Below the pieces are notes generated by a model. That model had not been told where the DNA came from and did not search any database. It saw only the letters and a list, made by a program, of their open reading frames with translations. Position numbers and translations under genes: made by a program. From positions 212,908,001-212,972,000 of the forward strand of contig OZ024740.1 in assembly GCA_964016885.1 (NCBI GenBank): 64,000 nt of DNA, given 5' to 3'. Positions 1-64,000 of the stretch are shown here, one piece after another. Within the stretch, counting starts at the first letter, position 1, and every line of letters begins with the position of its first letter. This DNA is from Eledone cirrhosa (taxonomy: Eukaryota).

Positions 1-3000
1 AATCCTCATGATGGACTCAGCTGATAGCCAGATCCGTTCTACACGTGACAGCAGGTGTTTGACATAAACTCACGAGTCAGTAATGCTTGGACACTGGCCA
101 CAAGCGTGCAGGACAGTTTCATCGCCCTGCACGCATCTCGAATAGGCCCAGCTGAGGGCACTTCCATGCCTGTAGACTTTATCCCGAACTGGCAAGGCTC
201 CTCAGTAGCACTGCCAGGCCAGGGATTTCTGGAAGTTGTCCATGGACCCCAGCCCGAAAGTTCTCCCGAAGAGATTGGCTAATTGGTTTTCATCGACACC
301 CAGAGCCTCCCCAAGGACGTCATCGCTCTTTCCCTCCACTAACCCTCTATAGAACACCAAGGTGGAGTTTCCACCGATCGTATTGCTCGGCTGGTTGAGG
401 GCTGTAAGTGCCTGAAGACATTCCAGTCACCAAACGCTTCCTCTCAGTCTTCGCTTGACCCAGGACTTCAACTCCGCCAAGGAGATGAGCTGGAGAAACA
501 CGCGTCTAGCAAAGGGCGACACACCTGATCACCGTCGAGGAAGAGGTGGAGATGCCGTGCCTGAGCGCATGTCTGATCATCAGAGCACGTCCCTTCCACA
601 AAAAGCGAAAGAGCAAACGCTTCAACACAGTCAGGCGAGGCTTAGGACAAGGCACGATGGTCAGGCGGTAGTAGATGAATGACGCGATGTACGCATTCGC
701 CACCTCCACTCGACCTTTCAGGGATAGGTTCCTCTCAGCCCATTTCTGGGTGAGAGAGGCCACCCTGCTCGTCACCTCGTCCCAGATTTTGTCCGTCTGG
801 AGGTCCAGACTGAACCAGACCTCTAGCAATTTAATTGGTCTGTCTGTCCAGCGCCCGACGATGCTGTTGGACAGCATGGACCTGCCTCTCCAGGTGCCGA
901 GCTGCAGACCCACTGACTTTTCCTGGTTGATCATTGTTCCTGTCACCGCCTCGTATTCTCTTAGTAAGGTGCCGATCGCGTCGATGTGTTTGGCATTCAA
1001 CACCACTACAGTCACGTCAACTGCATATGCTGACATGGTTCTTACGCATCCCAGTTCGCCTCCTCAACGTCTCCAGTTTGTGCAGTAATGGCTCGAGAGT
1101 CAAAACGTACAACAGGGATGAGAGAAGACATCCTTGGCGGACAGAGCACATGATGTTAAATGGTTCCAAAAGGTGACCATTCACTCTCACCACAGAGCAG
1201 ATGTCGCTGTGCAAGGCATCAATCCAGCTTCTGAAGACAGGCCCAAAGCCAGCCGCCCTCAGGACTGCCACCAGATAGTGATGGTCAACCCTATCGAAAG
1301 CTTTAGACTGATCTAAATTGATCAAGGACCCACCAGGGCCAGGTTCCCTAGCTACCCTCTCCACAATGTATCGCATGAGGATGGATCTGTCTGGAATGCC
1401 GCATGTCTGCGCCTCTCCCACCAGACCACCGACGACAAACGCCAACCTCTTTGCTAGCACCTTAGCCAAAATCTTGAACTCTGTGTTTAGCAGAGTTATG
1501 GGCCTGAAATTATCTATGTTATCCCCCTTGTTCGGATCTTTTCTCAGCAGTGCCACCGCTCCTCGGCTCACAGAGCTGGGAATTCTCCCGTTCTGTTGCC
1601 AGTTGCAGTAGATGTCCGCCAAGAGGTCTCCGAACAAGTCTGACATCTGTACGTAAAGTTCGTAGAGCAGACCCTCCAAACCAGGTGATTTACCCATTGT
1701 GCACTCAGTCATTTCCTCCCGTACTTCAGCAGCTGTTATCGGCTTTTCGCAACACTCCGCCTCAGTGGCCAAGAGCCACAGCAGTCTGTCGAGGTAGGCA
1801 TTAAAGTCCATCCCGCGATCCGGCCCGCCGCTGCCCCCGAACCACAAAGTGTCACTGAAAAGCCACACACATCTGCCCGGGACCGAGTAGCATGCGCCCA
1901 TCGTGGTCCGCCAAAGACCGGATCGTGGTTTTGTTGCCACGACACGCTTCCACCACCCAGGCCCATTGAACGGCTTTCGTCCCCTCGTGTCTAAGAGCAT
2001 GCACCCTAGCCTTCACAACGCAGCCTTCGTGCTTTGCGTTGAAAAATTGGTTGAGAGCCAAATTCGCCGCAAGCACGTCGGTCGCGATGCCTTTACTAAG
2101 CGCCTCATCTAATTTGCCAACTAATTCTCCGGCTGTTGTATTTTTCTCTATTACTAACGCCTTACTAAACCTAATGGACTCTAGTCTAATCACTCTTTTC
2201 AGGGCAAACCACCATTTGTTGTTGACGATGGCCCCCGTCAACGCACCGCTTAACTAATTTGCTAATCCGGTCTCTGTAAGCTTTGCGCGCAGTTAACAAC
2301 ACGTTTAGCTTCCAGTAGCCTGGTCCCTGTCTATGAAGCCTATCTAAGTCAACCACACAGATCACGAATTTGTGGTCCGTGTAGTCGACTATATTGAATT
2401 GTGGACAACCTATGCTAGTCCTGTTGGGGCATAGACGGCCACTAACCTGAAAGCTTGTCCATTTCAGTTGCGGGGCATGGTGTAGGGAGAAGGAGGGAGT
2501 GCGTGCCCATTTTGGTGAGTTTGGGGCAGAAGACCTTAAGGTGCATCTTGTCACCGCATCTATGACACCTTGGGCGCCTACCTTCGACAGTCACAGGTAG
2601 ATGGCTGCCGTCATCCAGGTCTATTACATCGAGGATGGCCTCGATGTTCTCATGGTTTGCTTGGATGATTAGCTCCATCCCCAATTCGCCTGTCTTATTT
2701 GCATGACATCAAGGATAGTTGTTGAATCCTCGACGTCAGCGAAGACGGCCGCATTCAACCACGCGATTTCCACTGTGGCTGCTGCTGTTTCTGTTGTTCT
2801 TGCCTTTGCCTTGTGATTGGACGGAATCAGCTGTTCTACCCTCCGAACAACCTGCTGTTCCTCCCTGTAAACAATTCTTTTTGTCCACCATGTTTTTTTT
2901 TAACAAAAAATTGAGGGGTACGATTATAAATAAATACAAATTCAGCCCTTAAGGGCGAGAGATACAGTTAAAAAACCACTTCCTTTGAAAGAGGGGTTCT

Positions 3001-3107
3001 TTAACTACACAACAATGTAAAAATTACTATATAAAAGTTTCGATAAGTTCATAAAATTCAACTGACTTACTCCATCATAGTTACACACGTCTCGAGAGAT
3101 TCAGCAC
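1..3107 (-). mobile_element. Degenerate Tx1/L1-clade LINE ('element 0'), internally deleted, 3' end runs off the window
   Basis: Minus-strand RT fragments (FRPITLLN, LDQSKAFDRV, RQGC, SAYAVDV), endonuclease tail (YTDHK...GPGYWKLN) and ORF1 zinc knuckle RRPRCHRCGDKMHLKVFCP (2442-2684). The ORF1 knuckle joins the EN tail near 2420, indicating a deletion. The 5' end shares AGACGTGTGTAACT with array unit C. Confidence 0.9.
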
Positions 3108-3265
<158 letters not shown>

Positions 3266-4283
3266 GGAAATAACAACAAGGAGAAAGAGCAACCTTCATG
3301 AAAAATCCCTTCATAGCACCTTCTTTAAGAAAACGGAATTCAGAGATCCACAGACATGGAACTGCTTAAAAAGAGGAGACCTTAAAAAAGCTACAGAAGG
3401 AATGCTAATGGCTGCGCAAGAACAAGCCCTCAGAACGAAGTGGGTAAAACACCATATTGACAAGGAGGAGGCTAGCTCACTGTGTAGAATCTGTGAAGAG
3501 AGAAGACTGTGGCTCACATTGTATCCAAGTGTAAACACCTAGCACAGACTCACTATAAAGGCTGGAGACATGATATGATAGGCAGGGTGATCCACTGACA
3601 CCTATGCAAACTAAACAATTTACCACATTCTGAGAAGTGGTATGAGAATAAGCCAGAGTTGGTGATAGAAAACGATCCAGTGAAGTGCTATGAGATTTTA
3701 GGATACAGACGGACAAGAAATTAGAACACAACAGGCCTGACCTGGTGGTTTTTGACAAGGAAAAAAGATTGTGCCTGAGGAGACAATTATCTAGTGATGA
3801 TAATAGTAATAGTAGTGGTAGTAGTAGTAGCTGTAGTGGTAATAGTAGTGATAGTATTAGTACTAATACCTATAGGAATGTGGTAATAAATGAATACTGA
3901 GGGGCGACTAATGGCTAAACAATAACTAGTGGGATTGTAGATATAGCCTGCCCATTTGACACGAGAGTGCAAGAAAAGGAGAGGGAGAAAATTAACTGAT
4001 ACCAGAATTTAAAGTGGGAGTTAAAAAGGATTTGGAACTGCCATGAAATCAAGGTTGTCCCGATTGTCATAGGTGCACTAGGTACTATCTCAAGGAGTTT
4101 CCAATGATCGTTAAAGAAGATTAGTCCAGCCCCGTTTTTTGGAACACTTCAAAAGGCATGTTTGCTGGGAACAGCAAGAACCCTCCGATACGTCCTGAAT
4201 ATCTGAGGCTTGATGTTCATTTCAACAAACTTTCCAGTTAAATAACATCAATGACTGAGACTTAAACAATAATAATAATAATT
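3266..4283 (+). mobile_element. R4/Dong-like RLE non-LTR retrotransposon 3' fragment in a (TAA)n tract
   Basis: Manual translation gives LMAAQEQALRT, CRIC..HIVSKC..LA..Y..RHD, NRPDLVV, IVDIACPFD, VVPIVIGALG and LQKACLLGTARTLR. Frameshifted, with a low-complexity insert at ~3785-3920. AAT repeats on both sides. Confidence 0.85.
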
Positions 4284-4672
4284 GTTTCTAATTTTGGCAC
4301 AAGGCCAGCAATTACCCAGTACATTACTGGTACTTTATTTTATTGACCCTGTAAGATGAAAGGCAAAGTTAACCTCGACTGGATTTGAACTCAGACCGTA
4401 AAGGGACGTAACTATGCTGGAAAGCATGGCGTCCAACCCTCTACCGATACAGCCATAATAATAATAATGGTTTCTTATATAGGCACAAGGCCAGTAATTT
4501 GGGGGGAGGGGGAAGTCGATTAAATCGACCCCAGTGCGTGACTGGTACTTTATTTTATCCACCCCATAAGGATGAAAGACAAAGTTAACCTCGGCGGGAT
4601 TTGAGCTCAGATCATAAAGAGCCATAACTCTATGCTGCAAAGCATGGCATCCGACCCTCTACCGATACAGCC
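4284..4672 (-). mobile_element. Two tandem tRNA-derived SINEs (octopus-type)
   Basis: Minus-strand B-box GAGTTCAAATCC, shared body AACTTTGCCTTTCATCC...AAAGTACCAGT...GGCCTTGTGCC and (ATT)n tails. The same body recurs across the window. Confidence 0.8.
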
Positions 4673-4693
4673 ATAATAATAATAATGATAATG

Positions 4694-5390
4694 ATTTCTT
4701 TATTAGCAACAAAGGGTTAAGAAAAACATTATGAACGAAAACAGAGTGTGTGTGTATATGTGTGTGTTCGTGTGTGGGTTTTGCATGTAAACAAATTTTA
4801 ACAACGTTAAAAAAAAAATTAAAACATAAGTTTCCTCAATAGAGAGGAGACGTTCGAGGGTCATTCGTGAAAAAGCCCCATAAAACCTTGCATGCTTTGA
4901 TCTTTAGGGAAAGTGCCCTGTCCCAGTTGTACTCCTCCAATCTACAGGCTTACACTCAGAGCGGACCCATTCACTCGAGCCATGCTCGCTTCTCTCACAC
5001 AACTTTCAACAAATTGCTTTGAAAGCAGCACTTCTCTCGCTACCCTTATTTTCTTCCTCAAGTGGAATCTGAAAAAGTTAATCAAAGATGAAAGTACTTG
5101 TCTTCAAACCTTTCAAATGTGTCCACCATACAACTTCTTTTGCCATGGCCACAAGACATAAAAATGCCCTGCCCTTCTTGTCTAAAAGAAGGCGGCAGGA
5201 CGATCTTTACAATCGACTTGATTGATAACCGAATTTGTTCTACACATGCCAGCAGGTGTTTGACATAAACCCACAAGTCAGCAATGCTTGGATATTGGCC
5301 AATTGCATGCAGGATGGTTTCATCGTCCTGTGCACATCTCAGAGAGGCCCTGCTGATGGTTCTTCCACTTTTGCTATGGCCACAAGACAT
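4694..5390 (-). mobile_element. Old Tx1-like LINE 3' fragment
   Basis: Remnant C-terminal knuckle (RCAQDDETILHA), MARVNG motif, ORF end CTGTAG, and AATAAAAGAAA followed by an ATT/ATC tail. Confidence 0.8.
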
Positions 5391-5861
5391 AAAAGGGGTC
5401 TGCCATAATAATAATTATTATACAATCCCTGGCACCTTGTGGGGAGTAGCTGTGTCTGATGGGCAGGACAAGCTCACTAATCTTGGTTGATAATCGTCCT
5501 GGAGGTGGTATCATCAACAAAATTACCCCTTGGCAGTGAAGGATAAAACACAAAGACACAACAAAAAAGCCACACGATGTCTAGACAAAAACACATACTG
5601 GATTGGTCAATAGAGGAAGCAGCTCCTTAAACTTATTCCATCCGGTCCTTATATAAATGCGTTTATATAAATATACACATTGTGTACACAGACATACTTC
5701 CCTCTAAATTGATACATGATGAATGTTCTTAATTGGTTTTCAACTCTAATTAGGATCTCAGAGTATATACACATCAAGCAATCTGAAAGATGGTCTTAAA
5801 GATTTGTAAATGTTGTAATAATCTTGACAGGATGTACTGTGCTTGTCATTGTGAAAACATA

Positions 5862-5965
5862 TGGCTTGGTGGTTAGAGAACTGGATTCACAATCATGAGA
5901 TTGCAAGTTCAGTTGCAGCACTGAACGATGCATTATGTCCTCGAACAAGACATTTTATTTAACAT
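5862..5965 (+). mobile_element. Degenerate tRNA-derived SINE head
   Basis: A-box-like TGGCTTGGTGGTTAG and a tRNA-like layout with a degraded B-box. Confidence 0.4.
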
Positions 5966-6730
5966 TACTTTTTCTGCCAGGAGTTGCGACTAGTAGATAG
6001 TATTAGCAATGGATAGACCAATGCCTTTACATAGCTTCTACATTCAATAGCCATGTTTCACTATTAAACCCCATTGCACTACATATACAGGTTCACCTAC
6101 AGCTGCATTTTCCAAGCACTAAACACTGAATGGGGCCATGATGTGCAAAGAGAAAAGAGCCCAGGGGATTTTCCTATTGAATGGTGGTGGAGGATAAAAT
6201 AATATTGCCAACAAGAAGCATGCTTGATGACCCAGATGATAAATTTCCATTCAACTACTGTCAAGTTCCAAATATGAGGGGAAGAAGTCAGTAATTTTTC
6301 TAGGTTGTTTCAGTTAATTTTTTTTTTTTTAAACCAGAATTAGTCGTTTAGGTTACATATTGAGACCCCAAACCCATCCTACTTATTTTATAACATGGGA
6401 TTTCTAGTAGTGTAATCTTTTGTCGTGTATAATGTCTTTTAATGTCTAAAGAAAATTGTCACAGGAAATGCAACCACTTCACCAGAGATAGATTAGAAAA
6501 ATGTAATAAGTGGGGTTGCGGTGGAATAAAAGCAGGTGGTGGTGGAAAAAATCTGGAAAATTAATAAGGGCTAGGGGACGATTAAGTTGAATTTCCATTA
6601 ATTTTACCGCATTATAGCTCATGTCTAATTCATAAGATACAAGAAAAATACTTTATTCTAAAATATTCAAATATATTCCTAGGATAAGATTACATGAAAA
6701 TAATAAATGATTTAATATTTAGTCAAACAT

Positions 6731-7295
6731 TTGTCTGTTCCATATATCAATGACATACATTCCAACTTGAAGAATGTCACAGTGCTGAAATATGCAGATG
6801 ACATCAAGCTGTACCTTGAGATAAAAAGGAGAGATCTTGAACACTATAGATCTTTCCTGCAATCAGAACTGGACATAATGCAGCAATGGATTATGGACTG
6901 GCAACTCAAGCTGGCTGTGGACAAGTGTACCACCATGCATTTTGAGAGGAAAACCGAGCGTTCATATACTCCCTCCATAACACTAATATCAAGAAGTCTT
7001 CTTGTGAACGTGACCTGGGAATTATTGTCAGCAGCGATTTGCGTTGCATAAAGTACATATCTAAAATTGTTAAAAAAGCCGAGGGTGTCTTAGCATCACT
7101 CAGTAAGATCTTTGTCAGCTGCTCTCCATCTATCTTTTTAAAGCTATGGTATGTCCACACTTAGAATTTGCACCACCAGTCTGGAACCCGTTTTGCTCAG
7201 AATATTGATCTCGTGGGAACTGTTCAGAGACGAGCAATCAAACGAATACCCTCCATCAGGCATCTACCATACTTTAAATACCTTGCTTACCTACA
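6731..7295 (+). mobile_element. CR1-clade LINE RT fragment
   Basis: YINDI..LKYADDIKLY..WQLKLAVDKC and VQRRAIKRIP motifs, frameshifted. Confidence 0.8.
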
Positions 7296-7759
7296 TCTCT
7301 GGAAAGACACCCAAGAAATGAGAATCACGTGTGTTAATCTCAGTTTTCAAAGATGAAGGGAAATAAGTAAGGAAAATAATTTTGTTGCAAGGGAGATAAC
7401 CAGTTTCAAAAAAGGTTATTTCCCTTTGAGGAGAGAACCAAGCTTTAATACTTACAATTGATGTAGCATGTGTTATTGTTCGGCACCCTTGTTTTCGTCT
7501 ACCAACGTGAGTAGTAACTGGTATTTTTTTTTTTTTTTTGAAGACGTTGTTTTTCATGTAAGCACATATATCATTCTGTGAAGAAGCATAAATAAACGAA
7601 ATATAATGAATACTACAAAAGATGACAAAATGTTTATAATTCTTACAGAATATAGCTAGGAACGTGACATATATAATTGTTTCTACTTTAAGCACAAGGC
7701 CAGCAATTACTCAGTGCATTACTGGTACTTTCGAGGAGAAAAAATTACCAACAAACAAA

Positions 7760-8010
7760 AACAACCACCAAGTTGGCAATCAGCCGCCCACCACAAAGGA
7801 CAACGGAAATTTTTGAGGCAAGGTAACCCGCTTGCTGTATTACCGCGGGTGGTGGAGAGACTAAGGCACTGACACAACCAAGCACTCACACAGGCATCAC
7901 CTGATACCTCGGTAAGGTGAGCCACTAATGGTGACAAGAATTTCGCTATCAAAGGTCCAGCTCCACCAAACGTCACGAACTCCACAGGATGGAAAAAATA
8001 TACCAATGAA
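7760..8010 (-). mobile_element. CRE-like RLE C-terminal fragment
   Basis: YFFHPVEFVTFG..GP...WLCQCLSLSTTRGNTA resembles the CRE C-terminal F.P..ET.G...QR.S...RGN pattern. Confidence 0.55.
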
Positions 8011-8274
8011 GTAATCGAGTGCCAATATACATTATTAAATAAAGACGTTAGAATAATAAGGAAGAAAAAAAGAAGACCCTCACACTGAATTATACCACAA
8101 CAGGAGCTCCTTCTAATGGGTTTTTAAGCATGCCTAAATTATTTTTAATTTACACAAATGTTGGCAACCACTGAGTTAATTATTCTTGTCGGCTTTAGTC
8201 AACGAAATATATACCAATGAAATAGTCATATTACCTGAGTAGTTAAGACATAGGTTCATAGTTTATATGTGTCT

Positions 8275-8490
8275 TCTCCAAATATCGGTCGCTCTCCGAC
8301 AGGTTTGTGGTCGAGCCCGTAACAGTGGAGACTTCCGGTTAGCCTAGGACCACCTCCTTACTCACCACTATCGGCATGGAGTTGGCTACCCGCAGGTGTG
8401 AGCCTCGCAAGCTGGAGTGGCTGTTCCAACACGTCTCCCTCACCATCCTCAAGGGAAAAACCATCTCTATTCTGTCCACCGGGCGGCCAG
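8275..8490 (+). mobile_element. CRE-like RLE C-terminal fragment
   Basis: Manual translation gives KYRSLSDRFVVEPVTVETSG..IGMELATRRCEPRKLEWLFQHVSLTILKG. Confidence 0.6.
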
Positions 8491-8517
8491 CTCGTGGGCG
8501 CCCATTTGCTTATAATA

Positions 8518-9335
8518 GTGAGAGATGGGGAGAGTGAGAGAGACGGAGGCAGTAAGTGAAAGAGAGAGGTGGGGAGAGTGAGAAAGACAGAGGCAGTGAG
8601 TGAAAGGGAGAGCGAGAGAGACGGAGTCAGTGAGTGAAAGAGAGAGGTGGGGAGAGTGAGAGAGACGGAGGCAGTGAGTGAAAGGGAGAGATGGGGAGAG
8701 CGAGAGAGACGGAGGCAGTGAGTGAAAGAGAGAAATGGGGAGAGTGAGAGAGACGGAGGCAGTGAGTGAAAGGGAGAGATGGGGAGAGTGAGAGAGGCGG
8801 AGAAAGTGAGTGAAAGAGATAGATGGGGAGAGTGAGAGAGACGGAGGCAGTGAGTGAAAGAGAGAGGTGGAGAGAGTGAGAGAGACGGAGGCAGTGAGTG
8901 AAAGGGAGAGATGGAGAGAGCGAGAGAGACGGAGGCAGTGAGTGAAAGGGAGAGATGGGGAGAGCGAGAGAGACGGAGGCAGTGAGTGAAAGAGAGAAAT
9001 GGGGAGAGTGAGAGAGACGGAGGCAGTGAGTGAAAGGGAGAGATGGGGAGAGTGAGAGAGGCGGAGAAAGTGAGTGAAAGAGATAGATGGGGAGAGTGAG
9101 AGAGACGGAGGCAGTGAGTGAAAGAGAGAGGTGGAGAGAGTGAGAGAGACGGAGGCAGTGAGTGAAAGGGAGAGATGGAGAGAGCGAGAGAGACGGAGGC
9201 AGTGAGTGAAAGGGAGAGATGGGGAGAGTGAGAGAGGCGGAGGCAGTGAGTGAAAGAGAGAGATGGGGAGAGTGAGAGAGACGGAGGCAGTGAGTGAAAG
9301 AGAGAGATGGGGAGAGTGAGAGAGACGGAGGCAGT
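8518..9335. repeat. 44-bp purine-rich minisatellite, ~18 copies, with a 264-bp higher-order duplication
   Basis: ACGGAGGCAGT recurs at 44-bp spacing (8665, 8709). The variant GCGGAGAAAGT recurs at 8797 and 9061. Confidence 0.95.
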
Positions 9336-9514
9336 AATTTCTACAAGTAGTCTTCCCATAATTCAACAACAGTCAACAATAGTTGTGATTTTAGAAATGT
9401 CATATTTTATGTTCGTAGATAAATAAATAAATAAATAAAAACGATGATTTTTTTTTTTTTTTCATTTTCTCCTAAACAGGAAAGGGAGTTTTTATCTACA
9501 ATGGTGCATTACTG

Positions 9515-9642
9515 AAGGCGGCGAATTTGCAGTCGTTTGCAGTATTCGTTTCGGCTCTCTGCGTTCAAATCCCACCGAGACCAACTTTACCTTTCATCCA
9601 TTCGAGTCGATAAAAAAGTACCAGTCAAGTACTGGAGTCGAT
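9515..9642 (+). mobile_element. tRNA-derived SINE
   Basis: GCGTTCAAATCCC B-box and the shared SINE body. Confidence 0.75.
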
Positions 9643-9689
9643 CCTTCCTCTGTATTTCTTTCTCACTTCCATTCTCTCACTCTCTTTAT

Positions 9690-9966
9690 CATTCTTTGAA
9701 AGAAATCTGCTGTATTCAGACCTGGAGAGGATTGGACTCCACCAGATGATGAGCTCTGAGTAAAGAAGTGTCAAGAAATCCGAGTGGAAGGAAGACGCAG
9801 TAGAGGAAGACCACGAAAATCATGAGCAGAGGTAGTGAGAGCTGACCCCAGATCGCTGAAGCTCACATGACAAAGGACCGTGGTGAATGGAGAGATGCTG
9901 TGCTGCTGAAAAGGACCCGTTCCACCCTTGCAAGCAAAGAAAAGCAGGCGCTAAATGATGATGATA
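9690..9966 (+). mobile_element. RTE-clade LINE 3' fragment
   Basis: VEGRRSRGRPRK remnant, homology to 12080-12300 and a (GAT)n tail. Confidence 0.7.
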
Positions 9967-10274
9967 TATATATATATTGTATATATTGGGATGTAATCGT
10001 TCTGGCACTGTTTATGGCGAAACCTGTCCAGGTGTTTTATAGTTATAAAGGTAGGTTTGTGCATTTTAATTTATCTCTCTAATTATTATGTATTTTCAAC
10101 ACATTTCGTAGACTTTATGTATTTCACTCTAGTGGTTCTCTATCCCTTGTAATTCAAAACATACTCTTTTGTGTGTTCTCTATATATATTATATTATGAA
10201 GAGCCCGGTACTTATACCTTGAGCTCATTAAATTACAGGGGATTAACGTGAGTCTTTAACTCCGTTTTTTCATT

Positions 10275-10333
<59 letters not shown>

Positions 10334-10418
10334 TATTGAAATTTCCGTTGGAAACAGAAAAGGTCATAGAAATGAAGAGTGCTCTATGTAAGTATCAGAG
10401 CAAAATTTAATACAATAT

Positions 10419-10498
10419 AATTACCTCATTACCAGAGGTTTCCCGAATGAGGCGAATACGAAATAAACGACTTCATTCGTTCGTCAGACGAGGCAATT
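10419..10498 (-). ncRNA. Type I hammerhead ribozyme motif
   Basis: AATTGCCTCGT-CTGACGA-stem II CGAATGA/TCATTCG-GAAA-CCTCTGG-TA-ATGAGGTAATT. Confidence 0.75.
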
Positions 10499-10542
10499 AT
10501 ATATATATATAGAAGTGGTTACACAACAGTTAGTTCACCATA

Positions 10543-10582
10543 CCGAGAACAATTGTTTCACCTTAGCGGATCTTCAGCTCGG
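10543..10582 (-). ncRNA. Minimal hammerhead in inverted pLTR
   Basis: CCGAG-CTGAAGA-TCCGCTAAGGT-GAAA-CAATTG-TT-CTCGG. Confidence 0.75.
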
Positions 10583-11927
10583 AATGGGCATGGTTATAGG
10601 AACAGGAAGGACAACCGTACGAACGCGCATGCGCAGAAACCCGGTCACTTCACACAGGCAATACTAGACTGCGTGCGAGAGGTGTAAGGGAGATAACTGC
10701 GAATTTCCCCTTGCGTATGGCTTGGACTTAGTGATGGCTTTCCATTGAATGGAGTTCTATACTTGAGTCCTTGAGGGACCATACGTGGCTCGTGAGTTTC
10801 GTGGATGAACGTCTGTCTTGGTATCTGAAGGTAGACTGGTGGTTCAATCTCTAGCTAAGCGGGAGGTGTTCCTCACCCTGAAAGATCACAAGGTAGACTT
10901 TACTTCTAACCCCACATGTACCCTCCCACTGTTTTTAGAAAGTTCGTTAAGAATATCAGTACTAGAATCTCAAACCTCTCCTCTAATAAGGCTATCTTTG
11001 ACAGGGCGGCACCCTACTATAACACGGCGTTGGCTAACAGCGGCTTCTCACAACCTATCACTTACTCTCCCACTAGCAACAACACCATTAAGAAAAGTAA
11101 GCGCAACAATAGACAAACTATCTGGTTCTCTCCTCCCTTCTCACTCAACGTTAAAACCAATGTAGGAAAAAAATTCTAGCCCTCTTAGATAGACACTTCC
11201 CCATAGGTCATAAATACCGCTCCATCTTTAACCGACACAAAGTTAAACTAGGATACTCCTGCGCTAAGAACATGAAGGCCCACATCACCAGCAGCCCTAG
11301 GAGCAACACCCCACCAGGGTGCTCTTGCTGTAAGCCTGAAGCTTGCCCCCTTCAACAGCAATGCAACACACCAGCTGTAATCTATGAAGCTGTGGTCACT
11401 TCCAACCGACCAAACGAACCACAGGTCAAATCCTATGTGGGCATGGCGGAGGGCCGATTCAAGGAACGTTTCCTGAACCACCAGTCTACCTTCAGATACC
11501 AAGACAGACGTTCATCCACGAAACTCACGAGCCACGTATGGTCCCTCAAGGACTCAAGTATAGACTACTCCATTCAATGGAAAGCCATCACTAAGTCCAA
11601 GCCATACGCAAGGGGAAATCCGACGTGTGGCTTATGTATTGACGAACGAATAACTATCTTAAAGAGATTACGCAATAGTGATTGCCTAAACACGAGAAGT
11701 GAATTTTTCACACGTTGTTCACACGTCGCCAAATACCTATTGCATAACTACAAGGCTCCGGACTGATTCTTTGTAATTTTATTTTCAACCTAAAAACTTT
11801 TCGGACTTTCGTAGTGTTCTCCCTTACACCTCTCGCACGCAGTCTAGTATTGCCTGTGTGAAGTGACCGGGTTTCTGCGCATGCGCGTTCGTACGGTTGT
11901 CCTTCCTGTTCCTATACCATGCCCATT

Positions 11928-11967
11928 CCGAGCTGAAGATCCGCTAAGGTGAAATAATTGTTCTCGG
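11928..11967 (+). ncRNA. Minimal hammerhead in pLTR
   Basis: CCGAG-CTGAAGA-TCCGCTAAGGT-GAAA-TAATTG-TT-CTCGG. Confidence 0.75.
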
Positions 11968-12077
11968 TATGGTGAACTAACTGTTGTGTAACCACTTCTA
12001 CCTAACTCGTCCCTTGTACTAAGTGCTCTACCACTATGGATATTACCTTCCAGTGTTCCACCACTATATATATATAT

Positions 12078-12615
12078 CATCATTATCCTTATTTTACGTT
12101 CACTTTTCCCTGCTTGCAAGGGTGGGATGGGTCCTATTCAGCACAGCATGTCCCTCCATTTGTAACGGTCCTTCGTCATCTCCTCCGTGAGCTTCAGCGA
12201 TCTGAGGTCTGCTCTCATCACCTCCGCCCATGTTTTTCGTGGTCTTCCTTCTACTGGGATTTCTTGGCACTGTTTTACCCAGCGGTCATCCTCCATGTGC
12301 ATCACATGTCCATACCATCGCAGTCTTCTCTCCCGGACACTACAACTTATCCCTCTTATACACAGTTTCTCTCTCAACTTATCTATGCTTGGTTGTTCAC
12401 GCACATTGACATTACACATCCAACGGAGCATGCTTGCTTCATATCTCTCCAGCCGTCGCATATCCTCTGCAGTTGCTGCCCATGTCTCACTACCATGCAG
12501 CATCGCGCATCTCACACAGGCATCATATAACCGGACTTTTGGACGTAGGGAGAAACCCTTCTTTGTCAACAGAGAAAGCAGCTCCCTAAACATCTTCCAG
12601 CCCGTCCTTATTCTA
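12078..12615 (-). mobile_element. RTE-clade LINE 3' fragment
   Basis: LHGSETW, RRLRWYGHV and GRPRKTW motifs. Confidence 0.88.
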
Positions 12616-12662
12616 GATACTATGTTCCCATGGGCAGCCAGTCTTAAACTCCTCTGTTATGT

Positions 12663-13610
<948 letters not shown>

Positions 13611-14049
13611 CGTACAAAGTCAACCTACAATCAGTAGGCAGCTCTTAACAAAATATACACCCCAACCCACTACCCCTACTCCATCCTCCCACTCCCACCA
13701 ACACCACCCTTTCTCTATAAAGTTATGTTGGTACCACAACATGTAGTCCAAACTAATGAGGTCATGTAGGTATCACGACAAAAAAAAAAACACTCAGTCC
13801 ACGCTGTAATGTGGCCGTGTAGGTAACACAGTAAAAAGCTCCCAGTCCACACTGTAAATGTGGTTGGTGTTAGGAAGGGCATCCAGCTGTAGAAAACCTG
13901 CCAGATAATCCTATATGAGCGAGACACGGTCATCCGACCAACCTTGCCTCAAGTGGGACAATTCTCGTCTAACCCATGCTAGCGTGGAAGATAGACGGTA
14001 AACAATGATGGCGATGATGATGATGATGATGATGACGATGATGATGATG

Positions 14050-14237
14050 ATAATAATTTAGGTACAAGGCCAGCAATTTGTGGGGTGTAGAAAGTAGTAA
14101 ATCGATCCTGGACCTTTATTTTATTGATCCCAGAAGAATGAAATGCAAAGTTGATCGGTGGGCTTTCAACTTTGACGTAAATATATACGAAGCATATTGT
14201 CTGGCGCTCTACTGATTCTGCCAATCCACCGCCAGCT
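14050..14237 (-). mobile_element. Degenerate SINE
   Basis: GGTACAAGGCCAGCAATT...TTTATTTTATTGATCCC shared body. Confidence 0.65.
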
Positions 14238-14329
14238 AACTGGAAATCAAAGTATATTATGTCTCTCACACAAAAATAATAAATCAATAAACACCCACAA
14301 TTATTTTTAATGTATTTTATATCATGGGT

Positions 14330-14750
14330 AATAACTGGAAGAATACGATCGCGAATACAAGCGGCTGAAATGGGATTCCTCCGAAGGGTCTTTGGAGTAA
14401 CGTTATTCGATAAACTGCGTAGCTCAGAGATCAGAGAGTCACTCCAGATAGAGCCACTGCTTCTCTGAGTTGAGAGATCACAGCTCTGATACTATGGGTA
14501 TGTGGTTAGAATGTCTAAGGAAATAATCGCTGGACATATTTTACTGGCAAAACCAACCGACAGGGGACCCTGGGGTAGACCCCAAGCAAGATGGTTGGAT
14601 AAAATCGATAAGCTTCGTTGGTCACGCTTGAGGATCCAGCTGGATCAGTTGGAGATGGTTGCTTCTGACAGGACTCGCTGGACAGAGTGTTTGAGGACTT
14701 TGCCCTCACGACCCTCCCAGCAATAAGTGGGCAAGGAAGAAGAAGAAGAA
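14330..14750 (+). mobile_element. RTE-clade LINE 3' fragment with (GAA)n tail
   Basis: RIQAAEMGFLRRV and GRPQARW. A related piece lies at 32840-33020 on the minus strand. Confidence 0.8.
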
Positions 14751-14767
14751 TTCCATAGTAAATTTTG

Positions 14768-14882
14768 AAGCGAGGAATTGGCAGAGTAGTTAATACGTCG
14801 GATAGAGTGCTTTGTGGCATTCGTTTCGGCTCTCTCCACTCTAAGTTCCACTTTGCCTTTCATTCATTCAAGGTCGATAAAA
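14768..14882 (+). mobile_element. Degenerate SINE
   Basis: A-box-like TTGGCAGAGTAG and body CTTTGCCTTTCATT..GTCGATAAAA. Confidence 0.55.
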
Positions 14883-15228
14883 ACTCTTTCTTTCTCTCAC
14901 GCTTTTTCTTTACCTGAGAAAAATCTGTTCAAACTTGGCGAGAGATGGGGACCCTCAGTTCTTAAAATGCCCTTGTAACACCGTATGTCAATAAGGCCCC
15001 CATATGACTCCTCGGGGAGCTACCGAACCATACATAGTAAACGTTAAGTCTAAATGAATTCAACAATATAAATACAAATAATTTGCAACCGCACACACGC
15101 ACACACACACTTATATATTTATATATATATATATATGTATGTATATATTGACTTTGTTAGTTTCAGAAGATCCCGTTAAGGGTGAAAGCAGCGATTCTTT
15201 GCTTAAACTTTAATCTGTTATTTTAATA

Positions 15229-15925
<697 letters not shown>

Positions 15926-16013
15926 TAGGTAATTCCGAAGGAAATGCAAAGGAAAAAAGAGTGCTCTATGTATAGAACAGAGCTATTTAATTAGAAAGTG
16001 AACAACACAAAAT

Positions 16014-16095
16014 ATAACTACTCCATTACCAAAGGTTTCTGGATCCCAGACAATAATAAAATACGTCTGGATCGGTCGTCAGACAAAGATGTTAT
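16014..16095 (-). ncRNA. Type I hammerhead motif
   Basis: CTTTGT-CTGACGA-stem II GATCCAGAC/GTCTGGGATC-GAAA-CCTTTGG-TA-ATGGAG. Confidence 0.65.
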
Positions 16096-16504
16096 AGATA
16101 AAAGATATGAAATGAGATTTAAAATCTGTTAAAAATTGGAAGTGAGGCTGGAAAAATAACGGGAAATATACATAAGAAAAGAAGGGTAAGAAAAATAATA
16201 TATAAAAATATATAGCAATATAGAAAAAGACATGTGTACATACATATACACACATTCAGATAAAAGGAAAATATATATATATGTATATATACATATATAT
16301 GCAAACATACATGTACACAGACATACACATATACATACACACACACACACACACATAAATACATATACAGACATACATAGAGACATATACATAGGCACAA
16401 CACACACACACATAAATACATATACAGACATACATACAGACATATACATAGGCACACACACACATAAATACATATACAGACATACATACAGACATATACA
16501 TAGG

Positions 16505-16570
<66 letters not shown>

Positions 16571-16605
16571 TATATAGTTATGTAATAAACAACATAAGAT
16601 AATTA

Positions 16606-16669
16606 ATTCATTTACCAGTGGTTTCTTGAAGACAGATATCCATGGCTGTCTTCATTCATCAGAAAGAAT
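16606..16669 (-). ncRNA. Type I hammerhead motif between ~31-bp inverted repeats
   Basis: ATTCTTT-CTGATGA-TGAAGACAG/CTGTCTTCA-GAAA-CCACTGG-TA-AATGAAT. Inverted-repeat arms at 16575-16605 and 16679-16709. Confidence 0.65.
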
Positions 16670-16935
16670 AATATGAAATAATTATCTTATGTTGTTTATT
16701 ACATAACTAAAAAGCTCTGTAGCCTACATAGAGCACTCTCTTTTCCTTTACTTTTCCTACGGAAATACTTCATTTTATATCTCTCTCTCTATATATATAT
16801 ATATCTATATACACACATATATATACACATATATATACATGGCATAGACATAAGTGTATAAACACACTAGTCTGCAAATACATACATTCGCAAACACACA
16901 CACATATAAATATAAACATATATACATACATACAC

Positions 16936-16989
<54 letters not shown>

Positions 16990-17008
16990 ACGCATACATA
17001 TACACAGG

Positions 17009-17049
<41 letters not shown>

Positions 17050-17295
17050 GCATTCACTTCACACACACACGTATACATACACACATGCACACATACACAG
17101 ATATATATATGGCATAGACAGAAGTGTATTAACTCACTAGCTAGTCTGCAGAAATATACATACACAAGTACAAGGGAAAAAATATAAAATAAAATAAAAA
17201 TATAGATAAGCGGTTGGACAAAATGAGAGGAAGACGTCACACACATAATGATAGACTTATACATAAATACAATCACATACGCAATACTACATATA

Positions 17296-19003
17296 TATTT
17301 CTTTATTTACCATAAAGGCATAAAAAGAAGGGACAAATACAAAGGGGGAGTTTACATAACACCGAGTAAAAAGGGTATAAAATGAAAATAATCGAAAACA
17401 ACCTCAAAAGGGAGGGGACGTGATGGGGGTTGCACACACCCCCGAAAAAGTGTGCAATCCTTTGCCCGGGGAGCACATGGAGAAGGTGCTCCCCTCTCCT
17501 TCACTTCTTTACCTACAGGATGGTATACAGAGAAAGCCCATTTACACGAGCCATTCTCGCCACTATCACCCACCTTTCAGAAAACTGCCTGTGGCCAAGC
17601 ACCTCTCTCTCCATTCTTATCCTTCTTCCGAAGTGATATCGGAAGAAGTAGACCAGACTATGGCCAGAGAGGAAGTTGCCTGACCTCAGACCTTTCAATC
17701 GTGTCCACCAAACAACCTCTTTCAACATGGCTATTACGCACAGAAAAAACGCCTTTGCTTCCTTTGTGAAGAGGGGAGGCGGCTTGATTGTCACCACGGA
17801 CTCGGCGGTCAATCGAATCGGCGCCACCCGCGACAGCAGTCGTTCGGCGTAGCCCCACAGATCAGCCACGCCCGGACATTGCACCAATGCGTGCGCAACG
17901 GTTTCTTCGTGACGCACGCATCTAGGGCAAATCTTTTTCGAGGGATCCCTGCCCGGGCGCCCGTGTCTGTAGAGCCTCTCTCGAACGGGTAGAGCCCCCC
18001 GGTAGCACTGCCAGGCTAGTGACTTCTGGAAGTTGTCCATTGGTCCCGGGCCGAAAGTCCTACCGAACAGGCTGGCCAGTTCGTCCTCTTCCATGTCCAG
18101 CGACTCTCCAAGGGTGTCATCGCCCCTGCTAGCCACCAGCCCTCTATAAAATGATGAGGTGGATTCTCCACCGATGGCCGGGCTCGCTTGCCAGAGAGCC
18201 CTGAGCGCCTGGGCACACTCAGTGTGCCAGTCTCCCAGTTTTCCGGATCTTTGCTTGACCAAGGACTGCAGCTCGGTGAGCGAGACGAGTCTCGGAAAGG
18301 CTCGTTTCACGAACGGAGCCCACACCGGTTGACCAGTGAGGAATACCTGTAGGTGCCGTAGCCTTAATGCGTGCCTACGCATCATCAACCACGGCATCCC
18401 CAGCCCTCCTTTCGAAGGTTGTTGGCAGCAGATGGATCTTCTCACCATAGGAGGGCGTTTCTTCCAAAGAAATTGGAAGAGCATGCGTTCCATGGTGGTG
18501 AGTGTTTCCTTAGGGCAAGGCACGACAGTCAGGCGGTAGTAAGTGACGGACGCTATGTAAATGTTCGCCACCTCCGCCCGGCCTTTTAGGGACAGCCTAC
18601 ACTTGGCCCATTTCTGGGTTAGTGCAAACACCTTGTTCGTAACCTCGTCCCAGTTCTTTTCCACCTGGAAGTCCGGTCCAAACCAGACCCCAAGCAACTT
18701 TACCGGGCCCTCCGTCCAGTGTCCGACGACACCGTCGGGAGGCATCGGTCTTCCTCTCCACGTTCCGAGTTGCAACCCGATGGATTTTTCCCGGTTCAGT
18801 TTCGCTCCTGACAACCTTTCGTAATCCTCCAGTAAGGTACCGATCGCCTCGATCTCCGAGTCGGTCGATACCATTACTGTTACGTCATCGGCGTAGGCCG
18901 ACACAGCTTTGCTCAATCCTGGTTCCAGGGGGATACCCTGCAACAACTCCAACTTCCTCAGTAAAGGCTCGAGAGTCAATACGTACAGAAGGGAGGAGAG
19001 AGG
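17296..19003 (-). mobile_element. 5'-truncated Tx1-like LINE, family B, with target-site duplication
   Basis: ORF 17513-18979 is nearly identical to unit B ORF2. GCAATACTACATATA occurs at 17281-17295 and 19004-19018. Confidence 0.95.
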
Positions 19004-19136
19004 GCAATACTACATATAGATACATGCATGTATGTGTCCAGTGTAAATATAAACATATTCAAGCATGCAAGAATACAAATGAACACACGCAGATAACCAC
19101 ACACATAAATACATATATACACACACACGCATACAC

Positions 19137-19207
<71 letters not shown>

Positions 19208-19212
<5 letters not shown>

Positions 19213-19946
19213 AGATTTGAATGGATACAGTTTAGTTGAAAGGAATTTATTGACACGTGTTTCTATAACAGTTACATAACCTAAAACAGCTGCTATCTAC
19301 AAACTTTTAGTTATGCAGACATTCAATATTTCAATGTTATTATTTACTGTCATTTCATCAGAATAATATTACTGAGGACCTATTTAGTTTTTATAGAGAA
19401 TATTAGGAGGGAGGGGTGAAGTTGTTAGAAGAATAGTTGAAGGAGTGGTTTTTCGATAGCAGTGAGAATTCTTGGTGGCAGTGAGTAATTAGATTCCCAT
19501 CTGTTGTTTTGACATTTTTTATAGAATATATTATTGGTTATTTTTCTAAATTTATAGAAGGATTAGAGATAGTAAAGATATGCGTGGTTGGTTTTGTGTT
19601 TGCACTTAATTAACATTCAGACTTAAATTTTTCTTTCAAGTATACGTATCCTTTCACCCACGCATTCACACACAAATATATTTGCACACCTCTACAAAAT
19701 ACATATACTCACAATTCACATATTCATACTTACATATATATACACATGCATACACATATATATACACACATGTATTCATGTACATACTTACGCGCTCGTG
19801 TGTATACATTTTCATACTCAACTTATCTTTATATACACACGTATAGACACACACATATATACATACTTACTCTAGTCCATGTGTACACACATACACATAC
19901 ATACACATCTATATACACACATATACATACATATACACATATATAC

Positions 19947-20019
<73 letters not shown>

Positions 20020-21753
20020 TATACATACATACACATACATACACACACATATATACATATATATAAGCACTTTAATACATGAATACACTTACATCTAACT
20101 ATACACATCAAACATATATATATATTTACTTATTTATATACATTTTCACATATATATACATACTTATGGACGTTTTTAGACACATTCATTATCGCATATT
20201 TGCACCTATTCTCATCAGCATATCTTTCCATTATTAGTGTGGTAATTTAAGGTTATTAATATATGTTGAGAAGAGATTGTTTTTATATTTTTCTAACTAG
20301 ATTAAGGTTTATATAGTTGGGGGATGTCCCTCTTTTATGTAATATTCGGCTTGTAGTGGGAAAAAAGGGTTTTAGTTCTGTGACGGCAGAATAATGTTCG
20401 TTCAATTCTGTTATTCAGCAGTTTCTTCTTGTGTGTGATTATGTAATAAATCTCAAGATTACACAATTTGCAGAAATTTTGGCTCCTGGAAAAGCTTTGG
20501 GTTTTAGCTAATTTCTCCCATTTTAGGGTAAACTTTTGATCGCTATCCCTGAGCGTCCAAGCTTTTTCTGCTAAAGTTGTTACATTTCTTTGGCTCTGGT
20601 GTTTTATTGAGTAAGAATGCCTATACAATCGAGATTTAAACGATGTTGCCGTTGATCCCACGTAATACCACTCGTTGCCTCCGGATTTAATGGTACACTT
20701 ATAAATAATATTTTTTTCCAGGCAGTTATTGCCGAGGGGGCAGTTGTCAGGATAGGTGCAGTTACAGTTGTGTACGTTGGGTTTTCTCTGGAGTAGTATT
20801 GCGGACGAACTTAGGTGTGGTTTATTTATGTTCTGTAGTGTATTGTCTACTGTTTTTTTTTGTGTTCTTTGTACTTAAGTTCTTAGTGTTTTCGTTTAAC
20901 CTTCTAGTATTGATCTTTTTTATGTGTTGTTCTAGGTTTAACGCTGTAGAGTATGACAGTCTTATAGTGGTAGGGTTTAGGATTTTGTGGTATTTGTGTG
21001 ATGTGGGAAAATTTCTTTTAATTATTTTAAAGAAGAGTACTGGTAAATTTGTACTAATGGAACTATTGTATTCGGGGTTATACCATAAGTACTCTTTGCA
21101 TCGCTTGTGTGTGTCTATACGTGTGTATATAAAGATAAGTTGAGTATGAAAATGTATACACACGAGCGCGTAAGTATGTACATGAATACATGTGTGTATA
21201 TATATGTGTATGCATGTGTATATATATGTAAGTATGAATATGTGAATTGTGAGTATATGTATTTTGTAGAGGTGTGCAAATATATTTGTGTGTGAATGCG
21301 TGGGTGAAAGGATACGTACACTTGAAAGAAAAATTTAAGTCTGAATGTTAATTAAGTGCAAACACAAAACCAACCACGCATATCTTTACTATCTCTAATC
21401 CTTCTATAAATTTAGAAAAATAACCAATAATATATTCTATAAAAAATGTCAAAACAACAGATGGGAATCTAATTACTCACTGCCACCAAGAATTCTCACT
21501 GCTATCGAAAAACCACTCCTTCAACTATTCTTCTAACAACTTCACCCCTCCCTCCTAATATTCTCTATAAAAACTAAATAGGTCCTCAGTAATATTATTC
21601 TGATGAAATGACAGTAAATAATAACATTGAAATATTGAATGTCTGCATAACTAAAAGTTTGTAGATAGCAGCTGTTTTAGGTTATGTAACTGTTATAGAA
21701 ACACGTGTCAATAAATTCCTTTCAACTAAACTGTATCCATTCAAATCTTTCTA
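19208..21753 (-). mobile_element. Penelope-like remnant (GIY-YIG) bracketed by ~645-bp inverted repeats
   Basis: Minus strand reads LWYNPEYN, CNC..CPL..CLEKNIIYKC..YYVGST..FKSRLYRH. Arms 19208-19855 and 21106-21753 are reverse complements. Confidence 0.85.
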
Positions 21754-21861
21754 TTTTTCTCCGGATTACTTTTGGAACTACAACTGGAACCGTCGAGCAA
21801 ACTCTACGTGAGCTGATAATCTACTGTGTGTAATATTTATATTACAACACAACGGAAAATA

Positions 21862-22011
<150 letters not shown>

Positions 22012-22101
22012 GAGTTAAAGAAGATTCAATGAGTACATCAAAGAAATATTTATAATAAAATTTAATTGATCAAAGGAACATCTATTTTATTAATATTTGT
22101 A

Positions 22102-22135
<34 letters not shown>

Positions 22136-22143
<8 letters not shown>

Positions 22144-22407
22144 ATATTAAATAAATGGAAACTATATTTATAAAACCATATTTATTCTATTATATATATT
22201 TCAAGGGTACCAAAATTTTAGTACGCTATCATCAGATAACTTGAACCGTTAAGGTATATTCTCTTTGGTTATGTCAAAATTTATAAAACACACTTCGTAT
22301 TTTATCTGATGATAGCGTACCAAAATTTTGGGACCCTTGAAATATATATAATGGAATAAATATGGTTTGATAAATATAGTTTCCATTTATTTAATATCAT
22401 TGTATAT
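22136..22407. repeat. Inverted repeat whose arms each carry a minimal hammerhead (22187-22239 minus, 22302-22354 plus)
   Basis: TTAT-CTGATGA-TAGCGTAC..G(T/G)ACCCTT-GAAA-TATATA-TA-AT(A/G)G in both orientations. Confidence 0.7.
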
Positions 22408-22481
22408 TATACTCCAGAAAACCTGTAGAGTGCTCTGAATTAGTTATATAAACATTACCAACAAATTGAATATCCCTTCTG

Positions 22482-22516
<35 letters not shown>

Positions 22517-22606
22517 GGTGAGTAATATTCTAGAACAATAAAATATGTAGACTTAGCACTTTCCTATAAACAAGTGCTATTATGCCTCATATCATTGTAC
22601 CTTATT

Positions 22607-22672
22607 TTTTATCTGAAGAGAACACAACATCTGTCCCAGGATGATTTTGTATTCGAAATACGTATAATAAAA
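22607..22672 (+). ncRNA. Minimal hammerhead motif
   Basis: TTTTAT-CTGAAGA-GAA...TTC-GAAA-TACGTA-TA-ATAAAA, with palindromic stem III. Confidence 0.7.
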
Positions 22673-22706
22673 TATATGGAACTCTTATAACCATCTTTAT
22701 TTCATC

Positions 22707-24331
<1,625 letters not shown>

Positions 24332-24748
24332 GACCGCCGGTCAGTCAATGGCAACATTGAGGACCGAGTAAGTTAGATCGCAGATATATATATATAAAAG
24401 ACAGCGAGAAGCGAAAACCAACCAAACAGTGAGTGTGTTCTGTTATTAATTCTGGCAATATTACGCAAATATGACCCTCCCCAAATATAACAATATATAT
24501 ATATATATATATACACATATATATATACACATACATATATAAATTTATAATGGTATAAATTTATAAAATTTATAATGGTATTAGAGTGAAATAGAATATT
24601 AAATGTTAAGTATAAAGTACCAGTAATGCACTGGGATAATTGCTGGATTTGTGCCAAAAGTAGAAACAATTAAATGTTAAGTATATATAGGAAATTTACC
24701 CATCTCATTACAGTTGAAAATTGCAAACTCGACTGTCACCACATATCA

Positions 24749-24787
24749 TGAACCTGAAGATTGCGAAAGCATGAAAGTACTTGTTCA
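24749..24787 (+). ncRNA. Minimal hammerhead, 5' pLTR
   Basis: TGAAC-CTGAAGA-TTGCGAAAGCAT-GAAA-GTAC-TT-GTTCA. Confidence 0.8.
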
Positions 24788-24991
24788 ATTAACACTTAGA
24801 ATTTAATATTCTATCATACTATTTCATTATAATACCATTATATATATTTTAAAGGATTGTAAATAAAACAAGTAAATCAGACAAAGTTGGAATTCCTCTT
24901 ATTAATATAATCTTCTATACACAATCATACACACCCGTGTATATTTACCTATCTATATCTATATATATATTCCTATTGTGTATATGCCAAC

Positions 24992-26341
24992 ATGTCTGGA
25001 AAGCAACAAATGAAACCAACAGAATCAGAAAGAATTCTAAAGGAGATATCATCGAAATTATCAACACTTATCACGATGATGGACACACAATCCTCTATTT
25101 TAAAGGAAATAGAAAAACAATCTACAGACGGAAAACTTATAACTGAACATATAAACTCTGAAATTAAGAATTTAGCTGAAATTATACCAACAGTTATCAA
25201 AGATACAAGAGAAAGCCTACCACAACCCCCTTGGATGTCAAAAATAAACGAAAGAAATTTGGAAAACAAAACACATCGAATAAGAAAAGAAATGTGGAAG
25301 ACATGGAAAAAATTCCTTAACATAAGAAAACAAAATTTCTGGAAAGCATACAGATGCGAAAAATATGTCGAAACACATTCGAAATGGCTCTCTCTAACGG
25401 CACCCATACTCCCTCGTAAATACCTAATTACAGAAATTGCAGGAGAACCAGAGGAAGAAACAAAACTCCGATGGGAACTTACATTGACAAAATTCAGGAC
25501 CGACATCTCCATTTCTGAATGTAAACAATCCCGCTACAAAGCCAAATATGAAGCTATTGATGACCAAATTGAAGTTGAAATTTCAAAGCTAACGACTGGT
25601 ATTATAGCTGAAAAACTACGAGAACTATGGATCGGAGATATCTCAAAAGAAGAAAACAAATCAAGAAAGGTATGGCAGCAGAAACAATTATTTCTCGATG
25701 AATATGCTGCAAATTACGGTAAAGACTCTGGAACCCTGAGAAAAAGCATTAAAAGTGGACAATCTCATCAACACAACATACGCCAGAACACGTGCCAACA
25801 CAAACACTCACCTTACCTTGAATCAAAGAAGAACTACGGTAATAACTCTTCGCTTTTTCTACAAAAACACCCTATCGCACACAACATGAACAAAAAGCAC
25901 AAACACGATAGGTATTCCTTTGACCAGACCATGAGAAGTAGTAAAACCAGGAGATCATTCTCAAGATCTCAACAGAGACTACCAACAAGGAATGTGGAAA
26001 CAAAACGTAGAATAACCAGATCACTCTCAAGATCTCAACAGAGATTGCCCACAAGAAACTGGACGAAAAAACGATCTAAACCTGAAAGCAAACCTAGGTC
26101 ATTTTCCCAGATTGTTAAAAATAATGCTAACAGGAAGAAAAATAATATACAGAATACCAAAAATAGGACAAAATACATAACGAAACCAAATATAATATCA
26201 CGACCAAAAGTTCATCAAGCGAACACCAACAGGAATATAAATCCTGAACAGAGAAAAATTCATTTTTTAACGTCAGGACAACAAAAACCGGAAAAAGAAA
26301 AACTCCAGGAGGAAACATACCCAAAACAGCTGTACACGTAG
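24992..26341 (+). CDS. PLE upstream ORF (449 aa), helical/coiled-coil-like N-half and basic C-half
   Basis: Uninterrupted ATG-initiated ORF inside the pLTRs, with a duplicated RS(F/L)SRSQQRLPTRN. Confidence 0.7.
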   Translation: MSGKQQMKPTESERILKEISSKLSTLITMMDTQSSILKEIEKQSTDGKLITEHINSEIKNLAEIIPTVIKDTRESLPQPPWMSKINERNLENKTHRIRKEMWKTWKKFLNIRKQNFWKAYRCEKYVETHSKWLSLTAPILPRKYLITEIAGEPEEETKLRWELTLTKFRTDISISECKQSRYKAKYEAIDDQIEVEISKLTTGIIAEKLRELWIGDISKEENKSRKVWQQKQLFLDEYAANYGKDSGTLRKSIKSGQSHQHNIRQNTCQHKHSPYLESKKNYGNNSSLFLQKHPIAHNMNKKHKHDRYSFDQTMRSSKTRRSFSRSQQRLPTRNVETKRRITRSLSRSQQRLPTRNWTKKRSKPESKPRSFSQIVKNNANRKKNNIQNTKNRTKYITKPNIISRPKVHQANTNRNINPEQRKIHFLTSGQQKPEKEKLQEETYPKQLYT

Positions 26342-28575
26342 ATCCTAAAATAATTAATTTATCTAAAAGAGATCTTGACAATGATGAAATGCAAATTCTG
26401 TCAAAAGGACTGAAATTCACACCGACTCCAACAGTCAACCACCAAGAACTGAAGGAGGATACCCAAGAATTCTGTCGAAAATTACGTCTTGTAGAATTCT
26501 TCGCTGATAAAAATAATGAGAGTGATGAATCACTAGTAAAGAATAAATCAAATTTCACTCCGCCAAAAGGAAGAAATATCTATCTCGACCAATACATTGA
26601 CATCCTGTCTAAATTTCCTCTTAGACATAATACTAATGTTAGGCCAAACATTAACAAATCAGAAATGTCTGCACTTAAACGTATACAAAATGATAAAATA
26701 ATAATAATTAAACAAGCAGATAAAGGGGGTGCAGTTGTTATAATGGATACTGAATACTACAAGGATTTGGTTGAGGAACAACTGTAAGACACAACATTCT
26801 ATCATGAAATACCGTCAAATATAGACCACAACATCATGAAGAAGATCAACAACCTGGCTTCAAAATACCACAACTCATTTACTGATAAGGAAAGAGACTA
26901 CATCACCAATTTTGAGCCGAAACCCAGCAACCTGTATGGCCTACCGAAAGTTCACAAGTCAAAAGAAATACAACTGGCAGTAAGAGAACAAAACAGTGAG
27001 TACATTAAATTATTACACCCAAAAGACTTAAAACTTAGACCTATTATAGCTGGTCCAACATGCCCCACTCACCGTCTAAGCAATTTTGTTGACATTATTT
27101 TGAAACCACTATGTATTCACATACCCAGTTTCATCCGGGATGATATCGACTTCCTGTCCCATCTTCCCAAAACCACGGAAACGAATTCATTTCTACTCAG
27201 TTTTGATGTGGTAAGCCTTTACACCAACATTACACATGATTTAGGAATAAAGGCGGTTAAATACTGGGTGGAAAAACATAGAAAAGTGATTCCCATTAGA
27301 TTCACAGCGCCATTTATATTAGACGCAGTTAAACTTATTCTGGAAAACAACACTTTCTTCTTCAATGGAAAGAATTACATCCAAATTAGAGGCACAGCGA
27401 TGGGAACGAAGTTTGCTCCCGTTTACGCGAACTCTGTAATGGGATACTTAGAACAACAACTCTACCAAGAAATAGAGGAAAAATATAGTACTGACTTTAG
27501 AAAGTACATTGAAAAATCTTGGAAGAGATACCTTGACGACTGTTTCATCATCTGGACAGAATCTCTAGATACTCTGGATGAGTTCAATATCCTCCTGAAT
27601 AACCTACACCCATCTCTCCAATTCACAAAAGAGATGAGTAGGACCAAATTACCATTCCTAGATATAATGATAATCAAAAACGACACCACCATTACCACGG
27701 ATATATATTATAAACACACAGACACCCATCAATATCTGAATTTTAAGTCGTGCCATCCACCTCATACAAAACGCAACATCCCATACTGCCTAGCCAGAAG
27801 AATTTGTACCATTGTAGAAGATACGAATACCAGGTACAAACGCCTAACAGAACTAAGAGAATTTTTGCTCAAACAAAAATACCCATCTCTACTTATAGAA
27901 AATGGCATACAGCGGGCTATAAAAATACCTATACAACAACTTAGAACAACCCAAAGAAGAAGAAACCAAGAACTGGTCATACCATTTATAATGACACACA
28001 ACCCATGTCACCAGAATATCTTCAACACTGCCAAAGCAAACCTACCGATCATTGCTCAAAGTAATGAATTAAAAGGCTTAATCACAGATCGATCTTTGAC
28101 TCTTAGTAAAAGACAGCCAAAAAATTTGAAGCAATTGCTAACAAAAGCAAAGTTTGACCTTAACAACAAAGACCAATCATTCACTGTATCTAAATGCAAT
28201 GATAATCGATGCGGCACATGTCAATCCATACACGCCGGTCAATATATGAAAACAAAAACTGGAAAAATATTCACAAATGCAAATATGAACTGCAAAAGCA
28301 GAAATCTAATTTACTGCATTAAATGCCTGAATTGTGAAGAACTATATGTCGGTCAAACTGGAAATGCACTATCGGAACGTGCACGGGTACACCGTCAACA
28401 AATCAGAGACCCAAATGTCCGTCAGATACCCCTAAGCGGCCACCTGGCAACATGTGGTCAGGGAATATTTATAATATTCCCATTCTACAAATTACACAGC
28501 CCAAATGAAATCAAGAGAAAAATCAAAGAAAAGAATTTTATTGATAAATTCAAACCCAAGCTAAATGAACAATAA
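26263..28575 (+). pseudogene. PLE RT-GIY-YIG ORF with one in-frame stop at 26785-26787
   Basis: IINLS..LSKGLKF, YGLPKVHK, LRPII, FDVVSLYTNI, GTAMG, RYLDD, LPFLD and LIYCIKC..YVGQT. Confidence 0.92.
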
Positions 28576-28950
28576 TAACGCCTAGGGGTATTACTTCTAC
28601 TACCACTATGACCACGACCACTAACAACAACAACAACAACAATAATAATAATAATAAAAGTGATGTTGATGGTGATGATTAATAGAAAATGCTATTTTCA
28701 TCATTTCAAAAAAGCAAAACAATTGATACGTTGGATATGACTATTGGTCGTTAGCATGCTCAACCAGCCGTGACGCTTAAACCAATCAGCTGTAGTAATT
28801 CAGTGAAACTACACACTGATTGGTCGAAATACAGTTTACAGGGCTTTGCATTCTGGAGCCACTTTTCTCTGTATAAAATGTATAAAAGGTAGGAAATTTA
28901 CCCATCTCATTACAGTTGAAAATTGCAAACTCGACTGTCACCACATATCA

Positions 28951-28989
28951 TGAACCTGAAGATTGCGAAAGCATGAAAGTACTTGTTCA
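28951..28989 (+). ncRNA. Minimal hammerhead, 3' pLTR
   Basis: Identical to 24749-24787. Confidence 0.8.
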
Positions 28990-29103
28990 ATTAACACTTA
29001 GAATTTAATATTCTATCATACTATTTCATTATAATACCATTATATATATTTTAAAGGATTGTAAATAAAACGAGTAAATCAGACAAAGTTGGAATTCCTC
29101 TTA

Positions 29104-29183
<80 letters not shown>

Positions 29184-29262
29184 CATACATATATGTATAT
29201 ATATATATATACATATATGTATGTATATATATATACATATATGTATGTATATATATATATAC

Positions 29263-29295
<33 letters not shown>

Positions 29296-29311
29296 TGTAT
29301 GTATGTATGTA

Positions 29312-30130
29312 TGTAGTGTTTGTACCAGAGTTTTCAAGTCGCTGGCTGGACTAAAAAGTCACACTCGTTCAGCGCATCGGTAAGGGTTCTCCTACATGGA
29401 TATAAAGTAGTGGCCGTACTCGAAAACGAGTTGGCAGCCACCATGTATGTATGTATGTATGTATGTATGTATGTATGTATGTATATATGTATGTCAGGTC
29501 ACCAGTTGGTGCTACTGGTAACATGTATCCCAGTACAACCTGTCTCATGGTCGGGTCGTTGGCGACTAAACTGGCAACCCCACCAAGGTTTCTTGGTGAG
29601 GAGGGTGACTTTGGACATCCTGCAGGACTAAAAACAAAACCTGTCAAAGGGCAAGGGAGCTCTTAAGACTCAATAGCCATCCAAAATCACCGGGAGAGAT
29701 GACCCCTTAGCCTTTATCAAGGCAGAATTCTAGGAGAAGGAAAACTCTGATATAACACCTGCAACCCTGATGGTATCCAATGATGTTGACTTGTTCTTCT
29801 TTTTGGTAAATATCATCTTGGTTAAGAGAGTGGGACTGGCTTTGTGCAGTGCCTTTGCTCACTATAAAAGCTTCACAGCACAGGCATTGCTTTATATCTG
29901 GAGATCTCTCTGCACTTGTCATCACATGGTACCATGGGCCCTGCACTATGTGTCAATAATGGTCACAAGTGTAGTCTTTGTACCAGAGTTTTCAAGTCGC
30001 TGGCTGGACTAAAAAGTCACATTCGTTCAGCGCATCGGTAGGGGTTCTCCTACATGGATATAAAGTAGTGGCCGTACTCGAAAACGAGTTGGCAGCCACC
30101 ACCATATATGTATGTATGTATGTATGTATG
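29312..30130 (+). mobile_element. Putative non-autonomous retroposon pair in (TATG)n
   Basis: A ~133-bp segment at 29312-29445 recurs at 29969-30103, and each copy is followed by (TATG)n. Confidence 0.55.
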
Positions 30131-30508
30131 TAGACAATGAAATGTTTCCATGAAAGAATTCCATTAAATAAATTATTTGCTAAAGATAGTTCATCATCAT
30201 CATCATCTGAAGAGACGAGTATAAAGGAATTAAATAAACATACACACATACATACATGCATATATACATATTGACATACATACATAACATTTTACGCTAA
30301 TTAAATTTTATATATTCAAATGAAGTTCAGATATTAAAAAAATAAGCTTAAAAAGAATCTATTATTTCAAATAAACAAAAAATAAAACATGGACGTTTGA
30401 ACATCCCTGAAGCAATGCCCTTGCGTATATATATATATATAGAGAGAGAAAAAATATATACATATACATACTTAGATAGATACATTTATACATACATTTG
30501 TATATAAG

Positions 30509-30558
<50 letters not shown>

Positions 30559-30908
30559 TTTTTTTACATTGGGGACTAAAACTAAAAATCTATTTACTTA
30601 CTGCTGTTTATGTTGCTGTTACTATAACAACAAATATAGACTTACTAAAGAAATCAATTGCGGTCATAATATCCAGCTTTGAAGTCCTTGCAATGCCAGT
30701 CATTTGAGTTACTCTCAGCGCTCGAATAATCAACCCCACCACCCACCAACTTGTTAATTTGTCATACCCCCCCCTCCCCCTGGTTATTAAATTTTGCTAA
30801 TCTGTCGCCGCGAAATTTTATTTCAAGTGGTAGCAGTCCTGAGACAATTTTCTTTAGACATTAAATAATATTATACATGATCCCAAAAGTACATTACTAG
30901 AAATCACA

Positions 30909-31887
30909 TCTATATATATAAAACTGTGGTTGTCTGTCTGTCTATCGATTTTTGGCACACATCTCCTCTTAGAATCTCTCACGGAATTGCACCGAAATTG
31001 CTAGACTTGTACATTGAGCGAAGACATCGGAAAAAAAAAAATTTTAAATTGACCCACCCTATGTGACGAAATCGAATATAATGTATCGATTTTTGAGCGT
31101 AAGTTATCAGTTATTTCCCTTTGTTCTGTTTACATTGAGCGTCTTACGTAAAAAATTACGCTGGCATTCTCAGCGTTTAAAATGACAGTTCGAACACTAA
31201 GCTTCCGTTTTGCTTCATTTCCATTTAAAAGCATTTTAAAACAATATTTTTACTTGAAAACAAGTCTATTTAAAGACTACGTAAAACAAGCTTCATTTCC
31301 ATTTAAAAGCATTTTAAAACAATATTTTTACTTGAAAACAAGTCTATTTAAAGACTACGTAAAACAAGCAAATATTTCGTAAAAAAAAGCAAAAATTATA
31401 TAAGTTTATTTAAAATATATGTATCTGTAAATTTCGTTAGGCGTGCAGACAGACAGTCGTGCAGACAGACAGTCGTGCAGAGAGGTGATATAGGCGTGCA
31501 GACAGACAGTCGTGCAGAGAGGTGATATAGGCGTGCAGACAGACAGTCGTGCAGAGAGGTGATATAGGCGTGCAGACAGACATAACTGATAATTTGGTTA
31601 CGCTAATGTTTTTCTCTGCGTTGCAGTGTTTACATTTTCGATCTTTGTTAATAAATAACCAGTGCAGTTTCTATCCCCAGCATCCTCTTTTGTTATAACA
31701 TTCGGGTTATCGTTATGTTTTCTTAACTTCATAAGGCATATTGTTGGTTGAGGGAATATTAATCAAAAACACCACATGCAAGTCTGCACAGTAGACACTA
31801 CAGTTTTTAAGCCAAGAAAGAAACTTAACATTGTAACTTTAACACAGCTACTGAGCGACCCCGAGCAACGCCGGGCTTTACTGCTAG
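30909..31887 (+). mobile_element. Non-autonomous Helitron
   Basis: A^TCTATATATATAAAA 5' end, subterminal hairpin CCCGAGCAACGCCGGG and CTAG^T 3' end. Internal 78-bp duplication (31210-31369) and 39-bp repeats (31440-31582). Confidence 0.82.
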
Positions 31888-32365
31888 TATGTTATAAAAT
31901 AAATAGGATGAGTTGGGGTCTCAACGTGTAAACTAAACGACTAACTGTTTTTGTTGTTATATTTACATCAAGGGAGACAACCTAAAAAAATTACCGATTT
32001 TCCAAACCCGCTTATTCCCCCCCTTCCCTCCGCATATTCCATCCTCTCATTTCATTCTCATTCCACTCCCTATTTTGGGGGACTCGAGAGTATTTCGTTT
32101 TTATCGGAATATACATAAAAAAAACTTGGTTAAATAAAAGATTGATAAAAAAAAACAACAAACTTTCATTGTTCAGCTAAATGTTTTTAATAAGAGACCT
32201 AATCTTTTAATATCGATTATTTGTGTGTGTCAGTGTGTGTGTGTATGTGTGTGTGAGTGTGCATGTGTGTGTGTGTGTGTGTGTATGTGTGTGTGTGTGT
32301 GATGGATAACGTTACTACCCAGGCATGTGGCCTAGTGGTAAGGGTGTTGGACTTACGAAAATAAT

Positions 32366-32556
32366 TGTTTCTATTATTGGCACAAGGCCAGCACATACCC
32401 AGTAGATTACTGGTACTTTATTTTATCAACCCCGTAAGGATGAAAGGCAAAGTTAACCTCGGCGGGATTTGAACTCATAATGGCAAGGGCCGTAACTCTA
32501 TGCGTCAAAGCATGGCGTCCGATCCTCTACCAATACTGCCAATTCACCGCCCTAAA
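32366..32556 (-). mobile_element. Full SINE with 15-bp TSD inserted in a tRNA-like head
   Basis: ACTTACGAAAATAAT at 32351-32365 and 32557-32571, and B-box GAGTTCAAATCCC. Confidence 0.85.
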
Positions 32557-33384
32557 ACTTACGAAAATAATGTTGCGGATTCGATTCCTGGTCTGGGTTG
32601 TGTCTTGTAATCTCAGTCGCCACTTACCGGGATAATGAATGCCCTAACGGGACATACTTTATATGTTAGAATTATACCGTGTAAAACCCTGCTGTCACCA
32701 TTTTCCTTTCCTCCTTTCTTTCATTACTTGATAATCCTTGTCCTTTCTTTTCTTATCCTCTCTTCTTGTTTTGTTTTGTTTTTTATTATATACACTTATC
32801 AACATTGGACTATTTTCTTTTTCATTATGTGTATATCATTATATCTTCTTCTTCTTCTTGCTCGGGGTCTACCTCTGAGTCTTCTGCTGGCTGGTTTTGC
32901 CTGTAAAATCTGTCCAGCAATTCTCTCCTTCCTGGGGCATTCTAACCATATGCTGATAGTATCGTAGCTGTGATCTCTCAATTCAGAGAAGTAGCGGCTC
33001 TACCTGGAGTGACTCTCTGTATTTTCAAATTCTTTGGAATAGAATTTGAAAATGCAACTGGGGTCTTTTATGAATATTTATTTACTTTACCAGTTTCACA
33101 GTTCTTATGATTATCAAAAGTAAAATTGAGATGGAGGGTTTGTGTTTCTATTGCAGAGTTCGAAACTTTCTGTTTTATACAAAGTGACTCATATTGTTAT
33201 TTGTTTAAAATGCAATTTTATTGGTTGGTGTCAGTCACGTGACTAGACATGGTGGTCACATAAAATTTCCGTTTTGTATTGATGGTTGTTTTTAATTTGA
33301 TTGTTTCTTCCTTTTCTCTCGCTTTGACCATATATTTTAAGCGTTCTATTTGTAAGGTTCCTAGCAGTATCGGATGAGCCTCAT

Positions 33385-33540
33385 AAACCATGCTTTTCAG
33401 CATAGAGTTATGGCCCTTTGCGTTCTGATTTCAGATCCCGCCGAGATTAACTTTGCCTTTCATCCTTACGGTGTCGATAAAATAAAGCACCAGTAATGCA
33501 CTGTAATTGCTGGTCTTGTGCCAAAAGTAGAAACAATTAA
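33385..33540 (+). mobile_element. SINE
   Basis: Shared body GATCCCGCCGAGATTAACTTTGCCTTTCATCC..GGTCTTGTGCC. Confidence 0.75.
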
Positions 33541-33769
33541 ATGTGTGCAGTTCCTAGAAATAATTAATTGTATTTATTATCTGTGTTTATATTTTCATTC
33601 TGTAAGAATTATAAACTATTTGTAATGTTATTTATTCAATTGTGAATAATAGTTTCTGGTTTAGACACAAGGTCAACAATTTTGTGGGAGAGGATCCCAG
33701 CACTTTATTTTATCAACCCCGTAAGGATGAAGGACAAAGCTATCCTCAACAAGATTTGAACTGTAGACT

Positions 33770-34800
33770 CCACTGCTTGCTTCTGACTGTATGTTCTCAT
33801 ATGTCTTTTAAGACCTCCCATGCTTGCACATTCCTTACCACACTCCTTACACCTTTTCAGATCATAATCAACATGAGGTCTACTGATATGACTTTGTTCA
33901 TGTTAATCAAACCAGTTTTGCTCAGGCAGACTCAACCACAGTGCTGGCAAACCAGATGCTGCTCAACATCAGGGAGTTCAGAACAGTCCCTGTTTCCTCA
34001 CCTTCCTTTTCAGTGTTAGGTGTTCTCTTCAACGAGTTTCAAAGTATTCACTTCCTGGCTTGATCAAACGTCTCTACTTCACATACTCCTCAGACATTTT
34101 CTCCCATTCATCAGATGAAATTCCGACGCAAGCCAAGGTGCTCCTGACTCAGTCCCGGTACCACATTTTTGGTTTGTGTGGTGGTTGCCTTCCTTCGCAC
34201 AGTTCGCCGTAGGGAAGTCGCTTTGGAATACAATCATCAGATATCCGGGCCACATGACCGCACCACCTCAACCGATGCTGGAAGATCATGCTTTATATAC
34301 TCATGCACCTGCTCCTGACAAGCATTTTCGACTGCACCCCAAGTATCTTACAAAGAGATTGTTGTTGAAACCTCTCTAGTTCCTTGTTGCGCTTTCTGTA
34401 TGTGACCCATGTTTCACAAGCATAAAACAAAGAGGAGACGACACAAGTCAGATACACTTTTACCTTGGTTTCAATGGTGATACCTCGTCTGGACTATAAA
34501 CATTCATTCAGCCATCCAAAAGCATGACTGACTTTCTTGATTCTTAAGGATATCTCATTGTCAAGTATGCATGAATTGTTCAACGTACTACCAAGGTAAA
34601 CAAACTCGTCAGCAACTTTTAACCTCTTTCTGTACACACTTGGTGTAGTGTAATCTTACCCAGGTGCAGTCTTTTCCAAGCTTATTGTAAGGCCAAAAGC
34701 GCTGCAAGCTTCAGAAAAAGAGTTCATAATGTGAATGTGCAAAAAGATCGCAGTCATCTGCATACAAAAACTCTCGAATTATAGATGTTAATACCTTCAT
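33770..34800 (-). mobile_element. RTE (BovB-like) LINE fragment with terminal C2H2-like finger
   Basis: Minus strand reads LYADD, FVYLGS, ACETW, WCGHV and CKECGKECASMGGLKRHMRT. Heavily degraded. Confidence 0.72.
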
Positions 34801-35399
34801 GCTTGACAGACAACCACAGTTTTATATATATAAATAACACCTCCCACTTACTTTCTCTTTGATTAAAATTTTTTTATTCTCATATATTTTTTCATTTTTT
34901 CATTTTCATATTTTATATTTTTTTATATATGTATCGACCTTCAGACTGACGCTGCTTTGTCTGATAAACTCCCTTCCCTGTATATATCACATGCATGTAT
35001 GTGGTTGTGCGTGTGTGTGTGTTTATACGCGTGTTTTCATACTTGTATGTGTATATATTTCAATCCTTAGTCCCTGAGTCTGTATGTACGCTAACTCTAT
35101 TATCTTACAATTTCTTTTTTCAACATATATTATATACGTATTTGTGGTCACACATACACTGATATGCTTGCTCCTATGTATGTACTTACGCACACATTTT
35201 TTCACTATACACATGCATTTGTACATACACACATACGTACATTTGTAGGTGTATATACACACATTTATACACATACCCTTACTATATTTCCTTATTTAAT
35301 TTTTTTATATCTCTTGCATTACTTTTATTCATATATTTTTTTGCCCGTTAAACTTTTACCTTTCTTGAGGAGATTTTTCAAATATTTCATTATGTTTTA

Positions 35400-35477
35400 A
35401 ATTGCCTTGTCTGACGAACGAATGAGGACATTTCTTGTATTCGTCTTATTTGGGAAACCTCTGGTAGCGAGGTAATT
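35400..35477 (+). ncRNA. Type I hammerhead motif, same family as 10419-10498
   Basis: AATTGCCTTGT-CTGACGA-ACGAATGAG...CTTATTTGG-GAAA-CCTCTGG-TA-GCGAGGTAATT. Confidence 0.72.
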
Positions 35478-35547
35478 ATATTGTATTGTTTATTATAGAG
35501 CACTCTTCACTCCTATGACTTTTTCAATTTTCAACGGAAACTTCAAT

Positions 35548-35646
<99 letters not shown>

Positions 35647-35945
35647 CAGAGTAATTCGTGGTAGCGGGATGGTCAGTAGGAATGTGTCTGTAAGGAGTGG
35701 GGGGGTATTTTAGCATGTCAAAAGATATTTTTCAGCTTTTGTCTTATACGGAGAAGTGTGTGTGTGTGTGTGTGTGTGTGTATAAGTCTCTTTGTATGTT
35801 AATGTACGCGTGTGTGTGTGTGTATATATGTGTGCGTGTGTGTGAGAGAATGTGTGTGTGGGGGGACCAGTATTTTTCCCCCTGGTAAAATGGTGTACAT
35901 TATTCGATATATTGAGTAAAATCGATTCTCTCAATAGAACATCAA

Positions 35946-35997
35946 AAGGCTTTTAAAAAAATATTACTCAATTGAGTAATATTTTTTTAAAAGCCTT
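35946..35997. repeat. Perfect 52-bp spacerless palindrome
   Basis: AAGGCTTTTAAAAAAATATTACTCAA|TTGAGTAATATTTTTTTAAAAGCCTT. Confidence 0.92.
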
Positions 35998-36312
35998 ATT
36001 GGTTTACATGTAATATATATTCGACCGACAGCTACAAACACACGCATCATCTCTGTTTTTCTTTTATCTATCTATCTATCTATCTTCTTTCTCTGGGATA
36101 GACACATGTGCTGAGCTCGCTCGGTAAGTTTCGTTTAAATTTATCTTTAAATTGTGAACTGTAAACTTTCATTTTTGTACCATTTTGTAGAGAGACTGCC
36201 AGGTCAAACTTTGATCTGGTCAGTCTCTCAAAATATTCTACGCCTTTAGGCGAAATAGTGTTGTAAAAATTTAATCTTTCGAAAAATTTCGAAAAATCCT
36301 ATTTTGATAAAA

Positions 36313-38112
36313 ATGGCTGAAGCATCTTCACCAAAATTCGAAGGAGGAAAGGGGAAGATAAGCTTACAGCTTACCCCTGCCACTGTCACAGTAGCAGAGG
36401 TCAAAAAGAAAGGTCAGCCAGAGGAAGGATTTTCTCCACCTGTTGACCGACAACTTGACGTTGCCATGGCAACAAACCAAAGAACCAGCGGCACCAGCAA
36501 CAGCAACAACAACAACAATGCGACGGACGAAAACAACACCAATAACAATAACAACAACAACAAGACCAATAACTGTGATAACAACAACAATGATAACAAC
36601 ACCACCAACTACAACAGCAACACAAACAAACAAAATTTTCTCCATCGCCGAGACGGCAAGGAAAACCCTCGACTATCTGCCAGTAGATATAACCAAAGCG
36701 AAGGAGCTACTGGCAGATGCCAAAAAATATATAGTGTACGGGGAAAATGGTTCATTCACGGTCCATTCCCCCCCCCCCCCCCCGGAACTAAAAAGCCAGA
36801 GACTCCTAAACACTGTCATGTTTAGGACAATCTCGAATAAAAGCAAAAATCCAGCTCAACCATCACAGAGTGAGATAGAGCTGGTTTTAAAAGACGTCAT
36901 GAAGGACATCACTTTCATTCAGAAGGATAGACTCTACGGGAGTCTATCCATTCTCATGAAGGACAGGGACACAGCAGTGAAACTGTCCATCAAACCAATC
37001 GCATCCACCGCATACACCTTCTACCCTACGTACATGGGTAGAAGAAGACAAAAAATAAAAATCCACACCATCCTGCCGATTATGGACATATGGTGGGTTT
37101 TGACAGGTTTCCTGGACCTGGATGATGACACGCTGGTGTCCATGGGAAAGGCATCGGGTGACGCGTTCAGTGGAACGACCCTCGAACTTGTAGTTCAAAT
37201 GAGGCCCGAAAGGATCGCCCAGATCCCTGAACGCGTCATACTGGATGATCAAACTTTCATCAACATTACCGTTGAGGGTAGGCGGCCCTCGTGTTACCTC
37301 TGCGGAACCAGAGGTCACCTGAGGGCTGTCTGTCCCCAACTTAATAAGAAAACCCCAATCCTGCCTACACCACCAACAACTGCAAAACCAACACAATCAC
37401 CACAACTACCACTACAAAAACAACCACCACAGCTCAAACCAAAACAAAACAATGTCCAACCCATCCCCCCCACTAAAAAAAAAATAATAATTTCCAAAAC
37501 ACCCGCACCGCAAACACAACCCGAAAATATACCCCTCCCTTCCAACGCGGAAGATGACCCTAGTTCGTCGTCAGACGAGAGGAGCACTTCCACACAATCA
37601 AAAGAAAAAAAAGAAAACACACCTCAGACACACAAATGAAAACAACCCCTCCCCAAAACATAACACTGACACCAACACAAAAGAGCTCACAACAACAGCA
37701 AACAAAAAACACCACACAAAAACAAAAACATGCATACACATACATAAACACAAGAAACAAAAAACTGTTAAACATTGTGTACAACAACAATCTAATAAAA
37801 ACCCAAGGGCCTAACTTCACCCAGGCAGGGGATTTCCCCCACCTCAAAATGATTAAGGCCCCACAGGACAACTATAAAACTTTAAAAAACAACTTTAAAG
37901 AGGACGTGGGTCCCCCCCTGCGTCGGGCCCATTAACCGCGTCCTCCTAGAAAACTACCCCACCCCTCCCCAAACACCCACACAACTCCAAACTCCCCAAC
38001 CACACAACACACTGATGCCCCTACACCTCCACAAACCACCACCCCACCCAACAACCCATACCCCACCCTAATGGAAATTGTGCAGCCCGATACCCGGGAC
38101 GCAGAGGGGTAA
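36313..38112 (+). pseudogene. Unit A ORF1 (gag-like, CCHC knuckle), frameshifted
   Basis: RRPSCYLCGTRGHLRAVCP. Pieces 36304-, 36443- and 37636-. Ends PDTRDAEG*. Confidence 0.88.
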
Positions 38113-38136
38113 GTGCCTTTTCTCTTCACCACCAAC

Positions 38137-41100
38137 ATGGCCATGCTAAGAGTAGGCTGTTTAAATGCGCGTGGCCTGGGCTCAACTTGGAAGCAAGCAA
38201 TGCTTCTAAATGACCTCAGGTCACAACGTATAGATGTGATGGTTATTTGCGAGGCCCGGATCAGCAACGTGCGACAGCTGGCCCCCACCTTTGATGACTT
38301 TGAGATGCACGCATCTCTCTGTCAGCCCGGAGGTGGGGGTGGGGTTGTCGTTCTGCTGCAAAAACATCTGGGTCTCACAACACAGATGGTACATTTGGAC
38401 CCGGAGGGTCGACTAGTGGTTCTGGACCTTGGCAGTGGTAAAGGCGGAGCGTTTAGGTTGGTAGCCGCCTACGGCCCTTTCGGGTCAATGCGGCCGGACT
38501 TCTTCCATCGTCTGGAGACTTTTCTAGGGACGTCCCGCTCCTTGCTATTAGTGGGGGACTGGAATGGTATCCTAGATGCACGCTGGGACTACGTAGGGGC
38601 CTGTCCCGATAGAGAGGGGTGTAATAGCCTCAAAGGGTTAATCGGTCGATTTGACCTGGCCGATAGATATCGACTAGATTTTCCGACTGCGTCAACCTGG
38701 ACTTGGGCAAATCGTAGCGGATCATCTAGGTCGTACCTAGATAGGTTCTTATTTAGAATTAAGGATAATGACTTTTTAAGTTGTCCAAAAATGCGCATGG
38801 TTGGCTATTCAGACCACAAGTTAGTGACCTGCATGGTCAACCTTGACAGAACTCATAGACAAGGACCCGGTTACGGGAAGCTCAACTTGTCCTTACCGGC
38901 AAGTAAGGCTTACAGGGACCGGATTAGCACTTTAGTTAAGGAGCGGTTGACGGGCGCCATCGTCAACAGCAGGTGGTGGGGATCTCTCAAAAGAGAGATT
39001 AGAGTAGTCTCTATAGAATTTAGTAAGGAGTTAGCCTCAAATAGAAATAGGAAGGAAAGGGAGTTGGTAGATAGTGTAGAAGAGGCAATTAGAAGCGGCG
39101 ACGTGGCCAGAGTGCTAGCGTCGAGAACGGCCCTGGGCCAGTTCTTCGACGCGAAACACGAAGGCTGCATCGTCCGAAGCAAAATACGTGCTCTGGGAAA
39201 CGAGGGGACCAAAGTTGTTAGCTGGGCCCGCGTGACAGAAGCCAAAAAGAGGGAGCAGATCCACTATCCGGTCTTTGCGAGACCAGGAAGGACGGGTGAT
39301 CCTTGAACCTAAGCAGATGTGCGAGGCTTTTCAAAAGCACTTTGCCGGATTGTTCGGAAGGGGCGGGGAGCCGGTTGGGGATGTGGACTTCGGTCCATAC
39401 CTCGACGGCCTGCCGCGTCTCTCGGACGGGGAGGCGAAGTCCTGCGAGGAGCCGATTTCAGCCGCTGAGATAGATGACATGCTGAGCCAATGCGGCAAAC
39501 GCAAATCCCCGGGTCTCGATGGTCTTCCATATGAACTATATCTAGCTATGCCGGACTTGTTCCCCGATCTCCTCGAGGCGGTCTACTGCAACTGGCAACA
39601 GAACGGGAGAATTCCCTGTGCTGTGACCAAGGGCGTAGTCACGCTAGTGAGGAAGGATGAGAACAAGGGGGACGATATAAATAATTTCAGGCCCATAACT
39701 CTGCTAAATACAGAGTTACAGATTTTGGCCAAGGTGCTAGCAAAGAGGTTGGCGCTTGTCGTGGGTAACCTGGTGAGAGATACGCAGACATACATGTGCT
39801 ATCCCGTCCAGGTCCATCCACGACAACCTCCACCTCATGCGATACATCATAGAGAGGGTTGGGAACGAACCCGGCTTTGGTGGGGCCCTGATCAACTTGG
39901 ATCAATCTAAGGCATTCGATAGGGTCGACCATGGTTACCTGGATGCGGTGCTAGCGGCGGCAGGCTTCGGACCCGTTTTCAGGGGCTGGATCCCTGCCAT
40001 GCACAGCAGCCGCATCTGCTCTAGGGTCAAGGTGAACGGCTACCTCTCGGAGCTGTTCGAAATCGCGCGGTCCATCCGACAGGGGTGCCCTCTCTCCTCC
40101 CTTCTGTATGTAATGACTCTAGAGCCACTGCTGCAGAAGTTGGAGTTGTTGCAGGGCATCCCGTTGGAATCGGGATTGCGGAAAGCGGTGTCAGCCTACG
40201 CCGATGACGTAACAGTAATGGTGTCGACGGCCTCGGAAATCGGGGCGATCGGCACCTTACTGGAGGAGTACGAAAGGTTTACAGGGGCTAAGCTGAACCG
40301 GGACAAGTCGATCGGTCTGCAACTCGGCACGTGGAGGGGCAGATCGATGCCCTCCGGTGGTGTCGTCGGGCGCTGGACGGAGGGCCCGGTGAAGTTGCTC
40401 GGGGTCTGGTTCGGACCAGCCCTCCAGGTGGAGAAGAACTGGGGTGAGGTAACGAACAGGGTGTTTGCACTGACCCAGAAGTGGGCCGAGTGCAAACTGT
40501 CCCTGAAAGGTCGGGCGGAGGTGGTGAACACTTATATAGTGTCCGTCATCTACTACTTCCTGACCGTTGTGCCTTGCCCAAGGGAAACGCTAGCCAAAAT
40601 GGAGCGCGCACTCTTCCAATTCCTTTGGAAGAAGCGGGCTCCTATGGTGAGGAGATCCATCTGCTGTCAACACCCTTCGAAAGGAGGGCTGGGGATGCCG
40701 TGGCTAATGATACGTAAACACGCATTAAGGCCACGGCACCTTCAGGTATTCCTCTCCGGTCAACCGGTGTGGGCCCCGTTTGTGAGGCGAGCCTTTCCCA
40801 GACTCGTCTCACTCACCGAGCTGCAATCCTGGGTCAAGCAAAGACCGAGAAAACTGGGCGCCTGGCACACCGAGTGTGCCCAGGCGCTCACGGCTCTCTG
40901 GCAGGCGGACCCGGCTGTCAGTGGAGAATCCACCTCGTCATTCTATAGAGGGCTGGTGGTTAGCAGGTGCGACGACGCCCTCGGAGAAGCCCTAGGCATG
41001 GAGGAAGACGAACTGGCCAACCTGTTCGGTAAGACATTCAGTCCGGGACCCATGGATAACTTCCAGAGGTCCCTGGCCTGGCAATGCTACAGAAGGGCTT

Positions 41101-41579
41101 TGCCCATTCGAGAAAGCCTCTACAGACACGGGCGCCCGGGTAGGGACCCCTCGAAAAAGATCTGTCCCAGATGCGTGTGCGACGAGGAAACCGTTGCACA
41201 CGCATTGGTACACTGCTCGGGCATTGCCGATCTGTGGGGCTATGTCGAACAACTGTTGTCAAGGGTGGGACCTATCCGGTTGACCACCGAGTCTATTGTA
41301 ACGATCAAGCCGTCTCCCCTCTTCAAAAACGAAGAAGAGGCGGTGTTTCTGTGCGTAATAGCCATGGCGAAAGAGGTTGTATGATGGACGCGTCTGAAAG
41401 GACTGAGGTCAGACACCTTTCTCTCTGGCCAACAACTGGTTCGTTTCTTCCGATATCATTTCGGAAGAAGGATCAGGATGGAGAGAGAGGTGCTCCACCC
41501 CAGCCGTTTTTATGAAAGATGGGTGAAAGTGGCGAGAATGGCCCGTGTGAATGGGCCTTCACTCTACATCAGACTATAG
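38137..41579 (+). pseudogene. Unit A ORF2 (APE-RT-Zn knuckle), disrupted
   Basis: CLNARGL, GDWN, YLDR, SDHK, QGCPLS, YADD and CPRC..ETVAHAL..C. Two frameshifts and a stop at 41382. Confidence 0.93.
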
Positions 41580-42116
41580 GTGAGGAAGATGAAAGACCAA
41601 GGGAGCACCCCTTCTCTGTGCTCCTGAGGAAAAGGGTTGCACACTCTTTTTCGGGGGTGTGTGCGACCCCCCAAGGTGCCTCCTCTCTATTGAGGATTTT
41701 GTTATTAATTTTATTCTGTTATATTTTATTTTATTTTTATATTTTGTTATTGCCTCCTCCTTATTGAGGACGCCTTGTTTTATAAACTCCCCCCATTGTA
41801 CTTGTCCCACTTTTGATGCCCTGGTGGCAAATAAAAGAAACATATCTATCTATCTATCTATCTATATAATCTAGCTGTCGTCTGTTCTACAGCGTAGAAG
41901 TAATTCACTTCGCGCAGAAGTTTTGTTCAAATTTATTGCGGAAATTTTTTAAGTTCAAATTTAATTTTGATACTTGTGTGTAGCTTGACCACCCCCCCCC
42001 CCCCCCCCCCGTCTTAACTGTCAGGCGGTTGGTCAGCTCATCTTTACCCCTCCTAGGGGTGAAAAACCTGTTTTTAAAAATTTTGTGGCAAAAAAAATTT
42101 CAATCGTCTGACAGAA

Positions 42117-44029
42117 ATGTTAAACGAAGCGAACGAAAATAGTGGTGGGGGGACAGCGGTAAGAGTTGTAAGCTCGCACGCTTTAGTCCCCCCCCCCTTC
42201 CTTCCCAACTAACGTCATAGAGAAGGAAGGAAAAAATAAAATAAAAACAGACGAATCTGCGGAGAAAAATGACGAAAACACAAATCTGGACATGGATTCC
42301 AACAACGAAAAAAAAAATTTGAAGAATTGCATGACAATATTAATACCACAAACAAAGACACAACAAACACAAAAATAACATTTGAAAACAACATCATAAC
42401 AGAAAGCAAAGCAGACGACAAAGTCAACACCAACAAGATTTCATTTGCACAAACAACAAAGAAATCTTTGACATATATACCTGAAAATATTTCAGATGTG
42501 GCACAAAGAATCACAGACGCCAAACAATACATAAGTGAAGGAGATAATGGTATTTTATCGGTAAAAATGCCTCAAGAACTCACCAAAGACATTGAAAGTC
42601 GAACGGTCGTGTTCCGCACCATCAACAACACTTCTAAAAAACCTGAACAGCCAACTCAAACAGATATCAAAACAGTACTCACAGAAGTACTTAATGAAAC
42701 CACTTTAATAAGAAAAGACAGACTGTATGGACGCCTAGCAATTATTATGAAGAACGAATCGGCGGCAAAAAATGTGCTTTGTCACCGATTCGTTCGAAAA
42801 ATTTTACCTTTTATCCATCTTATATGGGTAAAAGAACTCAACGCATATGGCTGGATGCAATGATGCCAGATGTGGACTACTGCTGGCTCATAGCTGGCTT
42901 CATCGATCCAGTGAATGACAACGTGATTTCCATTGGGAAAACCACAGGCAATGCGTTCAGTGGAACAGGTATAGAGCTGGTAGTGCAAATGAAGCCTGAA
43001 CGTATCGCCCAAATACCCGACAGAATCCTATTAGAGGGCCACGGGTATATAAACATTAGCGTGGAGGAGAGAAGGCCGTCCTGTCATATCTGTGCAGGCA
43101 GAGGGCACCTGAAGGCCGCTTGTCCCCAACTCAACAAAAAGAAAACCCTGCTACCAACACCAGCTCCACCACCACCACCACAACAGATAAACAAACAACA
43201 AAACTCAGTCCCACCCAACCCGTCCCTCAGTTAAACTACACCACCACCACAACACAAACAGTCACAACACATTACCCCAAAACAAAATACAGGCCCACCC
43301 AACCCCTCACTCAATAAAACAACACAACCACCGCAGCCACAACACACAACACAGTCTAACATAGTGACATCCATCTCCCCCACAAAGAAAACCAACACGG
43401 AAACATTACCAGCAAACATACCTCTTCCCTCCAACACTGAAGATAACCCAACGAATTCGGAGGAAGAAACGGAGTCCTTCAGACAGATTAAAAGGAAAAA
43501 AAGAAAACATGTGCAAAACACACAAGGCCAAACAACCCCCACCCAAATGTCAACACAATCCAACAAAACACAAAACACCCCTCCAGCAACAAACAAAACC
43601 AAACCTGCCCCTCCCCTCTTCGAAACACTCACACCATCCGAAAAAAAGACATTACACTATACTTACATCAACAGAAACAATAATAAATTAAATGAACTCA
43701 TAAACAATAATCCTTCGGTACAAACCGAAGGTGTAAACTTTGTTTCTTCAGAAAACTACCCACATTTAAAATTAATAAAGATCCCAATGAACCTCTACCA
43801 AAAACTAAAAAAGGATTTTAAGGAGGACGTAGGACCACCCTCTGTCAAACCCATAAACCGCGTCCTACTAAAAAGCTTTCCCCCTCCCCTTCCCCTCCCC
43901 AACACAACTCCAAACACCCCAACCCCACCACACACTGACGACCCCACACCACCACAAGACACCCCTTCACCCAACACCCCCGACCCCATGGAAGTCGTGC
44001 GACCCGAACCCCGGGAAGCAGAAAGGTAG
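42117..44029 (+). pseudogene. Unit B ORF1, disrupted
   Basis: RRPSCHICAGRGHLKAACP. Ends PEPREAER*. Confidence 0.88.
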
Positions 44030-44062
44030 GTCTCTACACTCTCCTTTGGCTCTGCCGCCCAC

Positions 44063-47000
44063 ATGGATGTGTTAAGAGTAGGATGTTTGAATGCACGTGG
44101 CCTGGGCTCAACTTGGAAGCAAGCAAAGCTTCTAAATGACCTCAGGTCATGTGGTATAAATGTAATGGTTATCTGTGAGACTCGGATCAGCGTCGTGCGG
44201 CAGCTGGCCCCTACCTTCGATGACTTTGAGGTGCATGCATCTCTCTGTCAACCTGGAGGTGGGGTGGGGTTGTCGTACTGCTGCAAAAACACCTGGGTCT
44301 TGCCGTACAGGTTGTGCACTCGGACCCGGAGGGTCGTTTGTTGGTGCTAGACGTTGGCAGTAGTGAAGGTGCGGCCTTGAGACTGGTCGCCGTCTACTCC
44401 CCTTTCGGAGCTGAACGGCCCGACTTCTTCCAGCGTTTGGAGACTTTTCTGGGAACGTCGCGTTCCCTGCTTCTAGCGGGGGATTGGAATGACATCCTAG
44501 ATGCACGTTGGGACTATGCAGGAGCATGTCCTAATAGAGGGGGGTGTAACAGCCTCAAGGGGTTACTCGACCGTTTTAACTTGGTCGATAGATATCGACT
44601 AGATTTTCCAACTGTGCCTACCTGGACTTGGAGAAACCACAGTGGTCAATCTAGATCGTACTTAGATAGATTCTTAGTTAGAAGTAAGGATAGGGACATA
44701 TTAAGCTGTCCAGAAATGCACACGGTTGGCTATACGGATCACAAATTAGTGACCTGCATAGTCAATCTCGAGAAAACACATAAACAGGGTCCCGGTTACT
44801 GGAAACTTAATTTGTCTTTACCGGCAAAAGAGACTTACAGAAACCGGATTAGCAGATTAGTTAAGGAGAGGTTGACGGGTGCAATCGTCAACAACCGATG
44901 GTGGGCATCTCTCAAAAGAGAGATTAGAACAGAATCAATAAGTTATAGCAAGATGTTAGCTGCCGATAGGAATAGAAACGAGAAAGAATTAACAGGTAAA
45001 TTAGAAGAGGCAATCAAGAGCGAAGATGTGGCCAGAGTTCTGGCATCGAGGACGGCCTTGAACCAGTTTTTCGATGCAAAGCACGAAGGCTGCGTCATTC
45101 GAAGTAAAATACGTGCTCTAGGTAATGAGGGGGCCAAAGCCGTTGGCTGGGCCTGCGTGACAGAAGCTAAGAGTGGAAATCGATCCACCATCCGGTCGTT
45201 GCAAGACGAGGATGGACGGGTGATCCGGGAGCCTAAGCAGATGTGCGAGGCCTTTCAAAGGCACTTTGCCCGATTATTCGGGGGAGGCGAGGGTCCGGGC
45301 GGGGTCGTGGATTTCGGTCCATACCTCGACGGCCTGCCGCGTCTCTCGAGCGAAGAGGCAGAGTCCTGCGAGGGACCAATCTCGGCTGATGAGATCGGAG
45401 ATGTGCTGAGCCAATGCAGCAGACGCAAATCTCCAGGTCTCGATGGTATACCTTACGAACTTTATTTAGCAATGCCGGTCTTCTTCTCCGAACTCCTCGA
45501 AGCGGTCTACTGCAATTGGCAGCAGAACGGGAGAATTCCTTGTTCTGTAGCCAAGGGCGTAGTCTCGCTGGTGAGGAAGGACGAGAACAAGGGGATAGTA
45601 TAAATAATTTTCGGCCCATAACCCTGCTAAACACAGAGTTAAAGATTTTGGCCAAGGTGTTAGCAAAGAGGTTGGCGCTTGTCGTGGGTGGCCTGGTGGG
45701 AGATGCGCAGACATGTGCTATCCCATCCAGGTCCATTCACGATAACCTCCACCTCATGCGATATATCATAGAGAGGGTTGGCAACAAACCCGGCTTCGGT
45801 GGGGCCCTGATCAACTTGGATCAGTCTAAGGCCTTCGATAGGGTCGACCATGGTTACCTGGATGCGGTGCTAACGGCGGCTGGGTTCGGTCCTGTTTTCA
45901 GAGGCTGGATCACTGCCTTACATAGCAACCACATCTGTTCTAGGATCAAGGTGAACGGCTACCTTTCGAAGCCGTTCGAAATCACACGATCCATTCGACA
46001 GGGGTGCCCTCTCTCCTCCCTTCTGTACGTATTGACTCTCGAGCCTTTACTGAGGAAGTTAGAGTTGTTGCAGGGTATCCCCCTGGAACCAGGATTGAGC
46101 AAAGCGGTGTCGGCCTACGCCGATGACGTAACAGTAATGGTATCGACCGACTCGGAAATCGAGGCGATCGGTACCTTACTGGAGGATTACGAAAGGTTGT
46201 CAGGAGCGAAACTGAACCGGGAAAAATCCATCGGGTTGCAACTCGGAACGTGGAGAGGCAGACCGATGCCTCCCGACGGTGTCGTCGGACACTGGACGGA
46301 GGGCCCGGTAAAGTTGCTTGCGGTCTGGTTTGGACCGGACCTCCAGGTGGAAAAGAACTGGGACGAGGTTACGAACAAGGTGTTTGCACTAACCCAGAAA
46401 TGGGCCAAGTGTAGGCTGTCCCTAAAAGGCCGGGCGGAGGTGGCGAACATTTACATAGCGTCCGTCACTTACTACCGCCTGACTGTCGTGCCTTGCCCTA
46501 AGGAAACACTCACCACCATGGAACGCATGCTCTTCCAATTTCTTTGGAAGAAGCGCACTCCTATGGTGAGAAGATCCATCTGCTGCCAACAACCTTCGAA
46601 AGGAGGGCTGGGGATGCCGTGGTTGATGATGCGTAGGCACGCATTAAGGCTACGGCACCTACAGGTATTCCTCACTGGTCAACCGGTGTGGGCTCCGTTC
46701 GTGAAACGAGCCTTTCCGAGACTCGTCTCGCTCACCGAGCTGCAGTCCTGGATCAAGCAAAGATCCGGAAAACTGGGAGACTGGCACACTGAGTGTGCTC
46801 AGGCGCTCAGGGCTCTCTGGCAAGCGGGCCAGGCCATCGGTGGAGAATCCACCTCATCATTCTATAGAGGGCTGGTGGCTAGCAGGGGCGATGACACCCT
46901 TGGAGAGTCGCTGGACATGGAAGAGGACGAACTGGCCAGACTGTTCGGTAGGACTTTCGGCCCGGGACCAATGGACAACTTCCAGAAGTCACTAGCCTGG

Positions 47001-47498
47001 CAGTGCTACCGGGGGGCTCTACCCGTTCGAGAGAGGCTCTACAGACACGGGCGCCCGGGCAGGGATCCCTCAAAAAAGATTTGCCCTAGATGCGTGCGTC
47101 ACGAAGAAACCGTTGCGCACGCATTGGTGCAATGTCCGGGCGTGGCTGATCTGTGGGGCTACGCCGAACGACTGCTGTCGCGGGTGGCGCCGATTCAATT
47201 GACCGCCGAGTCCGTGATGACAATCAAACCGCCTCCCCTCTTCACAAAGGAAGCAAAGAGGGTTTTTCTGTGCGTAATAGCCATGTTGAAAGAGGTTGTT
47301 TGGTGGACACGATTGAAAGGTCTGAGGTCAGGCAACTTCCTCTCTGGCCATAGTCTGGTCTACTTCTTCCGATATCACTTCGGAAGAAGGATAAGAATGG
47401 AGAGAGAGGTGCTTGGCCACAGGCAGTTTTATGAAAGGTGGGTGATAGTGGCGAGAATGGCTCGTGTAAATGGGCCTTCTCTGTATACCATCCTGTAG
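44063..47498 (+). pseudogene. Unit B ORF2, two frameshifts
   Basis: ORF pieces 44063-, 44314- and 45414-47498 with APE and RT motifs. Confidence 0.93.
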
Positions 47499-47712
47499 GT
47501 AAAAAAGTGAAGGAGAGGGGAGCACCTTCTCCATGTACTCCCCGGGCAAAGGATTGCACACTTTTTCGGGGGTGTGTGCAACCCCCATCACGTCCCCTCC
47601 CTTTTGAGGTTATTTTCGATTATTTTCATTTTATATCCTTTTTACTCGATTGCACGTAAACTCCCCCTTTGTATTTGTCCCTTCTTTTTATGCCTTTATG
47701 GTAAATAAAGAA

Positions 47713-47743
<31 letters not shown>

Positions 47744-47960
47744 AGACGTGTGTAACTTCGCGGAGAAGTTTCCGTTAATTTATGTAAGGAAAAAACGTGA
47801 GTTTTTAGTTCAATTTTATATCATTGTGTAACTTGACCACCCGTCTGGACCTTCAGGTGGTGGGTCAACTCATTTTCGCCCCTTCAGGGGCGGAATATCC
47901 ATTTAAAAAAATTTTCTCCATCGAATCTTGAAAAAAATATTGTAAAATTTTGATTACGTT

Positions 47961-49871
47961 ATGAACGCTGCGTCCAACGATAATGGTGGTGGAGAGGCGG
48001 TAAGACTACAAAGCTCGCAGTCAACAACGTCTTCTTCACTAGATACTATAGAGATGGAAAGACAAAATGAAAATAAAAAAAACGAATTCACATCCAAACA
48101 ACACAAATGACACCAAACAGCTCAATGACAACAAAAATAACAGCAAAACCAATAATGATGATAAAAGTAACAATGATAACAACAACAAAGAAAAAAATAA
48201 AGACAACGCCAATAACACCAGCATCAAAGACAACAACAACACCAAGGAAAATACGGATGATACCAACATCGGTGACAACAAGAATAACAACAACAATAAC
48301 AACAATAATGACAACACCACCAATACGGATTCCACAAAGAAACCAAAAAATCTCCTTTGCGGAGAAAGTTCAAAAGAAAGAACAATTGATACATCTCAAA
48401 TGCTGAACAACTTTTAAAGGACGCTAAGAGATATGTCACTTTCGAAAAAAATGGTGCTTTCAGCATCAATTCTCCGGTCGAAATTCGCAAGGAAACTGCT
48501 CTCAAAACGATAGTTTTTAGGACAGTTTCCAATTCTACCCGAAAACCAGTCCAATTGTCACAGAAAGATATTGAACTGGTTTTCAAAGATTCAATGAATG
48601 ATATTGCATTCATTCAAAGAAGCAAACTTTTTGGGAGTATTTCGGTACTGATGAAGGATCAATTGACGGCCCAAAATTACTCTGTGTCGCCAATTGTATC
48701 CAACCTGTACACCTTTTTCCCTACATACATGGGAAAAAGGACACAAAAGATCAGAATCACAAGTGTCACACCAAAGGTGAACATATGGTGGATACTGTGC
48801 GGCTTCATCAATTTTGATGAAGACAGAATACTGTCAGTAGGAAAGTCCCCCAGAGATGTATTCAATGGGACTAGCATTGAAGTTCTGGTGCAAATGAGCC
48901 CAGAGCGAATAGCTATGATCCCACAGCGTGTACTCCTGGACGGACTCACCTACATAAACCTTTCGGTTGAGGGTAGGCGGCCTTCATGTTACCATTGCTT
49001 TAGCAGGGGTCACCTGAGGGCTTCCTGTCCTAAACTAATGAACCAAAAAAAGGCTCTTCTGCCGACACCCATCAAAACAACACAACCACCAACACCACCA
49101 CAACAACAACAACACCAACACACAAAAATAACCACAACAAACACAGTCCCATCCAACCTCACTCCACCTAAAACCACTGCAAAATCACATACAGACACAA
49201 CAGCTCCCCAAGACATACCCCTCCCCAATCATACAGACGATACAACAGATGAGGCTATCTCGCCATCACCCAGTGAAGACGAGGGAGAACCCCATCGCTC
49301 GAAAAGAAAGAAAAGACATCACAAAAGCAAAAAACCAGCAAACACTACCACAAACATACAACCACCAACACAAACAACAAAAATATCACAAACAAAACCC
49401 CCACCTCCTGAAAACAAAATACCTACAACAAAACGAAAGCACACACAAGAACTACAGACAAAAACAAACACAACACAAGAAAATTACACTTACACTTACA
49501 TAAACACTGAAAACAAAACACAAATGGAGACCATCACGAACGACCCTTCGGTTTTCACCGAAGGGAAAACTTTCGCCCACTCTATTAAAAATAGCAAAAA
49601 ACTGAACCTAAAACTGATTAGGGTCCCTATACAAACTTATAGGTCCCTAAAAGAAACATTTGAGAAGGATGTGGGGAATTCCTGCGTGAAACCACTCAAC
49701 CGCGTCCTTCTCAAATGCCTCCCCACCCCAGACACCCCCATCCCACCAGACCCCACCCCACCAAACATCTGCGTCCCCACCCCGCCGGAAACTACCACCC
49801 ATCCAGACAACCCCTCCAACACCCCCATGGAAATCGTGCGGCCTGGTCCCCAGGAGGCGAAGGGTGAGTGA
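47961..49871 (+). pseudogene. Unit C ORF1, frameshifted in the N-terminal part
   Basis: RRPSCYHCFSRGHLRASCP. Ends PQEAKGE*. Confidence 0.88.
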
Positions 49872-49904
49872 TCTCTTTTCCTCTTTTAACTTTTCAGCAC
49901 CAAC

Positions 49905-52900
49905 ATGGCCAATATAAGAGTTGGATGTGTGAACGTACGCGGCCTGGGGATGCCCTGGAAACAGGGCAAACTCTTAAACGACCTCAGGTCGCACAGTTTG
50001 GATGTGGTAGCCATTTGCGATCCAGGATCCACGGCGAGCGACAGCTGGCCCCCATCTTCGATGACTTTGAGATCTATGCATCTCTCTGTCAACCGGGGGG
50101 TGGGAGCGGAGTTGCCGTTTTGCTGCGGAAACACCTGGGCCTCGTAACACAGACGGTACATCTGGACCCGGAGGGTCGACTGGTGGTCCTAGACGTTGAC
50201 GGTAGTGAAGGTGGAGCCTTCAGGCTGGTGGCCGCATATGCCCCATCCGGGACACCGCGGCCAGACTTCTTCAAACGTCTAGAGACTTTTCTGGGAACGT
50301 CCCGCTCCTTGCTTTTAGTGGGGGACTGGAATGGAATCCTAGATGCACGTTGGGACTATGTGGGAACATGTCCCGAAAAAGGGGGGTGTAACAGCCTCAA
50401 ACAGTTAATCGACCGATTTGACCTGGCCGATAGATATCGACTAGATTTTCCGACTGCGCCACTGTGGACGTGGAGTAATCGTAGCGGAACATCTAGATCG
50501 TACCTAGATAGGGTTCTAGTTAGAAATAAGGATAGGGACATGTTAAGCTGTCCACAAATGTTCATGGTTGCCTATTCAGATCACAAACTAGTGACCTGCA
50601 TGGCCAACCTTGATAGAAACCATAGACAAGGACCCGGCTACTGGAAGCTGAACTTGTCGTTACCGACAAGCAAAGCCTACAGTAGACGGATTAGCACATT
50701 AGTTAAACAGCACTTGACAGGGGCCATTGTCAACAACAAATGGTGGTACTCTCTCAAGAGGGCAGTTAGATTAGACTCGATAGTTTTTAGTAAAGAATTA
50801 GCGTTAGATAGAAATAGAACCGAGAAGGAACTGGTAGATAAAGTAGAAGAGGCAATTAGAAGTGGCAACGTAGCCAGCGTGCTAGCAACGAGAACGGCCT
50901 TGGACCAGTTCTTCGACGCAAAGCACGAGGGCTGCGTTGTCAGAAGCAAAATACGTGCTCTGGGAAACGAGGGAGCCAAAGCTGTTAGCTGGGCCCGAGT
51001 GATGGAGGCAAAAAGTGGCAACAATCCACGATTCGGTCTTTGAAGGACCAAAACGGACGCGTGATACGTGAGCCGAAGCAGATGTGTGCGGCTTTTCAGC
51101 GGCACTTTGCTCGGCTGTTCGGGGGGAGCGGCGCGCCGGGAGAGGCTATGCATTTTGGTCCATACCTCGACGGCCTACCGCGACTCTCGGACAGTGAGGC
51201 GAAGTTTTGCGAAAAGCCGATTTCAGCCACTGAGATAGGGGACGCGCTGAGCCAATGCGGCAAACGCAAATCTCCAGGTCTCGACGGTCTACCCTACGAA
51301 TTTTACGTAGCAATGCCGGACTTATTCTCCGGTCTCCTGGAAGCGGTCTACTGCAACTGGCAACAGAACGGGAGAATTCCCAGTTCTGTAACCGGGGGCG
51401 TGGTCACACTAATCAGGAAGGACGAGAATAAGGGGGATGACATAGGCAACTTCCGGCCCATAGCTCTGCTAAACACAGAGTTACAGATTTTGGCCAAGGT
51501 GTTGGCAAAGAGGCTGGCGCTTGTCGTCGAGAACCTGGTGGGAGAAGCGCAGACATGCGCGATCCCGACCAGGTCCATACACGACAACCTCCACCTCATG
51601 CGATACATCATAGAGAGGGTAGGGTGTAAACCCGGCTTCGGTGGGGCCCTGATCAACTTGGATCAGTCTAAGGCTTTCGATAGGGTTGACCATCGTTACC
51701 TGGATGCGGTGCTCGAGGCGGCAGGCTTCGGACCCTTGTTCAGGGGCTGGATTGCTGCAATGCACAACAGCAACATCTGCTCAAGGGTCAAGGTGAACGG
51801 TTACCTCTCGGAGCCGTTCCATATTATGCGATCCATTCGACAGGGATGCCCTCTCTCCTCCCTTCTGTAAGTACTGACTCTCGAGCCACTACTGCGGAAG
51901 CTGGAGCTATTGCAGGGCATCCCTCTGGAACCGGGACTGCGGAAAGCGGCGTCGGCCTACGCCGACGACGTGACAGTAATGGTGTCGATCGCCTCGCAAA
52001 TCGAGGAAGTCGGCACCTACTAAAGGAATACGAAAGTCTCACAGGAGCGAAGCTGAACCGGGACAAGTCCATCGGTTTGCAACTCGGATCGTGGAGAGGC
52101 AGACCGATGCCTTCCGATGGCGTCGTCGGACGCTGGACGGAAGGACCGGTAAAGCTGCTCGGGGTCTGGTTTGGTCCGGACCTCCAGGTGGAGAAGAACT
52201 GGAACGAAGTGACGGCCAAGGTATTTTCACTCACCCAGAAGTGGGCCGAGTGCAAACTATCCTTGAAAGGTCGAGCGGAGGTGGCGAACACTTTTATAGC
52301 GTCCGCCATCTACTACCGCTTGACCGTCGTGCCTTGTCCAGCCAAAACGCTCGCCAAAATGGAGCGCGCCCTCTTCCGATTCCTTTGGAAGAGGCGGGCT
52401 CCTTTGGTAAGAAGATCCATCTGCTGCCAACACCCTTCTAACGGAGGGCTGGGGATGCCGTGGTTGACGATGCGCAAACACGCGCTCAGACTGCGGCATC
52501 TCTACGTATTCCTCACCGGACAACCGGTGTGGGCCCCGTTCGTGAGGCGAGCCTTCCCACGAATCATCTCGCTGACCGAGCTGCAGTCCTGGGTCAAACA
52601 GAGACCGAGGAAAATGGGCGACTGGCACATCGAATGTGCTCAGGCGCTCACAGCCCTCTGGCAGGCGGACCCGGCGATCAGTGGAGACTCCACTTCGTCA
52701 TTCTATAGAGGGTTGGTCCGCAGAAAGTGCGACGACGCGCTCGGTGAAACTCTAGGCGTCGAGGAAGATGAACTGGCCAGTCTGTTCGGTAGGACCTTCC
52801 GCCCGGGACCGATGGACAACTTCCAAAAGTCCCTGGCCTGGCAGTGCTACCGAGGAGCTCTACCAGTTCGAGACAAGCTCTACAGACATGGGCGCCCGGG

Positions 52901-53339
52901 AAGGGACTCTGCAAAAAAGATCTGTCCGAGGTGCGTGCGAGACAAAGAAACCGTTGCGCACGCATTCATACACTGCCCGGGCGTCACTGACCTGTGGGGC
53001 TATGTAGAACGACTATTGTCGCCGGTGGGACCAATCCAGTTGACCACCGAGTCCATTGTCATGATCAAACCGCCACCCTCCTTCAAAAACGAAGGAGAGG
53101 CGGTTTTCCTTTGTGTGATAGCTATGGCGAAAGAGGTTGTATGGTGGACAAGGTTGAAAGGGCTGAGGTCAGACACCTTTCTCTCCGGCCAACAACTGAT
53201 TCTTTTTTTCAAATACCACTTTGGAAGAAGAATCAGGATGGAGAGAGAGGTGCTGTACCCCAGCAAGTTTTATGAAAGGTGGGTGAAAGTGGCGAGAATG
53301 GCCCGAGTGAATGGGCCTTCTCTCTATATCAGCCTGTAG
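49905..53339 (+). pseudogene. Unit C ORF2, disrupted
   Basis: APE/RT motifs, frameshifts near 50020, 51025 and 52015, and a stop at 51868. Confidence 0.93.
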
Positions 53340-53587
53340 GTTGAGGAAAAGGAGGAGGAGAGGAAAGGAGTACAAGCTCTTCGTACTCCTGGAGATGAGG
53401 GTTGCACATTTTTTTTCGGGGGTATGTGTTACCCATATAAACTGTCTCCCTCTATTGGGGAAAATCGACTAACTTTTAAATTCCATCTGTGATAACATTT
53501 TACACGTTTTTATTGTATGTAAACTTCCCCCTTTGTATTTGTCCCCTTCTTTTGTGCCCCTGTGGCTAATAAAGAAATATATCTATC

Positions 53588-56500
53588 AGACGTGTGTAAC
53601 TTCGCGGAGAAGTTTCCGTTAATTTATGTAAGAAAAAAACGTGAGTTTTTAGTTAAATTTTATATCATTGTGTAACTTGACCACCCGTCTGAACTTTCAG
53701 GTGGTGGGTCAACTCATTTTCGCCCCTATAGGGGCGGAATATCCATTTAAAAAATTTTTCTCCATCGAATCTTGGAAAAAATATTGTAAAATTTTGATTA
53801 CGTTATGAACGCTGCGTGCAACGATAATGGTGGTGGAGAGGCGGTAAGACTACAAAGCTCGCAGTCAACAACTTCTTCTTCACTAGATACTATAGAGATG
53901 GAAAGACAGAATGAAAATGTAAAAACGAATTCATATTCAAACAACACATATGACACCAAACAGTTCAATGACAACAAAAATAACAGCAACACCAATAATG
54001 ATGATAAAAGCAACAATGATAACAACAACAATAACAACAATAATGACAACACCACCAATACGGATTCCACAAAGAAACCAAAAATCTGCTTTGCAGAGAA
54101 AGTTCAAAAGAAGGAGAATTGATATATCGCGACATAACAAATGCTGAACAACTTTTAAAGGACGCTAAGAGATATGTCACTTTCGAAAAAAATGGTGCTT
54201 TCAGCATCAATTCTCCGGTAGAAATTCGCAAGGAAACTGCTCTCAAAACGATAGTTTTTAGGACAGTTTCCAATTCTACCCGAAAACCAGCCAATTGTCA
54301 CAGAAAGAAATTGAACTGGTTTTCAAAAATTCAATGAATGATATTGCATTCATTCAAAGAAGCAAACTTTTTGGGAGTATTTCGGTACTCATGAAGGATC
54401 AATTGACGGCCCAAAATTACTCTGTGTCGCCAATTGTATCCAACCTGTACACCTTTTTCCCTACATACATGGGAAAAAGGACACAAAAGATCAGAATCAC
54501 AAGTGTCACACCAAAGGTGAACATATGGTGGATACTGTGCGGCTTCATCAATTTTGATGAGGACAGAATACTGTCAGTAGGAAAGTCCCCCAGAGATGTA
54601 TTCAATGGGACCAGCATTGAAGTTCAGGTGCAAATGAGCCCGGAGCGAATAGCTATGATCCCACAGCGTGTACTCCTGGACGGACTCACCTACATAAACT
54701 TTTCGGTTGAGGATAGGCGGCCTTCATGTTACCATTAGTTTAGCAGGGGTCACCTGAGGGCTTCCTGTCCTAAATTAATGAACCAAAAAAAGGCTCTTCT
54801 GCCGACACCCATCAAAACAACACAACCATCAACACCACCACAACAACAACACCAACACACAAAAATAACCACAACAAACACAGTCCCACCCAACCCCACT
54901 CCACCTAAAACCACTGCCAAATCACATACAGACACAACAGCTCCCCAATCACACAGACGATACAACAGATGAGGCTATCTCGCCATCACCCAGTGAAGAC
55001 GGGGGAGAATCCCATCGCTCGAAAAGAAAGAAAAGACATCACAAAAGCAAAAAACCAGCAAACACTACCACAAACATACAACCACCAACAGAAACAACAA
55101 AAACATCACAAACAAAACCCCCACCTCCTGAAAACAAAATACCTACAACAAAACGAAAGCACACACAAGAACTACAGACAAAAACAAACACAACACAAAA
55201 AAATTACACTTACACTTACATAAACACTGAAAACAAAACACTAATGGAGACCATCACGAACGACCCTTCGGTTTTCACCGAAGGGAAAACTTTCGCCCAC
55301 TCTATTAAAAATAGCAAAAAACTGAACCTAAAACTGATTAGGGTCCCTATACAAACTTATAGGTCCCTAAAAGAAACATTTGAGAAGGATGTGGGGAATT
55401 CCTGCGTGAAACCACTCAACCGCGTCTTTCTCAAATGTCTCACCACCCCAGACACCCCCATCCCACCAGACCCCACCCCACCAAGCATCTGCGTCCCCAC
55501 CCCGCCGGAAACCACCACCCATCCAGACAACCCCTCCAACACCCCCATGGAAATCGTGCGGCCTGGTCCCCAGGAGACGAGGGGTGAGTGATCTCTTTTC
55601 CTCTTTTAACTTTTCCGCACCAACATGGCCAATATAAGAAATGGATGTGTGAACGTACGCGGCCTGGGGATGACCTGGAAACAGGGCAAACTCTTAAACG
55701 ACCTCAGGTCGCACAGTATGGATGTGGTAGCCATTTGCGAGTCCAGGATCCACGGCGAGCGACAGCTGGCCCCCATCTTGGATGACTTTGAGATCTACGC
55801 ATCTCTCTGTCAACCGGCGGTGGGGGCGGAGTTGCCGTTTTGCTGCGGAAACACCTGGGCCTCGTAACACAGACGGTACATCTGGACCCGGAGGGTCGAC
55901 TGGTGGTCCTAGATGTTGACGGTAGTGAAGGTGGAGCCTTCAGGCTGGTGGCTGCATATGCCCCATCCGGGACACCGCGGCCAGACTTCTTCAAACGTCT
56001 AGAGACTTTTCTGGGAACGTCCCGCTCCTTGCTTTTAGTGGGGGACTGGAATGGAATCCTAGATGCACGTTGGGACTATGTGGGAGCATGTCCCGATAAA
56101 GCGGGCTGTAACAGCCTCAAACAGTTAATCGACCGATTTGACCTGGCCGATAGATATCGACTAGATATTCCGACTGCGCCACTGTGGACGTGGAGTAATC
56201 GTAGCGGAACATCTAGATCGTACCTAGATAGGGTTCTAGTTAGAGATAAGGATAGGGACATGTTAAGCTGTCCACAAATGTTCATGGTTGCCTATTCAGA
56301 TCACAAACTAGTGACCTGCATGGCCAACCTTGATAGAAACCATAGACAAGGACCCGGCTACTGGAAGCTGAACTTGTCGTTACCGACAAGCAAAGCCTAC
56401 AGTAGACGGATTAGCACATTAGTTAAACAGCACTTGACAGGGGCCATTGTCAACAACAAATGGTGGTACTCTCTCAAGAGGGCAGTTAGATTAGACTCGA

Positions 56501-59307
56501 TAGTTTTTAGTAAAGAATTAGCGTTAGATAGAAATAGAACCGAGAAGGAACTGGTAGATAAAGTAGAAGAGGCAATTAGAAGTGGCAACGTAGCCAGCGT
56601 GCTAGCAACGAGAACGGCCTTGGACCAGTTCTTCGACGCAAAGCACGAGGGCTGCGTTGTCAGAAGCAAAATACGTGCTCTGGGAAACGAGGGAGCCAAA
56701 GCTGTTAGCTGGGCCCGAGTGATGGAGGCAAAAAGTGGCAACAATCCACGATTCGGTCTTTGAAGGACCAAAACGGACGCGTGATACGTGAGCCGAAGCA
56801 GATGTGTGCGGCTTTTCAGCGGCACTTTGCTCGGCTGTTCGGGGGGAGCGGCGCGCCGGGAGAGGCTATGCATTTTGGTCCATACCTCGACGGCCTACCG
56901 CGACTCTCGGACAGTGAGGCGAAGTTTTGCGAAAAGCCGATTTCAGCCACTGAGATAGGGGACGCGCTGAGCCAATGCGGCAAACGCAAATCTCCAGGTC
57001 TCGACGGTCTACCCTACGAATTTTACGTAGCAATGCCGGACTTATTCTCCGGTCTCCTGGAAGCGGTCTACTGCAACTGGCAACAGAACGGGAGAATTCC
57101 CAGTTCTGTAACTGGGGGCGTGGTCACACTAATCAGGAAGGACGAGAATAAGGGGGATGACATAGGCAACTTCCGGCCCATAGCTCTGCTAAACACAGAG
57201 TTACAGATTTTGGCCAAGGTGTTGGCAAAGAGGCTGGCGCTTGTCGTCGAGAACCTGGTGGGAGAAGCGCAGACATGCGCGATCCCGACCAGGTCCATAC
57301 ACGACAACCTCCACCTCATGCGATACATCATAGAGAGGGTAGGGTGTAAACCCGGCTTCGGTGGGGCCCTGATCAACTTGGATCAGTCTAAGGCTTTCGA
57401 TAGGGTTGACCATCGTTACCTGGATGCGGTGCTCGAGGCGGCAGGCTTCGGACCCTTGTTCAGGGGCTGGATTGCTGCAATGCACAACAGCAACATCTGC
57501 TCAAGGGTCAAGGTGAACGGTTACCTCTCGGAGCCGTTCCATATTATGCGATCCATTCGACAGGGATGCCCTCTCTCCTCCCTTCTGTAAGTACTGACTC
57601 TCGAGCCACTACTGCGGAAGCTGGAGCTATTGCAGGGCATCCCTCTGGAACCGGGACTGCGGAAAGCGGCGTCGGCCTACGCCGACGACGTGACAGTAAT
57701 GGTGTCGATCGCCTCGCAAATCGAGGAAGTCGGCACCTACTAAAGGAATACGAAAGTCTCACAGGAGCGAAGCTGAACCGGGACAAGTCCATCGGTTTGC
57801 AACTCGGATCGTGGAGAGGCAGACCGATGCCTTCCGATGGCGTCGTCGGACGCTGGACGGAAGGACCGGTAAAGCTGCTCGGGGTCTGGTTTGGTCCGGA
57901 CCTCCAGGTGGAGAAGAACTGGAACGAAGTGACGGCCAAGGTATTTTCACTCACCCAGAAGTGGGCCGAGTGCAAACTATCCTTGAAAGGTCGAGCGGAG
58001 GTGGCGAACACTTTTATAGCGTCCGCCATCTACTACCGCTTGACCGTCGTGCCTTGTCCAGCCAAAACGCTCGCCAAAATGGAGCGCGCCCTCTTCCGAT
58101 TCCTTTGGAAGAGGCGGGCTCCTTTGGTAAGAAGATCCATCTGCTGCCAACACCCTTCTAACGGAGGGCTGGGGATGCCGTGGTTGACGATGCGCAAACA
58201 CGCGCTCAGACTGCGGCATCTCTACGTATTCCTCACCGGACAACCGGTGTGGGCCCCGTTCGTGAGGCGAGCCTTCCCACGAATCATCTCGCTGACCGAG
58301 CTGCAGTCCTGGGTCAAACAGAGACCGAGGAAAATGGGCGACTGGCACATCGAATGTGCTCAGGCGCTCACAGCCCTCTGGCAGGCGGACCCGGCGATCA
58401 GTGGAGACTCCACTTCGTCATTCTATAGAGGGTTGGTCCGCAGAAAGTGCGACGACGCGCTCGGTGAAACTCTAGGCGTCGAGGAAGATGAACTGGCCAG
58501 TCTGTTCGGTAGGACCTTCCGCCCGGGACCGATGGACAACTTCCAAAAGTCCCTGGCCTGGCAGTGCTACCGAGGAGCTCTACCAGTTCGAGACAAGCTC
58601 TACAGACATGGGCGCCCGGGAAGGGACCCTGCAAAAAAGATCTGTCCGAGGTGCGTGCGAGACAAAGAAACCGTTGCGCACGCATTCATACACTGCCCGG
58701 GCGTCACTGACCTGTGGGGCTATGTAGAACGACTATTGTCGCCGGTGGGACCAATCCAGTTGACCACCGAGTCCATTGTCATGATCAAACCGCCACCCTC
58801 CTTCAAAAACGAAGGAGAGGCGGTTTTCCTTTGTGTGATAGCTATGGCGAAAGAGGTTGTATGGTGGACAAGGTTGAAAGGGCTGAGGTCAGACACCTTT
58901 CTCTCCGGCCAACAACTGATTCTTTTTTTCAAATACCACTTTGGAAGAAGAATCAGGATGGAGAGAGAGGTGCTGTACCCCAGCAAGTTTTATGAAAGGT
59001 GGGTGAAAGTGGCGAGAATGGCCCGAGTGAATGGGCCTTCTCTCTATATCAGCCTGTAGGTTGAGGAAAAGGAGGAGGAGAGGAAAGGAGTACAAGCTCT
59101 TCGTACTCCTGGAGATGAGGGTTGCACATTTTTTTTCGGGGGTATGTGTTACCCATATAAACTGTCTCCCTCTATTGGGGAAAATCGACTAACTTTTAAA
59201 TTCCATCTGTGATAACATTTTACACGTTTTTATTGTATGTAAACTTCCCCCTTTGTATTTGTCCCCTTCTTTTGTGCCCCTGTGGCTAATAAAGAAATAT
59301 ATCTATC
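53588..59307 (+). mobile_element. Tx1-like LINE array unit D (family C, chimeric), ORF1 53805-55591 and ORF2 55625-59059 both disrupted
   Basis: 5' half matches unit E and 3' half matches unit C, both at offset 5720. Confidence 0.95.
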
Positions 59308-62300
59308 AGACGTGTGTAACTTCGCGGAGAAGTTTCCGTTAATTTATGTAAGAAAAAAACGTGAGTTTTTAGTTAAATTTTATATCATTGTGTAACTTGA
59401 CCACCCGTCTGAACTTTCAGGTGGTGGGTCAACTCATTTTCGCCCCTATAGGGGCGGAATATCCATTTAAAAAATTTTTCTCCATCGAATCTTGGAAAAA
59501 ATATTGTAAAATTTTGATTACGTTATGAACGCTGCGTGCAACGATAATGGTGGTGGAGAGGCGGTAAGACTACAAAGCTCGCAGTCAACAACTTCTTCTT
59601 CACTAGATACTATAGAGATGGAAAGACAGAATGAAAATGTAAAAACGAATTCATATTCAAACAACACATATGACACCAAACAGTTCAATGACAACAAAAA
59701 TAACAGCAACACCAATAATGATGATAAAAGCAACAATGATAACAACAACAATAACAACAATAATGACAACACCACCAATACGGATTCCACAAAGAAACCA
59801 AAAATCTGCTTTGCAGAGAAAGTTCAAAAGAAGGAGAATTGATATATCGCGACATAACAAATGCTGAACAACTTTTAAAGGACGCTAAGAGATATGTCAC
59901 TTTCGAAAAAAATGGTGCTTTCAGCATCAATTCTCCGGTAGAAATTCGCAAGGAAACTGCTCTCAAAACGATAGTTTTTAGGACAGTTTCCAATTCTACC
60001 CGAAAACCAGCCAATTGTCACAGAAAGAAATTGAACTGGTTTTCAAAAATTCAATGAATGATATTGCATTCATTCAAAGAAGCAAACTTTTTGGGAGTAT
60101 TTCGGTACTCATGAAGGATCAATTGACGGCCCAAAATTACTCTGTGTCGCCAATTGTATCCAACCTGTACACCTTTTTCCCTACATACATGGGAAAAAGG
60201 ACACAAAAGATCAGAATCACAAGTGTCACACCAAAGGTGAACATATGGTGGATACTGTGCGGCTTCATCAATTTTGATGAGGACAGAATACTGTCAGTAG
60301 GAAAGTCCCCCAGAGATGTATTCAATGGGACCAGCATTGAAGTTCAGGTGCAAATGAGCCCGGAGCGAATAGCTATGATCCCACAGCGTGTACTCCTGGA
60401 CGGACTCACCTACATAAACTTTTCGGTTGAGGATAGGCGGCCTTCATGTTACCATTAGTTTAGCAGGGGTCACCTGAGGGCTTCCTGTCCTAAATTAATG
60501 AACCAAAAAAAGGCTCTTCTGCCGACACCCATCAAAACAACACAACCACCAACACCACCACAACAACAACACCAACACACAAAAATAACCACAACAAACA
60601 CAGTCCCACCCAACCCCACTCCACCTAAAACCACTGCCAAATCACATACAGACACAACAGCTCCCCAATCACACAGACGATACAACAGATGAGGCTATCT
60701 CGCCATCACCCAGTGAAGACGGGGGAGAATCCCATCGCTCGAAAAGAAAGAAAAGACATCACAAAAGCAAAAAACCAGCAAACACTACCACAAACATACA
60801 ACCACCAACAGAAACAACAAAAACATCACAAACAAAACCCCCACCTCCTGAAAACAAAATACCTACAACAAAACGAAAGCACACACAAGAACTACAGACA
60901 AAAACAAACACAACACAAAAAAATTACACTTACACTTACATAAACACTGAAAACAAAACACTAATGGAGACCATCACGAACGACCCTTCGGTTTTCACCG
61001 AAGGGAAAACTTTCGCCCACTCTATTAAAAATAGCAAAAAACTGAACCTAAAACTGATTAGGGTCCCTATACAAACTTATAGGTCCCTAAAAGAAACATT
61101 TGAGAAGGATGTGGGGAATTCCTGCGTGAAACCACTCAACCGCGTCTTTCTCAAATGTCTCACCACCCCAGACACCCCCATCCCACCAGACCCCACCCCA
61201 CCAAGCATCTGCGTCCCCACCCCGCCGGAAACCACCACCCATCCAGACAACCCCTCCAACACCCCCATGGAAATCGTGCGGCCTGGTCCCCAGGAGACGA
61301 GGGGTGAGTGATCTCTTTTCCTCTTTTAACTTTTCCGCACCAACATGGCCAATATAAGAAATGGATGTGTGAACGTACGCGGCCTGGGGATGACCTGGAA
61401 ACAGGGCAAACTCTTAAACGACCTCAGGTCGCACAGTATGGATGTGGTAGCCATTTGCGAGTCCAGGATCCACGGCGAGCGACAGCTGGCCCCCATCTTG
61501 GATGACTTTGAGATCTACGCATCTCTCTGTCAACCGGCGGTGGGGGCGGAGTTGCCGTTTTGCTGCGGAAACACCTGGGCCTCGTAACACAGACGGTACA
61601 TCTGGACCCGGAGGGTCGACTGGTGGTCCTAGATGTTGACGGTAGTGAAGGTGGAGCCTTCAGGCTGGTGGCTGCATATGCCCCATCCGGGACACCGCGG
61701 CCAGACTTCTTCAAACGTCTAGAGACTTTTCTGGGAACGTCCCGCTCCTTGCTTTTAGTGGGGGACTGGAATGGAATCCTAGATGCACGTTGGGACTATG
61801 TGGGAGCATGTCCCGATAAAGCGGGCTGTAACAGCCTCAAACAGTTAATCGACCGATTTGACCTGGCCGATAGATATCGACTAGATATTCCGACTGCGCC
61901 ACTGTGGACGTGGAGTAATCGTAGCGGAACATCTAGATCGTACCTAGATAGGGTTCTAGTTAGAGATAAGGATAGGGACATGTTAAGCTGTCCACAAATG
62001 TTCATGGTTGCCTATTCAGATCACAAACTAGTGACCTGCATGGCCAACCTTGATAGAAACCATAGACAAGGACCCGGCTACTGGAAGCTGAACTTGTCGT
62101 TACCGACAAGCAAAGCCTACAGTAGACGGATTAGCACATTAGTTAAACAGCACTTGACAGGGGCCATTGTCAACAACAAATGGTGGTACTCTCTCAAGAG
62201 GGCAGTTAGATTAGACTCGATAGTTTTTAGTAAAGAATTAGCGTTAGATAGAAATAGAACCGAGAAGGAACTGGTAGATAAAGTAGAAGAGGCAATTAGA

Positions 62301-64000
62301 AGTGGCAACGTAGCCAGCGTGCTAGCAATGAGAACGGCCTTGGACCAGTTCTTCGACGCAAAGCACGAGGGCTGCGTTGTCAGAAGCAAAATACGTGCTC
62401 TGGGAAACGAGGGAGCCAAAGCTGTTAGCTGGGCCCGAGTGACGGAGGCAAAAAGTGGCAACAAGTCCACGATTCGGTCTTTGAAGGACCAAAACGGACG
62501 CGTGATACTTGAGCCGAAGCAGATGTGTGCGGCTTTTCAGCGGCACTCTGCTCGGCTGTTCGGGGGGAGCGGCGCGCCGGGAGGGGCTATGGATTTCGGT
62601 CCATACCTCGACGGCCTACCGCGACTCTCGGACAGCGAGGCAAAGTTCTGCGAAAAGCCGATTTCAGTCACTGAGATAGGGGACGCGCTAAGCCAATGCG
62701 GCAAACGCAAATCTTCAGGTCTCGACGGTCTACCCTACGAATTTTACGTAGCAATGCCGGACTTATTCTCCGGTCTCCTGGAAGCGGTCTACTGCAACTA
62801 GCAACAGAACGGGAGAATTCCCAGTTCTGTAACCGGGGGCGTGGTCACACTAATCAGGAAGGACGAGAATAAGGGGGATGATATAGGCAACTTCCGGCCC
62901 ATAGCTCTGCTAAACACAGAGTTACAGATTTTGGCCAAGGTGTTGGCAAAGAGGCTGGCGCTTGTCGTCGAGAACCTGGTGGGAGAGGCGCAGACATGCG
63001 CAATCCCGACCAGGTCCATACACGACAACCTCCACCTCATGCGATACATCATAGAGAGGGTAGGGTGTAAACCCGGCTTCGGTGGGGCCCTGATCAACTT
63101 GGATCAGTCTAAGGCTTTCGATAGGGTAGACCATCGTTACCTGGATGCGGTGCTCGAGGCGGCAGGCTTCGGACACGTGTTCAGGGGCTGGATTGCTGCA
63201 ATGCACAACAGCAACATCTGCTCAAGGGTCAAGGTGAACGGCTACCTCTCGGAGAACGTTCCATATTACGCGATCCATTCGACAGGGATGCCCCCTCTCC
63301 TCCCTTCTGTACGTACTGACTATCGAGCCACTACTGCGGAAGCTGGAGCTATTGCAGGGCATCCATCTGGAACCGGGACTGCGGATAGCGGCGTCGGCCT
63401 ACGCCGACGACGTGACAGTAATGGTGTCGAGCGCCTCGCAAATCGAGGATGTCGGCACCTTACTGAAGGAATACGAAAGTCTTACAGGAGCGAAGCTGAA
63501 CCGGGACAAGTCCATCGGTTTGCAACTCGGATCGTGGAGAGGCAAACCGATGCCTTCCGATGGCGTCGTCGGACGCTGGACGGAAGGATCGGTAAAGCTG
63601 CTCGGGGTCTGGTTTGGTCCGGACCTCCAGGTGGAGAAGAACTGGAACGAAGTGACGGCCAAGGTCTTTGCACTCACCCAGAAGTGGGCCGAGTGCAAAC
63701 TATCCTTGAAAGGTCGAGCGGAGGTGGCGAACACTTTTATAGCGTCCGCCATCTACTACCGCTTGACCGTCGTGCCTTGTCCAGCCAAAACGCTCGCCAA
63801 AATGGAACGCGCGTTCTTCCGATTCCTTTGGAAGATTTGGAAGAGGCGGGCTCCTTTGGTGAGAAGATCCATCTGCTGCCAACACCCTTCTAACGGAGGG
63901 CTGGGGATGCCGTGGTTGACGATGCGCAAACACGCGCTCAGGCTGCGGCATCTCTACGTATTCCTCACCGGACAACCGGTGTGGGCCCCGTTCGTGAGGC
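59308..64000 (+). mobile_element. Tx1-like LINE array unit E (family C), truncated by the window end
   Basis: ORF1 59525-61311 and ORF2 from 61345, with its own lesions after ~62.3 kb. Confidence 0.95.

Follow-up and report, generated by a model that had tools for sequence, protein, structure and literature searches.

A consensus 5' splice site lies at the ORF1 stop of a large clade of LINEs in the Eledone cirrhosa genome, and comparison among families strongly supports that this site is real, more than a product of chance and under selection. Our tentative reading, to which we give somewhat less than an even chance, is that these elements are organized as a host gene of three exons would be, with ORF1p as its product, a short intron in the 5'UTR and ORF2 wholly inside a second intron, so that spliced RNA would yield ORF1p and only unspliced RNA would yield ORF2p and be copied.

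Elements in the window and their classification

The window, which is the whole 64-kb stretch of DNA that was analyzed, contains seven elements, and further head-to-tail arrays are common elsewhere in the genome. The relevant features are listed below, with a slash marking the predicted splice position.

36093..41842, plus strand: element A, full-length but decayed, ends approximate, (ATCT)n flanks
36124..36190, plus strand: 67-nt GT-AG intron-like segment in the 5'UTR of A (GTAAGT ... T-rich tract TAG)
38109..38114, plus strand: phase-2 donor of A, overlapping the ORF1 stop, GG/GTAAGT
38137..41579, plus strand: ORF2 of A (APE endonuclease, RT; frameshifted), terminal TAG as candidate acceptor, second AG 7 nt upstream
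41866..47712, plus strand: element B, full-length but decayed, ends approximate
44026..44031, plus strand: phase-2 donor of B, overlapping the ORF1 stop, AG/GTAGGT
44063..47498, plus strand: ORF2 of B, terminal TAG/GTAA, no upstream AG at -7
47744..53577, plus strand: element C, full-length but decayed, ends approximate
47797..47856, plus strand: 60-nt GT-AG intron-like segment in the 5'UTR of C
49864..49869, plus strand: phase-1 donor of C, G/GTGAGT (1-nt deletion compared with sister families H and I)
49905..53339, plus strand: ORF2 of C, terminal TAG/GTTGA, CAG 7 nt upstream
53587..59297, plus strand: element D, tandem near-identical copy of C (5'UTR segment 53641-53700, donor 55584, ORF2 end 59059)
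59307..64000, plus strand: element E, third C-type copy, running past the window end (5'UTR segment 59361-59420, donor 61304)
17293..19006, minus strand: 5'-truncated B copy with TAG/GTAA kept, stop ending at 17513
3005..3070, minus strand: 66-nt intron-like segment in the 5'UTR of a diverged element, internally deleted, from an (ATT)n-flanked branch

Re-reading of the sequence confirmed the five predicted donors (38109, 44026, 49864, 55584 and 61304) with their motifs, as well as the TAG/G at the ORF2 ends (41579, 47498, 53339 and 59059) and its retention as TAG/GTAA in the separate minus-strand B copy near 17.5 kb. Joining donors to acceptors in silico produced the stops that had been predicted. 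The donor-to-ORF2-end spans in the window measure 3471-3476 nt, and all five copies A-E are decayed and frameshifted.

Judged by their sequence features, the elements are a large clade of L1/Tx1-group LINEs, with 12,301 ORF2 starts genome-wide. ORF2 combines an APE endonuclease, a reverse transcriptase and a C-terminal zinc finger, as is characteristic of L1/Tx1-group APE LINEs; the intact ORF2s of families J and K matched PF03372, PF00078 and PF13966 and follow a separate ORF1, and the best PDB match was human L1 ORF2p (E 5e-57). This APE-type organization with two ORFs is not that of Penelope-like elements, which have a single ORF with RT and GIY-YIG. AATAAA is present at the element 3' ends, and 8566 ORF2-end compared with 3425 ORF1-end motif matches genome-wide, obtained with differing patterns, indicate a 3'-end excess and 5' truncation. 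Target flanks in copies read by eye, rather than counted, were (ATCT)n for A-E and (ATT)n for J, K, N and R, which points to the Tx1-type preference for short tandem repeats. The Tx1-clade LINEs Kibi and Koshi, as described in PMC4494074, likewise have two ORFs, an APE-RT-zinc-finger ORF2 and insertion into short tandem repeats. They differ from the Eledone clade in their repeat units, and the Eledone clade is a putative member of Tx1.

The donor at the ORF1 stop

The predicted donor consensus proved to be conserved more deeply than the window alone could reveal. Among 22 families, all from one genome and with 68-91% identical ORF2 in the pairs checked, positions -1G, +1G, +2T and +5G were invariant and +6T was present in 21, with adjoining positions varying. 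Genome-wide, 3119 of the 3425 ORF1-end motifs continue with G/GTRRGT. Parsimony analysis of the 22 families required 0-2 steps at -2, -1, +1, +2, +5 and +6 versus 3-12 steps at -15 to -3 and +7 to +30, in an ungapped comparison that lets indels inflate the neighboring values; 0 steps were found at 17/91 four-fold ORF2 sites. Among the GT sites compared, the donor ranked alone at the top in J (315 sites) and in K (287 sites), and it was tied for best (3 sites) in C and B. The ORF1 C-termini near the donor are barely alignable, and the donor itself was kept across two reading phases and through a 42-nt duplication in J. It always coincides with the ORF1 stop, with 25-47 nt separating it from the downstream ORF2 start, and its motif persists where the stop is out of register (C, K, N and R) and across changes between TAA, TAG and TGA stops. 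U1 pairs with the very positions that are conserved.

An intron-like segment in the 5'UTR

A short GT-AG intron-like segment, mostly of 58-68 nt, was present in 11 of the 15 5'UTR types, compared to 2.2 expected by dinucleotide shuffling and a single one when the reverse strand was scanned. The segment starts 20-85 nt from the element 5' end and, at the sequence level, was retained in every copy seen. No intron-sized gap appeared in the 5'UTR matches among the fetched loci, and no A or O copies without the segment were found, the total of A/O 5' ends genome-wide being uncounted. With this segment, newly described here for most 5'UTR types of the clade, the elements have a full set of intron-like signals, and together with the donor it makes use of host splicing likely.

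The candidate acceptor at the ORF2 end and the stop frame

The acceptor half of the predicted intron appears weaker than the donor half. Conservation of both splice sites across families had been proposed as a check; it was borne out for the donor core (22/22 families) and failed for the ORF2 TAG, where no 3' YAG conservation beyond the neutral expectation was detected. The TAG changes once on the tree, and no more than one change was needed at 14 of 31 two-fold purine sites. ORF2 of J and J2, a young intact branch, ends in TAA and lacks the TAG, and J has a strong AG 177 nt into its 3'UTR. Similarly, the pyrimidine tract at the ORF2 end did not go beyond the protein requirement (P<0.05 against a codon-resampling null in 1 of 23 families), since the residues N-G-P-S-L-Y-I-S-L dictate it, and no branch point was obvious by eye. 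On the other hand, an ad hoc acceptor score placed the TAG among the top 5 of ~250 AGs for 15 of the 16 families that make up the A-E clade. For K, K2, N, R and U266 its rank was only 9-27. Both this score and the one used for introns are simple rules of our own, set after viewing the sequences. Removal of ORF2 by splicing to its own TAG, as originally envisaged, is plausible but unproven, with the rank in the A-E clade in its favor and the neutral-range conservation and the loss in J and J2 against it.

The original prediction also held that the downstream stop shifts to compensate for donor phase. As a general rule this was ruled out: a stop within two codons through the TAG matched in only 11 of 23 families and did not in the remaining 12, and the sister families of C have a 3' end identical to that of C, yet a phase-2 donor. 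The phase-2 state of A and B was inherited within a single clade, which leaves the window with one informative event (C), and the phase-1-frame stop in J, J2, P, I, H and U266 despite phase-2 donors indicates that the stop is largely inherited. In all five phase-1 families the donor frame meets a stop within two codons, and the match was likewise complete (6/6) for the families without an upstream AG (K, K2, N, R, B and Q). The competing AG 7 nt upstream, mentioned in the original prediction as a caveat, does matter. The match rises to 19/23 families if this AG is also allowed, including eight of the nine mismatching families of the A-E clade; combined with a phase-2 donor it leads into the ORF2 frame and uses ORF2's own stop, while in C it would give a tail of 35-48 codons.

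Search for spliced copies

Genomic copies precisely lacking ORF2, which had been predicted as ORF1-only (HAL1-like) elements, were not recovered. Pattern searches of the genome found none, a further pattern search returned three matches, none of them spliced, and the gapped-pattern positive control gave 3119 matches; GT-AG ends were present in none of 22 internal deletions. Seeding of ORF1-only elements was ruled out, as no ORF2-less copy emerged from these genome searches. HAL1 would be the expected product if an ORF1-only RNA were copied (PMC5753468), and human L1 is reported to leave spliced retrocopies (PMC5860796).

Separately, assembled contigs of unrecorded kind from four of six runs (X4, X1, X5 and X6) were aligned to 36200-53590. 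No donor-acceptor joint was present among the 15 of 282 joints listed, and the listed X4 and X5 contigs pass unspliced through the B acceptor, as does one X5 contig through the C acceptor; these alignments are silent on splicing.

Proposed mechanism and alternatives

We give slightly less than an even chance to the proposal that partial splicing generates an ORF1-only mRNA and that only unspliced RNA transposes. The ORF1-end 5' splice site would likely recruit U1 snRNP, and ORF2 is predicted to be spliced out in part of the transcripts. The resulting ORF1-only mRNA would have three exons, one a short leader, one holding 5'UTR and ORF1, and one the 3'UTR. The acceptor at the ORF2 end may be weak and loosely chosen, either the TAG of the stop codon or the AG lying 7 nt further upstream, with J possibly employing the strong AG in its 3'UTR, and exact regeneration of the ORF1 C-terminus would not be required. 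Only unspliced RNA is likely reverse-transcribed; ORF2p presumably binds in cis only the unspliced RNA encoding it, and both introns would thereby survive copying. Splicing of ORF2 is supported by donor invariance, the 5'UTR segments, the rank of the TAG in the A-E clade and the stop matches of the phase-1 families and of those without an upstream AG, while doubt arises from the neutral TAG, the protein-dictated tract, TAA in J and J2, the mismatch in 12/23 families and the lack of spliced genomic copies.

The main rival, which is compatible with partial splicing and which we consider possible though doubtful, is that the ORF1-end site binds U1 snRNP and is rarely or never joined to an acceptor. 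U1 would then suppress premature cleavage and polyadenylation, for example at AATAAA/ATTAAA within the A-rich ORF1, or preserve the 5.8-kb RNA at full length in some other way; that the ORF2 stop includes an AG would be incidental. This would fit a donor that alone is conserved beyond neutral and is retained by J without the TAG, and it would account for the absence of spliced DNA copies. In J, K, C and B, poly(A) hexamers precede the ORF2 ATG by 111-382 nt and ORF2 itself contains 0-1, a count of presence irrespective of conservation or enrichment, and U1 is reported in PMC5580714 to inhibit premature termination of unspliced EVD RNA. However, U1 binding by itself does not account for the stop-frame match in all five phase-1 and six phase-2 families, nor for the TAG ranking so high within the A-E clade or the 5'UTR segments being complete from GT to AG.

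A function unrelated to U1 seems unlikely. The position of the motif, always at the ORF1 stop and shortly before ORF2, would suit termination-reinitiation coupling from ORF1 to ORF2 over the 25-47-nt pyrimidine spacer, and some of its letters are supplied by the stop, so it could partly be a by-product of Arg/Gly-Lys plus stop codons; yet the conserved positions are the U1-pairing ones, including the non-coding +5G and +6T in phase 2, and they stay when the stop shifts register or changes identity. Even less probable is splicing of the donor to acceptors beyond the ORF2 end, either in the 5'UTR of the next tandem element or in downstream host exons. Tandem arrays are common and each 5'UTR offers a strong candidate acceptor, but dispersed copies lack a partner of this kind, and any selection would need to act on the element via variable flanks. 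HUSH evasion as the purpose of the donor was ruled out, because HUSH protection is reported to be independent of the 5' splice site (PMC8770142).

Relation to known systems and significance

No report of conserved splice signals in Tx1 LINEs was found in the literature searched. Drosophila copia has an intron of ~3 kb and the plant Ty1/Copia element EVD makes a spliced GAG RNA; as described in PMC5580714, both share with the Eledone clade a conserved donor ending the ORF for the structural protein, a long intron across the enzymatic ORF and a possible additional role of U1 in guarding full-length RNA. They are, however, LTR elements with one gag-pol ORF in which splicing is needed to free Gag (PMC5580714), whereas the Eledone ORF1 has its own stop and splicing is predicted only. 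Penelope of Drosophila virilis contains a 75-bp intron, 46 bp from the start, which is spliced in RNA and kept in genomic copies (PMC2377424). The short GT-AG segment near the 5' end of Eledone copies is similar, as judged from sequence, although Penelope-like elements, with their single ORF and GIY-YIG, form a class of their own and the elements studied here are APE LINEs. Human L1 RNA also bears splice donors and acceptors, and its known splices (SpIREs, SpORF2) start in the 5'UTR, remove 5'UTR or ORF1 and leave spliced retrocopies (PMC5860796, PMC2896524); in contrast, a splice in the Eledone clade would start at the ORF1 stop and take out ORF2, and genome searches found no retrocopy.

The excess of ORF1p over ORF2p from bicistronic LINE RNA is usually ascribed to inefficient ORF2 translation (PMC3894237), and intron retention through transposition has been described as a trait that distinguishes Penelope-like from non-LTR elements (PMC2377424). 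Both views would be challenged, under either leading mechanism, by a conserved U1 site where ORF1 meets ORF2 together with the 5'UTR segment in a clade that numbers more than 12,000 near-full-length copies. If the proposal is correct, a non-LTR element would possess a genomic/subgenomic RNA system in the style of retroviruses and copia, and an APE LINE would keep spliceosomal introns through retrotransposition. In RNA-seq, the amount of transposition-competent RNA from such LINEs may be overestimated.

ORF1 and its relatives

A Pfam search of ORF1 gave no relevant match and a homologue search with the ORF1 of C found none, and none of the five intact J/K proteins was present in the protein collection searched. 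A CX2CX4HX4C motif is visible in all three aligned ORF1s, and Atlas neighbors of ORF1 at 0.90-0.92 carry zf-CCHC or ZCCHC3-type RBD. Among the 10 of 150 ORF1 relatives read, five of the nine reaching the C-terminal region, one of them from Argonauta hians, have Gly-Lys or Gly-Glu near the end, as expected from a phase-1 donor. Two Logan proteins related to ORF1 have EG and EVE as their last residues, which could fit spliced forms; both observations are leads at the protein level.

Elements and family sample

Copies A to E stand head to tail from 36.1 kb, with (ATCT)n between neighbours, in an array extending past the window by two further elements, and every LINE copy of the window carries frameshifts.

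Elements in the window
36093-64000, continuing over 1-9970 of the fetched stretch L206: seven-element head-to-tail array of four families (A, B, four C-type, P) with short (ATCT)n joints
1-3090, minus strand: diverged (ATT)n-branch member, deleted from ORF1 into ORF2
4690-5370, minus strand: diverged (ATT)n-branch member; ORF2 ends in TAG, ATTGGAGG comes next, and no frame has a stop within several codons
24992-28575: Penelope-like element; RT and GIY-YIG ORF of 579 aa behind a 449-aa ORF, in near-continuous reading, flanked on both sides by a direct repeat of ~285 nt

Relatives of the window proteins with named hosts came from Argonauta hians, Octopus sinensis and O. bimaculoides, which points to an octopod as the probable host. 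The genome also contains intact elements, in families J and K, with ORF1s of 698 and 636 aa, respectively, and an ORF2 of 1139 aa with APE endonuclease, RT and zf-RVT domains. Among solved proteins, human L1 ORF2p is the closest to this ORF2. A search pattern built on the N-terminus of ORF2 matched 12,301 copies across the 3.0 Gb surveyed (control, 0). The flanks, (ATCT)n or (ATT)n, are as expected of those Tx1 elements that target microsatellites (PMC4494074); the elements are putative Tx1 members.

For pairing ORF1 ends with ORF2 ends, 92 stretches were fetched, 80 of them picked, with variety favoured, among the 100 places that came first in searches with ORF1-end, donor and ORF2-start patterns, and the remaining 12 taken from the matches of two further searches. 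Together with four window copies these gave 80 copies with both ends, 69 of them near full length. Excluding two chimeras, 67 were assigned to 22 families (10 of a single copy), with 68-91% ORF2 identity in the representative pairs checked; a 23rd, U266, is one internally deleted copy outside the tree. Of the chimeras, L194 joins a J-type ORF1 to a K-type 3' end (open frame of 1162 codons) and L243 an N-type ORF1 to a J-type 3' end. In every copy read of family Q (L225, L229, L250-L253, L270) ATA replaces the ORF2 ATG of other families, possibly a non-AUG start or a family with lowered ORF2 translation. Two proteins labelled Herbaspirillum sp. (P0004, 59% identical to ORF2, and P0012), on a 1.8-kb contig, are probably animal LINE sequences that contaminate a bacterial bin.

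Donor at the ORF1 stop

On re-reading, all donor and acceptor positions of the original prediction were correct, with spans of 3471-3476 nt in the window. Genome-wide, G|GTRRGT followed 3119 of 3425 ORF1-end motifs at the expected distance. Over 22 families, G at -1, GT at +1/+2 and G at +5 were invariant, T at +6 was kept in 21 and A at -2 in 20. These positions required 0-2 parsimony steps versus 3-12 at -15 to -3 and +7 to +30 (ungapped comparison); 17 of 91 four-fold ORF2 sites were unchanged. The motif was kept across stop-codon changes, through an apparent 42-nt duplication in J, and whether the donor is in phase 1 (K, K2, N, R, C) or in phase 2 (all other families). In J, K, C and B no GT site anywhere in the element outranks it (it stands first alone or shares first place); the mutated donor of window copy A ties with 12 other GT sites. 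Two weaker donor-like sites within the ORF2 coding sequence are common to 17 and 16 families. We read the ORF1-end site as a 5' splice site that is complementary to U1 and under selection, and that would presumably be bound by U1.

Intron-like segment in the 5'UTR

5'UTRs are largely unalignable between families; most carry a GTRAGT-like donor 20-85 nt from the 5' end, with a YAG and pyrimidine tract mostly 58-68 nt past it. By a rule set after the sequences were seen, this segment occurs in 11 of 15 5'UTR types (2.2 expected; reverse strand, 1); the types are partly related, and about six of nine independent ones carry it. By this rule J, K and N show a donor but no acceptor, and R shows neither; CTAAC motifs resembling branch points are visible by eye in Q and S. 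No fetched copy lacked the segment, and the spliced A/O form, searched for by pattern across the genome, had 0 matches. Penelope retains a 75-bp intron (PMC2377424) resembling this segment. The segment is our chief ground for proposing that element RNA meets the spliceosome and that unspliced RNA is the template. Within arrays, roughly 50-130 nt separate the AATAAA of one element from the 5'UTR donor of the next, and U1 there could influence use of that AATAAA.

Acceptor, spliced copies and possible function

ORF2 stops with TAG in 21 of 23 families and with TAA in J and J2. In 15 of the 16 A-E-clade families our own simple score gave the AG of TAG a rank of 1-5 out of 243-280 AGs; for K, K2, N, R and U266 the rank was only 9-27. 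Conservation of TAG above neutral was not found: it changed once on the tree, and at most one change was also seen at 14 of 31 two-fold purine sites. For 22 of the 23 families, synonymous-codon resampling reproduced the pyrimidine tract that precedes TAG. In J, J2 and U266 a first- or second-ranked AG sits 159-177 nt into the 3'UTR. Past its donor, family J has no better acceptor-like site than this one (L191:6440-6470; +177 relative to the stop of ORF2), and by hand reading its use would lengthen ORF1 by about 20 codons.

Three genome patterns for an ORF1 end joined directly to the 3'UTR gave 0, 0 and 3 matches, none of the three spliced, while a gapped-pattern positive control worked; none of 22 internal deletions had GT-AG ends. 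No case of the suggested ORF1-only, HAL1-like copies was found by these searches. Cis preference is established for L1. As ORF1-only RNA makes no ORF2p, this preference makes the absence of spliced DNA copies weak evidence against splicing.

The favoured reading, to which we give a little under an even chance, is partial splicing: the donor would be joined in part of the transcripts to a weak, variable acceptor, giving an ORF1-only mRNA, and unspliced RNA would supply ORF2p and new genomic copies, an arrangement likened to copia gag (PMC5580714). The main rival, somewhat less probable, is that the same donor binds U1 without productive splicing, the RNA thereby being kept full length. That the motif serves a function other than U1 binding is unlikely, and that it is spliced to acceptors outside the element is more improbable still. 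Splicing of L1 is known in the 5'UTR (PMC5860796, PMC2896524) and TART splice sites are on record. In the accessible literature on splicing and introns of LINE, Tx1 and non-LTR elements, Repbase and most subscription journals aside, we found no LINE with a conserved donor at its ORF1 stop and no APE LINE that keeps an intron in its 5'UTR.

Reading frame after joining

Of the conservation looked for across wider families, that of the donor held, while the acceptor TAG stayed within the neutral range and the proposed matching of stop frame to donor phase failed as a general rule, applying through TAG in just 11 of 23 families. The TAG|GTAA of the separate B copy was confirmed. Among 34 paired copies, TAG|GTTGA occurred in 9 of 10 with a phase-1 donor and also in 9 with a phase-2 donor (families H and I, which are sister to C). 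The tree makes the phase-1-frame stop ancestral (K, K2, N, R, J, J2, P, I, H); in the A-E clade the donor moved to phase 2 with the stop frame unaltered, the stop shifted in a later branch (M, F, G, B, Q, A), and in C the donor returned to phase 1. Such a stop is absent from O, S, U111, U112, U118 and U272.

Joining at the AG 7 nt upstream brings a phase-2 donor into the ORF2 frame, so that ORF2's own stop is used. This AG is present in 8 of 9 mismatching A-E-clade families and absent from K, K2, N, R, B and Q, all six of which match through TAG. This pattern is compatible with an early stop being loosely selected, but no one rule covers C, J, J2 and U266, and the families are non-independent.

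In family I (L263, L123, L129), splicing at TAG would add a basic, nuclear-localisation-signal-like tail to ORF1. Two ORF1 C-terminal protein fragments from Logan contigs (P0116, P0118) end in EG and EVE rather than EGK, a difference that spliced products of a phase-1 donor might show.
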